Below, one piece after another: positions 1-64,000 of a stretch of DNA of 64,000 nt. The position numbers were made by a program, and so were the translations under genes. The DNA is taken from NCBI GenBank assembly GCA_049516875.1, contig JBEKSS010000002.1, forward strand, positions 64,001-128,000, read 5' to 3'. This DNA is from Candidatus Bathyarchaeia archaeon (GTDB lineage Archaea; Thermoproteota; Bathyarchaeia; Bathyarchaeales; Bathycorpusculaceae). Every line of letters begins with the position of its first letter. Position 1 is the first letter of the stretch. A model generated the notes under the pieces. It had not been told where the DNA came from. It did not search any database and worked only from the letters and a program-made list of their open reading frames with translations.

Positions 1-766
1 TGAGGATTTTCTTAACAATTTCAATGTTGGACGTTTCGTTGCCTGCTGCGATGTTGTAGATTCGGCCTGCCTGTCCCTTGGTTAGGACGAGGTGTACGGC
101 TTCGCAGTGGTCGAGCACGTAAATCCAGTCTCTGATGTTCTTGCCAGTTCCGTACAATGGGATCTTGAGGTTTTTGAGGGCTCTGATTATTGTTTTGGGT
201 ATCAGTTTCTCAGGAAACTGGTAGGGGCCGTAGTTGTTTGTGCACCTTGTTATGGCCGCATTGAGCTTGTAGGTTTTGAAGTATGCGTTGACTAGCATGT
301 CGGCGGCTGCTTTTGATGCGGAGTAGGGGTTTGAGGGTCTGGGAGGATCGTCTTCCGTGAATGGGTCTTCGGCCGTTTCCCCGTAGACTTCGTCTGTCGA
401 AACTTGTACGAATCTTGCCCTTCTGTTGTGTTCTCTTACAGCCTCTAGAAGGGTGAAGGTTCCAAGTGTGTTGTTGTGCAGAAACTCGCTTGGGTCGGTT
501 ATGCTTCTGTCCACGTGGGTTTCAGCTGCGAAGTTTACGATGGCCTCTGCTTCTACTACTAGGCGTTTCATGAGTTTTGGGTTTCGGATGTCGCCCTTTA
601 CGAACCTGTATCGTTTTTCTTTGTCGATGTCTTTAAGGCTCGTTGGGTTGGCGCTTAGGCCTATTTTGTCTACGTTTGTGACTTCTGCGTCTGGATGCGA
701 TCTAATTGTTGAGCGGCAGAAGTTGCTTCCTATGAAACCGAGTCCGCCTGTGACAAGAATTTTCAT
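1..766 (-). CDS. rmlB: dTDP-glucose 4,6-dehydratase (runs off window start)
   Basis: Not in ORF track. Minus strand from ATG at 766 reads MKILVTGGLGFIGSNF...NFAAETHVDRSI...VSTDEVYG...YSASKAA; follows rmlA and rmlC. Confidence 0.93.
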   Translation of the reverse strand, partial: MKILVTGGLGFIGSNFCRSTIRSHPDAEVTNVDKIGLSANPTSLKDIDKEKRYRFVKGDIRNPKLMKRLVVEAEAIVNFAAETHVDRSITDPSEFLHNNTLGTFTLLEAVREHNRRARFVQVSTDEVYGETAEDPFTEDDPPRPSNPYSASKAAADMLVNAYFKTYKLNAAITRCTNNYGPYQFPEKLIPKTIIRALKNLKIPLYGTGKNIRDWIYVLDHCEAVHLVLTKGQAGRIYNIAAGNETSNIEIVKKIL

Positions 767-772
767 GGTGTT

Positions 773-1285
773 TCACTTGTAGGGTGGGAGGTTCCAGTCC
801 CACGGTTTGCCCGTTCTCGGGTCGTCTTTCTTGCCGTTTATGATTTTCGGGACTATTTTCGGGTCGTTCCAGGGTCTCCTTTCTTCGTCCGGGCTTGCGT
901 AGTCATAGAGCTTGGTGGTGAAGTAGACGAGAAGGGCGTTTTCGTTTCCCACGGCTTTGTATCCGTGCCAGTAGTGGCCTGGCATCCTAAGCACTTGCAG
1001 ATCCAGTCCTGTTGAGATTAGTTCGTCGAGTTCTTTTGTCTCTTCATCGTACGCGCATATTTTCAGGGCTCCCTTGAGGACTATGAAGTAGTCGACTTGC
1101 CCACGCTTATGTCGGTGCCAGGCGCGAATTATGCCCGGGTAGGTTGTGGAGAAGTTTGTTTGGACAGGTTGATCCTGACCTAGGAGTTCTTTCCAGTCTT
1201 GTCGCATGATTTCGGTGAAACACCCTCTTTCGTCGCAGGCGCGTTTTAGGGGTTTAGGTGTTATTCCTTTGAGCATGTCTTTCAC
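773..1285 (-). CDS. rmlC: dTDP-4-dehydrorhamnose 3,5-epimerase family
   Basis: DERGCFTE, IRAWHRH and GHYWHGY cupin motifs; between rmlA and rmlB. Confidence 0.88.
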   Translation of the reverse strand: MKDMLKGITPKPLKRACDERGCFTEIMRQDWKELLGQDQPVQTNFSTTYPGIIRAWHRHKRGQVDYFIVLKGALKICAYDEETKELDELISTGLDLQVLRMPGHYWHGYKAVGNENALLVYFTTKLYDYASPDEERRPWNDPKIVPKIINGKKDDPRTGKPWDWNLPPYK

Positions 1286-1286
1286 T

Positions 1287-2363
1287 TCACAGTTCTATGC
1301 ATGTTCTTTCTCCGAGGATGAATTTCTTTCCATGCGGTTTGGATTTGTTGGTGGTCAGTTCTGAGTAGGGACCGATTATGCTGTCTGTCATTCTTTCTTT
1401 CATGTCTATTGTGCAGTTGTCCATTATTATGCTGTTTTCTATTTCGCCTTTTTTGATGGTGCAGTTGTTTCCTATGCTTGTGTAGGGGCCGATGTATACG
1501 TTCGGTTCGATAACGGTGTTTTGCCCTATCACGACTGGGCCTCTGACGAGGGCGCCTTCTTTTATGGTTGAGCCATTGGCTGTGGCGACTCGGCCTTGGA
1601 CGGAGGCGTCGTTTTCGATTTTGCCTTGGGTTTCTGGTTTGAGTTCGTCGAGGACTAGGCGGTTGGCTTCGAGGATGTCTTCGGGCGTGCCGGTGTCTTT
1701 CCACCAGCCTTGGACGATTTGGTAGCCCACGTTGTGGCTGGTTTCGAGTAGTAGTTGGATGGCGTCTGTTATTTCGAGTTCTCCTCTCGCTGATGGTTTG
1801 AGTCTGTTTATCATCTTGAAGATTGCGGGTTTGAAGAAGTAGATGCCGGTCAGAGCGTAGTTGCTTGGTGGTTTCTTGGGTTTTTCTATCAGCTTTGCCA
1901 GTCTTCCTTTTTCATCGATTTTGGCAACTCCAAACCGTTGGGGATTCTTTACTTGGCATAAGAGTATCATCGCGTCGTAGTTTGAGCCTTTGAACTTGCT
2001 GACGAAACTGGTGATTCCGCCTTTCAGTAGGTTGTCTCCGAGGTAGACGATGAAGGGTTGGTCTTTAATGTAGTCTTTGCAGAGGCTTACGGCCTGGGCT
2101 ATTCCCTTCGGTTCGTCCTGTTGGATGTACTGAATATCTACGCCGAATCTTTTCCCGTTGCCGTAGTATTCTTTGACTTTTTCTGGGAATACGTTTCCAA
2201 GGACTATTGCAATTTGGGTTATGCCAGAGGCTTTCAGGTCTTCAAGCACGTACTGTGAGTTGGGTTTGTTTGCGATTGGAATCAGCTGTTTTGGGCCCGT
2301 GTGGGTTAATGGCCTGAGTTTGCTTCCGAAACCGCCGTGAAGAATAACACCTTTCATTCTCAC
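1287..2363 (-). CDS. rmlA: Glucose-1-phosphate thymidylyltransferase, long form
   Basis: GGFGSKLRPLTHTGPKQLIP, EKP, ELEITD, WKDTGT and a C-terminal hexapeptide region. Confidence 0.93.
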   Translation of the reverse strand: MRMKGVILHGGFGSKLRPLTHTGPKQLIPIANKPNSQYVLEDLKASGITQIAIVLGNVFPEKVKEYYGNGKRFGVDIQYIQQDEPKGIAQAVSLCKDYIKDQPFIVYLGDNLLKGGITSFVSKFKGSNYDAMILLCQVKNPQRFGVAKIDEKGRLAKLIEKPKKPPSNYALTGIYFFKPAIFKMINRLKPSARGELEITDAIQLLLETSHNVGYQIVQGWWKDTGTPEDILEANRLVLDELKPETQGKIENDASVQGRVATANGSTIKEGALVRGPVVIGQNTVIEPNVYIGPYTSIGNNCTIKKGEIENSIIMDNCTIDMKERMTDSIIGPYSELTTNKSKPHGKKFILGERTCIEL

Positions 2364-2470
2364 CGTGCTTCCTAGGCTTTCCTGTTATGGGAAAGATTGA
2401 TGCAATTCGTATTTAAACACGACTATCTGCGCGCGGAGTGGTTTGTGATGTGATGGCATTGTGGTGAGAA

Positions 2471-2518
2471 AGCCCTTGCTTTTGAGTACTCAATTCGTGT
2501 TTTTTTTGGGCTCAAAAC
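2471..2518 (+). repeat. ~50-bp oriented element, left copy
   Basis: agcccttgcttTTGAGTACTCAAttcgtgttttttttgggctcaaaac aligns with 58720-58768 and with the reverse complement of 55111-55159. Confidence 0.8.
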
Positions 2519-2679
2519 GGGTGGTTTGTTGAGGTTTTTGTTGTGCGTGTGTGTAGCGCGCGTGCGTTGTTTGGTGGCTTGGGCTTCTGGTTTTTGTAAT
2601 AAAGGTGTGTTTGATGTTCTGGAGTACATGAATCGGCGGTTCTGATGCGTCCCTGCGAAGTTCTGGTGGCAGGCGTGGG

Positions 2680-2883
2680 TCAGGTGTTGTATTCTTCGTT
2701 TTCTAGGAGTATGGTTGTGGTGATTGTTGTGTTTGTTTGTGGGGTAGGTTTGGGTTTTTGGGGTTTGGTTCTGGAGCCTGTCCAATAGAGGGTCCATCCG
2801 ATTAGCCAGAGGAGGGTTGTGACGGGAAGAAGTATCAGTATAACTGCTCTGTTGCGTACGCGTATGTTTCTAGGCAGTTTCAA
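2680..2883 (-). CDS. Small single-TM protein, paralog of 51870-52076
   Basis: RNRAVILILLPVTTLLWLIGWTLYWTG versus RNRTIRLLFLPIAILLWIIGWTMLWAG. Confidence 0.75.
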   Translation of the reverse strand: MKLPRNIRVRNRAVILILLPVTTLLWLIGWTLYWTGSRTKPQKPKPTPQTNTTITTTILLENEEYNT

Positions 2884-3303
2884 GATTATGCCTGAATGGA
2901 ACTTTGCGGGATGTGGAAATAAGTGTTTTTGACATGTAGGTGTATCTTTGCATGTTATGGTGGGTCTGGTTCGGTTTGGCAGGATGGAGTTTAGGTCGGA
3001 AGCAAAGCATTTGCAGCGTTTGGCGGGGGCTGGAATTGAAGCGTTTGTTGCAATTCTCTGGGTTGAAGTTTTCCGGTTGTTTCGTTATGATGCTTTTGGT
3101 GTTGCGTTTGGGTGTGAATGATATTTTTCGTCGTGGAAGATATGGGACATTGTTCTAGAACATTTGCATAGATGTTACATAGAATATCGTTTAAATAGTA
3201 GGTTTTCAATTTGAAGGGTTTAGGAGAAAGAGATCGCGGACGAATGTGTGAACATGGGTGAAAATGTGTTCGGTTCCGCTCCTGTCAGGGAGGGATTGGT
3301 TTA

Positions 3304-3696
3304 GTGGAGTCTAGGAGCCGGGTTGAGCGGGATGTGTTTCGGGGTAGGGTTAAGGAGGAGTGGGGGCTATTGTGGGCGGAGCGGTTTGATGACAGGGTTA
3401 GGGCTGAAGGGGTTTCTGTTCGGGATTATCCGTTAGTTTTTGCGAGTCGCGGACACGTTATTTTTGCGACCAGGAACGCGAAGGCTCTGAGTTTTTCGCA
3501 GATAATGGCGGTTCACGCGTCTCAGGGTCTGGTTTATTCTCCTGATCCTGACGTTGGGGGGTGGGGCAAGTTTGCCCGGACGTACGTGGGCAGGGTTGCT
3601 CACTTGAGGGCCAGAGCCTTCGTTAACGGGCAGTCCACGCGTGAGAAAGATGGGCAGCATCGGAAGAAGGGCGGCAGGGGCTGGCTTCACAAGTAA
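3304..3696 (+). CDS. Hypothetical protein
   Basis: 130-aa ORF preceded by GGAGG and collinear with downstream genes; no family recognised. Confidence 0.65.
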   Translation: MESRSRVERDVFRGRVKEEWGLLWAERFDDRVRAEGVSVRDYPLVFASRGHVIFATRNAKALSFSQIMAVHASQGLVYSPDPDVGGWGKFARTYVGRVAHLRARAFVNGQSTREKDGQHRKKGGRGWLHK

Positions 3697-3774
3697 TGTT
3701 TCATAAGTAGCGCGTGTGTCTTGTCTTAGATAATCTGTTTTCCGCTGTTCTGTTTGTGTTTGGTTGTGTTTTCA

Positions 3775-4128
3775 ATGGGTAAGTACAGGGATGGGCTTAG
3801 GATCATAGCGGATATTCTGCATGCTGCCGGCAGCGGTTCGAAGAAGACTCGGATTATGGGTGTTGCAAACTTGAGTTACAGGCTTTTCGAGAAGTACTTG
3901 GGGAGGACGGTTCAGGTTGGTTTCTTGCGGTTGAACGATGAGGGCTACGAAGTCACAGAGAAAGGTCAGGATTTTCTCGAAAAATACCATGATTTATCTG
4001 GTAGATACTCGAAGTTGGACACCGAGCTTCAGAGCGTCCTGTATGAGAAGGAGATTTTGAAGAGGATGAGTCAGCCTTTGAGGAATGGCAAGCTTAAGGC
4101 GGTGTGTGGGAGGAAACGTCGAAGGTGA
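3775..4128 (+). CDS. Archaeal winged-helix DNA-binding protein (HTH_45-like)
   Basis: MGKYRDGLRIIADIL...KKTRIMGVANLSY...YEVTEKG pattern; ATG at 3775 is the likely start. Confidence 0.82.
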   Translation: MGKYRDGLRIIADILHAAGSGSKKTRIMGVANLSYRLFEKYLGRTVQVGFLRLNDEGYEVTEKGQDFLEKYHDLSGRYSKLDTELQSVLYEKEILKRMSQPLRNGKLKAVCGRKRRR

Positions 4129-4646
4129 AGGGTCTGCTCAGGCAGCGGGCTAAGAGTCTTGCTTGGCTGTTGTTGGTTCTGATTGTTGCGGGCTTGCTCT
4201 CGTACGGGTCGCCGTGTGCCAAGGGAGCTGACGATGCTTCGGGGAGTGTTGGAAACGCGGATGCTGCGGTTCGTCAGGCTTTTAACGCTGCTTTGGATGC
4301 TGAGAGGGCTGGGGCGAACGTTTCCGGTTTGATTGTGAGGCTGAATGAAGCTGGGGCTGTTTTGGTGGAGGCTGAAGTTGCGCTTGGAGACGGGAATTCA
4401 AGCGAGGCTGCTAGCAAGGCTGGCCAGTGTGTTGGAATTGCTGAAAGTGTCAGAAGCGAGGCTGATGCTTTGAAGACGTCGGCCTTGGATGGGGCACAGA
4501 CGGTTTTTTGGATGTATCTCACTTTTTCGGTGGTCGGCATTGCTGTGTTTGTTGCTGTTTTGGCGCTCGTTTGGCGACGGTTCAAGCGCGACCATGTTGA
4601 GAAGACGTTGAGTATGAAGCCTGAGGTGGCGCATAATGAAGCTTGA
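4104..4646 (+). CDS. Membrane-anchored helical protein (signal peptide plus C-terminal TM)
   Basis: Hydrophobic N- and C-terminal segments around an Ala-rich helical core; likely start is GTG 4125, overlapping the upstream stop. Confidence 0.7.
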   Translation: MWEETSKVKGLLRQRAKSLAWLLLVLIVAGLLSYGSPCAKGADDASGSVGNADAAVRQAFNAALDAERAGANVSGLIVRLNEAGAVLVEAEVALGDGNSSEAASKAGQCVGIAESVRSEADALKTSALDGAQTVFWMYLTFSVVGIAVFVAVLALVWRRFKRDHVEKTLSMKPEVAHNEA

Positions 4647-5232
4647 GGACTACAAGCAAGTTTTTGCCGCTGTGGGCTTGGTTGGCGTTTTGCTTTTCGC
4701 TACTCCAGCTTTGGGTTTAGTAGTGCATCTTCCAAGTGGAGAGAAGTTTTCGGAGCTTTATGTTTTAGGCTCAGGGCATATGGCTGAAGACTATCCGTTT
4801 AACGTTAGAGAGAATGAGAGTTACCTGGTTTATCTGGGGGTTGACAATCATTTGAGCAGTTCGGCTTATTATGAAGTCATCGTGAAGTTTGCGAATCAAT
4901 CTGAGTCTTTGCCTGATACAACGGCCGGCGTGCCCAGTTCGTTGCCGGGGCTGTACGAGTACCGTGTGTTTCTACAGGATGGACAGAGTTGGGAGCAGCC
5001 GTTGACTTTTTCGTTTTCCCAGGTGTCAGCTGCGCAAAATCGGTCGGTGGTTGGTGGTTTGCGGGTGAATGGTGTCACGCTTAGCGTGGAGAAGCCTGAG
5101 GTGTGGGACGACGGGAACGGTGGGTATTTTTATGAGGTGTTTATGGAGTTGTGGATTTACAACGTTGCCTCTGATGCATTTCAGTTTCACAACCGTTTCG
5201 TGGGCCTATGGTTGAACGTGACGGCCTCTTAA
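4636..5232 (+). CDS. DUF1616-like protein (C-terminal, extracellular part)
   Basis: TM segment followed by EKFSELYVLG...MAEDYP...VYLGVDNH...LWLNVT. Confidence 0.72.
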   Translation: MKLEDYKQVFAAVGLVGVLLFATPALGLVVHLPSGEKFSELYVLGSGHMAEDYPFNVRENESYLVYLGVDNHLSSSAYYEVIVKFANQSESLPDTTAGVPSSLPGLYEYRVFLQDGQSWEQPLTFSFSQVSAAQNRSVVGGLRVNGVTLSVEKPEVWDDGNGGYFYEVFMELWIYNVASDAFQFHNRFVGLWLNVTAS

Positions 5233-5352
5233 GTCAAGTTTTTAAGGGCGACTGTAAGATACTTATAGAACTTTCTTCCTCTATCACTTAAATGTATGGA
5301 GGACGAAGGTAAATCATACCGTCGCAGATTAGCGGCTTTGGTGGTGCTCTGA

Positions 5353-6045
5353 ATGATGGGAGAAGGCTATCGGAACAGTGTGCTAGCTATTATTGCCGCT
5401 CTCAACGAGGAGGAGGGAGTTGGGCTGACGATAGCGGAGCTCCGGCAGTATTTGGAGAAGCCCTGGGTTCTCGTAGTAGACGGCAAGAGCAGTGACAGAA
5501 CGGTTGAGATTGCGAAGAATCTTGATGTGGACGTGATTTTTCAGGAGGGCAAGGGCAAGGGCGACGCGATAGCATGCGCGATCAGACAGGCTAATGCTGA
5601 TGTTGATTATGTTGCTTTCACGGATGCAGACTACACATACCCAGCTGAGTATGTTCCAAGAATGATTAGGATTTTGGAAGAGAATCCAAAGCTGGGAATG
5701 GTTTGCGGAAACAGGTTCAACTCACATTTTGACTTGAAAGAAATGCACAACATGTTCTATTTTGGAAACAGACTTTTGGCATTCACCCATAACATGCTGA
5801 ACGGCGTGGCCATGCGCGACCCGCTTACCGGCCTGAGAGTGGTGCGATGGAAAATACTGAAGAACTGGACGCCGAAGTCTAAGGGTTTCGACGTTGAGGT
5901 TGAGTTGAACCATCATGTTGAGAGACAAGGTTACGGCATAGTGGAGATTCCGATACCGTATAGGCCTAGGCTTGGAGAAAAAAAACTCAAGCTACAGCAT
6001 GGTGCCACGATTCTGAAAAGAATCTTGCTTGAGACTCTCTACTAG
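5353..6045 (+). CDS. GT2, polyprenol-phosphate glycosyltransferase-like
   Basis: ALNEE, VVDGKSSDRT, GKGDA, DADYTY, DPLTG and FDVEVE motifs. Confidence 0.88.
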   Translation: MMGEGYRNSVLAIIAALNEEEGVGLTIAELRQYLEKPWVLVVDGKSSDRTVEIAKNLDVDVIFQEGKGKGDAIACAIRQANADVDYVAFTDADYTYPAEYVPRMIRILEENPKLGMVCGNRFNSHFDLKEMHNMFYFGNRLLAFTHNMLNGVAMRDPLTGLRVVRWKILKNWTPKSKGFDVEVELNHHVERQGYGIVEIPIPYRPRLGEKKLKLQHGATILKRILLETLY

Positions 6046-7072
6046 TTCGCCTCACAGTTCTGCAACGGCCGCTAATGGAGCTGAAAAAGGGGAAATGGGG
6101 AATTCTTCTCACAAGGTTCTTGTGACAGGTGGGGCTGGCTTCATAGGCAGCCATCTTGTGGATAGGCTGCTCGCTGAAGGGTTTGAAGTTACGGTTCTGG
6201 ATGATTTCTCGAGTGGCAAAATGCAGAATATTTCTCATCACAAGAACGCGAAAGAGTTGCATGTTGTTCACGGCGACGTTAGAGATACAGGATTAGTCAA
6301 GAACGTTGTTGAAGATGTTGATTCGATTTTTCATGAGGCTGCATTGGTGGATGTGGCGTTGTCGGTTGAGGAGCCGTTTTTGTTCAACGACGTTAATGTT
6401 GTTGGTACTCTTAATCTTCTGAGGGTCTGTGCAGATTCGGGCATTAAGCGTTTTGTTTTCGCATCTTCGGCTGCTGTGTATGGCATTTCTGGGCCTGCGA
6501 AGAAAAGGGAGGGTATGCTTCCAAGGCCGATTTCGCCATATGGAGTCACAAAATTGGCATCTGAGAATTATGTTCGAGTCTTCAGCGAACTGTGTGGTTT
6601 GGAGACTGTATGCTTAAGATACTTTAATGTTTATGGTCCCAGACAGGGTGTTGGCTCTAGCTATAGTGGCGTGATAACCGCCTTTTTAAGTCGCTTGCTG
6701 AACAGTCAAGCACCTGTTATTCATGGGGACGGGAGGCAGACTAGAGACTTCGTGAATGTGGATGACGTTGTAGCTGCAAATATGCTTGCATTAAAGAGTA
6801 AGAATGCTGTTGGCGAGGTTTTTAACATTGCGAGCGGCAGGGCAACTACCATTAGTGATTTGGCAAAAGTTATGCAAAGAATCACAGAAAAGGAATGCTT
6901 GAAACCTGTTTATGCTGAGCCACGGCCAGGCGATATTAAACATTGTTGGGCAGACATCACTAAGGCTGAACGCCTTCTCGGTTTCCATCCGAAAGTCAAG
7001 ATTGATGGCGGCTTATTGAAGCTAGTCCGTGGGCATCGCGATGCAAAGTATTCTATGCGGTTATCTGATTGA
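6029..7072 (+). CDS. NAD-dependent sugar epimerase/dehydratase
   Basis: VLVTGGAGFIGSHL, SSAAVYG, YGVTK, RYFNVYGP; true start probably ATG 6095. Confidence 0.92.
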   Translation: MRLSTSSPHSSATAANGAEKGEMGNSSHKVLVTGGAGFIGSHLVDRLLAEGFEVTVLDDFSSGKMQNISHHKNAKELHVVHGDVRDTGLVKNVVEDVDSIFHEAALVDVALSVEEPFLFNDVNVVGTLNLLRVCADSGIKRFVFASSAAVYGISGPAKKREGMLPRPISPYGVTKLASENYVRVFSELCGLETVCLRYFNVYGPRQGVGSSYSGVITAFLSRLLNSQAPVIHGDGRQTRDFVNVDDVVAANMLALKSKNAVGEVFNIASGRATTISDLAKVMQRITEKECLKPVYAEPRPGDIKHCWADITKAERLLGFHPKVKIDGGLLKLVRGHRDAKYSMRLSD

Positions 7073-7185
7073 TACCTGCGGGAAACTGCTTTTCAGCCTT
7101 GAAGGCAGGAATTGTAGTTTTTGTTCTGTAATTCTTAACCACAGTGCGCGTGCGTTGGCAACAGATTGATTGGAGGCGCGAATGA

Positions 7186-8193
7186 TTGGATGACGAAGGC
7201 TTGAAGGTTGCCGTTGTTGGATTGGGCAAGATGGGGCTGCTTCATGCCGGTATTCTGAACACTTTGGAAGGTGTCAAACTTGCTGCGGTGTGTGACAAGA
7301 GTGGTTTGATTCGGAGATTTCTTAGGAAGCTACTTGGCGAAGTTAAAATTGTAGGTGATTTGGAGAAGCTATCTGACTTGGGCCTTGACGTAGTTTATGT
7401 GACCACGCCTATACCTTCTCATTTCCCTGTTACGAGGAGCATTTATTCAAGGCGAATAGCACGGAATGTGTTTGTGGAAAAGACGCTTGCGTCAAGTTAT
7501 GACGAAGCTAAGGGCATGTGTCGCTTGGCTCAAGACTCTGGAGGTGTTAACATGGTTGGTTACATGAAAAGATTTGCGGTTACCTTTAGGAAGGCTAAGG
7601 AGTTGCTGGATCATGGGGATCTAGGAGATGTAACTTCTTTTGATGCATATGGTTACTCATCGGATTTTCTGGGTGTTGAAAGAGATTCAGGGACCTCTGG
7701 ATCTCGAGGAGGGGTTCTTGCAGATCTAGGCTCTCATGTGATCGATTTGGCTCTCTGGTTTTTCGGCGACCTAGAGGTTGATACAGCGAGGCTAGAACCA
7801 ACAAAGAAAGCAGGTCTTGAGGATTCTGTATCCTTCACGGTGAGGAATTCCAAGGATCTAAAGGGTAGCTTTGACATATCGTGGTGCAAGGAGGGTTATC
7901 GCATGCCTGAGTCTGGGATACTTGTGATAGGTTCGGAGGGGATCATTAAAATGGATGATGATAAAGTAGAGTTGATACCTGCTCATGGCAAGCCAATCAG
8001 ATGGCATAAGCATGATCTTGATGACAGTGTGGGTTTCCTGCTAGGAGGGTCGGAATATTTCCGTGAAGATGAATATTTCATTAAATCGGTTTCAAATGGC
8101 AAAATGGCGGAGCCCAGTTTCAGCACGGCTTCAAGAGTTGATTGCATTATCACTCAGGTGAAAACCAAAGCTGACCAGGACGGACAAAGATGA
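7186..8193 (+). CDS. Gfo/Idh/MocA oxidoreductase
   Basis: VVGLGKMG, VEKT and DLGSHVID motifs. Confidence 0.88.
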   Translation: MDDEGLKVAVVGLGKMGLLHAGILNTLEGVKLAAVCDKSGLIRRFLRKLLGEVKIVGDLEKLSDLGLDVVYVTTPIPSHFPVTRSIYSRRIARNVFVEKTLASSYDEAKGMCRLAQDSGGVNMVGYMKRFAVTFRKAKELLDHGDLGDVTSFDAYGYSSDFLGVERDSGTSGSRGGVLADLGSHVIDLALWFFGDLEVDTARLEPTKKAGLEDSVSFTVRNSKDLKGSFDISWCKEGYRMPESGILVIGSEGIIKMDDDKVELIPAHGKPIRWHKHDLDDSVGFLLGGSEYFREDEYFIKSVSNGKMAEPSFSTASRVDCIITQVKTKADQDGQR

Positions 8194-9089
8194 TATTCCT
8201 CGTTGGCGACAACCCGTTTCATGGCATCAGTCATCTTTCACAAGAGCGTGTCAGAGTCAGAGGTGACGCCGCTACTTCTCCAGACTATGCTGCTGGACTA
8301 GTTATGACTTCAGTGGAGAATGGAGCGAACGGCTTCATGTTCTCAGTCAGTGATACAACGCTTTCAATACTGAGAATAATCCGTCAACGAGGAAATGAGC
8401 CTCTGAGCCTTTATGCTCTTGTTCCCTACGCGTATGAATACGTTAGGCTGGCTACTCAGGTTGGAGGAATTTCTGGTCTCGCCAAGAAGCTTGCTGGGCA
8501 GCTAGTGCTTTCCGCGAACTTGAAAGCAGTCGCAATGGGTTTGAAAGGAGTCATAGGGGCAGATTCTGTGGCTCTTTTGAAAGCCTACGTGTCTTATGAA
8601 GTTTCTAGAATAAGGTCGGCAGCAGGCAAATCTGGAAAACTGGAATCAGTGTTGCTGCATGAAATAATAACCGACTTGGCATTAGGTCTCAATCTGAATC
8701 ATCTTTTTGAATCGTACGTGGATTTCATGCTGAAGCTCGGCATAAAACCGGGCTTTGAAACCAGAAACTTTTCTTATTTTGTGAGCAGATTGAAAGAATT
8801 GGGTATTGATTTGCACGATGTTATGATTGCTACACCTTTCAACAAAGTCGGGTTTCAAATGAATCCTTCTAGAAGTGAATGCGAGAAAGTGCTAGCACAA
8901 GTTCCAGAATCCGATGTAATAGCTATGAGCATATTAGCAGCTGGGTACCTCAATCTTCCTGAAGCAATAGAGTATATAGAAGGTTTACCGAACCTAAAGG
9001 GAATTGTTGTAGGTGTGTCAAAGGAACGGCATGCATGTGAAACATTCCGACTCCTCCAGAAGGAATCAGACAATCGCGTTAGGCCGTAG
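8190..9089 (+). CDS. Conserved hypothetical (probable TIM-barrel) protein
   Basis: GDNPFHGISH, TPFNKVGFQMNP, AMSILAAG; translationally coupled to the upstream gene. Confidence 0.65.
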   Translation: MIFLVGDNPFHGISHLSQERVRVRGDAATSPDYAAGLVMTSVENGANGFMFSVSDTTLSILRIIRQRGNEPLSLYALVPYAYEYVRLATQVGGISGLAKKLAGQLVLSANLKAVAMGLKGVIGADSVALLKAYVSYEVSRIRSAAGKSGKLESVLLHEIITDLALGLNLNHLFESYVDFMLKLGIKPGFETRNFSYFVSRLKELGIDLHDVMIATPFNKVGFQMNPSRSECEKVLAQVPESDVIAMSILAAGYLNLPEAIEYIEGLPNLKGIVVGVSKERHACETFRLLQKESDNRVRP

Positions 9090-9101
9090 AAGAAGCGCGT
9101 T

Positions 9102-10316
9102 GTGGGCGAAGTAATGACCGTTCAAAAAAGAAAGAATTCCCAAAAGATATCACCTCTTTGGGTGAGCTTTACAATTTTGGATGTTTTCCTTCATAAAACA
9201 GCTCTTTTAGACATCTTGAGAAAGTTTGCAGAATTCGGACATAAACCTTGTCTCATAGCGGTTCGATCAAGGAATGCGTATCGAAATGAAGATCCACCAG
9301 TGCGCATAATCTCTGTTCCCTTAAGATATGTGCCGCTTGTTTCGCGGGTTATGTTTACTATCATGCTGGTCTTATTTTTACCTCTCTTTATTGTCGTTTC
9401 AAGGCCAGACTTCATCATTTTTGAGCCTGAAATTCATATTCTTGCCTGTTTTCCGGGTCTTTTTGTTTCCAAGTTTAGAAAGGTAAAGGCTGTTTTGGAT
9501 ATTAGAACCGTACCAGTTGAGACTGTGGGATTTCGAGGTTTTCTGCAAAAATTCTGGTTCTCTGTGTCCATTCTTGTAGCTAAGAAATTGTTTGACGGCA
9601 TAACAATTATTACTCCCTCAATGAAGAAAAAAATCTGCAATGACTTCGACTTAAATCCAGACAACGTAGGAGTATGGACATCTGGAGTTTCCGATAGTCT
9701 ATTCAACCCTAAAAATTCCATTCCAGAGAACGCAGAATTGAAAAGAAGGCTGGGATTGACCGGGAAATTTGTTGTTTTCTATCATGGAGTTTTTACTCCT
9801 ACCCGTGGATTGACAGAAACCATTGACGCCATTAAAATATTAATACCCAAATATCCTGACATTGTGTTCTTTCTTCTGGGAGCTGGGCCTTCAGCTTCTA
9901 CGCTGAGCGCCTTGATTCAGAAGGAGGGTCTTCAAGGAAAGGTTATTATCGCCAATCCAGTGGATCACTCGGAAGTTCCGAAGTTTATCGGCATGTGTGA
10001 CGTAGGAATCGTTCCATTGCCTGATCATCCTTATTGGAGGTTTCAGAGCCCACTAAAACTTTTAGAATACTTGGCCATGGAAAAAGTTGTTATTTTGACA
10101 GACATTCCAGCTCATCGGGCCGTAATAGGTGAAGCAAAATGCGGTGTCTATATCTCGTCAGTCAACCAGATGGAAATAGCAAAAGCAATAGAATGTGCTT
10201 ACCTCAACAAGGATTCTCTTAAGGAATGGGGAAAAATCGGTCGGGAAATCGTCAAAAGAGAATATACGTGGGAAAAAGTGGCAGAGAATCTGGAAAATTA
10301 TCTTCTATCGATTTAA
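9102..10316 (+). CDS. GT4 glycosyltransferase
   Basis: FYHG...RGL, SPLKLLEYLAM, YTWEKVA. Confidence 0.9.
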   Translation: MGEVMTVQKRKNSQKISPLWVSFTILDVFLHKTALLDILRKFAEFGHKPCLIAVRSRNAYRNEDPPVRIISVPLRYVPLVSRVMFTIMLVLFLPLFIVVSRPDFIIFEPEIHILACFPGLFVSKFRKVKAVLDIRTVPVETVGFRGFLQKFWFSVSILVAKKLFDGITIITPSMKKKICNDFDLNPDNVGVWTSGVSDSLFNPKNSIPENAELKRRLGLTGKFVVFYHGVFTPTRGLTETIDAIKILIPKYPDIVFFLLGAGPSASTLSALIQKEGLQGKVIIANPVDHSEVPKFIGMCDVGIVPLPDHPYWRFQSPLKLLEYLAMEKVVILTDIPAHRAVIGEAKCGVYISSVNQMEIAKAIECAYLNKDSLKEWGKIGREIVKREYTWEKVAENLENYLLSI

Positions 10317-10507
10317 GAACTGCGCGCCCTAATAGAAGCAATTTCTGCCACAAAGGCTTACGATCGCGCGCGCTCAGAATCATGAAACAAATGGCCTCAA
10401 CGAAAGTAAGGCGAGCTACTGCGCGCGCTAGGATAGCCTCAAAGGTGGCAGTATATATGTGATTATATCATCTTGGGTCATTCCGTCAATCGATTAGTGT
10501 TCTTAGG

Positions 10508-11698
10508 GTGGTATATTTGACTGGAGATGTTAGGAAAACTAGAAAACCTAGAATTGCGGTCATTGGTTCGCGTGGGATTCCAGCAACTTACGGCGGGTTT
10601 GAGACCATAGCTCAAGAGCTAAGTTCGGGATTAGTCAAGAAAGGATTTGAGGTATATGTAAGCTGCGAATCAAAAGGGTTCAAGATCAAGCCTTACGGGA
10701 ATTATCAGGGTGTAAGGCTTGTTTATTTCCCGGTAGTCAACAGTTTGCGAAGTCTTTCAGAAGTGTTCGTATATGATTCATTGTCGGTTTTGTGGACAAC
10801 GCTACGGGTCGATATCATATACATGTTAGGCTATTCCAGTGTTCTAACTTTAATTTTCCCAAAGCTTTTGGGGAGGGTAGTGCTGGTTAATGTTGATGGC
10901 TTGGAGGCTGCAAGACCAAAATTTAATCCATTGCTACGGTTCTTTTATCGCTCTTTTGAGAAATTCGTGACGAAGATAGCCGGGCATATAATTGTAGATT
11001 CCAAGACTATGGGTTTTTATTATCGGCGAAACTATGGAGTGGCACCTATTTATATCCCAAATGGTGGTGGATGCACACTCACTATTAAACCTCTTGATTC
11101 TACGATATTGAAAGCTTATGGCCTTGAAAAAAGGAAGTATTATTTGTTTATTGCAAGACTCACGCCTGATAATAGTATTGACTTGATAATTGATGCATTC
11201 AAGAGGACTAATTCACGAAAGAAATTAATCGTTGTTGGCCCCCTTGTAAAAAACAGTTTCGTCAAAAGATTATTGGCAAACAGAGACGAAAGGGTAGTTT
11301 TTCTTGGAGGCATATATGAGCCCAGACTCCAAAGAACGCTACGTTACAACTGCTACGCTTATATACATGGTCACCAAATGGGCGGTACAAGTGTCTCGTT
11401 GGTTGAAGCAATGAGTTGCAGCAATACTATTCTGGCTTTGGATACTTACAGCAATAGGGAAGTTGCCGAAACTTCAGCAATATACTTCAAAAAGGATGCT
11501 GAAGATTTAAAAGAGAAAATTGAAGCTTTGGAAGAAACCCAGTCCTGCGTTCAAGTTAATGAGACTGCGTATCTTCTTTACCAAAAGAAGTATTCATTGG
11601 ACAACACGGTGGGTAAATTTATTGATGTAATTGAAAATATCGCAGAAGCAAAGAGTCTGGCTCACAAGTATTGTCCATTGGCTTCCAACTTTCGCTAA
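10508..11698 (+). CDS. GT4 with DUF1972 N-terminus (rhamnosyltransferase-like)
   Basis: IGSRGIPATYGGFET, NVDGLE, HGHQMGGTSVSLVEAM. Confidence 0.88.
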   Translation: MVYLTGDVRKTRKPRIAVIGSRGIPATYGGFETIAQELSSGLVKKGFEVYVSCESKGFKIKPYGNYQGVRLVYFPVVNSLRSLSEVFVYDSLSVLWTTLRVDIIYMLGYSSVLTLIFPKLLGRVVLVNVDGLEAARPKFNPLLRFFYRSFEKFVTKIAGHIIVDSKTMGFYYRRNYGVAPIYIPNGGGCTLTIKPLDSTILKAYGLEKRKYYLFIARLTPDNSIDLIIDAFKRTNSRKKLIVVGPLVKNSFVKRLLANRDERVVFLGGIYEPRLQRTLRYNCYAYIHGHQMGGTSVSLVEAMSCSNTILALDTYSNREVAETSAIYFKKDAEDLKEKIEALEETQSCVQVNETAYLLYQKKYSLDNTVGKFIDVIENIAEAKSLAHKYCPLASNFR

Positions 11699-11751
11699 AG
11701 AAGTTAATACTGTGTTTATGGAAGATGATGTAACCTAGGCGGAGACAAAAA

Positions 11752-12627
11752 ATGAAGATACTTGTAACAGGAGCAGCAGGAATGCTCGGCAGTGCTCTAT
11801 GTCCCACGCTAACGCGAAGAGGACACACTGTGTTCTCGACGGATTTAGCCCCAGATGAAGGAATTGAATACTTGGACGTTAGAGATTATAAGCAAATAGA
11901 AACGTCCGTCAGGAAGGTTAAGCCCGATATGGTTATGCATCTAGCAGCTGAGACAGATGTGGATAAGTGTGAACTTGAACCTGATCATGCATTTCTGACA
12001 AATACTATAGGCACTCAGAATGTAGCTCTAGTGTGTCAAAAACGGGGCATTGTGATGGTTTACATTAGTACTATAGGTGTCTTTTATGGGGATAAGCCTG
12101 AACCCTACACGGAGTTTGATAACCCCAATCCGATTAATGTTTATGGTCGAAGTAAGCTTGAAGGCGAGAAGATTGTTCAGAGTCTATTGGAAAGGTACTA
12201 CATAGTTCGAGCGGGTTGGATGGTTGGTGGCGGTCCTGAAAAGGATAAGAAATTTATCGGTAAAATTATGAAACGAATGAATGAAACAACTGTACTGAAG
12301 GCTGTCAATGATAAAATAGGAAGCCCCACATATACTGTTGACTTTTCCAGCTGCTTGGCCGATCTTGTTGAAACCGGATATTATGGCCTTTATCACTGTA
12401 CTAACAAAGGTTATGGTTCAAGATTTGATGTCGCCCAAAAAATTGTCGATTTCTTGGGAAGATCTGGTGTGACCGTTGAGCCTGTTGGTTCTGCGCATTT
12501 TCCTTTGCCTGCAGCACGGGCAAGATCAGAAATGTCCAGAAACTATAAGCTTGAACTGCTCGGCAAGGATACGATGAGGAATTGGGAAGACGCTCTCAAA
12601 GAATACATAAATTCGTGTTGGAAATAA
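11752..12627 (+). CDS. rmlD: dTDP-4-dehydrorhamnose reductase
   Basis: GAAGMLG, AAETDVDKCE, YGRSKLEGE, GSPTY. Confidence 0.9.
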   Translation: MKILVTGAAGMLGSALCPTLTRRGHTVFSTDLAPDEGIEYLDVRDYKQIETSVRKVKPDMVMHLAAETDVDKCELEPDHAFLTNTIGTQNVALVCQKRGIVMVYISTIGVFYGDKPEPYTEFDNPNPINVYGRSKLEGEKIVQSLLERYYIVRAGWMVGGGPEKDKKFIGKIMKRMNETTVLKAVNDKIGSPTYTVDFSSCLADLVETGYYGLYHCTNKGYGSRFDVAQKIVDFLGRSGVTVEPVGSAHFPLPAARARSEMSRNYKLELLGKDTMRNWEDALKEYINSCWK

Positions 12628-12779
12628 GCTTGCGTTCAATTGAAGTTCTGCTGAGTTTTCCTTTTTCCATCTTTTCATTTCTTTCCTTCTTCCAGCTTAA
12701 GCTTAGATGTAAGTCCTAGTTCGACCATCAAAAAGAGTTACCTACGCTAAATCAAGCGGCACTTATCGGGACTTACGCC

Positions 12780-14024
12780 TTGTTCCCTATCATAATCCTT
12801 GATGATTTTCAAAAAAGCACCAAGATGTATGTTATGGAAGTAGTACTATTAAATCATGACTATCCTCCGTTTATTTTCGGCGGAGTTGGGACTTTTGTGC
12901 ATGAACTGGCAAAGGGTCTTTCGCGCAATGGTGTAAAGGTTCATGTGATAACTGGATATAATGAAGACATTAGTTCAATGGGCAGTTTTGGGTTCCAGCG
13001 AAGTACAGAAGATGATATAGACGTTCTGAGATTCTCCTATCCGAATATTCCTCCTAGACACACGGTTTTTCAAGTGTGGAACATAAAGAAAATACTGAAA
13101 GTCATCCGAGATCTTGATGTAGACGTCATCCATGGTCAATGCAGCGCCACTTATCCAGCACTACCTCTTCTAAGAAGAGAGGCACCAGTCCTTGTCACTT
13201 TTCATACGAGTCCGATGATGCAGAAAATAGCGAGTACGCAATCGATTTTTCGTGGAGGAAGCTTTAGGGATTTCTGGACAAATTTGGTCGGTTATCACGC
13301 ATATCATTTTGCATTTCTCAAAGAGCTTCAAGGCTCAGATGCAGCAGTTACTGTTTCAAGAGCTCTAAAATCTGAGATTTTAGCAGAAATGGGCGAAAAA
13401 TATGCGGACAAAATACAGTACATACACAATGGTGTTGACCTTCAATCTCTTGACAAAGAATATGAAGAGGCTGAAACAGGGGCCACAGAATCTGAAAAAA
13501 CAATACTCTTTGCGGGTCGTCTATTCTGGCTAAAAGGCGCGTTGAGCATTATTGAAATGGCTTACTTACTGCAAAAGAACAAGACAAAATTCAAGATAAT
13601 TGTCCACGGAACCGGCCCGCTTTTCAATAAAATGCGGGAATACATAAGTTCACTAGGGTTGAGAAATATAGACCTTAAGGGCTTTGCCACAAAGCCACAA
13701 CTCATGAATAGCATGAAACAATGCGCATTTGTCGCAATTCCAAGCATGTATGAAGCGTGTCCAATGATACTTCTTGAGAGTATGTGTTTGGGGAAGATTC
13801 CTCTAATGCTAAAACTCCCGTTCTCCTCCGAACTTACTGAGGACGGAAAATATGGAATACTTGGCGACGGAGTAAAAAGTCTGACAGATCGGCTAATAAC
13901 ACTGGAGAATACTCATTCCCTGAGCCAATTAAGTAACAAAATTCGAATATTTGCTAGGAATCTCTACAACATGGACAAGGTAACCCAAAAATATATCGCG
14001 ATGTATCGCGATATATTTTCATAA
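12780..14024 (+). CDS. GT4 glycosyltransferase
   Basis: DYPPFIFGGVG, HNGVD, FAGRL, PSMYEACPMILLESM; true start probably near 12826-12835. Confidence 0.9.
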   Translation: MFPIIILDDFQKSTKMYVMEVVLLNHDYPPFIFGGVGTFVHELAKGLSRNGVKVHVITGYNEDISSMGSFGFQRSTEDDIDVLRFSYPNIPPRHTVFQVWNIKKILKVIRDLDVDVIHGQCSATYPALPLLRREAPVLVTFHTSPMMQKIASTQSIFRGGSFRDFWTNLVGYHAYHFAFLKELQGSDAAVTVSRALKSEILAEMGEKYADKIQYIHNGVDLQSLDKEYEEAETGATESEKTILFAGRLFWLKGALSIIEMAYLLQKNKTKFKIIVHGTGPLFNKMREYISSLGLRNIDLKGFATKPQLMNSMKQCAFVAIPSMYEACPMILLESMCLGKIPLMLKLPFSSELTEDGKYGILGDGVKSLTDRLITLENTHSLSQLSNKIRIFARNLYNMDKVTQKYIAMYRDIFS

Positions 14025-14168
14025 TGGGTTCAAGTGAACAATTGGCGCGCACCGGCTTATTGCTAAATCGATCGATCTTTGTGTCAACCAGTTTGTCCAG
14101 AATTCAAGAAACGGAATTGAAACCATTCTTGACCATTTTTTACCCTTTTCGGAACAGCCATGCGCCCC

Positions 14169-14223
14169 ATGGGCATGGTTAAATATTCTCTCCCAGTTAA
14201 CAATGGGCATGTTTAAATATTCT
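14169..14223 (+). promoter_or_regulatory. Tandemly duplicated TATA-like promoter
   Basis: atgggcatg(g/t)TTAAATAttct occurs twice (14169-14189 and 14203-14223), ~40-80 bp upstream of ATG 14261. Confidence 0.5.
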
Positions 14224-14260
14224 TCTCGATTTCTTATGGATTGGGAGAAGGTTAGGCTAT

Positions 14261-15625
14261 ATGCGGATTCACACAGCGTGCTTGTCCCGTGTTTTTCTAG
14301 TTCTCTTGCTTCTTTCTCTGCTTGAGGTAGGGTTCAAGGTTTCTGTGGCTTTTGCAGCCGAAGTAGGTTCTGGTCCACGTCTTCCTGACCTTAACGGTGA
14401 TGGCGTTGTTGATATGCGTGATATAGCTATAGCTATACGCGCTTGTGGTTCCCAGGCGGGGGATCCTAATTGGAACAGTGCAGCTGACCTTAATTATGAT
14501 GGCGTGGTGAATATGGACGATGTTGCCGCCATAGTAAAAGATTTTGCGAAGAAGTGCAGAACGTATGACTTTAACGATATGTCGGACTGGATTGTGAGTG
14601 GTGGAAACTGGAGTGTACAGAATGGTACTCTTGAGGGATCCAGCAGCTATGACGGTTTGATTTACGTTGGGGACGCTGCGTGGAAAGATTCCGCGTTCAC
14701 TGCGAGGCTGAAGTTTGCAGGGGACAGCGAGTATACGGAGGCCGCTGTTGCGTTTTTAGCGCGCGCGCGTGACCCGAACAATTTCTATTATGCGGGACTC
14801 GGCTGCTGGGGTCATAGAGTCTCGATTTCAACTAGGGTAGGTGGTGTCTGGCGGGAGTTGGCGTTCAGCGGTGACGTAGCAGACGTTGAGAAAGATGTTT
14901 GGTACGTTTTAGCGGTAAAAGTTTCTGGTGGTGCGATTATGCTGTACTTGGACGGCTCCTTGGAATTGTCGGTGAATGATTCGACTTTTGTATCAGGCTC
15001 TGTTGGGATAAGCATCTGGGATTCACATGTGATCGTCGACTATGTGACTGCCATCGGGACAATCGATCGATCGAATGCAAATTTGGCCGTTATTCCGGAC
15101 GATTGGTATTATACGCAATATCCAAACATCCATTTAGACTATGACGTTGTACGTACGCCAGGAGATCCAAGCATCCGCCTTGAACCTCATACCGCGAATG
15201 ACACGAATAGCGCCCGAGAGGTTGATGGCAAATGGTATGACATTAAGCCTGGCGATCACGTTGTTGCTAAATGCTGGATGAGAGTCTTAACAGGGCCTTC
15301 AACCTATGGTTATCCCTATTGCGGAGCGCGAATCGGAATAGACTTCTATGGAGGTTCACCATACCGACTTTTAGACGCAGCCCAATTCTGGAGTGACTAT
15401 TATGGTGGTGATTTCAGTAAAGGATATGTGCAGGATTCTAATGGAGGTGCTTGGCAACAGAGGATGATCGACATTGTCGTTCCTGCAACTGTAGGCGACT
15501 CTGCTGGCAATCCTCAAGTGCCCACTCAATTTGTTTTGTGGCTGCAAGGTGCGCCTTGGATTGTAGATTCAACCTCCACTTCAGTTTGGTTCGCCGACGC
15601 TGAACTGTACATTAATCCAACATGA
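14261..15625 (+). CDS. Secreted protein: dockerin, LamG/DUF1080-like beta-sandwich and C-terminal domain shared with 17208-17954
   Basis: Signal peptide; DLNGDGVVDMRD...DLNYDGVVNMDD; C-terminal block near-identical to the paralog. Confidence 0.8.
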   Translation: MRIHTACLSRVFLVLLLLSLLEVGFKVSVAFAAEVGSGPRLPDLNGDGVVDMRDIAIAIRACGSQAGDPNWNSAADLNYDGVVNMDDVAAIVKDFAKKCRTYDFNDMSDWIVSGGNWSVQNGTLEGSSSYDGLIYVGDAAWKDSAFTARLKFAGDSEYTEAAVAFLARARDPNNFYYAGLGCWGHRVSISTRVGGVWRELAFSGDVADVEKDVWYVLAVKVSGGAIMLYLDGSLELSVNDSTFVSGSVGISIWDSHVIVDYVTAIGTIDRSNANLAVIPDDWYYTQYPNIHLDYDVVRTPGDPSIRLEPHTANDTNSAREVDGKWYDIKPGDHVVAKCWMRVLTGPSTYGYPYCGARIGIDFYGGSPYRLLDAAQFWSDYYGGDFSKGYVQDSNGGAWQQRMIDIVVPATVGDSAGNPQVPTQFVLWLQGAPWIVDSTSTSVWFADAELYINPT

Positions 15626-15772
15626 GGTGTAGGTATAAGTAACCGAAAAGTTCATACGTAGACGGTTTCGTTTCATCCTGTCTTTGGCTATCCAAATGGT
15701 GGTCTAAGTCAACCTTTCGCTGGTCCATGTATTAGCGCGCGCGCTTAGCGAATAACGATCGATCTTCATGGA

Positions 15773-16564
15773 TTGGTGGAGAATAATATGGATGACGATA
15801 CTTACTTACCTACAAGACGCGAATTAGAAGATTATTATGAGGTAAAAGAGGTTGATCGAAGACTTTCGTATTTCCTTGTCACCTCTTCTTCGATAACGTG
15901 TGACGTTGGCGGAAGTATAGGAATTGATGCTTTGCCCCTGGCAAGGCTCGGGTCTCTGTGCATTTGCGTAGACATTAACAAGGGTCATGTCAAAGCAGGG
16001 AAAACTCTGTCCAAGAAAAAAGTTTTCATGAACAAGCTGGAGTTCGTCGTAGCTAGCGCGACTCATTTACCCTTCAAAGATTCTTCACTTGATCTGGTTA
16101 CTTGTTTTTCTGTTCTGGATCATCTCCCAAGTAAAGAGGATGCCTGTTTGGCAGTAAATGAGTTTTCAAGAGTGGTTAGGGATTTCAAGTACGTCGTTGT
16201 CACAGTTCCGAATAGACTTTTTCTCATAGGAACTGTATTCATGAGATTGAAACAGCTTCTCGACTCTGATGCTTACTTTGAGCAAAGATTCACTCCGCAA
16301 GAAATGCAGAAAATGATGGTTATGTCGGGGCTTACGCCACTAGCTCTGGATTCAAAATACCCAACCAGCGCGCGCGGGGTTTTGAAAGAAAGCAATTTGC
16401 CAAGGATCATGAGTAAAATTCCACCGAAAATATTCGATCCTGTGCTTCTGATAGCAGAGAGTGTGTCCCGAAAACTGGAGAAAAGAATTTGGTTAAGGCT
16501 ATTTGGCGCAAGGTTTGGATACCTGTCTCAAAAAAGAGTTGATAACTATGATCGATCGATTTAA
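15773..16564 (+). CDS. Class I SAM-dependent methyltransferase
   Basis: CDVGGSIG, ASATHLPFKDSSLDLV, SVLDHL, VTVPN. Confidence 0.85.
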   Translation: MVENNMDDDTYLPTRRELEDYYEVKEVDRRLSYFLVTSSSITCDVGGSIGIDALPLARLGSLCICVDINKGHVKAGKTLSKKKVFMNKLEFVVASATHLPFKDSSLDLVTCFSVLDHLPSKEDACLAVNEFSRVVRDFKYVVVTVPNRLFLIGTVFMRLKQLLDSDAYFEQRFTPQEMQKMMVMSGLTPLALDSKYPTSARGVLKESNLPRIMSKIPPKIFDPVLLIAESVSRKLEKRIWLRLFGARFGYLSQKRVDNYDRSI

Positions 16565-16599
16565 CCATTTTGGCACGCAGTTGGAATTCCCACCCTGGG

Positions 16600-16668
16600 G
16601 ATCCCAGCGCGCGCAGCCGACCTTAATTGTGATGACGTGGTGAATGTTTGCGATGCTGTCATCCTACT
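16600..16668 (+). pseudogene. Dockerin repeat fragment
   Basis: Reads DPSARAADLNCDDVVNVCDAVIL; DNA resembles 14462-14522. Confidence 0.6.
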
Positions 16669-16747
16669 CAGAGATCGATCGGTCAGACGAAGGAGCAGAT
16701 TCCAAGAGAAAAGGATAAATAACTACCTCACATAGGCGCGCTATCGC

Positions 16748-16865
16748 TCGCTCTTTTGAGAAATTGATAAAGAAAATAGCTGATTATATAATTGTAGATT
16801 CAAAGACTATGGATTTCTATTATCGGCGAGACTATTGGGTGGCACCAATCTATATCCCAAATGGT
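16748..16865 (+). pseudogene. Internal fragment of a DUF1972-GT4 paralog
   Basis: Diverged copy of 10948-11065 (RSFEKLIKKIADYIIVDSKTMDFYYRRDYWVAPIYIPNG). Confidence 0.85.
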
Positions 16866-16890
16866 AGCGCGATCGATCGATCGCATACAG

Positions 16891-17014
16891 TCTGGAAAAT
16901 TATCTTCTATCGATTAGCGAACTGAGGAAGAAATAGAAGCAGTTCTTATCACAAGGGGTTACGACTTCGTTTTCCAGAATCATCAAACAAATGATCTTCA
17001 ATGAAAGCAAGGCG
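16891..17014 (+). pseudogene. Copy of GT4 3' end plus downstream intergenic DNA
   Basis: tctggaaaattatcttctatcgatt...aatagaagca...cagaatcat.aaacaaatg matches 10289-10413. Confidence 0.8.
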
Positions 17015-17207
17015 CGTTAGAAAAATGAAATTGTTGAGTCTTGTAACGTGGTTATCGAGATTGAACTGATGCAAAGTCCATTATTTCAAATAGGAGTCGA
17101 TACTGTGTTTATGTTGAACACTTCGACAGAATCATTTATATCAAGAGTTCCGATATCTGAAACAGAAAGAACTTCAGAAAATTGCATTGCGTGCGGATGT
17201 GTAACTA

Positions 17208-17954
17208 GTGGGAAAGAAAGAATGTCTTGCGTTTCTTTTTTGCCTGATACTATGTTATTCTCTTTTCCAAAATATCGTGAGGGCACAGAGTTCATCACAT
17301 TTCAATATATCCTCTCAAGGAAGCATCAATTACACGCCTTCAAATGTAAACTTGGCTGTGATTCCTTATGACCCGAGCTTGCCATATGACAACGGTTGGG
17401 GTGACTATAAAGGGAACATAGTCTGGATGAGTGGAAAACCACAGCTTTGTTTCCTAGACAACAATATTGTTCGAACGGCTGGCAAACCAAGTATACGCCT
17501 TGAGCCAAATTTCAACGGTTGTCCGAATTCTGCACGAGAATGCGATGGCGCATGGTTTTCCATTAAGCCAGGAGACCACATTGTTGCTAAATGCTGGATG
17601 AGAGTCTTAACTGGACCATCAACCTATGGTTATCCTTACTGCGGAGCGCGAATCGGAATAGATTTCGACGGTTATGACGGTGACGGCAAATACGTCATTT
17701 TAGATGCAGCCCAATTCTGGAGTGACTATTATGGTGGTGATTTCAGTAAAGGCTACGTGCAGGATTCTAATGGCGGCGCTTGGCAACAGAGGATAATAGA
17801 CATTGTCGTTCCTGCAACTGTAGGCGACACTCTAAATCGTCCGTGTGTACCTGATACGATGGTTCTGTGGGTACAAGGAGCACCCTGGATTATCAACCCT
17901 ACTGCCAGCAATGTATGGTTTGCTGACGCTGAGTTGTATATTAATCCTGTTTAA
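17208..17954 (+). CDS. Secreted beta-sandwich protein (possibly carbohydrate-binding)
   Basis: Signal peptide; KPGDH.VAKCWMRVLTGPSTYGYPYCGARIGIDF and WFADAELYINP shared with 14261-15625. Confidence 0.75.
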   Translation: MGKKECLAFLFCLILCYSLFQNIVRAQSSSHFNISSQGSINYTPSNVNLAVIPYDPSLPYDNGWGDYKGNIVWMSGKPQLCFLDNNIVRTAGKPSIRLEPNFNGCPNSARECDGAWFSIKPGDHIVAKCWMRVLTGPSTYGYPYCGARIGIDFDGYDGDGKYVILDAAQFWSDYYGGDFSKGYVQDSNGGAWQQRIIDIVVPATVGDTLNRPCVPDTMVLWVQGAPWIINPTASNVWFADAELYINPV

Positions 17955-17959
17955 GTAAC

Positions 17960-19681
17960 ATGCAAAATGGAAGCGCTCTCTGTCACCTACAAGAATATGC
18001 TGTGGGAAAAATCAGGAGTTCTTTGGGGAGTTATCGATTTTTTATTAAGACTATATCTGATAAGGTGAAAAACTTGGAAAGGAGTAAACTAGCACTTTTG
18101 CCATTTTTCGTTGGCTTAGCACTTTTATCTTACTCATGGTACACAAGCTATCCACTATCGATTGAATTCCCTGGCGATTTTGTTTTCAATCATATGTCAA
18201 TTTTTTATTGGCTCAGTCTTCCATTGGTATTAGGTTCTCTTTACGTATTAGGCGTATTTTCGAAAAGTCGTTCTTTGAAATGTGCTGTATCCGTGGCAAT
18301 CATTGTAGCCATTTATTCATTATCCTTCTTCTACTACTCAATGCCTACCGTCGATTCACAGTTTTTTAGGGGACTAACGGAGTATTTCATAAAAACGGGT
18401 AACTTGGACGCTTCTCAACCTGGTCACTTCTATTTTCAATGGCCATCTTATTTCTTTTTAGCTGACATTGTAACCTCTGTAAGCGGGTTAGAACTGATTT
18501 ATTTCGAATTTTTGTTTTATGCAATAATTGGCGTTTTGCTGACTGCAACATTGTATGTTTATGCTTCAAGACTCTTCAAAGATGGAGCTTTGTTGGGGGT
18601 AATTTCTTTTTTTATTTCAATGTATTATTTCTTGAATTTTCAAAGCTGTCCTTTTTCATTTGCTCTTGCGCTCACTTTCGTCTTGTTTATGTTGGAAACA
18701 CGAAAAAAGAGTGCCCCTTTGATTGTGTCGATGCTTGCAATATTTTTCTGCGTTTCATTGACCCACTATTTTGTCGCTATATTTTTTGTTCTTTATCTAA
18801 TTTTCCGGAGTCTCATAAACAGAAGCAAACAATACGCAACGCTCTCCTTGCTGGCATTAACCGTTTACCTAGTGACTCAAACCACGCTTGCTTCATGGAA
18901 CTGGATACAACTTACCATTGGAGAGTTGTTAACTTTGTCTCCAGAGTATGGATCAATCTCTCAAGCAACGTTGAATACTCCGGTTTCAATGCCGATTGAC
19001 GTAATAGCCCAGACAGTATCGAGGACCGTGACAATTGCGGTTGTTTTGGTGTGCATCATTGGTTGCGCTTTTATGTTGAAAAGGCGAAAGTTGAGGGCCA
19101 TTGATTGGGCCATTTTTCTTTCTAGCTTAGCTTATTTGGCTTTCGGTGCTGTTTTCCACACTCTGGGCTTAAGGGCTATCCAAGTGCTTTTCATTCCTGT
19201 CTCTTTGGGAGCTGCGTGTTTATTCGAAACCAGATTCAGATCGTATTTAAAAGGTCTATTTTTGGTTTTATTGATCCTTTTTGTTTTTGTGCCCATTCAC
19301 AACTCGTACAATTCCTTTTCTGGTAGTTTTGTCCCTTTCCAAACGAAAGAAGCTTCTAACGCTGAACACTTCCTTATGGATCACTATGACTGGACGAACC
19401 CAAGCCTAATACTTGCCCACTCTCCTGTAGGAGTATATTTGCTATCAAGTTTGGACGCAAAACAGATTAAAGCAGCATTTGAAGACGAGTTTTCGCACCT
19501 TTTTCCTAGGCTAAAAGAATATGACTGCATACTTTACACGGTGGGTCTTGGCAACAACTTCTTAGGGTATAATTACACAACAGAAGGGATTGCTTACGAA
19601 GAGAAGCTAAATGTTGTGTACAATAATGGTTTCTCCCAGATAGCAATAAAAGGTTCGCACTTTGCATCGGTGACCCCATGA
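17960..19681 (+). CDS. Polytopic membrane protein (GT-C/polymerase-like)
   Basis: More than 10 TM segments, YFQWPSYF loop, C-terminal VVYNNG motif. Confidence 0.65.
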   Translation: MQNGSALCHLQEYAVGKIRSSLGSYRFFIKTISDKVKNLERSKLALLPFFVGLALLSYSWYTSYPLSIEFPGDFVFNHMSIFYWLSLPLVLGSLYVLGVFSKSRSLKCAVSVAIIVAIYSLSFFYYSMPTVDSQFFRGLTEYFIKTGNLDASQPGHFYFQWPSYFFLADIVTSVSGLELIYFEFLFYAIIGVLLTATLYVYASRLFKDGALLGVISFFISMYYFLNFQSCPFSFALALTFVLFMLETRKKSAPLIVSMLAIFFCVSLTHYFVAIFFVLYLIFRSLINRSKQYATLSLLALTVYLVTQTTLASWNWIQLTIGELLTLSPEYGSISQATLNTPVSMPIDVIAQTVSRTVTIAVVLVCIIGCAFMLKRRKLRAIDWAIFLSSLAYLAFGAVFHTLGLRAIQVLFIPVSLGAACLFETRFRSYLKGLFLVLLILFVFVPIHNSYNSFSGSFVPFQTKEASNAEHFLMDHYDWTNPSLILAHSPVGVYLLSSLDAKQIKAAFEDEFSHLFPRLKEYDCILYTVGLGNNFLGYNYTTEGIAYEEKLNVVYNNGFSQIAIKGSHFASVTP

Positions 19682-20022
19682 TTGCAAGTTTTGCCACAAT
19701 GATTCATGGGCCGCAAATGTATTACAACTTCGTTAGACCACACCAGGTCTTAGATGAAAAACCCCGCGATTGTGGGCTGCTTTCCCCGTCCCAGCAATCC
19801 TCTTTTTGTCACCAAGTGATTACATAATAGTTACAAAAATGACGTTTTGCTCGTTTTGTTCAAGTTAATTAACGAATTTTATACAGATCGATCGAAGTAA
19901 GATGTGCCCAATTGAAGTTCTGCTAGTCTCCTTTTAAGTGTATATGTCGGGAGAAGATTCCTGTAATAATGAGAAGTGTGAAGAGCTGGATACAATTCAT
20001 TTCAGATTGAGTTCTAAATGAG

Positions 20023-21051
20023 GTGTTGAAGTTGTCTCGATTTGATGTTTCCGTTATTGTGGTCAACTACAATTGCCATAATACGCTGAAAGATTGCATC
20101 AAAAGCATTCTCCTTTCCGAAGCAGTTGGAGAATTACTATTAGTCGATAATGCTTCTACTGACAAAAGTATGGATCTGATAGAGGAATACATTGCTGATG
20201 TACGTTTAAAGATTATCCGCTTAAACCGAAATATTGGTTTAGCCAAGGCAAGAAATCTGGCAGCTGCTAAAACAAGCAGTGATTACCTTGCCTTCACTGA
20301 TGCCGATACCATAGTTGACCCGGAATGGTTGCAGGAGCCATGTTTCCTTCTTGAGACGCACAAAGAGATCGGGGCAGTTCAGTGCGAGATCTTGAGCTGG
20401 AAGCATTTACACAAGATTACATTTGGGGAAGAGAGGTCGAGGGGGATCGACTGGAAGACTATGCCCGAAGAAATGCTCAATTCTTCTCGTCGAATCCTAT
20501 TTCCAAACGGTGTGGCTTTCATAATTAGGCGAGATGTATGGGATCTTGTGAAAGGTTTTGACGCTGCCCTTTTTGTAGGAAATGATGATGTAGATTTGGG
20601 AATCAGGCTTTGGCTGAGTGGTTATGAGGTAATATGTAGCTCTGAAGGAATAGTCTACCATGATGGTGGACACCTTAGACGTCGCAAAGATATTGCCCCG
20701 ATTTTTAAGTTCCACGGATACAAAAACATGCTCATTATTTGGACTAAGGATTTGCAGGCAGGGACGCTGGTGAAACAAGTGCTACCATTTTCATTACTTT
20801 ATCCGTTGGTGACTTTTTTGGATGCAGGGGTTTGGGGTGTCACGGGGCTGATTTCTTTCTTAGAAAGCTTACCCTCAATCCTAGTCAGGCGACATGACGT
20901 TCAACAGCTTAGAAAAATATCGGACAATAAGATAATACCGATGATGCATCGCGCGGGGACGTTGCCCATACAGCTCTTTACGAATGATTTTCGAATATTC
21001 TATAAGTATATTCTTCGAAGAATTAAAGCTATGGTAGCGCGCGCTAGATAG
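20023..21051 (+). CDS. GT2 glycosyltransferase
   Basis: VIVVNYN, VDNASTD, FTDAD, DDVDLG. Confidence 0.9.
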   Translation: MLKLSRFDVSVIVVNYNCHNTLKDCIKSILLSEAVGELLLVDNASTDKSMDLIEEYIADVRLKIIRLNRNIGLAKARNLAAAKTSSDYLAFTDADTIVDPEWLQEPCFLLETHKEIGAVQCEILSWKHLHKITFGEERSRGIDWKTMPEEMLNSSRRILFPNGVAFIIRRDVWDLVKGFDAALFVGNDDVDLGIRLWLSGYEVICSSEGIVYHDGGHLRRRKDIAPIFKFHGYKNMLIIWTKDLQAGTLVKQVLPFSLLYPLVTFLDAGVWGVTGLISFLESLPSILVRRHDVQQLRKISDNKIIPMMHRAGTLPIQLFTNDFRIFYKYILRRIKAMVARAR

Positions 21052-21082
21052 GATGTCCTGAACAAAAAAGAGCGTAGATTAT

Positions 21083-22504
21083 ATGATTCTCATTGTTGCT
21101 ACAATCTCTTTTGTATTTTCATTCATTGTCCTATTCTTGATCATGAGGTACCTAGCAAAAGGCAAATTGTGTACGGGGGATACTTTTTTCCATTTGCTCA
21201 TAATCGAGTCCATAAGAAAGCACCGATGGAAATATCCTTCATCGCTAGAGAATGTCGTTTTTGACTTGGATATTAAACCCTACAATTACCTAGCATATCC
21301 CCCCCTTCTTCACTATATCGTCGCGCTTCTTCCTAGAAGATTCCACATCGCGGCGGCTAAGATGCTCAATCTCGTCATACTTTCATTTGTGAGTAGTCTG
21401 GCTTCTATTTTTGTGTATACCATCACGTCAAGTTTTCCTCTTGCAGTAGTTTCAGCTTTTATCACGACTTTCAACCTGTCAACCTTTGAGAACACTGTCA
21501 TGTTTACACCCAGACCCCTTGGACTGCTCTTTTACTCCCTTCTTGTGTACGTTACGCTTCTTTTTCCGTCAGGTCTCCTTTCAACTCTCGCGATCACGAT
21601 TCTAGTCATGTTGGTAAACCTCTCTCACAAATTCGCAACTCAAGCGATGATCTTTGGTCTTCTGCCCTATGTCTTCATTTTTAGTAGGTTCGACTTATTT
21701 CTCTCAATCGCTCTAGGGTTCTTATTATCTATACTGGTGAGCAAAGGGTTCTATCTCAAAATTCTAAGAGAGCACTACAACTGGCTCTACTTCTATATTG
21801 GCGTTTTTCGTGGCGCGCGCGCGCGTGGCATACCTAACAGATCCATCCATAAGTTGGGTGCAGTGCTGAGCAGAAATTTATGGTATCTATTGATCGTAGT
21901 ATTAATGGCGGTTTATTCCATCTCAAAAAATGGAAGTCTATTCAGCAACGATTTGACTGCAAAAGCATCTTTTTGGGCTTTCATGCCTGTCATTACAGCC
22001 CTAATTATGTCCACTCCTGCGTTGTCATTTCTGGGAGAAGGATACAGGTATGTTCAATACGGTGTAGTTCCAGTTGGAATTGTGAGTTCACTTCTATTCG
22101 AAAGTTCGAATCTTTACATCTGGCTCGCTTTTTTTGCGTGTTTCTTTATGACTTTTCTGGAATTGTACATATATAAGAGACGTCTTCACGAGTCAAGACT
22201 TCTAGTCAATCCTAGCGATACTTCGGCGTACAGCTGTTTGGGAAACCACGAATCAGGCAACGTGCTCGTTTTTCCTCGTATTCGAACTCTAGAAGTCAAC
22301 TATTTAGCGAAGTTGCAGGTTGTCCATCTTGTGCGGCCTCGGCCAGGGACCGATCAGGAAACAGCGTACAAGTATGGGGTCAAACATGTCTTGATATTCA
22401 AGGGAGAGGACAAAGCATTGGCAAAGCTGAAGAATGCCTTCGATATGAGCAGAATTCTGACTTCTCCCTTTTTTGAATTGTACGAAGTGGTACCAAGAAG
22501 CTAG
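21083..22504 (+). CDS. Polytopic membrane protein (GT-C-like)
   Basis: DTFFH, YPPLLH, FTPRPLG, SHKF and GEGYRY with many TMs. Confidence 0.65.
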   Translation: MILIVATISFVFSFIVLFLIMRYLAKGKLCTGDTFFHLLIIESIRKHRWKYPSSLENVVFDLDIKPYNYLAYPPLLHYIVALLPRRFHIAAAKMLNLVILSFVSSLASIFVYTITSSFPLAVVSAFITTFNLSTFENTVMFTPRPLGLLFYSLLVYVTLLFPSGLLSTLAITILVMLVNLSHKFATQAMIFGLLPYVFIFSRFDLFLSIALGFLLSILVSKGFYLKILREHYNWLYFYIGVFRGARARGIPNRSIHKLGAVLSRNLWYLLIVVLMAVYSISKNGSLFSNDLTAKASFWAFMPVITALIMSTPALSFLGEGYRYVQYGVVPVGIVSSLLFESSNLYIWLAFFACFFMTFLELYIYKRRLHESRLLVNPSDTSAYSCLGNHESGNVLVFPRIRTLEVNYLAKLQVVHLVRPRPGTDQETAYKYGVKHVLIFKGEDKALAKLKNAFDMSRILTSPFFELYEVVPRS

Positions 22505-22766
22505 TCTAGCATTGAATGAAACACAGTGTACGCGCGCTGATGATGCGTAATGAACATCGAGTTGAAGTTACTGAACCGCGAAAAGCATGCAATACCAGGT
22601 GGAACACCAAAATACTTGAAACGAAAGATAGTGGTCTTGGTCATCGCTGTCTAAAGACGCACCTATTTGATAGATTTTTCAAGAAATATCAGGCTGTTTG
22701 GAGGCTCGGTTTCTGTTGACAAAAAGTACAAAAAAGCCCTTATAACGAAAAAATCGTTGAACAATC

Positions 22767-23804
22767 ATGATTGCGGAGAGAGCGGGCTTCATGAAGAACA
22801 CTGGGAACGTCATGAGTGGCAAACCTCGCGTGAGTATCGGTTTGCCAGTGTTCAACGGTGAGAAATACCTCAAAGAAGCATTGGACTCTATTCTGGCTCA
22901 GACATATTCAGATTTCGAGTTAGTGATCTCTGATAATGCATCCACTGACCGAACTGAACAGATTTGCCGAGAGTACGCGGCCAAAGACAGACGAATCTGC
23001 TATTATCATAACGAAAAGAATATTGGGGCTCCTAAGAATTTTAACCGCGTCTTTGAGTTGTCCTCGGGTGAATATTTCAAATGGATCGCATATGATGATG
23101 TATACGCTCCGGAGTTTTTACAGAAGTGTGTAGCTGTACTTGACAAGGACCCATCCGCCGTCTTGTGTCACTCTAAGACCAGCCGCATCGATGAAAATGG
23201 CACCTTGGTAGGAAACTACGATCACAGGACGCTGAGGAGAATTAGTTCGTGGAAGCCGCATGAACGTTTTGGCGACTTGATCAGCATACGCAATCCATGT
23301 TGGGCGGTTTTCGGGGTGGTACGTGCGAGTTCATTTAAAAAGACGCCGCTTCATGGAAGTTACATTGGAGCAGACAGAAATCTGTTGGCAGAAATTGGTC
23401 TTATGGGTCGAATAATTGAAATTCCAGAACACCTGTTTTTCAGACGAGATCACCCCGAAGCTTATACTAGAAAGTTTTGCGAAAACAAGTTCGCAATAAG
23501 TGTAGATAATTACGCCGAACAATTGGCTTGGTGGTCAAAAGACGATTGGACTAACTTCCCCAACTGGAAGGACTGCGCTGAATTTTTCAGGTCTGTAAAC
23601 CGTGTCCCACTTAAGTGGTCTGAGCGACTGGCATGCTACAACCAAATATTCAGATGGTTTATCAAGGAAGGCTGGTTTTTTATGGGGGGCGACATAGAAA
23701 ATCTATTATTGCGCCGTTCACGCCTTGGACGCAAGTTGATTCCATTCGTCAAGTTGAACCTGAGGCACACAGTTATTCCAATCATCAAAAAATTCAGACG
23801 GTAA
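22767..23804 (+). CDS. GT2 glycosyltransferase
   Basis: PRVSIGLPVFNGEKYL, ISDNASTD, YFKW.AYDD; start probably near 22812. Confidence 0.9.
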   Translation: MIAERAGFMKNTGNVMSGKPRVSIGLPVFNGEKYLKEALDSILAQTYSDFELVISDNASTDRTEQICREYAAKDRRICYYHNEKNIGAPKNFNRVFELSSGEYFKWIAYDDVYAPEFLQKCVAVLDKDPSAVLCHSKTSRIDENGTLVGNYDHRTLRRISSWKPHERFGDLISIRNPCWAVFGVVRASSFKKTPLHGSYIGADRNLLAEIGLMGRIIEIPEHLFFRRDHPEAYTRKFCENKFAISVDNYAEQLAWWSKDDWTNFPNWKDCAEFFRSVNRVPLKWSERLACYNQIFRWFIKEGWFFMGGDIENLLLRRSRLGRKLIPFVKLNLRHTVIPIIKKFRR

Positions 23805-23943
23805 AATGGAAGTACCATTCTCGCTGAAGCTTTGAGCACCTGATCGATCGCGCTCTAACTATTGGCAAACCACAAGGAAAAATAGGAGCCGCCTCATCTA
23901 ACTACATCACAATAAGACGGAATACGAAAGGAAGGTAAAGGGT

Positions 23944-24993
23944 ATGCGTGTTTTAGTTACGGGTCATAGAGGATACATAGGTTCGATTATGGTGCCTATG
24001 CTTGAAGGGGCCGGGTACGAAGTTGTGGGGCTTGATAATGACCTTTTCGACGGGTGCATATTTGGTGATCCGTCGATTGCTGGAGACATCCCTGCCATTC
24101 CATACGTGAAAAAAGATATCCGTGACATTGAACGATCAGACTTACAAAACTGTGATGCTGTCGTCCATCTGGCTGCGCTGTCAAACGACCCACTTGGCTA
24201 TTTCAACCCGCAAATAACGGATGAAATCAATCATAAGGCTTCGGTTAAGTTGGCCAAGCTGGCTAAGAAGGCCGGAGTCCGACGCTATATCTTCTCATCG
24301 ACGTGCAGTGTCTACGGTGCCTCCACAGCTGACACTGTGAATGAGGAATCCAAACCGCGACCCATCACACCGTATGCCGTTTCAAAGATACGTTCGGAAA
24401 AAGATATCTCCAAGCTGGCGGACTCGAGTTTCAGTCCAACCTTCTTACGCTCTGCAACAGCCTATGGCGTATCTCCTCTACTTCGGTTCGATCTGGTTCT
24501 CAACAATCTGGTTGCTTGGGCTCACACTACTGGAACTGTATTGTTAAAGAGTGACGGCATGGCGTGGCGTCCAATCGTACACATTGAGGACATATCGCGA
24601 GCTTTTGTGGCTGTCCTAGATGCATCTCACGACTTGATTCACAACGAGATTTTCAATGTGGGCATCAACGAGGAGAACTATCGGGTGCGGGAACTTGCTG
24701 AGATTGTGAAAGACACGGTTCCCGATTCACGGATTGAGTATGCAAAGGATGCTGAACCAGACAAACGTTCTTATCGGGTCAACTTTAACAAGATTTCCCA
24801 GACACTGCCCGAGTTCAAGCCTCAATGGAACGCGCGTCGAGGAGCCAAGCAGCTTTACGAGGTCTACAAGAAGGTTGGTTTCACTTTGGAGGAGTTTGAA
24901 GGACCTAGGTATAGACGCATTTCGCATATTGAGGAAGGCATTAAGACGGACCGTTTGGACAAAACGCTGCGTAGAAGAAATGTCAAGATATAA
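23944..24993 (+). CDS. NAD-dependent epimerase/dehydratase
   Basis: VTGHRGYIG, HLAALSNDP, YAVSK, RFDLVLNNL. Confidence 0.9.
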   Translation: MRVLVTGHRGYIGSIMVPMLEGAGYEVVGLDNDLFDGCIFGDPSIAGDIPAIPYVKKDIRDIERSDLQNCDAVVHLAALSNDPLGYFNPQITDEINHKASVKLAKLAKKAGVRRYIFSSTCSVYGASTADTVNEESKPRPITPYAVSKIRSEKDISKLADSSFSPTFLRSATAYGVSPLLRFDLVLNNLVAWAHTTGTVLLKSDGMAWRPIVHIEDISRAFVAVLDASHDLIHNEIFNVGINEENYRVRELAEIVKDTVPDSRIEYAKDAEPDKRSYRVNFNKISQTLPEFKPQWNARRGAKQLYEVYKKVGFTLEEFEGPRYRRISHIEEGIKTDRLDKTLRRRNVKI

Positions 24994-25066
24994 ATAGCGC
25001 AGGCCAAGCGTTCCATTGTAGAAAATCTATTCTCTGAGGGCGCGCAAACTGGCGGAGCATTCTAAT

Positions 25067-26299
25067 ATGACTGAGGCAATGGGAAATGAACAATCAGGTA
25101 TTCATTGTTCATTATGTGGTTCGTCGGGATTGTGGGTTTTCTATGAAGTGACGGATGTTCCTGCGAGCTGCAATCTCCTATGGAGAAGCAAGGATGAAGC
25201 CATCAACTGTCCCAAAGGGAACATCAAACTAGCGTTCTGTCCGTTTTGTACCTTTGTGACAAACATTGCAGTGGAGCCAGAGAAAAACCAATACGGTCAT
25301 CGCTATGACGACTCCCTGTTTTACTCCCCTCACTTTCAAGATTTCGCGAGAAAACTGGCGATCAACCTGATCCAACGTTACGATCTGCATAACAAGAGCA
25401 TTATTGAAATAGGAGGCGGGAAGGTTGACTTTCTCTCCTTGCTGATCGAATTGGGGAACAACCATGGACTAAGGTTTGATCCTTTCTTAATGAAGGTTGA
25501 AGACAAAAGTCGAGAGTCAGTCGAATCAATTCCAAGCTTCTATCCACAGCTAGATAGGAGTAACAAAGCCGATTTTGTTTTCTCCTACTGCGAACTTGAG
25601 CACATGAATTATCCCAAAAACTTCCTGAGTAATTTGCGAAAAATATTCGGTTGCAGTTCAAAGACTCATGTTTTCTTTGCAGTACCAAATGCACTGAAGG
25701 CCTTTGAGGAAGGAGATTTCACGAACATTATCTACGAGCATGTTTCATATTTCACCATCCCCTCCTTGTTTCATCTTTTTTCTTCCTGCGGATTTAACAT
25801 CTCCGAGGTTACGGAGTCCAAAAATGGAGTCTTCGACTCAATTTACATTGATGCCACCCCCAAGACCCGAATGAAGTCAAGCTTCAAGCCGCATTTAAAA
25901 CCGGAAGCAGGCGAAATCAAAGACGGCATCACCTCATTTGCTGCCAAGTCGACCAACACGATCGAAAAATACAGCAGCAGACTCAAGCAGTTACTTAACA
26001 AAGGAAAACGAGTAGTCATATGGGGAGCCGGTTCAAGAGGCGTTACTTTATTGAATATCCTCAAGGATCCACGGATAGAATATGCTGTAGACATAAATCC
26101 CCGCAAGCAAGGTAAGTATGTGCCAGGAACAGGACAAAAAATTGTGGAACCGAAATTCTTGCTCACGCACCAGCCAGACTACATAATTTTAGCAAATGCA
26201 GCGTATGAAAATGAGATCAGGCATATCATAAGCAATCTTGAAATAAAGACCGAATTCATTCAGATCCAACATTCAGGATTAACTAATTGCTATTCCTAA
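25067..26299 (+). CDS. NDP-sugar C-methyltransferase family
   Basis: N-terminal CxxC...CxxC, YEHVSYF, WGAGSRG, VDINPRKQG. Confidence 0.85.
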   Translation: MTEAMGNEQSGIHCSLCGSSGLWVFYEVTDVPASCNLLWRSKDEAINCPKGNIKLAFCPFCTFVTNIAVEPEKNQYGHRYDDSLFYSPHFQDFARKLAINLIQRYDLHNKSIIEIGGGKVDFLSLLIELGNNHGLRFDPFLMKVEDKSRESVESIPSFYPQLDRSNKADFVFSYCELEHMNYPKNFLSNLRKIFGCSSKTHVFFAVPNALKAFEEGDFTNIIYEHVSYFTIPSLFHLFSSCGFNISEVTESKNGVFDSIYIDATPKTRMKSSFKPHLKPEAGEIKDGITSFAAKSTNTIEKYSSRLKQLLNKGKRVVIWGAGSRGVTLLNILKDPRIEYAVDINPRKQGKYVPGTGQKIVEPKFLLTHQPDYIILANAAYENEIRHIISNLEIKTEFIQIQHSGLTNCYS

Positions 26300-26450
26300 G
26301 AAGAGACGAAAAAAGCGACTGCAATTAGCGTTAGTCATCCGAAAGAATCCGAATTACCGAACTGTCGACCCAGACGCCCTTGACCGATTTCAACGCAAAT
26401 GGTTAAATTCTTGTCCAAACCTCAAACCTAGTTGACGCGGAGACACTGTT

Positions 26451-27512
26451 TTGAATCGATACTCAAGTCTGAGTGAGTCACAGTGGGTCGATCGATCGAT
26501 CGATCGTCGTGAATTTGGGTGGACAGGAGTCAAGGTCTCCGATATCGGCATGGGGACGTATTATGGCCACTCGTACGAAATCATGGCGCCACTCTTCCGT
26601 CTCCAAGGAGGGTGGGATAAAAAGATAGCCGCTTTAAAGGAGGGTTTGAGTCTCCTCCGTCAGCAAGGAGGGTGGCATAAGAAGATAGCCGCTTTGAACA
26701 AGGCTTTGACTCTCCTCCGTCAGCAAGGAAGTATGAGTGAGAAGATAGAGGCTTTGAAGAAGGGTTTGGAGCTTGGGATAAACCTCATAGACACTGCAGA
26801 AATTTATCAAACAGAGGATATAGTCGCAGAGGCGATCAAAGGCCACGAGAGGGGTGATTTATTCATTGCGACGAAGGTTCCTGGGAATAATCTCAGATAT
26901 GACGATGTTTTGAAGGCTGCTGAAAATAGTCTGAATAGGCTTGAGTGCTCTTACATCGATCTCTATCAGATTCATTGGCCGAACTCGAGAGTTCCTATTG
27001 AGGAGACTATGAAGGCGATGGAGAAGCTCGTGGACGATGGGAAGGTCAGATACCTAGGCGTGAGCAACTTCTCCTTAGAACAGATGAGGAGGGCCGAGGA
27101 AGCCCTCTCGAAGAACAAGCTTGCCTCCAACCAAGTTGAATACAATTTAATGGTTAGAGGAATAGAGAAGGATCTCCTCCCCTATTGTGAGCAGAAGGGT
27201 ATCGTTATCTTGCCCTACAGGCCAATCGCCCAAGGTACCCTAGCCAATCCCAACGAGAGACTCAAGGCAGTTATGGACGAGATTTCGCAGAAACACGGCG
27301 GCAAAACTCCGGCGCAGATAGCCCTCAACTGGTTGATGACCAAGAGCAACGTGATCTTTCCGATCCCGAGGGCTTCCAGACCGGAGCGAGTAATCGAGAA
27401 CGTCGGCTCAGTAGGCTGGAGCCTTGGCATTGAAGACATGAGAAAGCTAGAGGAGTGTGCGCATCTATCGATGCAAGTAGCACAAAACAGAAAAAAAGGG
27501 AATCACCGGTGA
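26451..27512 (+). CDS. Aldo/keto reductase with internal 20-aa triplication
   Basis: IGMGT, IDTAEIY, IATK, DLYQIHWP, GVSNF, QVEYN. Confidence 0.9.
   Translation: MNRYSSLSESQWVDRSIDRREFGWTGVKVSDIGMGTYYGHSYEIMAPLFRLQGGWDKKIAALKEGLSLLRQQGGWHKKIAALNKALTLLRQQGSMSEKIEALKKGLELGINLIDTAEIYQTEDIVAEAIKGHERGDLFIATKVPGNNLRYDDVLKAAENSLNRLECSYIDLYQIHWPNSRVPIEETMKAMEKLVDDGKVRYLGVSNFSLEQMRRAEEALSKNKLASNQVEYNLMVRGIEKDLLPYCEQKGIVILPYRPIAQGTLANPNERLKAVMDEISQKHGGKTPAQIALNWLMTKSNVIFPIPRASRPERVIENVGSVGWSLGIEDMRKLEECAHLSMQVAQNRKKGNHR
26592..26771 (+). repeat. 3 x 60-bp imperfect tandem repeat
   Basis: ctc(t/c)tccgtc..caagga...aagatag..gcttt at 26592, 26652 and 26712. Confidence 0.85.
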
Positions 27513-27527
27513 TGTCTCCACTGGAGT

Positions 27528-28472
27528 GTGGTTCAAATCATTCATTTAGCGCGTTTAAGTCTGAACTGGCGCATGCCAGGTGATCCTATGATGGATCCTG
27601 AACCAATTGACGTTATCATGTGCACTTGGAATAGCAATAAGCTGCATTTCCGAAAATGCCTACTGTCTATTAAAAGAGAGGTTGACGTTCACCACTTTAT
27701 CGTCATCGACAGATATTCATCGGACGGAACCTTAAGAGTCGTACGAAGCGTGTTTCCAGATGCAAAGGTTTTTCAAACCACTGCCAACCTAGCTACGGCA
27801 CAAAGGATTGGCATAAAATACGCCGATACAACATATCTTGTTCTCATCGACGACGACATAGAGGTTTCTGTGGGGTGGTTCAGAAAGATGATTTCCTTCA
27901 TCAAAGGCGGAAAACAAGTCGCGGCTGTGCAAGGTTTCACGAGGTATTATCCAAGCTACATGGACAAGCCACGCCTGCTTGATCTTGGTCGTCGAAAAGG
28001 ACAAGTCAAGGAAATCACAGATGGTGCGTGGACGCACGACGCTGTTCTCATGGCAGAAGCGGTGAAAGATTTCAATCCTAGGCAGATAACTCATTCGCGG
28101 GGAGATTTCCTAATGGTACAACACGTTATCAAAAAAGGGTACAAGTGGTTCGAGATGAATCAGGTTCAAGCAACCCACTACAGAGGTTCTGACAGAGGTT
28201 TCTTGGGCGATCTTCACAAGAATTTTCTGAAGGAAAAGTGGAATGGAGCTAATGATAGATTCGTTCGCATGCATTCCTCTTCATGCAGTCGAGCAATTGC
28301 CCCCCTTCTACTGAACTTCCTCAAAACCACTCTATACTTTTCGAAAATATCGATTGCCACATCAGATCCAAGAATATCGTTACTCTACCTTTCGGGACAT
28401 TTCGGATACTTGAAGGGGTTTCTCTCCGCGAACGATAACATCGTGCCATACGAACTTCACACGCCAAGCTAG
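27528..28472 (+). CDS. GT2 glycosyltransferase
   Basis: IDVIMCTWNS, IDRYSSDGT, IDDD; start probably near 27588. Confidence 0.85.
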   Translation: MVQIIHLARLSLNWRMPGDPMMDPEPIDVIMCTWNSNKLHFRKCLLSIKREVDVHHFIVIDRYSSDGTLRVVRSVFPDAKVFQTTANLATAQRIGIKYADTTYLVLIDDDIEVSVGWFRKMISFIKGGKQVAAVQGFTRYYPSYMDKPRLLDLGRRKGQVKEITDGAWTHDAVLMAEAVKDFNPRQITHSRGDFLMVQHVIKKGYKWFEMNQVQATHYRGSDRGFLGDLHKNFLKEKWNGANDRFVRMHSSSCSRAIAPLLLNFLKTTLYFSKISIATSDPRISLLYLSGHFGYLKGFLSANDNIVPYELHTPS

Positions 28473-28700
28473 CACGATGGTATGGGAAGTGTTAAAGGTG
28501 GTGGGCGCTCAGGCCATGTTATGATCGAGATCGATCGATCATCGATCTGACGTTTTGAGAAAAAGATATACTCCCTGATGCGCTAAGGTGATTAAGGATG
28601 CTTAAAGTGAATGAACTGACCAGTTTCAGCGAGTTTGGGAATCAAAAAGATGTTTGGAACAAAACTCAAATTGCTTTAGGCTCGAGAAGAGGCGAATTTT

Positions 28701-29735
28701 TTGTCTGGATACGCTGTTGTTGAAAACCCGTCGGCTGAATTATGGAATTCCTTCTTGAAGATGTTTCCTGAAATGAATTTTGAACAGTGTTTTGAGTATG
28801 GCGAAATATCAAAAATGGCATATCCACGAACAAAAGTTGCTAGACTATCCATCACGTACAACGGAGAACCGGTCGGAATAGTTCAAGGAACATATTCGAG
28901 CTATTTCGGCTTCGGTATGACATTGAGAGTAATGCGGGGTCCAATCGTAAACACAGGAACAAAGGAGAATTTTCGGCTAGTTGGGAGTCTTCTGAAAGAA
29001 CTCGAAGACTATAGCAAGAGAAGACGGATAATACACGCACAAATATCGGTTCCTGACTCTTGGCAACTCCAGGAAGTATTCCGCAAAATGAGCTACACGT
29101 CAGCTGATGAAACTAATGAGTACGTTGTGAACCTTCAAGAAGGAATGCAAAAGCTTTGGAAAAGCATTGACCATAATAAGAGGAGAAACATAAAAAAGGC
29201 CGTGAAAGAAGGAGTGGAAATCGTTCAATCACGCAGCCACGAAGATCTAAAAGCCTTCTACTCAATGGTCGAAGCCTCGGTAGAAAGGAGAGGGTACTCA
29301 CCATACCCTCGCTCATGGTTTGAGGCAATATGGAAAATATACAAGCCTGAGTTATCAAAGGTCTTTTTAGCATACTGGAAAGGGAAAAGCGTTTCAGGAG
29401 TCTTCATCGTAGTCCGGGGAAAAACCGTTTACGCATTGGGTGCTGGCTCACTCACCAAAGGATGGGAAGTTAGACCTAACGATATAATGCACTGGAAGGT
29501 CATGGAATGGGCCTACGAAAATGGTTATTCAAAGTATCATATGGGATTGGTTGATGAACCTCCTCCAACCGAAGAATCTTGTGCTTGGGGGATTTGGAGA
29601 TGGAAAAGAGAGTGGAACGGGAGCCTAATAAGAATCCAAAAATTTGACAAGATTCTCCTACCAAAATACAAGCTCATACTTCAAGCTGAAAAATTCGCTG
29701 TACGTGGTTATAAGGGCATCAGACGATTAAAATAG
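28701..29735 (+). CDS. FemAB/FemX-like GNAT-fold transferase
   Basis: RGP, KRRNIKKA.KEGVEI, PNDIMHWKVMEWA.ENG, GIWRWK. Confidence 0.8.
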   Translation: MSGYAVVENPSAELWNSFLKMFPEMNFEQCFEYGEISKMAYPRTKVARLSITYNGEPVGIVQGTYSSYFGFGMTLRVMRGPIVNTGTKENFRLVGSLLKELEDYSKRRRIIHAQISVPDSWQLQEVFRKMSYTSADETNEYVVNLQEGMQKLWKSIDHNKRRNIKKAVKEGVEIVQSRSHEDLKAFYSMVEASVERRGYSPYPRSWFEAIWKIYKPELSKVFLAYWKGKSVSGVFIVVRGKTVYALGAGSLTKGWEVRPNDIMHWKVMEWAYENGYSKYHMGLVDEPPPTEESCAWGIWRWKREWNGSLIRIQKFDKILLPKYKLILQAEKFAVRGYKGIRRLK

Positions 29736-29828
29736 TCAATTCACACGCGCTTCCAATTGGTTAACCAAATCAGCATTGCTAGTGAAAAGTCCAACGATGT
29801 TTGGTATCAAAAGGTCTGAGCGCGCGCG

Positions 29829-30045
29829 TGTTCCAAATGTTCAGATGTTCGTATACTGTTCGTATGTAAATGAATGGAAACAGAGCAAAGTTCGCTTTCG
29901 TTTTGTATCTATTGCGAAAAAAGCTTCCGAATGTCAAAGGTGGAAAAAACATCGTTATAAGATTTAGCGGAAAAAGAATTCTCCAAATCAAGAAATGTTT
30001 GTCTCCAGATTTTTTGTATAGCAAGACCCTATTTCTCATGCTCAT
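29829..30045 (-). pseudogene. C-terminal fragment of a GT2 paralog of 38089-39006
   Basis: RVLLYKKSGDKHFLIWRILFPLNL..FFPPLTF versus RVLLFKKHGERKFMLWRILFPSSL..VFPPLTF; truncated at GCGCGCGCG 29820-29828. Confidence 0.85.
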
Positions 30046-30119
30046 TTCTTTCTTTCCTTTTTCTCTATTTCGTTGACGATAGTGCCCTAGAGGAGCTTTC
30101 CACAAGTATTATCTTCGGA

Positions 30120-31787
30120 ATGCAACCAATTGGGCTTAGGAGAACGGACTTGGTCAGAAGAACCGTTTCTGGGATAACGCTCACGTTATTGTTAACCAGC
30201 GTCCTAGCGTTGACGTTTATCATTCAACCGGTGGGGGCGAGTGATACTATTTACATACGGGCTGACGGATACATAGACCCACCAACTGCACGAATCTCGA
30301 CGCTTGACAACGTCACTTATACATTCACTGGCAACATCAATGATTCTGTTGTGGTGGAGAGAGACAACCTGGTGATTGATGGAGCAGGATACACGCTTCA
30401 GGCAAGTGGAGGCGGCATTGGGATAGACGTTTCGGGTAGGAACAACGTGACAATTAAAAACACAACCATCCAAGGACTCTACTCTGGCATCTATCTCGAT
30501 AAGTCTTCTAACAACAACAGTATAGCTGGAAACAACATAACAAGCAACATCTTTGGCATCTGGTTCGATTCTTCTTCAATCAACAGCGTAAGCGGGAACA
30601 ACATAACAAGCAACGACGTTGGCATCTGGTTCAATTCTTCTTCAATCAACAGCGTAAGCGGGAACAACATAACAAGCAACGACGTTGGCATCTGGTTCAA
30701 TTCTTCTTCAAACAACAGCGTAAGCGGAAACATGTTTTTCAATGACGGTTTGGTTGTTTGGGATTCTCATGATAATGTTGTGGAGGATAATTTGGTGAAT
30801 GGTAGAACCCTCGTGTATCTTGAGGGTGTTTCAGACTACGCTGTTGGCGACGCTGGACAAGTTATACTCGTGAACTGCAACCACATAAAAGTGGAAAACC
30901 TCAACCTGTCCAAAGCAACCATGGGCGTACAACTGTGGAGAACGAGCTACACGACAATAGTTGGAAACGACATAACAGGCAACAGCAACGTTGGCATCAG
31001 GTTCGATTCTTCTTCAATCAACAGCGTAAGCGGGAACAACATAACAAGCAACGACGTTGGCATCTGGTTCAATTCTTCTTCAAACAACAGCATAAGTGGG
31101 AACAACATAACAGAAAACAGCATTGGCATCGCTTTCGATTCTTCTTCAAACGACAGCGTTTACCATAACGACTTTGTTAATAACACACTTCAAGTCTACA
31201 GCAGTCTGTCTATGAATGTTTGGGATGATGGTTATTCTTCTGGCGGCAACTACTGGAGTGACTATGCTGGAATAGACTTGCACAATGGTGTCTATCAGAA
31301 TGAAACAGGTTCTGACTGGATTGGCGATTCGCCTTACATCATAAATCAGAACAACACCGACAGATATCCGTTGATGCATCCTTTTGCTCTGGAAATGCAG
31401 AAATACGAAGTAGCGTTCAGAGATCTTTTAGACCGATATGATGAGATGTATTCAGAACTTGTGGCTTTGAACTCAACTTGCAGAAGCCTCCAAGAATCGA
31501 TTAGCAATTTAACAATAACCTGTGACCTGACACGTGCCAATCTCCAGGGGCATATCAACTCACTGAACAGTACATGCGTCGGTTTGAGTCAGTCACTTAC
31601 AGACCTACAAGGACAATTGAACGGCCTGAACTCAACAATACAAGCATCCATCAATGGATTACAAGAGAAATACAACTCACTGAGCAATCAAGTCAACAAT
31701 CTCCTGAACCTTGTGTATGTCCTCGTAGGTCTGTCAGTCGTTCTCATAATAGTGACGATCTATATTGCAACAAGAAACCGAAGATGA
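30120..31787 (+). CDS. NosD/parallel beta-helix surface protein with coiled coil and C-terminal TM
   Basis: TIYIRADG, NSVSGNNITSN repeats, GGNYWSDY, DRYPLM. Confidence 0.85.
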   Translation: MQPIGLRRTDLVRRTVSGITLTLLLTSVLALTFIIQPVGASDTIYIRADGYIDPPTARISTLDNVTYTFTGNINDSVVVERDNLVIDGAGYTLQASGGGIGIDVSGRNNVTIKNTTIQGLYSGIYLDKSSNNNSIAGNNITSNIFGIWFDSSSINSVSGNNITSNDVGIWFNSSSINSVSGNNITSNDVGIWFNSSSNNSVSGNMFFNDGLVVWDSHDNVVEDNLVNGRTLVYLEGVSDYAVGDAGQVILVNCNHIKVENLNLSKATMGVQLWRTSYTTIVGNDITGNSNVGIRFDSSSINSVSGNNITSNDVGIWFNSSSNNSISGNNITENSIGIAFDSSSNDSVYHNDFVNNTLQVYSSLSMNVWDDGYSSGGNYWSDYAGIDLHNGVYQNETGSDWIGDSPYIINQNNTDRYPLMHPFALEMQKYEVAFRDLLDRYDEMYSELVALNSTCRSLQESISNLTITCDLTRANLQGHINSLNSTCVGLSQSLTDLQGQLNGLNSTIQASINGLQEKYNSLSNQVNNLLNLVYVLVGLSVVLIIVTIYIATRNRR

Positions 31788-31845
31788 TACCTCAGACAGA
31801 AATGGAAACTAGCAAAGAACCTGGTAAGAAGCGCGCGCTGTTTTA

Positions 31846-32595
31846 GTGAAGAAGATGGTAAGACGAAAGATTGAATCACTGAAAGCAATTCTGGTCGCCA
31901 CATCACTGAAAGCAATTCTGGTCGCCACATTTGAAGAAGCAGTATTCTTGTGTACAAAAGCCAGAAGAGCAGGAGTCAGAAGAGCAGGAGTCAGAAAAGC
32001 CGACTCATTGCGCTCTTTCAGCGCCGTTGCAGTCGACTACGACTCAAAGTATGAACAGTACACAAAGGATACACATCCCATTGTCCTAGCTGAACTTGAA
32101 AAAATGTCATTCAGCTCCGTTTTGGATGTGAGCTGCGGCACTGGAACCATATTGTCTAGGATTTCAGCCAATGTTAAAAAGACTGGACTTGACATCTCTC
32201 CTAAGATGATATATATGGCTAAACAAAAACTTGGCGACAGCGCCGATTTGGTTGTCGGCGACTCAGAGATGCTACCTTATGCCAACGGTTCATTTGATAT
32301 GGTAACTTGCATTCTCGCTTTTCATCATTTCGAGCGGCCTGAAATCGTTGTGAAGGAGATGCATCGCGTGCTCAAAAAGGGTGGCAGTGTCATACTGTGC
32401 GACATATACGAGCCGATTTTCTGGCGTCGCTTGCGTGCAAATATCTTTTTGCGGGCGTTCAGCGATAGTGGTGACTTACGTTTTTATTCGGAGAGAGAAA
32501 TCAAATGGCTATTGAATAGAGTCGGCTTCCGATCCACCGTTTGGAAAAAGGCAGGGAAACGATTCACAGCGACAGGTGTTCGAAATTGGGCTTAA
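31846..32595 (+). CDS. Class I SAM methyltransferase (UbiE-like)
   Basis: VLDVSCGTG, LDISPKM, GDSEMLPY..SFD, EMHRVLKKGG. Confidence 0.85.
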   Translation: MKKMVRRKIESLKAILVATSLKAILVATFEEAVFLCTKARRAGVRRAGVRKADSLRSFSAVAVDYDSKYEQYTKDTHPIVLAELEKMSFSSVLDVSCGTGTILSRISANVKKTGLDISPKMIYMAKQKLGDSADLVVGDSEMLPYANGSFDMVTCILAFHHFERPEIVVKEMHRVLKKGGSVILCDIYEPIFWRRLRANIFLRAFSDSGDLRFYSEREIKWLLNRVGFRSTVWKKAGKRFTATGVRNWA

Positions 32596-32982
32596 CGCCG
32601 TTAGTTGCGCGCGCGCGGATCTGTCCAGATTATAGTGGCGAAAGCCACGCCTTTGTAGCCGTAGCTGTCCATAATAGAAAGCGCGCGCTCATTTGAACGT
32701 TGCACGTCGCTGTCATCGAAGGTTAATATAACATAGCCTTGAGAACCTTTTACTCTGACGGTGTTCAAGATAGGCGATCGATCGAGAAGTGAGTTCGATA
32801 TAAGTCTTCAACTTTGTCCTGAGCTTTGAGTCTTTGGCAAAGTCTCTGACACCAAAATGGGCAGTTTCTGCTATTATCAGTTGCTCGTTATTGGTGCCAA
32901 GAGGGTCTCCTTTTTCACCCCAGAGAACAGGTGTTGCTTTTCGATCGATCGCTCTCTGACATAATCTGAAACTGTGATTGTT

Positions 32983-33243
32983 TCATCTGTACTTCACCTT
33001 GAACATCAGGATACTGAACGCCTGAACAAAAACCAGAAAATTCGTGATTGTAACAGGTAAGTCCTTGATCAAAATCCCGTAAACAAACCACAGAAAAACA
33101 GCAACACAAAAAATCGAAAACATTCCTAAAGAAATGTCTTTCGTGGATTTCGTCTTCCAAGTCTTCATCAACTGAGGAAAAAAAGCAACAACTGTAATTG
33201 CCCCTGCCACCAAACCAACTATACTTATCAAATCCATCTTCAC
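32983..33243 (-). CDS. SemiSWEET (PQ-loop) sugar transporter
   Basis: 86 aa, three TMs, FFPQLMKTWKTKSTKDIS, LWFVYG, TN. Confidence 0.9.
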   Translation of the reverse strand: MKMDLISIVGLVAGAITVVAFFPQLMKTWKTKSTKDISLGMFSIFCVAVFLWFVYGILIKDLPVTITNFLVFVQAFSILMFKVKYR

Positions 33244-33376
33244 ACCACTCTTAGCGTTACCTGTCTCATTATATTTTTACTTTGGCCTATATTTAGTTCT
33301 GCTACAGGGTTCTTGCCTCGCGCTAATAGCGCGCGCTAACGCATCAGCATGGAACAGTATAAGAATAAGCGCACCT

Positions 33377-33625
33377 GTGCAAACGGAGATTTCAATTTTC
33401 ACCTATTCCTCCTCTAGCCTCGTCGGGTTTGAAGTTGAGATCAACGGATCCCTCACCGACTTTGAGGGGGAAGGAATATCTAACGCGGACATCGTCGTTT
33501 CATACAGCTTGCCAGACATCTCGGAATGGATCCCCTTCATTTTCACGACGACAGACTTTCAAGGTGACTACTATTCTCAGTGGATCCCACCATCAACAGG
33601 GGACTTCACACTCAAAGCAGAATGG
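33377..33625 (+). pseudogene. Ig-like domain fragment of a surface protein
   Basis: VEINGSLTD..GEGI...TTTDFQGDYYSQWIPPSTGDFTLKAEW; no signal peptide; flanked by GC tracts at 33329 and 33626-33653. Confidence 0.6.
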
Positions 33626-33739
33626 GCGTGCGCTATACAACAGTATGGCGCGCTTACCGTGCTACCGTACTACCGTAAGAACCTATTACCATGAGTAAGT
33701 GACTATGAATATGAATAGTGTAAGGAAGGACAATTTGAG

Positions 33740-34837
33740 ATGTTTCCATCAGTTTCTGTAGTTATTCTGAACTATAATGGCAGAGGAATTTTGGGCGAAC
33801 AATTGCTGTCTCGCTTCATATCTTCAGTGCTCTGCAGTAACTATCCCACTTTTGAAGTTCTTTTTTTTGACAATGGATCTACCGATGGCAGTGTCGAGTT
33901 CGTTAGAAAAAAATTTCGAGATAACTCTAGATTGAAAATTATCGTGAATCCCAAGAATGATGGTTATGCCCTAGGCAATAACTTGGCGGTAGGACATGCG
34001 CATGGCAAATACTTTGCTTTGTTAAACAATGACGCTGAAGTAGACAAGAACTGGATACTCGAGTTGGTAAAAATGTTGGAAAGTGACGCATCAATTGGAA
34101 TTGCACAAAGCAAGATTTTCTTTTTTGATCAAACTCATATCCAATCGGCAGGTAATCTACTAGACATGTCCTTGTCAGCCTACATAATCGGTCACAATGA
34201 GGAAGACAAAGGACAGTACGACAGAGTATGCGAAATAACTTTTGCCAGTGGAGCAGCGCTAATGATACGACGATCTTTGATTGACGAAATTGGCCTGTTT
34301 GACTCGAGCTACTTCTTTTATCATGACGATGCGGACTTAAGCTGGCGAGCTAGGCTAGCTGGATTTAAGATTGTATCGGTTCCCTCTTCAATTGTCTACC
34401 ATAAAGGTCAAGCTACCAGTTCAGCTACTTTCAAAAAGGGACAAGAGCGTCTTTTTGCCTTTTGTTGTCGTTTTGGTCTACTTGTAAAAAATTTGGAATT
34501 AAAGAATTTTCCAAAATTTTTGACTCTTATGTCTTTAATCTTTGGAATGGAGTGGTCGGGCCTAATTAATCAGGGTGATGCCGCAACTCCAAGACGATTT
34601 TTGGTTTGGGCAATAAGGAATTTTAGACATAATTGGGAACAGCGGATGTTGGTTCAAACGCGAATCAGAAAAGTCAGCGACGATACAGTGCTTAAGTCTT
34701 TCTTAAATTCCTCTCTTGTTGTACTCAGAATAACGCTGTGTCTTGATAAGCTTGTGGGTGGCCGAGCCGCCAAAGACTTCAACAAGATAGCGAATCGAAT
34801 AACTGATAATTACTACAGAAAACACCTGCGGAATTAG
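33740..34837 (+). CDS. GT2 glycosyltransferase
   Basis: VVILNYNG, DNGSTDGS, LLNND, DDADLSWR. Confidence 0.9.
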   Translation: MFPSVSVVILNYNGRGILGEQLLSRFISSVLCSNYPTFEVLFFDNGSTDGSVEFVRKKFRDNSRLKIIVNPKNDGYALGNNLAVGHAHGKYFALLNNDAEVDKNWILELVKMLESDASIGIAQSKIFFFDQTHIQSAGNLLDMSLSAYIIGHNEEDKGQYDRVCEITFASGAALMIRRSLIDEIGLFDSSYFFYHDDADLSWRARLAGFKIVSVPSSIVYHKGQATSSATFKKGQERLFAFCCRFGLLVKNLELKNFPKFLTLMSLIFGMEWSGLINQGDAATPRRFLVWAIRNFRHNWEQRMLVQTRIRKVSDDTVLKSFLNSSLVVLRITLCLDKLVGGRAAKDFNKIANRITDNYYRKHLRN

Positions 34838-35001
34838 CGCAAATGGTCTTTTCAGATAGATGCTGCTCACGCCATTTTATGAGACCTGTTATTTTTCTTA
34901 AACGTCAAGCGCGGAGCTCGCGCTCTTTACAGACACAGCAAATTCAGTATAGAAATCGTTGGATATTGGAACTAACATTTGGGCATTTCTGCTATTAATA
35001 T

Positions 35002-35304
35002 GCGCGCTGGCTTGTCCCTAAAATGGTTAAAAATGGTGTTTATTCTTCTTTTGCCTATTGGAGCTTAATTTGGGCTTGTTTGACGGGTAATCTTGACCGC
35101 GTTGAAAGATAACAAATCACGGGGTTCCATCAAAGCCGGATGGAAGCAGAGTTTTCCCATAAGCCGTTGAGGCTACATTTAGCCCGTCTGGAAAGTCAAG
35201 GCACACAGGAGGACTAAAAACACATATATGCCTCAAAATTGCCCCTAAACCCGAAAACAGGAATATTGACCATTTTACACCAATTTCGGGACAAGGCAGC
35301 GCGC
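35002..35304. mobile_element. MITE-like 303-bp element with 44-bp imperfect terminal inverted repeats
   Basis: 35002-35045 versus reverse complement of 35261-35304: 36/44 identical; no transposase inside. Confidence 0.65.
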
Positions 35305-35393
35305 TTCGACTTACGCGTCGGAATAGCCCAAGGACACAATCAAGGGATGGGTGCCATCGATCGTTCGACCATCCCAAATCAAACTATGAGGAA

Positions 35394-36773
35394 GTGTGGA
35401 ATCTGAAAATTCTTGAAGTTGTTCATGGCTTTCCTCCACGAAATGTAGCAGGAGTAGAGGTCCTGACACACAATCTGTCTAAGGAACTGGCCAAAAGGCA
35501 TGAGATCCATGTACTATACCCGATATATCTGAAGGGCGCAAGTAAGTGTTACATCAATTCATTCAAAGATAAAGAAGAGAAAATCGAAATTCACGAGCTA
35601 ACAATTGAAGAAAACATCTGGGATTATGCAAAAAGATTGCTCAGATTTGATCTGATTGACCTGTCGCATAAAAACAACAGAATTCGAAAGAAGTTTGAAG
35701 AATGTCTGGAAGAGATCCAACCAGATATCGTCCATTTTCAGCACTTAAAAGGCTTATCAATTGATCTTCCGCTTGTGGCTAAAAAACACTGCAGAGTAGT
35801 TCTAAGCTTAGCCGATTACTGGCCGATATGTCCAACAACACATTTTCTCAATTCTGACGGAGAGATTTGCAACAACCCGTCCCCGAAGAATTGCGGGAAA
35901 TGCCTCTCCACAATTTGGTGCAATCTTGTTAGCGCGCGACGCTTAATTAATCATCGCATCCTGAAGAAGACATATGAATCATATGGAGTCAACATAGCGC
36001 GCGCGCTAATCGCAAATAGGACAACTTGCCTAAAACAATCTGTAAAGTGCGCTGACAAACTACTTGTAGTGTCAGAAACCATAATTAGGAAATTCACCGA
36101 GAACGGATTTATTAACAACAGCGATCTCAAGGACGGCAAAGTTGCTCTCATACATCATGGAGTAGATACTCATAGTCTGAGCGAAGTGAGAAAAAACCCC
36201 TCGGACAACACGAGATTTGGTTATGTCGGTACTTTTGGGGAACGCAAAGGGTTGCATGTTTTGATTGAGGCTTTCAATAAATTAGGAGACGTAAGCGCTG
36301 AATTGAAGATATATGGTAGCAACATACTTGATCCATCCGGTAGATATCATGGATGCCTGATCAAAAAAAGCAAGAATAACCCAAAAATAAAATTCATGGG
36401 TCCATTCTATGACGTTAAAGACCCATATTCTAACGTTGACGTTTTGGTTGTCCCTTCTGTGACTTACGAAGGATATGGATCAGTCGTTCAAGAGGCTTTT
36501 GCGGCAAAGACTCCTGTAATTGCTTCCGACATAGGGGCCCTGAATGAATCTGTTGAGCATATGAAAAATGGATTGCTGTTTGAGGTAGGTAACTCGGATG
36601 ATTTAGCCAGAAAAATGCGTATGGTTGTTGAGAATCCTATTTTGTTGCGTCAACTTGCAAGAAGTGTTCCCTTTGTCAAATCCGTAGAACAGAATGCAAA
36701 GGAAATTGAAGAAGTTTATGAAGAAGTAATACACGGCAGAGGGAGAAGCGTGCGCTTTACGCCATTATTCTAA
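35394..36773 (+). CDS. GT4 glycosyltransferase
   Basis: HGFPPRNVAGVE, PDIVHFQH, KGLHVLIEAF, EAFAAKTPVIASDIG. Confidence 0.9.
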   Translation: MWNLKILEVVHGFPPRNVAGVEVLTHNLSKELAKRHEIHVLYPIYLKGASKCYINSFKDKEEKIEIHELTIEENIWDYAKRLLRFDLIDLSHKNNRIRKKFEECLEEIQPDIVHFQHLKGLSIDLPLVAKKHCRVVLSLADYWPICPTTHFLNSDGEICNNPSPKNCGKCLSTIWCNLVSARRLINHRILKKTYESYGVNIARALIANRTTCLKQSVKCADKLLVVSETIIRKFTENGFINNSDLKDGKVALIHHGVDTHSLSEVRKNPSDNTRFGYVGTFGERKGLHVLIEAFNKLGDVSAELKIYGSNILDPSGRYHGCLIKKSKNNPKIKFMGPFYDVKDPYSNVDVLVVPSVTYEGYGSVVQEAFAAKTPVIASDIGALNESVEHMKNGLLFEVGNSDDLARKMRMVVENPILLRQLARSVPFVKSVEQNAKEIEEVYEEVIHGRGRSVRFTPLF

Positions 36774-37124
36774 ATTCAGACAAAAAATAGATTCTAATAG
36801 TTTAGCTGGCGCGCCAAGTTCCGAAGCCAGTAGATTGGCTGCAATCATTATTCGATATTCATAACCGTTTTAACATTGGCGTGCGCTCGTTATTGACAAG
36901 TCTAGCTGCTTATATCATTTACGAATGGTGAATAAAGTGTGCGCTGTATGGATCAAGGTTGACGTAGCCTACTATGGATTAGCACTCACATTTGTGGGAA
37001 TCTTTATTAATGTTAAGAAGTCTGGAATAGTCTGGCAACTTGGAGAACCGTTCAGAGTGAACATCATGAAAAACAGGCTTAATACTAAGCTTGACAGGCA
37101 ATCAGTGTGGAAGGGTGTGAATGA

Positions 37125-38024
37125 TTGAGGATTCTAGTTACTGGTGCAGCTGGTTTCATTGGCAAACACTTGGTACGGAGGTTAATGGTCGACAGGCATG
37201 AAGTAATCGCATTTGACAGAAGGAGCTGTAGCTTAGGTACCCAGTCCGTTCAAGGAGATGTGGCCTCATTTGACTTCAGCAATATTCTAGAGGATGTTGA
37301 TGTAGTGTTTCACCTTGCCAGTCTTCTAGGCACTGCTGAGCTATTTCACAAAATCATTGAAGCAGAAAGGGTAAACGTTATTGGAACACTGAATTTGCTT
37401 GAAGCCATGCGAAAAAAAGATGTTGACACTATTGTATTTACTTCAAAACCGAATTTCTGGAAGGACAACGTGTACACAATTACAAAGGAAACGTGTGAAC
37501 GTTATCTGACGATGTACAGAAATGTCTACGGGTTCAACGCGGTCTTAGCAAGACCATTCAACGTTTACGGACCAGAAGAGTATCTAAGCGAATACAGAAA
37601 GGCAATACCTTACTTCGTCACAGCCGCCTTGAAAAATGAGACTATCGAAATTTTCGGCAATGGCGAACAAACTATGGATGCTATTTATGTTGATGATGCG
37701 ATTGAAGCTTTGGTCCGCTGTTCCATAGTACGTCCTAAAGAAGTCGTTGAGATAGGCAATGGCAAACCAGTAAAAGTGAAGTATTTGGCAGAAAAGACAA
37801 TCGACCTTTCGAATAGCAAATCCAAGTTGCTCTATATTCCCATGCGGAGAGGGGAGGCCGACGCCAAGGATGTCCATTCTAACGGCAATATTGAGCGATT
37901 AATTGGTTTCCTCCCCAAGATAAGGTTAGAGGATGGTCTCAAGAGAACCATAGACTGGTATTCAAAGCACCTCCAAGAATTCGACAATATTTACAAGTTC
38001 AAGGAAGAAGACTTTCAAACATGA
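37125..38024 (+). CDS. NAD-dependent epimerase/dehydratase
   Basis: VTGAAGFIG, YTITK, RPFNVYGP. Confidence 0.9.
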   Translation: MRILVTGAAGFIGKHLVRRLMVDRHEVIAFDRRSCSLGTQSVQGDVASFDFSNILEDVDVVFHLASLLGTAELFHKIIEAERVNVIGTLNLLEAMRKKDVDTIVFTSKPNFWKDNVYTITKETCERYLTMYRNVYGFNAVLARPFNVYGPEEYLSEYRKAIPYFVTAALKNETIEIFGNGEQTMDAIYVDDAIEALVRCSIVRPKEVVEIGNGKPVKVKYLAEKTIDLSNSKSKLLYIPMRRGEADAKDVHSNGNIERLIGFLPKIRLEDGLKRTIDWYSKHLQEFDNIYKFKEEDFQT

Positions 38025-38088
38025 AAGACACCCGCTTTCTTGAGCGCTTGTAATGCAACGCACTTTTCCTAGTTCGATCCGTCTTTTC

Positions 38089-39006
38089 CTAGATTAGGAA
38101 AACCCTTTCCATTGCACTGGTTTTCCACAATTGCAGGCGTTCGAGAACGACATGAACATAGGTGTAGGGTAATAATCGGAAATCGTCTGCAGTCCTGAAT
38201 CTTTTGAGGAATAGGTTAGCGAAGGTCAAAGGGGGAAAAACCGCTTTTGCTAGGCTTGAGGGGAAAAGTATCCGCCACAGCATAAATTTCCTTTCTCCAT
38301 GCTTCTTGAAGAGTAAGACTCTCTTCGCGATATTTGGGGCTGATTTGATGAGCATTGCCGGCGTTATAGTAACTCGGGGATGGTAAACGACCATATTTGT
38401 GTTGAAACCTATTTTGCCGTGTTCCATGACTCTCAAACCGAGGTCTCTGTCCGCGAGAGGACCCATCCTTTCGTCGAAACCTCCAACAGCTAAGACCACG
38501 TTCTTTGTGAAGGCCTCGTTGCCAGTCATGAATTGTCCTCCGGATCTGTTTTCCATGACGTGGTCCGAGAAGGTTGGCTCATAATCCTCGGACACGTACG
38601 TGATTTTTCCTTCCACCCCGATGCAGTCTTTGTGTTCCAAATATCTGAGACCTTCTTCTATCCAGTTCGGGGATACGGTGCAGTCGGCGTCAGTGAAGAA
38701 AATGTATTTTCCTTTCGCATATTCTAGGCCCTTGTTTCTGCTTTTGGCGATTTTGAGCCATTCTTTGTTTCTAATGTATCTTATTCGTTTGTCGTTGAAT
38801 TTCATGATTATGTTTGCGGTGTTGTCACTGCTCATGTCGTCGACCAAGACGATCTCAAAGTTCTGGAATGTCTGATTCAATAGTGAACCAAGGCAGTTTC
38901 CAATGTACTTTTCGGTATTTCTTGCGCACATTACGACACTGACATGTGGGTTCATCAGCGAAGCTCCAATAGCCGCCGGACGTGCCGTCAAACTTGGTTT
39001 ACTCAA
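38089..39006 (-). CDS. GT2 glycosyltransferase
   Basis: VSVVMCARN, VDDMSSD, FTDAD, GGFDE. Confidence 0.9.
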   Translation of the reverse strand: MSKPSLTARPAAIGASLMNPHVSVVMCARNTEKYIGNCLGSLLNQTFQNFEIVLVDDMSSDNTANIIMKFNDKRIRYIRNKEWLKIAKSRNKGLEYAKGKYIFFTDADCTVSPNWIEEGLRYLEHKDCIGVEGKITYVSEDYEPTFSDHVMENRSGGQFMTGNEAFTKNVVLAVGGFDERMGPLADRDLGLRVMEHGKIGFNTNMVVYHPRVTITPAMLIKSAPNIAKRVLLFKKHGERKFMLWRILFPSSLAKAVFPPLTFANLFLKRFRTADDFRLLPYTYVHVVLERLQLWKTSAMERVFLI

Positions 39007-39187
39007 TGGTTTCTATTCATCTATATATATCTATATACACGTCCAACCTCTTGGACTTGCAGATGCATCCTTTAATCGGACATTCAAATGACTTTGCGCG
39101 GTCAGCTCCGTTCTTCTCCTCTTCCGTCTCCGGTTGACAGAATCAAAGCCCTACGGACCTTTTTGAAGATTTCGGTAAGATCTAGTC

Positions 39188-39392
39188 TTATTCCATGACG
39201 TTGCATGCAGCCGATCCATCCATCTGTATGGCTTGAGCGTCGATCCAAACGGCACTAATGGCAACGATTTCGCGATTATAAATGAAGCTCAACAGATCAA
39301 GTTGATGTGAACCAAGATCGTCCAATGGGTCAACAGCGCCATGGATTGGCGACCAAGCCTGTATGTCGGTTATCATAACAAGCTGAGCTATT
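39188..39392 (-). pseudogene. Internal fragment of a Gfo/Idh/MocA oxidoreductase
   Basis: DPLDDLGSHQLDLLSFI motif without a Rossmann N-terminus; begins at GATCGATC 39393. Confidence 0.6.
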
Positions 39393-39556
39393 GATCGATC
39401 CTCGGAGACTTGCAGGAAAGGTGAAGCAATCGATCGCTCTTCTCCTAATCCTTGGACACTTTTGAATTAGCCTATGTATAAGCACTACAGGAACAGTATG
39501 TGGCTGAACACTTCCTCTCGTACTACGCATCATGCATTGTTGGTGGAGGGACGAAG

Positions 39557-40942
39557 TCAGAAGAAATCGGAGATCCGCGCGCACGCCGTTGAAGCCAGTG
39601 AAACAAACTCCGCGAAAAGCTCTGTGAGGTCACCTCTCTTTAGCGCGCGCAAGCGCTGTCGCATGTTTGATTGGCGCAGAATCTTCTCGAGTCTTTTCCT
39701 GTCGAAATATGGTGTGGCAACTTCGCATATGCCTCCTTCGTCCATATTTTTATACCAACCTTTTCGAATGATTTGTTCGTACAAGGGACTTGTTGGGTAA
39801 CCAACGTATATGTTTATCCACACCGTTGCATCGAAGGCATCAACTAGTTTAGCTCGCAACTCCAATGTTCTTTTCATCTCTTCTATGGTTTCTCCCGGTA
39901 TCCCAATCATCAAAGAAGCTCCCGTGTGGATACCAACTTGTTTGCAAAGCTTGAAAGCCTCCATAGATTGGCTAATTGTTATGCCCTTGTCTATCAGAGC
40001 AAGAACTCTGTTACACGCACTTTCAACGCCAAACCAGACACGTTCGCAACCAGCCTTCTTCATTGCAGTCAATAATTCATAGTCCACCAGATCGACTCTT
40101 GCCTCGCAAATCCAGGACAGATCCATTCTTTCTTCTCTCATCAAACGACAAAGATTCAGCACTCTTTTCCTGTTTACTGTGAAATTGTCCTCTCTAAAGT
40201 AGACTCCCCTTGTTTTGTAATTATCAATCAGAAAGCTCATATCTGAAACTATCCTCTCAGGACTAAAAGACCTGTAGGTTCTTCCCCAAACTGCTTGATT
40301 GCTGCAGAACCTGCAGTGAAATGGGCATCCTCTGGAGGTGTTAACGGCGTCGAGCGGATAAATGTCCACAAGATGATCTTTCCTCGGATATTTTTCCATA
40401 GGAAGAAGGTGCCATGCCGGAGGGGGTATGTCGTCCATGTTCCTTATCAAAGCTCGTGGAGGATTACAAGTGATACCAGCGTTTTTCTTGTAGCAGATTC
40501 CTTGGACTTCATTCAGGTTTCCATTCTTCTCAAGACACTTGATCAGTTCGACTATAGAATGCTCTCCTTCTCCTTGCACAACTATGTCCGCCTTCGTCCC
40601 AGACAAGGTTTCATAAGGTCTTAATGTCGGGTGAGGACCGCCCATTATTATTGGAACTTGGAAGACTTCCTTCAAGACGCTTGCCATTTTCTTGGCTTCA
40701 GAATAGACCGCAGATGTGCAACCTATGCCAATAACCTCAGGAGAGAATCTTCCTACCTTACCGACCAGCTCTTCTAGTTGAATCCGAAAAAGATTGTTGT
40801 CAAAGATCTTGACTTCATGACCAGCGTTCTCCAAAGCAGATGCAACAAATCCCAAGCCCAGCGGTGGCATTGCCCGGTCCTGCGCGCCAAGGGCAATCCT
40901 TCTTGATGGGGGTGGGGGCGGACTAATGAGAAGGGCTTTCAC
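39557..40942 (-). CDS. Cobalamin-dependent (class B) radical SAM protein
   Basis: PPLGL, GGPHPT, TSRGCPFHCRFC, FGVES, GIPGET. Confidence 0.92.
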   Translation of the reverse strand: MKALLISPPPPPSRRIALGAQDRAMPPLGLGFVASALENAGHEVKIFDNNLFRIQLEELVGKVGRFSPEVIGIGCTSAVYSEAKKMASVLKEVFQVPIIMGGPHPTLRPYETLSGTKADIVVQGEGEHSIVELIKCLEKNGNLNEVQGICYKKNAGITCNPPRALIRNMDDIPPPAWHLLPMEKYPRKDHLVDIYPLDAVNTSRGCPFHCRFCSNQAVWGRTYRSFSPERIVSDMSFLIDNYKTRGVYFREDNFTVNRKRVLNLCRLMREERMDLSWICEARVDLVDYELLTAMKKAGCERVWFGVESACNRVLALIDKGITISQSMEAFKLCKQVGIHTGASLMIGIPGETIEEMKRTLELRAKLVDAFDATVWINIYVGYPTSPLYEQIIRKGWYKNMDEGGICEVATPYFDRKRLEKILRQSNMRQRLRALKRGDLTELFAEFVSLASTACARISDFF

Positions 40943-41433
40943 CTGTTTCAGTCACCAGATTTTTCCCGTTTATCTCTTCATCCTTCATATTTTACACTTG
41001 CAAGCATTTATGCATTATCTGCGGCGCGGGCGCCTCGCATTTTGGCGGGTTTGGGAACCTCTAACAAAGCGCAGATTGTAGGGGCGAGATCAATGATATG
41101 AGCATGTGCTTGTGCGCGCGCTAGCAACTAAACATCTAGGGAAATACTTGACACATATAATCGGCAAAGATTCTCGAACAGAAGCATCAACCCAAACGCA
41201 CAAAAGGGAGATCTTGTCCGGGAAACGTCCACAAAAGGCCAGCAATACCCCTTCTCGACTGTCTTGAGTGACAATAGCTTTCTTGACAGGTCTTTCTCCT
41301 TTTTGTTCGCTACCTTCCTCTTTTTCTGCAGTTACCAATAACTCATTCTTTGCTTCTAGAAACTCTGCAAACCTAGTACACGCTTTGTAATCGATCGATC
41401 GCTCTTTTTTCATACCGAAAAACACGTATGCTC

Positions 41434-42471
41434 TTAGATCGGAGAGGAAAATGATTTGACAACTTGATGCGTGTCGAGTGACTTTTCAATGCTCTCTAGG
41501 AGATTGATTGCCTTTCTCCCATCTTCAGGCCGCACAGGCGGAGGAACATCTTTCTTCATGCTTCTCAAATATTCGCTAATCAGATAGTAATGCCCAGCAA
41601 AATAGCCAAGCTTACCGCCAGCGCTTCTTAGTGCGATAGGTCGCGACGGCAAGTGATGCAGAATCCTTTTGACATCAGAATAGAGAGAGGCTCTCGCCAT
41701 TTCTTCAAGAGAAGGATTGCTATCTCCATCTATGAGATACCTTTTTCCGCCTGAAGTTTCGGCTTCGAAGATTGCTTCAGCATGCTTAGCAATAAATGAC
41801 ACTTCTATCAGGCCATAGGCTTGATTAGAGCTTTTCAAAAGCACGGCAAAATTATTGTAGACTTGAGTATTCACTTTGCTTCCAACTGCGTAGACTTCAG
41901 ATATGCCTTTCAAGAAGTGCAACTGTAAATATGCCATATGAACGCCTGCCTCCCAAAGAACACCCTTTTCTTCAGGCGATAAATTCCACTTGGGTGCTGT
42001 TACTAGGGTGGGGTTCTCCTTGAGCGAAGTTCGACAATAGACGATGTGACGACCTCCAGAATCAATGATGGACCTGGCTTGTCGAATAGCTGGGAAGAAA
42101 ATCTGGTTGTGGCAAACACAAAGCTTGACTCCCTGCCTTTTTGTTACAAGTATCATTCTGTCACATTCCTCGACGCTGAGTGCCATAGGTTTTTCAACCA
42201 ATATATTGTGCCCAGACTTAGCCGCATCAACCACTATCGACGCATGGGTTGATGTAGGTGTACAAATATCAACCAGATCAAGGTCCTTAATCTCCAGAAG
42301 ATCCACATATTCCGAGAAGAATCTGTTCACTCCAAATCTCCCTGCAGCGGCTTTGGCCTTGGTCAGATTTATGTCCGCAACGGCAACTACTTTTGCATCT
42401 TTTATATTCTGGTAAACCCGCAAGTGATTCTGCGCTACTCCACCACAACCTATAAGACCTACATTCATCAA
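41434..42471 (-). CDS. Gfo/Idh/MocA oxidoreductase
   Basis: GLIGCG, ICTPTSTH, VEKPMA. Confidence 0.9.
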   Translation of the reverse strand: MMNVGLIGCGGVAQNHLRVYQNIKDAKVVAVADINLTKAKAAAGRFGVNRFFSEYVDLLEIKDLDLVDICTPTSTHASIVVDAAKSGHNILVEKPMALSVEECDRMILVTKRQGVKLCVCHNQIFFPAIRQARSIIDSGGRHIVYCRTSLKENPTLVTAPKWNLSPEEKGVLWEAGVHMAYLQLHFLKGISEVYAVGSKVNTQVYNNFAVLLKSSNQAYGLIEVSFIAKHAEAIFEAETSGGKRYLIDGDSNPSLEEMARASLYSDVKRILHHLPSRPIALRSAGGKLGYFAGHYYLISEYLRSMKKDVPPPVRPEDGRKAINLLESIEKSLDTHQVVKSFSSPI

Positions 42472-42653
42472 GACACCACTTTCATAATTTCCACCATAGA
42501 CTCGCGCGAGCTTATGCAGACCTATTATGCGGCGAATTACGTATAAGAGAGTTTGGGAATGGATCGATCATATTATCTGCGACGTAGAACGGTGACGTAG
42601 GCGATCGATCGTTCGGTTTTGTTTCGATAAGGGAAGCGCGCGCTTTTGTTTCG

Positions 42654-43095
42654 TTAGGGTCTAAGGGCGGTCATTAGTTTTTCGATGATGTCTAGTACGA
42701 AGTTCGTCAAGCATCGAAGTGGGCCGAGGAGGGTCATGGTTTCTCGTATGGTGTCGACGTCGCTTCGGGTGATCGCTCCTGTGAGGATGATAGCGATGAG
42801 GAAGAGGAAGAGGAACACGATTGCGCCAGCGACGAGTGCGATCAAGTTGCTGAAGGCTAGTTGGGTGATGAGAGCATAGGTGATTGCCGAGGCTGTGCGA
42901 CCTGATCGATCGATCGCGCGATAGGAGTATTTTGGCGGAGGACTCCCAGTCTACGGTTACGTCGTATTGTCTTTTTAGCCAGCGTAGTGCGACTATGAGG
43001 CTAGGGATGCCGGCTGTAAGCGTGGTGACAATTAAGCCGAGGATACCGAATCTGGAGATGAAAACGATGCTTAAGGGGAAGCCGATGCCGAACGT
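42654..43095 (-). pseudogene. 3' fragment of a flippase paralog, frameshifted by a GATC/CG tract
   Basis: FGILGLIVTTLTAGIPSL...SSAKILLS / TASAITY...GAITRSDVDTIR aligns to the C-terminus of 52175-53803. Confidence 0.85.
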
Positions 43096-43200
43096 GATCG
43101 ATCGATGTTACGTGCAACCAAGACAAAAAAGACGGCGTTGAAGGGGACGAATGGCAAGCGCCTCTCCCGTCAGGCTTTCCGTTTGCAAATCCGTCGATCG

Positions 43201-43430
43201 ATCCTGCTCCTCTAGCTCACTCCTACCAAGTACATGAACCTCGAACTGTTGAACGCGACCGCGTCTTCAAACCTTGAAAACATAGAGTCCTCTCTAGCAA
43301 TGAAACATCTAGCAAAGGCATCTACCTACCGCCAAAACGCCTCAAAGACTACGAGTCTGGCCTGGTTTTCATCCCACGGAAGGCAGGCGACCCCCTACCC
43401 GGGCCCGAAGAAACCGACTTAGAAAAACTG
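43201..43430 (+). pseudogene. Internal fragment of a paralog of 49066-49890
   Basis: ILLL*LTPTKY..ELL / KGIYLPPKRLKD...PLPGPEE versus VLLYIKPERY..TLL..DATYLPPKYFTD...SLPTPEQ; contains a stop and a frameshift. Confidence 0.75.
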
Positions 43431-43973
43431 CGATCGATCGATCTTTTACAGAAGTCTATTAAGTCCAAGAAACGCTTTCTTAAATCTTCCATAAAACTCG
43501 AAAAACACGCACTATGAAATGATCAACCAATTCTCATCAAGAACGGCAGTACTGGTAGCAAGCGCGTAGAACCAGGTTGTATGCTTGGGCTTTCCGTTAC
43601 CGCAGTGCATGCTATGACCTCCTAGAACTACCGCGCTTATCGGGAATAGAAAGCTTTGACCAGTCTTTTGACTTCTTCGATTTTCTCTATATCGGCAATC
43701 GCGCGTTCTATTTACGGGTGTGGGGGAAGAGAACCCCGGAGATCGATCGATTCAGAAGTCTGCAATGGTTTGGCAACTTAGAACGCGCAACCCAGAGCTG
43801 CGAGCGAGAGTTGAGCGAGCATTGCTATCAAACGCAGTTACCGTATGCTTTTTGTGATATGTAGTCCATTGGACAAATATCTGCCTTGCGTTTTGGTCAG
43901 GGACACGCGTCTCACCATATTCTTGTCTAGTGTGAGGATGGCAAGTCAATGAACGACTTATCATAGATGTCTG

Positions 43974-44675
43974 TTAGAAGACGATTTTGCGACAGTGAAA
44001 GGCTTCAGCGTACTTGCTTGGTGAATTGGATTCTACGCCTCGAATTCTCAGTATCGATCTAAAGGTCTCTTCAGTGAACCAGTGTTTTTTCTTCTGGGTC
44101 TTGAAGATGCTAGAGATGAGGCTTATTTTCATTTGAACGAGTGGCTCGTCGAGGTGAACGTAGAAGTTTGGGATTCCCAGGTCTCCGTCGTATTTTGGGA
44201 CTTCATACTCGAGGATGAAATGGTCCCTAAACGTGTTCCAAGTCAGATCGGAGATCAAGCGATGATCTTGATGAGCATCGTTGCTGTAGTGAGTTAATAC
44301 CATATCGGGAGAGAATTCCTTCTTTAGCTTCTCAAAGTAGTCCTTGATGTGCGCGCCAACAAATGGGAAATAGGATTCTCTGAACTGTTGGATGTCTATC
44401 TTCTTCAACTTGACGTCTTTCAGAAAAGCGTTTGCGCCTTCCCATGCCTCTTTGCCTCGTCTTGCGTTCCCACTGAGTACAGACCAGTAGAACTGAACGT
44501 CGCCCCGCTCTACTAGTCTCAGGATGGTGCCTCCACACCCGATTTCTATGTCGTCTGGATGCGAGCCCAAACATAAGACGTTTAATCTTGGAGATTTCTC
44601 AGGGAATTTGAGTTTAAGCATTCCAGATTGCCCCACGGTAATTTCTAACTGTTCGTATTTTTCCACACCTCCCAA
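43974..44675 (-). CDS. PIG-L/LmbE family deacetylase
   Basis: SHPDDIEIGCGG, HQDH, YEVPKYDGD. Confidence 0.9.
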   Translation of the reverse strand: MGGVEKYEQLEITVGQSGMLKLKFPEKSPRLNVLCLGSHPDDIEIGCGGTILRLVERGDVQFYWSVLSGNARRGKEAWEGANAFLKDVKLKKIDIQQFRESYFPFVGAHIKDYFEKLKKEFSPDMVLTHYSNDAHQDHRLISDLTWNTFRDHFILEYEVPKYDGDLGIPNFYVHLDEPLVQMKISLISSIFKTQKKKHWFTEETFRSILRIRGVESNSPSKYAEAFHCRKIVF

Positions 44676-45430
44676 GGCGCTTTACGTCCGGAGGCCAGTT
44701 CATCCAGCCGCTGCTTATCCTTGTATGTATCTAGGTTTGCCCAGAATCCATCATACTCGTATGCAACTAGTTCACTTCTCTTGATTAATCGTTGAAAAGG
44801 CTCGTCTACCAGATCTTCCCCCTCATTAATGTAATCAAATATCTCGTTCTTGAAAACGAAGAATCCTCCGTTAATTATCATGCCGGATTGACTTGCGTGG
44901 CGAATACTTTTGACACGACCGTCAGTGCCTGTTGAAACAACATGGAACGTGCCGAAGGTTTTCACAGCAAGAAAACAGCCTATCTTTCTGCGTTTGATAA
45001 AGAAATCAATCAACTTAGGAAGGTACAAATCAGTGACAGCGTCACTGTAATTGGCCAAAAACGCTTCTTCCCCTTCTAAGTATTTCTGAACTGCCTTCAA
45101 TCTCTGTCCAACATTTGAGTGCAAGCCTGTCTCAACGAAGGTGATTCTCCAATCTTCAATGTCACTCTTGAGCAGTTGCCGTTCTTTGCCTCCGTTCGAG
45201 AGAATGAAATCGTTCGAGAGGCATTCGTCGTAGTTCAAGAAGAATCTCTTGATCTGTTCCCCTTTGTAGCCAAGGCAGAGGACGAAGTCCTTATGTCCAA
45301 AGTGGGCATAATATTTCATGAGATGCCATAAGACGGGTTTTTCTCCGATGGTGACCATGGGTTTCGGAACGTTCTCAGTGCTGGGATAGAGTCTCAATCC
45401 CAAGCCGCCGCAAACCAAGACAACTTTCAT
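44645..45430 (-). CDS. rfbF: Glucose-1-phosphate cytidylyltransferase
   Basis: GGLGLRL..PKPM, LGYKG, INGGFF, GFWANLDT, APWEVW. Confidence 0.88.
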   Translation of the reverse strand: MKVVLVCGGLGLRLYPSTENVPKPMVTIGEKPVLWHLMKYYAHFGHKDFVLCLGYKGEQIKRFFLNYDECLSNDFILSNGGKERQLLKSDIEDWRITFVETGLHSNVGQRLKAVQKYLEGEEAFLANYSDAVTDLYLPKLIDFFIKRRKIGCFLAVKTFGTFHVVSTGTDGRVKSIRHASQSGMIINGGFFVFKNEIFDYINEGEDLVDEPFQRLIKRSELVAYEYDGFWANLDTYKDKQRLDELASGRKAPWEVWKNTNS

Positions 45431-45449
45431 TCATTTCCCTCTCTTTGTT

Positions 45450-46727
45450 CTAGGTAACATTGCAAGTTTCGCTGCAGTTCGCATCGTAAATCTTCACCTC
45501 TGGTATCGGTACAATGAATCTGCCACCCCACTGACCTATATATGACATCTGTTTCATTATTTCATCTTTCAGGTTCCAAGGTAGAATCAGCACGTAATCA
45601 GGCTTGGTTTCTTTTATCCTATCAGGATGGAAGATAGGGATGTGAGTTCCTGGCAGAAACTTTCCTTGCTTGTAATGGTTTCTATCAACAGTGTAGTCGA
45701 GGAAGTCCGATCGGACGCCACAGTAATTGAGAAGAGTATTACCCTTGCCTGGAGCACCGTATCCGACGATTGATTTCTTTTTTCGCTTGAGACTGATTAA
45801 CGAGCCTAAGAGATCTCTCTTTGTTTCTTTGACCTTTTCGGTGAACGAGAAGTATTTTTCAAGGTCCGTGAAACCCTCCGTGTTTTCTCTAGCTCTCAAC
45901 TCATCCACATGGCGAGTTACACGCTTGGATCTGTCCTCGCTGTGTCGAGCATAGATCCTTAGAGAGCCACCATGAGTAGGCAGTTCGTCGACGTCAAAAA
46001 TAGTTAAGCCGTGTGCGGCAAACACTCTTTCAGCGGTGAGGAAGGAGAAATATGAGAAATGCTCATGATAGATTGTGTCAAATTGGTTTCCATCCATTAA
46101 TTTCATCAGATGTGGGAACTCCATGGTGATGGTGCCCTTCGGTTTGAGTAGGATCTTCATGCTTTTCACGAATCCGTTGAGGTCGGGTACCTGAGCCAAT
46201 ACATTGTTTCCAATTAATAGATTGGCATGTTTTTTCTTCGCCGCTAGTTCATTAGCAGTCTTCAAGCCGAAGAATTTGACAGTAGTTGGTATTCCGTTTC
46301 TGATAGCTGCCGCCGCAACATTAGCCGCTGGCTCTACACCCAGGACTGGTATGCCTTTTCGAGCGAAGTATTGAAGAAGATAGCCATCGTTGCTGCCTAT
46401 TTCCACTACTTGACTTTTTCTATCTAACCCAAGTCTGTCAATAATCATTTCAGCATAGTTCTTGGCATGGTTCAGCCATGTTTCAGAGTATGACGAGAAG
46501 TATGCATATTCGGTGAAGATTCTTTCAGGAGACACGTACTCTTCCAGTTGAACCAAGAAACAGTTCTTGCAAACATGGGCATGCAGCGGATAGAAGGGCT
46601 CCATCTGGTTCAATTGATCTGGGCCCAAATAGCTTTCACAGAGAGGTTGCATTCCCAGGTCGACAAACGTATGTTGCAGTTCTGATCCACAGAATCTGCA
46701 TCGAGGCAACTCAGTTTTCTTGCTCAT
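45450..46727 (-). CDS. NDP-sugar C-methyltransferase
   Basis: CRFC, DLGMQP, EIGSNDG, DTIYHEH, HGGSLR, YGAPGKGNT. Confidence 0.9.
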   Translation of the reverse strand: MSKKTELPRCRFCGSELQHTFVDLGMQPLCESYLGPDQLNQMEPFYPLHAHVCKNCFLVQLEEYVSPERIFTEYAYFSSYSETWLNHAKNYAEMIIDRLGLDRKSQVVEIGSNDGYLLQYFARKGIPVLGVEPAANVAAAAIRNGIPTTVKFFGLKTANELAAKKKHANLLIGNNVLAQVPDLNGFVKSMKILLKPKGTITMEFPHLMKLMDGNQFDTIYHEHFSYFSFLTAERVFAAHGLTIFDVDELPTHGGSLRIYARHSEDRSKRVTRHVDELRARENTEGFTDLEKYFSFTEKVKETKRDLLGSLISLKRKKKSIVGYGAPGKGNTLLNYCGVRSDFLDYTVDRNHYKQGKFLPGTHIPIFHPDRIKETKPDYVLILPWNLKDEIMKQMSYIGQWGGRFIVPIPEVKIYDANCSETCNVT

Positions 46728-46958
46728 TCATTTTCCTCAAGGTGTCAATCGATTAATTCCTTGAGATTGATCGACGTTACTGAAGCTAAATAGTTTTTGC
46801 CACATTGCTTAATCGCTCGAATTCAGACACCAAATCAGCGCGCACTGCTTCCAGCGCGCGCGCAAATCAGACTAGAGGAATTCTATAGAAGGGTCATCCA
46901 GTCTGATTTATAAAGACGATACCGCAAAGATCCTTATACAAAGTAGCAGGGTGGAACT

Positions 46959-48788
46959 GTGAAGAAAATTATTCGAGGTCTTGCCATAGCGATTATTTTT
47001 TGTGCTATGCTGACTACAGCATATGGATCGAATGTGTATGGTTTTTCGCAAAAAATCAGCCTATCTAATTCTTCAACGTCTTCGTTCCCACAAAACGGGA
47101 TGGTGAGCATAGCTTTTGACGATAGCTTACAAAGCCAGTACGACTATGCTTTGCCTCTGCTAAAAGCGAAAGGAATGCACGCGACATTCTATGTTATCTC
47201 GGATCGTGTTGGTAAAAGTGGTTACTTGACTGTTTCAGAACTGCAGGATTTGCAAAGCAACGGAAATGAAATAGGTAGCCACAGCAAAACCCATCCAGGT
47301 TTCACGGGAATTTCAGACGCACAGATTCAACAAGAATGTTCGGTTTCAAAGCAAGTCTTACAATCGTATGGCTTGACAATCAACAATTTTGCCTATCCAT
47401 ATGGTGACTGCAACACACACACCGACTCCATAGTCAGCCAATACTACAGGTCGGCAAGATCAGCCTATGATTACCCTTACATCATGCAACTTCCGACAAC
47501 ACAGTTCAGATTGTTGGCAACAGCTGGAAACATACAGACCTATATTACAGAGCTTCAAGGATACGTTAACAATGTGATAGCATCTAAAGGATGGGCAATA
47601 ATAGTGTTCCACGATGTCGTTCCGAGTGCTGGTGACTGGCAGACAAGCACGCAAGTTTTTAGCCAATTCTTGGACTACTTGGAAGCCAATGGTGTGGAAG
47701 TATTGACTGTGAACCAGGCCCTAGACATGGGTTCGCGTGATGTCGACATAACTAGTGTAGTGCCCTCCGCTGTACAAGCCGTCCCCGGAACAATCATCGA
47801 CATAAACGTCACTGCGAGAAATGAAGGGGCAATGACGGAGACTTTCAACATTACCACGTATTATGATAACAACGAGATTGGCACTCAAACTGTCACCGAC
47901 TTGGCTTCCGGAGCAAACAGAACCATCACCTTTGGCTGGAATACTAATGCTGTGCCATTTGGTGACTATACGATCAAGGCAATAGCAAGCACGGTTCCCG
48001 AAGAGGTAGACACAGCGGACAACACATACGTCGGCGGCACAGTAACAATATTCGGACCACCAATAGCCAGCTTCACTTACTACCCATCAAACCCTTACAT
48101 CAATCAACCCGTTCTGTTTAATGCATCATCATCCACACCGGATGGCGGAACCATCACAAATTGCCTGTGGGACTTCGGTGATGGCAATATTACATCAGCG
48201 GCCAGCACCATAACGTCTCACGTATATACCTTGGGCGGAACTTACAACGTTGCGCTAACAGTGACCAACACTGAAGGCCTAAATGGGTCGGCATCCGAAC
48301 TGGTGACAGCAGAAGTCATGGTAGCGGACATCTTTTCTGTAGCATCCAACTCAACCGTTTCTGATCTGTCATTCAATTCGACAAGCTTGGAGCTAGGCTT
48401 CACCGTGGCTGGCCCCTCAGGCACGACAGGACTCACAAGAGTGACAATCGCAAAAACTTTCGTGGCAAATGTCACAAATCTCAAAGTGTTCTTGGACGAA
48501 AAACCGTGGCAGTATTCAGTCACCGAAACAGGGGATTCATGGGTGGTATCCTTTACATACACGCACAGCACTCATTACATAATGCTAGCTTTGAATCCTT
48601 CTCGCTTACGTGGCGATGTGAACAATGATGGACAGGTCAACATGCTGGACGTGAGCATGGTAGTCGCAGCTTTTGGTTCGAAGCCCACAGATACAAGATG
48701 GAATTCTGCAGCAGACTTGGACAACAATGGAATAATAAACATCAGGGACATAGCCATAGTAGTTAGAGAATTCGGAAACACAGTCTAG
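46959..48788 (+). CDS. Secreted polysaccharide deacetylase with CARDB, PKD and dockerin domains
   Basis: FDD, HSKTH, FAYPYG; WDFGDG; GDVNNDGQVNMLD...DLDNNGIINIRD. Confidence 0.87.
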   Translation: MKKIIRGLAIAIIFCAMLTTAYGSNVYGFSQKISLSNSSTSSFPQNGMVSIAFDDSLQSQYDYALPLLKAKGMHATFYVISDRVGKSGYLTVSELQDLQSNGNEIGSHSKTHPGFTGISDAQIQQECSVSKQVLQSYGLTINNFAYPYGDCNTHTDSIVSQYYRSARSAYDYPYIMQLPTTQFRLLATAGNIQTYITELQGYVNNVIASKGWAIIVFHDVVPSAGDWQTSTQVFSQFLDYLEANGVEVLTVNQALDMGSRDVDITSVVPSAVQAVPGTIIDINVTARNEGAMTETFNITTYYDNNEIGTQTVTDLASGANRTITFGWNTNAVPFGDYTIKAIASTVPEEVDTADNTYVGGTVTIFGPPIASFTYYPSNPYINQPVLFNASSSTPDGGTITNCLWDFGDGNITSAASTITSHVYTLGGTYNVALTVTNTEGLNGSASELVTAEVMVADIFSVASNSTVSDLSFNSTSLELGFTVAGPSGTTGLTRVTIAKTFVANVTNLKVFLDEKPWQYSVTETGDSWVVSFTYTHSTHYIMLALNPSRLRGDVNNDGQVNMLDVSMVVAAFGSKPTDTRWNSAADLDNNGIINIRDIAIVVREFGNTV

Positions 48789-48850
48789 AATCCTACCTTG
48801 GAATCTTATTCCGAGAAAATTCTGAACGTGCGCGCTAAACGAGCGCGCGC

Positions 48851-48955
48851 CCTGAAAAACCCAGGCAACCTAGCCCTCGCCCTGAAAGCCTTAACCATGA
48901 CAGTCGCAATGATAGCACTATACTTTCAAGACCTGAGAATAATCTTCACCGACGC
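48851..48955 (+). pseudogene. Possible N-terminal fragment of an exosortase/archaeosortase-like membrane protein
   Basis: LALKALTMTVAMIALYFQDLRIIFTDA resembles, from recall, such N-termini; ends at CGCGCGC 48953. Confidence 0.4.
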
Positions 48956-49065
48956 GCGCCACGTTTGGAAAACCAGGATGACCGGCAAAAGTCGAGAACA
49001 CAAGCGTCTGAGCGTGTGGAAGCAGATAATAACCCGTAGCTCAAAGTAGAAAAGAGGAGTCCAAA

Positions 49066-49890
49066 GTGCGCGTAGGAATAAACCTAGTAAGCTCAGCAAG
49101 TGTGACAATGCTTCTGCTGGGCACGATATCCCTAGTAGCTTCAATAGGCTATAATTCATCCATACTTGCTTTCATAGGCCTAGGCCTAGTCTTCTGGGGA
49201 GCAGTTCTCCTCTACATCAAACCCGAACGATACGCGAAAAAAACCCTCTTGGAAGCCGCATTGTCACCTTCTCTCACAACATTAAACCAGATGATCCTGG
49301 AACTCGGCTACAAAGGAGACGCCACATACCTCCCCCCAAAATACTTCACAGATCCAGAGACCACCCGGATGTGCGTGTCAAAATACAAGTATACAAGCCT
49401 TCCAACGCCAGAACAAATCCAACCATACGAGGACCAACCCTTAGCCCAAACCGCGCAAGGCCTGCTGCTCACACCGCCCGGGTTTGAGCTGTCAAAACTG
49501 CTGGAAAAGTCACTCGGAAAGAGCTTCATCAAAACAGACCTCGAAAGCCTCCAGCAGAGCCTCCCAAAAATCTTCATCGAAGACTTGGAAATCGCCGAAA
49601 ACCTGGAACTGCAAGCAGACACTTTCAACAAAAAAGAAGGCGTAACTGCATATGTCACTCAGGTGAGGAACACCACGGTCCACGCAACAATAACCAAACC
49701 GATCATTAGAAACAAACTCGAAGAGGCTGAACAAACCTCGCAGATAACCAGCTCAATCTTCTTCCCGCTCTGCAGCGCCATCGCCATAGCCATAACCAAG
49801 GCAACAGGCAAACCAGTAAGAATAACAGACACTATGAGCTCCGAGGACGGCAATGTTATAGAGGCCAGCTTCGAAATCGTGGAGGAATAG
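49066..49890 (+). CDS. Conserved archaeal membrane protein
   Basis: Two N-terminal TMs, YLPPK, TPPG, PLCSAIA. Confidence 0.75.
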   Translation: MRVGINLVSSASVTMLLLGTISLVASIGYNSSILAFIGLGLVFWGAVLLYIKPERYAKKTLLEAALSPSLTTLNQMILELGYKGDATYLPPKYFTDPETTRMCVSKYKYTSLPTPEQIQPYEDQPLAQTAQGLLLTPPGFELSKLLEKSLGKSFIKTDLESLQQSLPKIFIEDLEIAENLELQADTFNKKEGVTAYVTQVRNTTVHATITKPIIRNKLEEAEQTSQITSSIFFPLCSAIAIAITKATGKPVRITDTMSSEDGNVIEASFEIVEE

Positions 49891-49894
49891 CGCA

Positions 49895-50107
49895 ATGGAT
49901 TTTCCCATGTCATTCTGGGACATGAGCCTGTGGCTAGCCATCACAGCCATAATCCTACTCGTAACATCAGAACTCATCTCATCGTACTACGGAAAAACAA
50001 ACCCCCCCATCAACGAAAACAGACTACGAAATGTAGCACTAGCCGTCTCAACACTCTTCCTCGCAACAGTGGCTGTAAGAATAGTCACCATCATAATCAG
50101 CCCGTAA
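49895..50107 (+). CDS. Small two-TM protein
   Basis: SLWLAITAIILLVTSELIS...RLRNVAL; collinear with neighbours. Confidence 0.7.
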   Translation: MDFPMSFWDMSLWLAITAIILLVTSELISSYYGKTNPPINENRLRNVALAVSTLFLATVAVRIVTIIISP

Positions 50108-50329
50108 CGCGGAAAGAAACACGAAGACCAACGCGCTTGCAACCCACATTCTATACAGCGACAAACATGAAGGCACGTCTGGATTCCATGCAGACACAGA
50201 ATTCTGCGGCCGCACGTGCCTCCGGTGGAAACGCTGTTTCTTACAACAACGAAACAACGTTAACATAGAAGCATAAACCCTAAAACCTACAATAAACCTA
50301 ACAAGCCAACAGCCAAGGAGCCAACACAT

Positions 50330-50989
50330 TTGCCCAAAAAACCCGCCGAAGACGAACTGGACCAACAGATAATCCGCACCGTTGAAACGGAAAAACCAGA
50401 AACCATCCAACATCTAATCGACCAAGTACAGGCACTGTCATCAAAACCCAAACAGGAAATATTGGACCGAATACTGCAACTACAGCAAACAGAAAGAATC
50501 CACCTCAAACCAGCCCAAACAGCAACCCCGGAAAAGCTCACCAGCTACCTGCGCTCAAACCAAGCCCTCTGGTACTGGATCACCATGGCACTCACGATAG
50601 CCACAGCCATAGTCGTGTTCACTGTCCCCGAAGACGCCTTCCCACTAGTGTACCTAAGATACGTCCTAGGCACAGCGTTCGTCCTGTGGCTGCCAGGCTA
50701 CGCCTTCACAAAAGCCCTCTTCCCACAAAACCTTCCATTCGCCAAAGCCCTAGCACGCTCATCCGACACGTCTGAAAAAGAGTTGGACGCCATTGAACGC
50801 ATAGCCCTGAGCGTGGGCATGAGCATTGCACTCGTCCCCATCGTCGGCTTGCTCCTAAACTACACACCGTGGGGCATTCGTTTAACACCCATAGTCCTAA
50901 GCCTGCTCGCGTTGACCACAATCTTCGCCACAGCCGGAATCATAAGGGAACATCAAACCAGAGCCCCCCAAAAACGCAAGCCCAAATAG
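50330..50989 (+). CDS. DUF1616-like protein (N-terminal membrane part)
   Basis: RYVLG..FVLWLPGY..ALFP, ERIALSVGMSIA, LLNYTPWGI. Confidence 0.8.
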   Translation: MPKKPAEDELDQQIIRTVETEKPETIQHLIDQVQALSSKPKQEILDRILQLQQTERIHLKPAQTATPEKLTSYLRSNQALWYWITMALTIATAIVVFTVPEDAFPLVYLRYVLGTAFVLWLPGYAFTKALFPQNLPFAKALARSSDTSEKELDAIERIALSVGMSIALVPIVGLLLNYTPWGIRLTPIVLSLLALTTIFATAGIIREHQTRAPQKRKPK

Positions 50990-51169
50990 GCGCGCGCTAC
51001 TGAAACCAAAACAGTCAAGGTCGAGCAAACTCCGTCAAAACTCGACAACACGAAACCATCGACAAGAAATAAAAAAAGGACAGATGCCATCCCTTTTGAC
51101 AGCATAATCCCAAAACAGTCAGGGTCGACTGGTTTCCGATCGCACGGGTATCGCTGGTGCCCTGTAGAA

Positions 51170-51628
51170 CTATTGTGTTGCTGTGATGGTTATGTCGAAG
51201 CTGAAGGTTGTGATGCCGGTGATGCTTGATGAAACCGTAAGGCTCAGCACGGCCTGGACAGATGCGCCCACTGCAAGCACGTAACCAGCCCTGTTCCAAG
51301 TCAGCGTGAAGTAGCTTGAAGCCGAACTTGGGTTCCAGTTGCCCGCACTTATGCTTAACGTGACTGGCACGTTGCCCTCGTTCTTCAGGTAAATCGTCGC
51401 CGTTGACGTCCCGCCGGCATTCAATGTTCCCCAACTGACGCTCGATAGCGCGGATGTACATCCGCTGTCTGAGTACACGCCCAGCTGCACCGATGGCGGC
51501 GTGACGACTGCGATGTTGCCCGTGTTCGAGACTGTGCGAGTCGCAACTAATGAGCCCACCGCGCTAGTGACTAGGGCCATAACCGCTAATACTAGGACCG
51601 TTCCCATGGTTGCTTTTTGCATAGCCAT
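51170..51628 (-). CDS. Small secreted Ser/Thr-rich beta-sandwich protein
   Basis: Signal peptide, VSNTGNI, SWGTL, YLKNEGN, FSFDITI. Confidence 0.75.
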   Translation of the reverse strand: MAMQKATMGTVLVLAVMALVTSAVGSLVATRTVSNTGNIAVVTPPSVQLGVYSDSGCTSALSSVSWGTLNAGGTSTATIYLKNEGNVPVTLSISAGNWNPSSASSYFTLTWNRAGYVLAVGASVQAVLSLTVSSSITGITTFSFDITITATQ

Positions 51629-51869
51629 AATCTTTCACTAAGACAAACAGGGTAATCTGAAGTCTTAATAAACATTATTGTCCACACAAACAACACAAAT
51701 ACACATCACAAAACATACACACAACCAAAAACATGCAAAAACAACCCCAAAAACCACAATAATGTACAACACACCACAAAACACATCCCAACTACTTATC
51801 CCAACTTCATAAAAGCTTTAACTAAGCATAACACGAGTCAACCGTCCGACCTCCAAAAAAAGGCCGTAC

Positions 51870-52076
51870 GTGGTCAACTCTATGCGCAACAGAACAATCA
51901 GGCTACTGTTCCTGCCAATCGCAATACTCCTCTGGATAATCGGATGGACCATGCTCTGGGCAGGCACCCGCAAAGAGCAAAAAACTCAACAAACCCAAGC
52001 CGAAACCGCCGCAGAAAACGAGTCCATAACCATAATACCTATGATATCTGAAGAACAAGAACAATGCGAAGCCTAA
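51870..52076 (+). CDS. Small single-TM protein, paralog of 2680-2883
   Basis: LLWIIGWTMLWAG motif and acidic tail. Confidence 0.75.
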   Translation: MVNSMRNRTIRLLFLPIAILLWIIGWTMLWAGTRKEQKTQQTQAETAAENESITIIPMISEEQEQCEA

Positions 52077-52174
52077 CCGGCGCGCGTTCGATCGATCACA
52101 CAAACAGCTAAATCACAAAAACCGTTAAATATGTTCTAACCCTCTTGAGCAAAGCCTGAAAGGATGGAAAGACC

Positions 52175-53803
52175 ATGGAAAAAGCGCTGGAGATGGGCAA
52201 GACCTCAGCCACTGGAAGCTTCCAGCTGCTCATAGGCGTAGCCTCATCCACCATAATAATGGCCGTCGGAACAATAATCCTGACGAGGCTCTTGGGGAAC
52301 GGCAATTACGGCTTGTACGTTTTGGCTATGGCTCCCAGCGTCACGATAAACCTTTTTCGAGACTGGGGAGTCAACAGCGCCATGACCAAGTACGTGGCCA
52401 GGCTTCGAGCCGAAAACAAGGAACTGGAAACCTGCGACGTGGTCGCCGCCGGGATGGCCTTCGAAGTTGCTACCGGCGTGGCCCTGTCCTTCCTGTCCTT
52501 CGTTCTGGCAGGATTCTTCGCATCAATCCTCAAGAGACCCGAGATTTACCCGTTCATATCAATCATGTCCCTCACGATACTCTCAGGTTCACTGCTAGCG
52601 GCCGCGCAATCCTGCTTCATCGGCTACGAAAGAATGAACCTAAACAGCTTCACAGTAATCTGTCAAGCCATCGTCAAAACCGCTGTTGGCCCCGTCTTGG
52701 TTCTCCTCGGATACGGAATCCTCGGCGCCACGCTCGGCTTAACTCTGTCCTTCGTCGCGGCAGGAGTAATCGGAGTCGCCACACTCTACCTCATCCTTTA
52801 CAGGCCCCTCAGCAAACGCAGAAAAGCCAAGCGCAGCATTGTCGAAACCCTGAAACCAATGCTAAGATACGGCGTACCGCTCAACATATCCGGCATCCTG
52901 CTAGGCCTGCTAGGCCAGCTCTACACTCTGTTGATGGGCATCTACATCCCCAACACAGCCGCAGGAAACGGATTGATAGGCAACTACGGCGTTGCGGTTA
53001 ACTTCACCGTGCTTCTAACGTTCTTCACCCTCCCAATCGGAACCGTCCTGTTTCCCGCTTTTGCGAAGCTCGACTCGCAGAACGAGCATGAACTACTCAA
53101 GACAGTCTTCGCATCCTCCGTCAAATACACCGCGATACTCCTCATACCCGCAACGATGGCCGTGATGGCCCTTTCAACCCCGATAGTCAACACGCTGTTC
53201 GGCGAAGCATACGCCTACGCACCCTTCTTCCTAACCCTGATAGTCATCACCACCCTGTTCGCAGCCGTGGGCAGCCTCACCCTGAGCAGCTTCCTGACAG
53301 GCCTCGGCGAAACAAAAGTGCTGATGAAACAAGCCGTCCTCACGCTGCTCATCGGCCTGCCCCTAGCATTCCTGCTCATCCCGCCGTTCGGAATACTGGG
53401 GAACATAATCGGAAGCTCTATAGCGGGAATTCCAAGCATGATATGGGGCCTCTACTGGGTGTGGAAACACTACCAAGCCAAAGCCGAACTCCGCTCATCC
53501 GCAAAAATCTCCACAGCCTCAGCCCTCGCCGCCATCGCATCCTTCCTGACCACTACACTTCTGCACACAGCCGCATGGATACAGCTCATCATCGGCCTCG
53601 CCGTCTTCCTAATCATCTACGTACTCGGAGCCCCCCTCATCGGCGCAATATACCAATCCGACATCGACGCCCTACGACACATGTTCTCAAGCCTGGGCAT
53701 CGTCTCAAAAATAATCAACATCCCACTAAAAGCAGCAGAGAAAGCCGCACAGACCAGAGCACGCCACAGGACGCCGGAAGAACCAGAACAACGCGAAGCC
53801 TAG
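52175..53803 (+). CDS. Oligosaccharide flippase (Wzx/MOP family)
   Basis: About 14 TMs, RLLG..NYG, VLFPAFAKL. Confidence 0.88.
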   Translation: MEKALEMGKTSATGSFQLLIGVASSTIIMAVGTIILTRLLGNGNYGLYVLAMAPSVTINLFRDWGVNSAMTKYVARLRAENKELETCDVVAAGMAFEVATGVALSFLSFVLAGFFASILKRPEIYPFISIMSLTILSGSLLAAAQSCFIGYERMNLNSFTVICQAIVKTAVGPVLVLLGYGILGATLGLTLSFVAAGVIGVATLYLILYRPLSKRRKAKRSIVETLKPMLRYGVPLNISGILLGLLGQLYTLLMGIYIPNTAAGNGLIGNYGVAVNFTVLLTFFTLPIGTVLFPAFAKLDSQNEHELLKTVFASSVKYTAILLIPATMAVMALSTPIVNTLFGEAYAYAPFFLTLIVITTLFAAVGSLTLSSFLTGLGETKVLMKQAVLTLLIGLPLAFLLIPPFGILGNIIGSSIAGIPSMIWGLYWVWKHYQAKAELRSSAKISTASALAAIASFLTTTLLHTAAWIQLIIGLAVFLIIYVLGAPLIGAIYQSDIDALRHMFSSLGIVSKIINIPLKAAEKAAQTRARHRTPEEPEQREA

Positions 53804-53857
53804 CTCATAGCCTTAGCGAACCAGTCCATCCTATCGTCAGCCTTTCAGCCCGAACAT

Positions 53858-55117
53858 TTGAAAAAGGGCGGCCGCCGACAGCCAAGGGACAGTATGAAAC
53901 GTTTTTCCCGATTCTTCCAACAACCCGCCTTCCACAACTATGACTGCAGAGACGCTTTAAACGACCCAACCAGATCAGCGGAACACGCCTCCTGGACAAA
54001 TCCTAAATACTATCCTCACTCACAAACCTTCTCAGAACACCACCGTATCAGCCAGAATGCGAGATGCAACAAAGTGATTGAACGCATAATACTTGTCACG
54101 GGTGGAGCCGGCTTCATAGGCAGCCATTTGACCCAAGAGCTGCTAAACCAGGGACACAAAGTAACCATACTCGACAACTTCTCAAACGGAAAAATGAAGA
54201 ACATTCAACACTCGCTGGGCAACCCTTCCCTAGCCATAGTCAAAGAAGACCTAAAAAGACCGAAGAAACTGAGGCAAATCATAAACGCCTCGGACACAAT
54301 CTTCCATCTGGCCGCAAACCCCGAGGTAAAATTGGGCGAAACCGACCCTAAAACGCATTTTGAAGAAAACATCCTCGCAACCTTCAACCTGCTCGAGACC
54401 ATGAGAAAAAGTGGAAAACCAAAAACCCTCGTCTTCACCTCAACATCCACCGTGTACGGAGAAGCCACACAGGTTCCAACAAGAGAAGACTACGCTCCGC
54501 TCATACCCATCTCAACCTACGGCGCCTCAAAACTCGCCTGCGAAGCCCTCATCACAAGCTACGCCCACACGTTCAACCATCGAGCCCTCATCCTGCGCCT
54601 CGCCAACATCATCGGCCCAAGATCAAACCACGGAATCATAGTCGACTTCATCAAAAAAATCAAGGCCAACCCCACAGAACTCACGATACTCGGCGACGGA
54701 AACCAAAAAAAATCCTACATGTACATAACAGACTGCACAAGCGCAATCATCCACCTGACCGAAACCTTCTCCAAAAGCACCCAAAAAACCGACATCTTCA
54801 ACCTGGGCTCCAACGACAAGATAACCGTCACACAAATCGCAAAAACCCTCGCACAACTGATGAACACACCCAACATAGAATACAAGTTCACCGGCGGAGT
54901 CGACGGCGGAAGAGGATGGAAAGGCGACGTCAAAACCATGCAACTATCCATAGACAAACTAGCCAAAACCGGATGGAAACCAAACTACACAAGCAAACAA
55001 GCCGTAAAACTGGCCGCAAAAGCCCTAATCCAAGAAAACACCACACCTCAACAAACCCACGCAAACAGGCCAAACACCAAGAAACAACCAAACCCACAAC
55101 CCCGCACAGCGTTTTGA
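53858..55117 (+). CDS. UDP-glucose 4-epimerase-like
   Basis: VTGGAGFIG, HLAANPEV, YGASK, GRGWKGDV; true start near 54074; stop codon lies inside the repeat element. Confidence 0.9.
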   Translation: MKKGGRRQPRDSMKRFSRFFQQPAFHNYDCRDALNDPTRSAEHASWTNPKYYPHSQTFSEHHRISQNARCNKVIERIILVTGGAGFIGSHLTQELLNQGHKVTILDNFSNGKMKNIQHSLGNPSLAIVKEDLKRPKKLRQIINASDTIFHLAANPEVKLGETDPKTHFEENILATFNLLETMRKSGKPKTLVFTSTSTVYGEATQVPTREDYAPLIPISTYGASKLACEALITSYAHTFNHRALILRLANIIGPRSNHGIIVDFIKKIKANPTELTILGDGNQKKSYMYITDCTSAIIHLTETFSKSTQKTDIFNLGSNDKITVTQIAKTLAQLMNTPNIEYKFTGGVDGGRGWKGDVKTMQLSIDKLAKTGWKPNYTSKQAVKLAAKALIQENTTPQQTHANRPNTKKQPNPQPRTAF

Positions 55118-55160
55118 CACTCAGAAGAATCACGGATTGAGCACTCAAACACAAGGGCTC
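55111..55160 (-). repeat. ~50-bp oriented element, right (inverted) copy
   Basis: Reverse complement is 47/50 identical to 58719-58768. Confidence 0.92.
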
Positions 55161-55253
55161 AAAACCCAGCATACGAGGCGCGCCGTCCGAAACCTAAATG
55201 AAGGCACAGCCTCATTACGTCTGGTATTTTAGCGGAAAACGGAGGATAACAAG

Positions 55254-55910
55254 ATGTTCGCCGTTGGGCACATGGCCTTTGGCTACCTCTCAAGCAAGGC
55301 TTCATCAAGCACGCTCAAAACAAAACTCAACATTCCCATAGTGCTAACCCTGTCAATCCTTCCCGACAGCGACATCCTAGCCCGCGAAATCTTCCCGTCC
55401 CTTCAGCACCGAGGCCCAACACACTCAATCATCACCGCCCTCATCGTTTTCGCGCCCTTCTTCCTCATCTACCGCAAACAGGCAATACCCTACTTCATCG
55501 CCCTAGTCCAACACGGCCTCGTAGGCGACTACATCGCAGGAGGCCGCGTTCAACTCTTGTGGCCCATCACAAACATGTACTTCGGCACAAGCCTAAACAT
55601 TATGAGCCTCACAAACCAAACCCTAGAATGGACGATGTTCCTGGCCGCAACAGTACTCATGCTCAAAATGAAAGACTACAAACCGTTCTTCAAACCCCAA
55701 ACCTCAAACCTACTCCTCATCATCCCAACCCTCACAGTACTGCTGCCAACACTCCTCAGCACCCCCATGGACGTACCACCCATGCTGATACCCCCACACA
55801 TATTCTACCTAATCATCTTCGCAGCAGCCATACTCATCGAGCTGCTCTTCGTAATCTCCCGAACCCTAAAACCCGCGGCTCGCAGCGCATCAAAAGAAGG
55901 AATTGACTAG
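55254..55910 (+). CDS. Membrane metal-dependent hydrolase (YdjM-like)
   Basis: GH, LPDSD, HRGPTHS, H...D motifs. Confidence 0.82.
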   Translation: MFAVGHMAFGYLSSKASSSTLKTKLNIPIVLTLSILPDSDILAREIFPSLQHRGPTHSIITALIVFAPFFLIYRKQAIPYFIALVQHGLVGDYIAGGRVQLLWPITNMYFGTSLNIMSLTNQTLEWTMFLAATVLMLKMKDYKPFFKPQTSNLLLIIPTLTVLLPTLLSTPMDVPPMLIPPHIFYLIIFAAAILIELLFVISRTLKPAARSASKEGID

Positions 55911-57070
55911 CCAGGAGGCGCAGGCCTCGTCCCCAAAACCAGTGACAGCAGCAGCGTTTGATTCCCCCTGGCTATAGTCAGTATCACGGTTTCTTTTGGC
56001 ACTGTGTTCGCTTCAACCCAGCTTTTCATCTCATCTCCGCTTATGGTACGTGTCCCGTTGATGCCGATGATTACATCGTTGACCTGCACGGGCATGGGCG
56101 TTCCGTTGGCGGCAGTTGCGCTAGCAGCTGGGCCATTCTGTACCACAGCGCCGATTAGCCAGCCGTACGTCACGCTGGTGTGCAAATTCTGAGCCGTGTC
56201 GTAATCCATGTCTGTTCCTTGGACGCCCAAGTACGAGTGCGCGTTATAGCTGCTGAATTCAACCAGATCGTATATCTCTTTCTGTATAGTGTTTGAGGGC
56301 ACGGCAAAGCCCAAGCCCTGTGAGTTTTCAACTATCGCCGTGGTTATTCCCACGACGCTGCCATTCCAGTTCAGTAATGGGCCGCCAGAGTTCCCCGGGT
56401 TTATGGGTGTGCTTGTCTGTATTATGTTCGCTATAGCGAACCCTCCAGCAAGATCTTCAGTGATCGTCCTTCCTAACGCACTAACTATTCCCGTGGTCAT
56501 TGAACCGGTCAAGCCGTAAGGGTTGCCTATGGCTACAACAGGGTTGCCGACCTTCAACGATGACGAGTCGACGATTTCAAGCGGTTTGAACTCGCTCTCA
56601 GAAGCACCAGTCACGGAGAGAACGGCCAGGTCTGAGTACGGGTCTGTTCCTTTCACCGTTGCAGCGTACCCGTTTCCATCTGAAAAAGTCACGCTCACTC
56701 CTGTCGCCCCGTGGACAACATGGTTGTTCGTTACCACGATCAACGATCCCGTGAAGTTATAGATGAAGCCTGACCCTTGAACGGTTCCGTTGCTCGTTTT
56801 TCCGCTTATCAGGACGACTGAATCCTTCACCTTGTCGAATATTTCCGTAAAGGCTGTCGTACCGTTCTGGTACACTGTGCCGTTTTGAATGTAGATGTTT
56901 TGGTTTCCTGAAATGCCTGAAACCTTGCCTTCAAGGTTGGAAATGTCATCATTAAGCGTGCCAATCTGCTTATAGAACACGTAAGCAGTTACAATTCCTC
57001 CAAGAATCAACCCGGCCACGAACATCAGGATTAAGATTGAGGAAGAATGCTCTCTTTGGTGTTCAACCAT
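55907..57070 (-). CDS. HtrA/DegP-like serine protease with PDZ domain
   Basis: GSGF, TNNHVV, DLAV, INPGNSGGPL; N-terminal TM. Confidence 0.92.
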   Translation of the reverse strand: MVEHQREHSSSILILMFVAGLILGGIVTAYVFYKQIGTLNDDISNLEGKVSGISGNQNIYIQNGTVYQNGTTAFTEIFDKVKDSVVLISGKTSNGTVQGSGFIYNFTGSLIVVTNNHVVHGATGVSVTFSDGNGYAATVKGTDPYSDLAVLSVTGASESEFKPLEIVDSSSLKVGNPVVAIGNPYGLTGSMTTGIVSALGRTITEDLAGGFAIANIIQTSTPINPGNSGGPLLNWNGSVVGITTAIVENSQGLGFAVPSNTIQKEIYDLVEFSSYNAHSYLGVQGTDMDYDTAQNLHTSVTYGWLIGAVVQNGPAASATAANGTPMPVQVNDVIIGINGTRTISGDEMKSWVEANTVPKETVILTIARGNQTLLLSLVLGTRPAPPG

Positions 57071-57168
57071 CCTGCTTGCCTTCTTCGTAAAATGATTAGG
57101 TGTGTCTCTTAAGAGTTTCCGGCGTATCCAGATTTTGCTAACACGCGTGGATTTTTCAAGCTGTAAAG

Positions 57169-58176
57169 CTATTTTCTTCGGTCAATCAGATCCAGTGCTT
57201 CCGGTCCAGTACCTATGAGGCCGACTGGAACCTGTGTGCGTGCTTCAACTTTTTCCAGGAACTCTTTTGCTTCTTTCGGTAGCTGCTTGTAGGTTCTTAC
57301 GCCTCTGCATTCAGGGAATACACAGTCAAGTTTTGTCACTGCAAGCTGCGTTGCACCGTTGATCACTGCGGCCTTTCTGGCGAGCTCAAAGTTGAACGGA
57401 GCAGAACGTCTGTCTCGGCCTGTTCCAGCGGCAGTTTCGAACCATCCGCGGTTAATAGCTTCGTCTTTCGGTATCTCTCCAGGCAAAGGACCTGTACCTA
57501 CACGCGTGATGAAGGATTTGAAGACCAGCGTGACCTGATCGATTCTGGTGGGCCCTACACCCGCTTCAGAGCATATCGCCGCCGCGCTTGTATCCCTGCC
57601 GGTCACGTAGGGGTAGGTTCCATGATAGAGCGAAAGTAACAGGCCCTGAGTTCCCTCCAGCAACACTTTTTTGCCGGTATCTAAAGCTTGATTTGTCTCC
57701 ATCGCAACGTCCGTAAGATAAGGTTTGAGTTCTGGGATGTCTTTGGCGAGTTTCGCGGTTCTGCGCACGCGCTCTTCGATTGCTGGGCCTACGCCCCAGC
57801 CTGTGGTGCCCAGTCCTTTGAGATGTTCGCTAGCCTTGTCTTGAGCTGAATGTTTTTCTTCGATTATTGAAGCCTGGCTGTCTACGCGTATACGGTTCTT
57901 AACATCTGTTTCCTCGACTTCCTTAAGGAACTGTGCAACGTGAACGTTAGCGCCGGCAGCGATGAGCAGACGGCACTTTCTGCTTACGAAGCAGCCGGGA
58001 ACCATGTGCAATGCGTAACGCTTGCCTTCAAACCAAATCGTGTGAGCAGCATTTACCGAGCCTGTTCTCACGCAGAAATCCGGTTTGTCGTTGAGGGCAA
58101 GGTACGAGATTATCTTCCCCTTGCCCTCGTCCCCCCAAAATCCTCCGGCTACAACTGTGCATGGCATTGTTTTCAC
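57169..58176 (-). CDS. purA: Adenylosuccinate synthetase (short archaeal form)
   Basis: WGDEGKGK, EGTQG, GTYPYVT, TRVG.GP, TKLD. Confidence 0.96.
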   Translation of the reverse strand: MKTMPCTVVAGGFWGDEGKGKIISYLALNDKPDFCVRTGSVNAAHTIWFEGKRYALHMVPGCFVSRKCRLLIAAGANVHVAQFLKEVEETDVKNRIRVDSQASIIEEKHSAQDKASEHLKGLGTTGWGVGPAIEERVRRTAKLAKDIPELKPYLTDVAMETNQALDTGKKVLLEGTQGLLLSLYHGTYPYVTGRDTSAAAICSEAGVGPTRIDQVTLVFKSFITRVGTGPLPGEIPKDEAINRGWFETAAGTGRDRRSAPFNFELARKAAVINGATQLAVTKLDCVFPECRGVRTYKQLPKEAKEFLEKVEARTQVPVGLIGTGPEALDLIDRRK

Positions 58177-58245
58177 CGATCAGAGAATTTGCTTGGTTTT
58201 ATTTAAGAGTGTTTGCCGGTTTAATGTCAAAGGCATGCGGGCGAC

Positions 58246-58650
58246 TCAGACGCGTGCGTTCAGTTTTCGTGTCTCGCTGTCTATTTTTTGCAGGAGTCTT
58301 GTGAGCTTTTCTGCTTTGGATTCGATTTCTTTTTTAGAAACAGTTCCAGCTAGCGGACAGAGGTCATCCACGATTACTCCTTCTTCTTCACTGTAGATGA
58401 TGGGGTAGATCCGACATCCCAGCGGCCTACGATTGTAAGCCCTGCAACGATGTTTCGCGGTTTGGTAGAAAACGCAGTATCCTCGGCTGTTCCGTAATTG
58501 AGCAAAGCCTTGCCTGTTGAAGCGGACGAACTTTTCTCTGTTGTATCCTGCCTTTTCTAAGAGCCTAATGTCAGCCTTCGAGAGCAGCATCTCAGTTTTC
58601 TCGCAGCATATGCCACAGTGTGAGCAGCGCATGAGCACATGCAGATGCAA
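58246..58650 (-). CDS. YkgJ family cysteine-cluster protein
   Basis: CSHCGICC, CVF, C.AY..RPLGCRIYP. Confidence 0.85.
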   Translation of the reverse strand: MHLHVLMRCSHCGICCEKTEMLLSKADIRLLEKAGYNREKFVRFNRQGFAQLRNSRGYCVFYQTAKHRCRAYNRRPLGCRIYPIIYSEEEGVIVDDLCPLAGTVSKKEIESKAEKLTRLLQKIDSETRKLNARV

Positions 58651-58705
58651 ACCTTTCTAATTTGGCTTTTCGGTGGCGCACGTTGATCGAGAAGAGTTGG
58701 GCGTT

Positions 58706-58913
58706 CATGTTGGCGTGTGAGCCCTTGTGTTTGAGTGCTCAATCCGTGATTTCTTTGAGTGTCAAAACATTGTTGAAGCATGTTGGTTCAGTGCTTTTTT
58801 TACTCAATTCTGCGGGGTTTTTGAGTGTCAAAAGTTTTGGGTGTTGGGTTTCTCATGTTGGAGTTGGCGTTCTTGTGTTTGAGTGCTCAATCCGTGATTT
58901 TTTTGAGTGTCAA
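58706..58913 (+). repeat. Three tandem ~74-bp units of the oriented element
   Basis: Units start with catgttgg at 58706, 58779 and 58854; each ends in ttgagtgtcaa; the middle unit is degenerate. Confidence 0.85.
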
Positions 58914-59035
58914 TCTGTTAACTGGTGCTCTCTCTTTTTTTGTGCAATCGTTCTTGTTGTGTCGGCTACCGTGGCTGGTTTTTGTGGTTTGGCGGTGTCT
59001 GGGATTATTCTTCTTTTTCTGGTTTCTGGGCTTGG

Positions 59036-59272
59036 TTATCCGCCTTTAATCAGGTTTAGGTTCAGCAGTTCTGCCCATGCAATGGTTTTCAAGGGTACCT
59101 TTAACGTGTTTCTGTTTCCGCAAGGGACGCAGGTGACGAACCTTTGTCTTTTGAACTCGTCTTTCTGAATCTCTCCTAACTGGACGTTTACGATTACGGA
59201 GCCATCTTTTAGGTGAAGGTTGACGTTCTTTCCGAGGAAGGATCGTGCAGAATTCATGCCGAAACTTTCCAT
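59036..59272 (-). CDS. Small hypothetical (Sm/LSm-like beta) protein
   Basis: FLGKNVNLHLKDGSVIVNV; start probably at MESF. Confidence 0.55.
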   Translation of the reverse strand: MESFGMNSARSFLGKNVNLHLKDGSVIVNVQLGEIQKDEFKRQRFVTCVPCGNRNTLKVPLKTIAWAELLNLNLIKGG

Positions 59273-59583
59273 GTTTTCACCACTCCACATCCTTTTCGGC
59301 GAGTCTGCTCCAGCATCGCCTGCAGATTGGCAGCTTCTCTCCTCTGAACTGGATGTAGACTTCAATGTCATGGTTCTTACATTCTGCGTGCCAAGGGTTC
59401 TTGCAGCTTTCCATGAGAGCACCCCATCAACATTCAGTGACGTGTCGTTTTTGCTTTTAAGCTTCGCCTTCGAACGACACTAGCCTAGGGCGGAGAGAGA
59501 CGAGTTAAAGTGAAAGTCTTTTATGCATTTCGCGGTGAAAGCATGGTGGTTAGCGCATGCGACTTGGAGGGGCTGATTAGTGT

Positions 59584-60015
59584 ATGGGTCTGTTTAATCC
59601 GAACGCTGTCTTTCTTTCAGACGTCAACCTGCTACTTCAATTGGCAATTCTCGTTCTCCTTGTTCTGGGCTTCTCGTTCAAGCGCAGGGGCGTTTATCTG
59701 AAGCATGGCGCAACGATGGGGATTGCTGTTGCATTGCACACGTTCACCATCTTTGCCATTATGGTGCCCTCATTATTGGCGCTGACGGGCTCTTTCGAAA
59801 ACCTGCTTGCTGAGTTGGTGATCTTTTCACACGCAGTCCTCGGAAGTCTGGTGGAATTGCTCGGGCTATACCTCGTCGTAGCATGGGTGTCACATCACCA
59901 GGAAGTCAAAGTCTGCCTCGGAAACAAGAAATTCATGAAGCCCACGATGATCTTGTGGTTGTTAGAGTTGGCACTCGGCATCATTGTCTACATCCTGCTC
60001 TACGTACCGATTTAG
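59584..60015 (+). CDS. DUF420-like membrane protein
   Basis: Four TMs with His residues (KHG..M, SHAVLG). Confidence 0.65.
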   Translation: MGLFNPNAVFLSDVNLLLQLAILVLLVLGFSFKRRGVYLKHGATMGIAVALHTFTIFAIMVPSLLALTGSFENLLAELVIFSHAVLGSLVELLGLYLVVAWVSHHQEVKVCLGNKKFMKPTMILWLLELALGIIVYILLYVPI

Positions 60016-60238
60016 CGACACGAGTCTAAACAGGAAAGCGAGTGTGGAAACGGACACTTTTCATTTTCCCCGAGGCTGGACTGGGCTCTCGCATAAGGTT
60101 CCCAGGAAGGAGGGAATAGGGTATTTTGCGCACCGCGCGAGTTCTTCCGTCTGCTTGAGTTGCTGACATCAATCATATCTTGACAGTCTTTGCTTTTTGA
60201 AAGCAGGCGAGGATTAGGAACCAGACATGCTTTTTTCA

Positions 60239-60781
60239 TCAGATTTGCACTATTTCAGGGGTTATTCTTTCTTTGGTCACTCTTAACAAAGCTACGGTGG
60301 GTTTGGCTAAGAATGGCGGCGCAGGAGCTGTTGGGCTTCCAGGATTTATGAACAAGATATTTCGTTCCCATTTTATGTTCGAACTGTGCGTGTGTCCATA
60401 AACGAGCACGTCGAAACAGTTTGTCTTAGCGATTTCACGCATTTTTCCAATGCCAAACAAGGTTCCTGGGTTATGAGTCACGCCGATTTTCCAATCGAAA
60501 ACTTTGAAGGAGTCCAGTTTCGGCAGTTTGCCTCGGATTTCAGGTCCGTCCATGTTTCCCTGGACAACCAAAACAGGGGCAAGCTGTTCCAGCTCCTCTA
60601 TGACGGACAACTGCACCAAGTCGCCTGCGTGCACGATGAAATCCACGTTGTCAAAAACCTTGAAAACTCTTTCAGGGATTTTCTTGGCGCGATTAGGAAC
60701 ATGCGTGTCAGAGATTAAGCCAACGGTTTTTGCTGAGCTTTCGTACAGCTTGGCGAATGCCTGTGTTTCTTGGCTGGTCAT
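60239..60781 (-). CDS. YfcE/Vps29-like metallophosphoesterase
   Basis: SDTH, HAGD, GNMD, GHTH, NPGS. Confidence 0.92.
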   Translation of the reverse strand: MTSQETQAFAKLYESSAKTVGLISDTHVPNRAKKIPERVFKVFDNVDFIVHAGDLVQLSVIEELEQLAPVLVVQGNMDGPEIRGKLPKLDSFKVFDWKIGVTHNPGTLFGIGKMREIAKTNCFDVLVYGHTHSSNIKWERNILFINPGSPTAPAPPFLAKPTVALLRVTKERITPEIVQI

Positions 60782-61007
60782 TTCGGAGCATCCTTTGTAA
60801 AAATCCTTAACGTCATCCTAGAATAAGAGTTTTGACTGAACAGTCATCGCAAGCATAGATTCAGGGGACATGAGACTTCTCTGATTGCTTTGGAACGCCT
60901 TTAAACGGCTTACCGTTCGAAACAGCCGTATTAACTGCACTTGCAAGTGAAGTTATAAATATCTCTTGGATGATTGTTCTATTGATCATTCTGATGGAGG
61001 TTTTGGT

Positions 61008-61292
61008 TTGCCCGCGGCTGAGGTTGGAAGAATCTGTGTGAAACTGTTAGGTCGTGAAGCTGGAAGAAAATGTGTTGTAGTCGATGTGGCGGACAAGAGT
61101 TTTGTGTTAATCACCGGTCCGAAGGAAGTGACAGGTGTGAGGAGGCGCAGGGCGAACATCAATCACATTGAACCTTTGCAAGACAGCATAGAAATTAAGC
61201 GCGGAGCATCTGACGAGGAAGTAACAGAGGCACTCAAATCTGCCGGCAAACTGGAAGCGATGGCTCAAGCGGTCAAACCAGCCCTGGACTAA
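61008..61292 (+). CDS. rpl14e: 50S ribosomal protein L14e
   Basis: [22 protein letters not shown]...[12 protein letters not shown]; TTG start after GGAGG. Confidence 0.93.
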
Positions 61293-61405
61293 GACTGCAA
61301 CGCAAGTAGCACAACCGTTGCAGAAATGGTTCATCTACCTTTCTGTTGCGTGTTTGACCGGGGCTCAGAGTCTCTCATTCATGAGTGTAGCCCTGTGCCA
61401 GGTAA

Positions 61406-61741
61406 TCAGAAAAGCTTAAGCTTCTGTCTTATGGAGTGTCTATATGATTCATTCTCCGGCATTCCTGCTGTCTTGTACCGCGCAAATCCTGTGTAAGCGA
61501 TCCTGGTTTCACTTTGTTCACAAGGGTGCAGCACGAACGTAACATTGCAACGCTCGTTCTCGCAAAAATACTTGCTTTCGCCTTCTCGTTCCTTCCGCAA
61601 GGGTTTTCCACATTCAGGACAGTTGACCACACCAAACCCTCTAACGAAAAACTCACGGAAGCGATTAAAGGCATTATTCCAAAACTGGAAATATGTTACG
61701 AAGGCGCGTGGAGACGCTTGTTTGTCGTATGTTTCCTTCAC
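61406..61741 (-). CDS. Small zinc-ribbon protein
   Basis: CPECG...YFCENERC; true start uncertain (about 61630). Confidence 0.5.
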   Translation of the reverse strand: MKETYDKQASPRAFVTYFQFWNNAFNRFREFFVRGFGVVNCPECGKPLRKEREGESKYFCENERCNVTFVLHPCEQSETRIAYTGFARYKTAGMPENESYRHSIRQKLKLF

Positions 61742-61950
61742 TTTGTCATGTTTCCTGCGTTATTGTATCTCTCTGTAATGCATAGACGCTGGAGAATTAG
61801 GTATACTCTGAAGCAGGTTTTCTTGGCACAAGCGAAAGATGGCATAATGCTGTTCAGAAAACCCAAAAGGTTCTGTGACATAAACGCAAGAATGAGTGTT
61901 TAAACTCTTATACTTGATACTTTCTACTCTATGGGAAGTGATGTGTTGTC

Positions 61951-62984
61951 ATGCCTAGAACTGCTGCTCCGTGGGAAACTGAACGCAGACTGTTGGTGAA
62001 GGCTGAAGACAAGACGGATCCAAGCTTTGGATGCAAACCTGAGGACAGATCGGCTGAGGATTACTTGAAGTACGGAGTAATCAATCTGGACAAACCTTCA
62101 GGACCGTCGAGTCACGAAGTAGCCGCTTGGGTCAAACGTATTCTCAAGCTTCAACAGGTTGGTCACGGCGGGACTCTAGAGGCTTAGGAAATAGCCAGAG
62201 AAATCCCAAAGTAACCGGCGTTCTGCCAGTCACGCTAGAGGAGGCTACCAGAGTCGTTCAGGCACTGCTTCACAGCGGGAAAGAATACGTGTGCGTGATG
62301 AAGCTTCACGGAGAAGTGGGATCCGAACAAGTCAAAAAGGTTCTTGGCGAATTTGAAGATATGATTTATCAGCGTCCGCCTCTGCGAGCGTCGGTCAAGC
62401 GCCAACTGCGGACGCGACGGATTTACTACTTGGATTTTCTTGAAATGGAAGGTCGGAACGTTCTTTTCAAGGTCGGATGTGAAGGGGGAACTTACATTCG
62501 GAAACTGTGTTTCGACGTTGGGGAGGTTCTGGGGTGCGGAGCGCACATGCAAGAACTGCGAAGAACGAGAGCTGGGCCTTTTGTTGAAGATAACAGCGTG
62601 ATCTTGCATGATGCAGCATACTGGTTCATGAAGTGGCAGGAGAAGAAAGACGAGAAATTGCTGAAACAATTCGTTCAGCCAATGGAAAATGCTCTTGCTC
62701 TCGTTCCGAAAATCTACATAAGAGACTCTGCAGTGGACGCTGTTTGCCACGGCGCCAGTCTCACGGCACCTGGCGTTCTATCCCTTGAAACAGGAATACG
62801 CAGCGACTTAATGATTGCCGTTTTATCCCTAAAAGGCGAGGCGGTTGCCTTGGCCAAAGCCATGGCCAATTCAGAAGAAACTCTTAACATGGAACACGGA
62901 GTCGTCGCCAAGACAATGCGAGTGCTCATGCCCCGGGGCACATACCCTAAGGGCTGGAAGAGCAGCGGCGAAAAGAATGGCTAA
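61951..62984 (+). CDS. cbf5: H/ACA pseudouridine synthase Cbf5, split by a 23-nt intron
   Basis: LDKPSGPSSHEV, GHGGTL-D-PKVTG after splicing, GGTYIRKLC, PUA domain. Confidence 0.95.
62180..62202 (+). other. Bulge-helix-bulge mRNA intron in the catalytic Asp codon
   Basis: GGGA/TCCC, CTCT/AGAG and GGCT/AGCC helices with AGA and AAA bulges; removal restores G|AT. Confidence 0.93.
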
Positions 62985-63594
62985 AGAAGCCAAAAACATG
63001 GAACACTACTTTGCCGCGCATCCAAAATCAAGGCCACGATACGGCCTGATCCGTGCTTACCTTCGAGGAAGGCCTTTCGAGTTTCTGACAGCCTCAGGGG
63101 TGTTTTCAAAACAGCGGGTCGATTTGGGCACTCGACTGCTGATTGAATCCATGCTGTTGCCTAAGAAAGGTTGCGCCTTGGATATGGGTTGCGGGTATGG
63201 CGTCGTTGGAATTGCAGTGGCAGCATTTAACCCCCGTCTGTACGTGATTTTGGTTGACGTGAACGCGCGTGCGGTTTGGCTTGCAAGACAGAATGTTGAG
63301 AAGAACCTCGTCAACAACGCAGAAGTCAGGCGCGGTTGCCTCTATGCACCCGTAGAGGACTTGATTTTCGATTGTGTGCTCTCAAATCCGCCGGTAAGCG
63401 CGGGTCTTGAAACCGTCAAAGCGATTATAGTTGAAGCGCCCAGACATATGACCTGCAGAGGCGTTTTCCAAATGGTTGTAAAATCCAAGGTTGGAGGCAA
63501 GAGGTTGCGCGCTATTTTCGAGGAAGCTTTCGGAAATGTTGAGGTTTTGGCGAGAGAAAGCGGCTATCGCGTGCTAATGTCTAGGAGACAATAG
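62977..63594 (+). CDS. RsmC/MJ0882-like class I methyltransferase
   Basis: MEHYF, GVFSK..VDLGT.LL, LDMGCGYG, SNPP. Confidence 0.88.
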   Translation: MAKEAKNMEHYFAAHPKSRPRYGLIRAYLRGRPFEFLTASGVFSKQRVDLGTRLLIESMLLPKKGCALDMGCGYGVVGIAVAAFNPRLYVILVDVNARAVWLARQNVEKNLVNNAEVRRGCLYAPVEDLIFDCVLSNPPVSAGLETVKAIIVEAPRHMTCRGVFQMVVKSKVGGKRLRAIFEEAFGNVEVLARESGYRVLMSRRQ

Positions 63595-63682
63595 TTCGAA
63601 GTGCTAACTCATCTAATGTACAGGCTGGTGCTGGAAAACCTATAATAAACTACTGTGCTTGAATATGAGTTGTTGCATTTGC

Positions 63683-63795
63683 GCCGGGGTATCCTAGCCA
63701 GGTAGGGAGCAAGCCTGGAGACGTTTCCAGATGAAGCGCCTAACAGCTTGTGGCCTCTCGGGGCCGCGTGGGTTCAAATCCCACCCCTGGCGCCA
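63683..63795 (+). tRNA. tRNA-Ser(GGA) with 24-nt intron at 37/38 (63721-63744)
   Basis: Acceptor GCCGGGG/CCCTGGC-G-CCA, anticodon stem CAAGC/GCTTG, long variable arm, GGTTCAAATCC. Confidence 0.9.
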
Positions 63796-63828
63796 TCGCA
63801 CTTGACCAGAGTGACTTGGGGAAGGTTC

Positions 63829-64000
63829 ATGTCGTTTCATGAAAAATCTTGCGGAGCCGTCGTCTTCAAACGAAATGGAGAAGTCGAATACCTTCTCTTA
63901 CACTACGAGGCGGGCCACTGGGACTACGTGAAAGGGCAGGTTGAACAGGATGAGAGCGAAAAGGACACGGTTACCCGGGAACTCAAAGAGGAAACAGGCA
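63829..64000 (+). CDS. Nudix hydrolase (Ap4A hydrolase-like), runs off window end
   Basis: EKSCGAVVF...GHWDYVKG...E.....RELKEETG Nudix box. Confidence 0.88.
   Translation, partial: MSFHEKSCGAVVFKRNGEVEYLLLHYEAGHWDYVKGQVEQDESEKDTVTRELKEETG

Follow-up and report, generated by a model that had tools for sequence, protein, structure and literature searches.

Replacement-type flexible islands for cell-surface glycans ("glycotype" islands) are known from marine bacteria and from Haloquadratum, and they are described as being exchanged whole, via homologous recombination in their arms. On a much smaller scale, filler DNA or P nucleotides at end-joining junctions and the footprints of transposons consist of short extra letters, often palindromic, that have no template at the site, while IS200/IS605 elements are not known to duplicate their target or to leave a footprint. 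A short palindrome of another kind is GCGATCGC, the motif known as HIP1. HIP1 is the highly iterated palindrome of cyanobacteria (PMC6604393, PMC6105098). In mycobacteria, Ku/LigD end-joining is reported to make templated insertions where restriction enzymes leave 5' overhangs (PMC4176160).

The stretch of Bathyarchaeia DNA analyzed here (the window, 64,000 nucleotides in all) carries an island of the flexible, replacement type. Between its conserved arms, Pfam identifies more than 30 genes for glycosyltransferases, sugar-modifying enzymes and flippases, and the gene content, order and orientation vary among contigs that are 84-98% identical in shared blocks. To that extent the locus resembles the glycotype islands, but the units reshuffled here are individual cassettes, and short palindromic tracts stand at the joints. 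In the island core, gene cassettes form a mosaic, in an order and orientation that vary from one close relative to the next, as is seen from the block order in the contigs L046, L047, L049, L051, L052 and L059.

A 4.85-kb block (39009..43861) is absent from three of these related contigs. L046, L047 and L049 join window position ~39017 to ~43906-43913 with 75-136 nt between, and reading of the junctions sets the block edges at about 39009 and 43861; in an abundant relative in sequencing run X7, a stretch of 146 letters connects 38955 with 43911. The block contains a B12/radical-SAM gene (39557-40942, minus strand) and a GFO/IDH/MocA oxidoreductase gene (41434-42471, minus strand), both recognized by Pfam, as well as the cluster of gene scraps and tracts at 42562-43751. 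Its edges carry no tract, and thus not every junction is marked. The absence of the whole block from the three contigs had gone unremarked in the first-pass annotation of this DNA.

Few parts of microbial genomes change as fast as variable surface-glycan islands, and cassette exchange in them is mostly inferred, not seen. Joints that bear a readable mark would allow past break-and-join events to be mapped base by base in an uncultured archaeal group, and would make it possible to look for the repair or restriction activity behind the tracts. A literature search of limited reach turned up no account of natural (GATC)n tracts at junctions, and none of the matches listed for highly iterated palindromes concerned archaeal tracts.

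The tracts at issue are maximal period-4 runs of the GATC type. The window has 28 matches to GATCGATC where 1.15 are expected (the maximum among 100 shuffles was 4), and the whole 2.43-Mb genome has 46. Although the window is only 2.6% of the genome, it holds 24 of the genome's 68 tracts of at least 8 nt and 17 of the 26 that reach at least 10 nt, and the excess is limited to one 38-kb island. Tract size ranges from 8 to 19 nt, every phase of the repeat is represented, and copy number is low, at 2-4.75 units. Nineteen of the 22 tracts with a GATCGATC core lie outside ORFs of at least 150 aa in a region that is 77% coding (P 5e-10); two of the three exceptions are within 40 nt of an ORF end, and the third (15062-15074) has a homology breakpoint 14 nt away. 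No flanking sequence is common to the tracts, either within the window or in comparison with the loci of L049, G384 and G027, and a search between tracts found no terminal repeats or MITE-like segments. Because the flanks show no likeness on either strand, the segments between tracts have no terminal inverted repeats, and the lack of common flanks, together with variable size and the use of every phase, argues against a defined site or element end.

A second class of self-complementary run, (GC)n, occupies comparable places, at gene-fragment and cassette boundaries, including the window block ends 25044, 42491, 46847 and 48849. Three or four of the 22 GATC-type tracts are fused directly to a (GC)n run, and the composite CGCG(CG)-(ATCG)n recurs at 16867-16883, at 42904-42920 and in the G384 locus L038. 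The two classes differ in that (GC)n has a two-letter unit and a genome-wide excess (GCGCGCGC is observed 447 times against 30.7 expected), whereas the GATC unit has four letters and is concentrated in one island; a matching element end was found for (GC)n, and none for GATC.

Comparison with HIP1 yields a CGATCG core common to both, each being a lineage-specific palindrome of unsettled origin. HIP1, however, is a fixed octamer dispersed across whole genomes, genes included, whereas the tracts here are tandem, variable in length, intergenic and restricted to one island, and GCGATCGC occurs 0 times in the window. A donor lineage with genome-wide GATCGATC was considered from the 147 and 137 matches in the Bathyarchaeia genomes G055 and G109. 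The idea was dropped because these are HIP-like GGATCGATCC motifs inside genes (10 of 11 sites), a phenomenon separate from the tracts.

The cluster at 42562-43751 is where tracts and broken genes are most closely interleaved. An earlier count had given eight tracts in this 1.2 kb; the tract-dense cluster of gene scraps is confirmed, but counting of period-4 (GATC)n runs gives seven, equivalent to nine overlapping 8-mer matches against a background expectation of 0.022 (Poisson P ~5e-16). A (GATC)2 tract (42562..42569) and a CGATCGATCG tract (42602..42611) are followed by a (GC)4 tract (42636..42643), some 8 nt from which, at ~42651, the homology of a flippase scrap to genes of G003 and G013 fades. 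The scrap proper (42654..43095, minus strand) is interrupted by a composite (GATC)3 + GCGCG tract at 42904..42922, the period-4 part of which is 42904-42916, and its homology begins directly past the tract at 43096..43106, as the first-pass annotation had proposed for a flippase paralog. An 87-nt spacer (43107..43193) with no second copy in the genome and no protein match leads to the tract at 43194..43203. This is the left end of a plus-strand scrap (43201..43424) of the gene family named for window position 49066, and a (GATC)3-type tract at 43431..43443 is its right end. Beyond lies a 262-nt piece (43444..43705) that ends in CGCGCG (43700-43705) and has no genome, window-protein or Rfam match, then a 34-bp fragment of an IS200/IS605-type left end (43706..43739, plus strand), which is truncated by the tract at 43741..43751. 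Three different remnants (flippase, 49066-family and IS end) terminate exactly at tracts.

The flippase scrap was characterized with the resident flippase (52175-53803), which carries PF01943. On the minus strand, tblastn aligns residues 389-445 in one frame (26 of 57 identical) and residues 445-523 in a second (24 of 79), so that amino acid identity to the resident protein is 46% and 30% in the two parts, with a joint E of 3e-17; homology to Wzx-type flippases of the Polysacc_synt/MOP superfamily is thereby clear. The DNA is 74% identical to the intact flippase gene of G003 and 73% identical to that of G013. Only the C-terminal ~135 codons plus the stop are present (residues ~389-523 of what would be an ORF of ~450-550 codons), the first ~388 codons are missing, and the genome has no upstream part anywhere; the scrap is a pseudogene fragment. 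The G003 and G013 genes run uninterrupted across the site of tract 42904-42916. Where they have 3 nt the window has 19 (42904-42922), a 16-nt insertion that alters the frame and has the same 3 nt at both of its ends. This agrees with the frameshifting insertion that had been read from the window alone, as 22 nt where ~6 were predicted.

The 49066 family is an uncharacterized gene present in 46 of 101 genomes of the family, that of the archaeon itself included. A profile built from 20 members matches 43287-43424 (profile 108-153, 23.5 bits) and, in another plus frame, 43201-43311 (profile 78-114, 8.3 bits). These hits in two frames indicate that the scrap spans tract to tract with one stop and one frameshift, which bears out the earlier description of a paralog running from tract 43194 to tract 43430. 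The scrap, likewise a pseudogene fragment, covers profile positions 78-153 of 293 only, where an intact frame would span ~274-293 positions. Its best relative is the G432 homologue (55% over 49 aa), and the resident gene is 37% identical over 30 aa.

That the two scraps lie in opposite orientations, with their ends at tracts, had been noticed at first pass and holds, as does the A/C-rich coding-strand skew attributed to them. A+C is 0.586 in the flippase scrap and 0.621 in the 49066-family scrap, against 0.575 and 0.617 in the resident arm genes and 0.46-0.54 in neighboring core genes. The further proposal, that pieces of another right-arm allele were cut and re-joined here, is supported in part: the scraps are diverged versions of arm genes and not the resident copies, but there is no evidence that both derive from one and the same right-arm allele. 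Pieces 42472-42660, 43097-43205, 43430-43760 and 43741-43973 have no other copy in the genome and no match among the window proteins. Pfam gave no hit on the cluster's small ORFs, the only hint being a weak GFO match at 39188-39376 (E 0.005, below cut-off), and neither structured RNAs (Rfam) nor tRNAs were found. The stretch 42.5-43.9 kb is non-functional debris, made up of a second flippase tail, an internal piece of a second 49066-family gene, an IS-end stub and three pieces without traced origin. The cluster is dead DNA, a record of past rearrangements and not a working system.

Tracts stand at other joints as well. A second scrapyard at 16564-17208 has the pattern of the main cluster: two pieces are copied from 10948-11065 (86% identical) and 10281-10413 (75%) with their order swapped, and the joint between them is a composite CGCG + (ATCG)3 tract (16867-16883). 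At the breakpoint corresponding to window 48822, the GATC-type tract of L047 has as its counterpart in the window different letters and then GCGCGC. L059 marks the left end of the GFO cassette with (GC)4G, and the GATC-type tract of the window is 41 nt away. Among 15 distinct ends of homology blocks (blocks at least 83% identical, collapsed by hand), six lie no more than 15 nt from a GATC- or GC-type tract, where the expected share is 0.045 overall (P 3e-5) and ~0.17 if only intergenic DNA is considered (P 0.03). The contig L049 has a dense cluster of its own, with 13 tracts of at least 8 nt, seven of them within 1.3 kb and 10 of the 13 outside ORFs of at least 100 aa. Tracts in G384 and G027 are likewise intergenic (8 of 9). 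L046 has no tract of at least 9 nt, though its cassettes are equally shuffled.

The junctions might be products of library construction, if chimeric Hi-C reads had entered the assembly of a variable region with poor coverage. GATCGATC is the known product of ligation in Hi-C libraries cut at GATC, the literature matches listed for it are primers, Hi-C or unrelated work (several of the titles are Hi-C or HiChIP papers), and the cluster pieces are in mixed orientation. The first-pass annotation had asked for read support at the junctions, and contigs of runs X5, X6 and X7, none of which is flagged as a possible source, support them. The X6 contig (42456-44052) bridges all seven tracts with 0 differences, that of X5 (42456-43286) bridges five with 0 differences, and that of X7 (42899-43591) bridges four with 1 difference, and depth over the cluster equals that of the flanks. 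Since these contigs carry the junctions, the tracts are not an assembly or Hi-C artefact. In addition, Hi-C ligation does not make runs of 3-5 units or GC/GATC composites, the tracts keep away from coding DNA, and the other assemblies (L049, G384, G027) repeat the pattern. An artefactual origin is thus rejected as wildly improbable.

The tracts might be taken for active, orientation-free crossover sites, at which cassettes are deleted, inverted or swapped by microhomology-mediated or enzyme-driven exchange, with scraps as by-products. A (GATC)n run is identical on both strands, so any two tracts could pair in any direction and any register. The opposite orientations of the scraps, the steps in tract length (which fit out-of-register pairing), the recurring composite tract and the frequent position of cassette limits at or near tracts (28551, 11 nt; 15048, 14 nt; 23825, 17 nt; 41442, 41 nt) are all what such sites might produce. 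This origin is nevertheless rather unlikely. A two-site crossover does not yield the 16-nt tract that interrupts continuous flippase sequence, one breakpoint has different fillers in different lineages, the edges of the 4.85-kb block are tract-free, and the shuffled cassettes of L046 come without any tract of at least 9 nt. Pfam on 45 window ORFs, a scan that was not exhaustive, gave no recombinase or transposase. The same set contains no integrase, and with no shared flanks the island does not have the makings of an integron-like cassette array. A cut-and-paste element that duplicates GATC-like target sites, adding one unit and sometimes a few element-end letters with each round of insertion and loss, would account for the same 3 letters at both ends of the 16-nt insertion, and the genome does have a multi-copy element of ~300 bp that is bounded on either side by GCGCGC, one copy of which occupies 35002-35305 of the window. 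The tracts fused to (GC)n point the same way. The likelihood of this origin is nonetheless small. Only the (GC)n runs have a living element that matches them; none with tract-like ends was found, flanks and inter-tract segments show neither likeness nor terminal inverted repeats, and the one mobile-element piece among the debris, which belongs to the footprint-free IS200/IS605 type, is itself cut by a tract. The footprints of a resident element should, moreover, be genome-wide, and the excess here is in one 38-kb island.

Tetranucleotide repeats are also familiar as drivers of phase variation at loci of the surface-glycan type in Haemophilus and Neisseria, and the tracts lie between genes of a surface-glycan island, several of them 8-190 nt upstream of gene starts. 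That they are functional repeats, serving the glycan genes in phase variation, protein binding or regulation, is however quite improbable: distances to gene starts and gene ends obey no rule, copy numbers are low, the contigs of four runs show no difference in length (contigs hide rare variants), the densest cluster is among dead gene pieces, and the first ~388 codons are missing from the fragment that holds the only in-frame tract. More speculative is a joining process of an undescribed kind that assembles or reshuffles Bathyarchaeia glycan islands and writes or uses self-complementary tandem tracts. Such tracts, being the same on both strands and in any register, would be portable, orientation-free joints, but the existence of this process is doubtful. 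It is likewise a long shot that the unit is lineage-dependent, with (GATC)n in this genome, L049, G384 and G027, (GC)n genome-wide in this genome, and (CTAG)n in G149 and its kin. If lineages do write different palindromic units, the tracts could tag the origin of transferred DNA.

The reading that we favor, with somewhat better than even confidence, is that the tracts are scars, left by break-and-rejoin events in a surface-glycan island of mosaic build. What is established is that the scraps exist and stop at tracts, that one of them carries the insertion, that relatives lack the block and that the junctions are real; to this the reading adds the supposition that the tracts arise during joining. 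They would then be short, self-complementary filler left where broken DNA ends were rejoined, and neither genes nor mobile-element ends nor fixed recombination sites. A single tract could link unrelated pieces in either orientation or, as in the flippase scrap, form a short insertion by itself where the sequence is otherwise unbroken. Two routes seem most likely. Staggered ends may be filled in and re-ligated, each cycle adding one 4-nt unit and recreating the site, or letters may be copied from a nearby tract with priming by 2-3 nt of microhomology; slippage could follow either. The tracts share with filler DNA, P nucleotides and excision footprints the presence of short extra, often palindromic letters at a joint, but P nucleotides mirror whichever end they extend, whereas the filler here is always one repeat unit, whatever flanks it.

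Mycobacterial Ku/LigD end-joining provides a close precedent, in that a 4-nt overhang duplicated by fill-in would turn GATC into GATCGATC. The end-joining genes are present in this genome as a complete operon of Ku (139 bits), a LigD primase-polymerase and a ligase with a 3'-phosphoesterase domain. Differences are also evident: Ku was not found in five other tract-bearing genomes (G384, G048, G027, G102 and G260), of which the G384 and G048 assemblies are 100% complete, and tracts reach 19 nt and extend in phase past whole units. The letters next to the tracts continue the repeat, with C before in 12 of 22 tracts and G after in 16 of 22, against 19% in each case for single GATC sites, which plain duplication of GATC does not predict.

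A seed GATC or CGATCG at the position now occupied by a tract had been suggested at first pass as the thing to look for in intact donors, and it was found in 0 of 7 sites compared, three of which have 3 of the 4 letters. The start of the flippase scrap and its internal tract were each set against G003 and G013, and either side of the junction at 16867-16883 against the paralogue of that side. L047 was compared with the window at 48822, L049 with L046 and L047 in a spacer, and tract 52088-52097 with a 97-98% identical relative, whose contigs have 18 extra letters opposite the tract. Simple filling-in at pre-existing GATC sites is therefore not supported, and no single overhang copy is seen in these comparators, but as sequences 73-98% identical they are not true donors or unbroken parents and the comparison is not decisive. 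Break-and-rejoin scars give no reason why the filler is (GATC)n in this island and (GC)n in other parts of the genome.

Restriction might supply the breaks. CGATCG is only mildly under-represented (observed/expected 0.61, sixth lowest of 64 palindromic hexamers), and the window and the genome have single CGATCG sites at equal frequency. A search for a GATC-type methylase of the D12 or C5 classes found none, and there are seven N6_N4 methylase matches, five of them above cut-off. With weak avoidance of CGATCG and no D12/C5 methylase, a restriction-scar model is neither confirmed nor excluded.

The IS-end fragment adds a mobile element to the debris, and it is absent from the description in the first-pass annotation. 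The 34 bp at 43706-43739 are 94-97% identical to multi-copy sequence in G001, G002 and G004, and the fragment occurs once in its own genome. The IS-end sequence continues into a hairpin in L012 and L014; the part read in L012 comprises the end and the hairpin, and in L014 the end runs on into a Y1 transposase gene (PF01797, E 7e-39). In the window, the succession of left end, sub-terminal hairpin and Y1 transposase gene is broken off, and the 34-bp piece is, judging from its matches, the remnant of an IS200/IS605-type left end that was cut inside the hairpin region by the tract at 43741-43751.

Between 42562 and 43751, the window (G000:C2:64001-128000, of a 2.43-Mb genome in 20 contigs) holds a scrapyard of broken gene pieces lying between tracts, a tract being a maximal period-4 run of (GATC)n. 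The cluster contains seven tracts, not the eight counted in the first-pass annotation, where background predicts 0.022. On the minus strand at 42654-43095 are the last ~135 codons and stop of a flippase gene, found by tblastn with the resident flippase (52175-53803) in two frames (26/57 and 24/79 residues identical). Its DNA is 74% identical to the intact flippase gene of one compared genome (G003) and 73% to that of another (G013), and three-way alignment with these genes places the onset of homology directly after the tract at 43096-43106, as had been proposed; homology then continues to the stop, fading ~8 nt short of GCGCGCGC at 42636-42643. The same alignment confirms the suggested frameshifting tract insertion: the scrap has a single interruption, of 19 nt (42904-42922) against 3 nt in the homologues, in which (GATC)3 passes directly into GCGCG. 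This 16-nt net insertion, which changes the frame, has the same three letters on both sides.

A second piece, on the plus strand at 43201-43424, is internal to a gene of an uncharacterised family named after the resident right-arm gene at 49066 and present in 46 of 101 genomes of the taxonomic family, this one counted. A profile built on 20 members gives matches of 23.5 and 8.3 bits in two neighbouring plus-strand frames, together spanning profile positions 78-153 of 293. The piece was said to run from tract to tract, and it does, starting barely within the 3' edge of tract 43194-43203 and stopping shortly ahead of tract 43431-43443. Its closest relative is a homologue in another genome, G432 (55% over 49 aa); identity to the resident gene is just 37% over 30 aa. 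Both scraps keep the A/C-rich coding-strand skew noted for them at the outset, with A+C of 0.586 and 0.621 against 0.575 and 0.617 in the arm genes and 0.46-0.54 in the core genes neighbouring the cluster. A third piece, 34 bp at 43706-43739, is single-copy in this genome and 94-97% identical to a multi-copy sequence, often at contig ends, of G001, G002 and G004. Since its counterparts in two loci (L012 and L014) extend into a GC-rich hairpin, followed in L014 by a Y1 transposase gene (PF01797, E 7e-39), it is the left end of an IS200/IS605-type element, cut here within the hairpin region two letters ahead of tract 43741-43751. The pieces at 42570-42601, 43107-43193 and 43444-43705 have no recognisable relative in the genome itself, the window proteins or Rfam. 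The scraps are ordinary pseudogene debris.

The junctions had been put forward subject to read support, and contigs of single runs bear them out. Eight public sequencing runs contain the 1.7-kb stretch, four of them possible sources. Among runs not flagged as sources, X6 gives a contig over 42456-44052 with 0 differences that bridges all seven tracts, X5 one over 42456-43286 with 0 differences (five tracts), and X7 one over 42899-43591 with 1 difference (four tracts); a possible source, X1, covers 42456-49423 with 0 differences. Contig depths across the cluster equal those of the flanks. GATCGATC is also the ligation junction of GATC-based Hi-C libraries, but an origin of the tracts as a Hi-C or assembly artefact is ruled out by the per-run contigs, by the 3-5-unit and composite tracts, and by the avoidance of coding DNA.

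By Pfam scans of its ORFs, nearly all of 1-56 kb is a flexible surface-glycan island, ordinary in content, with GT2 and GT4 glycosyltransferases, epimerases/dehydratases, methyltransferases, a B12/radical-SAM enzyme, GFO-type oxidoreductases, a PIG-L deacetylase, a Wzx-type flippase and DUF1616 genes. The arm genes at 49066-55117 have a strikingly A+C-rich coding strand (0.58-0.68), and the left arm (1-8000) a mirror-image G+T excess on the plus strand, with GC skew up to +0.38; DUF1616 is apparently split between 4636-5232 (profile 154-273) and 50330-50989 (profile 5-123). Of 46 occurrences of GATCGATC in the entire genome, 28 fall in the window, where 1.15 would be expected. The window holds 24 of the genome's 68 tracts of at least 8 nt and 17 of its 26 of at least 10 nt, and all 24 are confined to 14067-52097. 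They are 8-19 nt long and start and end in every phase, and comparison of their flanking sequence found no common flanks. Tracts with a GATCGATC core lie outside ORFs of at least 150 aa in 19 of 22 cases in a region that is 77% coding (P 5e-10). A second scrapyard lies at 16564-17208, where copies of 10948-11065 (16748-16866, 86% identical) and 10281-10413 (16883-17014, 75% identical) stand in swapped order, joined by CGCG + (ATCG)3; its gap also contains two further GATC tracts and two GC runs.

Searching metagenome contigs with the neighbouring PIG-L protein yielded 80 loci. Three relatives' contigs (L046, L047 and L049; 84-91% identity in shared blocks) join ~39017 straight to ~43906-43913 across 75-136 nt, and a much more abundant relative (runs X6 and X7) joins 38955 to 43911 with 146 letters between. 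All four skip the same stretch, so the scrapyard forms with the radical-SAM and GFO genes a single block of 4.85 kb, placed at about 39009-43861 by reading of the junctions; neither outer edge carries a tract. Beyond this block the island is a mosaic. L046 runs 25054-26276, 28551-29729, 36984-39017, 43906-46847, inverted 15048-14243 and 48849-51314, the last 98% identical, and another relative's contig, L059, carries 41442-42491, the block with the GFO gene, at 90% identity in a different context. A variant of the GFO gene (41449-42213), with some 38 differences over 412 nt, reaches 5-7x strain depth in X1, X5 and X6, being either a cassette carried by another abundant organism or multi-copy. 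(GC)n runs at 46838-46863 and 48830-48850 flank a polysaccharide deacetylase gene with PKD and dockerin domains (46959-48788), a cassette absent or replaced in L046, L049 and the abundant relative of X7 and partly kept in L047.

Many of the homology-block ends coincide with tracts of the GATC or GC kind. The ends at 23825, 28551, 41442 and 48822 lie 17, 11, 41 and 8 nt from a tract, those at 42491 and 46847 lie 12 nt from CGCGCG and 4 nt from GCGCGC, and those at 25044 and 48849 fall within GCGCGC and GCGCGCGC; the end at 15048, 14 nt from a GATC tract, accounts for the one tract deep inside an ORF. Six of 15 distinct ends are within 15 nt of a tract (P 3e-5 unconditioned, 0.03 if only intergenic space is allowed), counting manually collapsed blocks of at least 83% identity, with three co-linear BLAST splits in L049 excluded. 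The association is clear, but only moderately strong, since tracts are intergenic anyway. Comparisons of three individual joints are more telling. At 48822, the same last shared letters lead to a GATC-type tract in L047 and to other letters plus GCGCGC in the window; at 28551, 25 nt of GATC-like units in the window face ~90 nt of different sequence in L046 and L047, where a (GC)n run precedes it; and the L059 joint at the left end of the GFO cassette is (GC)4G. The filler thus varies between lineages at one and the same breakpoint.

We lean towards reading the tracts as scars of break-and-rejoin rather than as sites or element ends, because they end gene fragments, one interrupts continuous sequence, they share no flanks, their length and phase vary, lineages differ at one joint, and they survive almost only in non-coding DNA; such survival is expected, since genes are destroyed by insertions of a length not divisible by three. 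By one route, (i), a staggered cut would leave a 4-nt 5' overhang, and fill-in and blunt ligation would double the overhang and recreate the site, adding one unit per further cut. The genome has a complete operon for Ku, LigD primase-polymerase and ligase-phosphoesterase, and a paper on mycobacterial end-joining describes templated insertions of the fill-in kind at restriction-cut 5' overhangs (PMC4176160). The operon lies at G000:C9:90883-93943, and its ligase carries a fused 3'-phosphoesterase domain; of 14 genomes used as controls, the Ku profile matches Bacillus subtilis alone. Several findings count against route (i). The first-pass annotation had proposed looking for single GATC sites where tracts now stand, and GATC occupies the tract position in none of seven comparators, 73-98% identical stand-ins for the true donors; the best of them, in a 97-98% identical relative at tract 52088-52097, has no GATC, and contigs there show 18 extra letters in six small insertions. 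An in-phase C precedes the core in 12 of 22 tracts and a G follows it in 16 of 22, against 19% each, far too often for route (i); the Ku profile matches none of five other tract-bearing Bathyarchaeia genomes, and CGATCG is only mildly avoided in this genome (0.61). By another route, (ii), an end would prime on an existing tract through 2-3 nt of microhomology and copy a few units of it. Four joints with a usable comparator have 2-3 native letters in phase with the tract, and the composite CGCG(CG)-(ATCG)n, nearly identical at 16867-16883, at 42904-42920 and in locus L038 of genome G384, looks copied. Given the points for scars and those against route (i), break-and-rejoin is therefore kept as the somewhat likelier origin, and either chemistry may have written the tracts.

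Known systems differ from the tracts in several respects. HIP1 is a fixed octamer found genome-wide, also inside genes, whereas GCGATCGC has no copy in the window. Integron attC sites are accompanied by an integrase and conserved flanks; Pfam scans of 45 window ORFs found no integrase, and the tracts share no flanks. Contingency repeats vary in length, but contigs of four runs, which can mask rare variants, show no tract-length variation, and the one tract within a reading frame belongs to a dead gene. A transposon footprint calls for an element to match it, and for GATC tracts no such element was found. The unusual part is the joint signature of tandem, self-complementary, lineage-specific tracts, and among the papers listed for iterated palindromes in archaea and for GATCGATC, none describes such junction tracts in its title or abstract.

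The pattern recurs elsewhere. Over 16.7 kb, L049 has 13 tracts of at least 8 nt, and 10 lie outside ORFs of at least 100 aa; seven are packed in 13250-14538 behind a methyltransferase remnant, and one is composite, (GC)4 fused to five TCGA units. Across 401 Bathyarchaeia genomes CGATCGATCG mostly has 0-2 copies, with 15 each in G000, G384 and G027, and in the loci read from the latter two 8 of 9 tracts lie between genes or at the edge of an ORF, and the surrounding genes vary. In L038 (G384:C29), two CGATCGATCG tracts at 2060-2146, one fused to CGCG, lie just past the 3' end of a 510-aa phage-integrase-family gene and may mark the edge of an integrated element. The reversed control word GCTAGCTAGC is very frequent in other lineages (151 copies in G149, 77 in G116, 73 in G098; 31-151 when G154 and G143 are included), and in three G149 loci (L126-L128) six of seven (CTAG)n tracts, 8-16 nt long, are intergenic; (CTAG)n of at least three units carries a stop codon in all frames of both strands. 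In this genome GCGCGCGC stands at 14.6x expectation genome-wide and the phase-shifted CGCGCGCG at 8.0x, no other doubled 4-nt palindrome being notable. With a GATC unit in the island and a GC unit in the rest of the genome, the island core could have been shaped in another host or on entry from one. Two further genomes, G055 and G109, carry 137-147 GATCGATC copies per 1.2-1.4 Mb, chiefly as GGATCGATCC, and 10 of 11 sites read there (L040-L042) are within genes, a HIP1-like iterated palindrome in an archaeal lineage of 54-60% G+C. At 35002-35305 the window also has a ~300-bp multi-copy element with GCGCGC-led inverted ends and whole or partial copies on at least 8 other contigs (best 90% over 304 nt, C15), where contigs of all four runs break with many loose ends.
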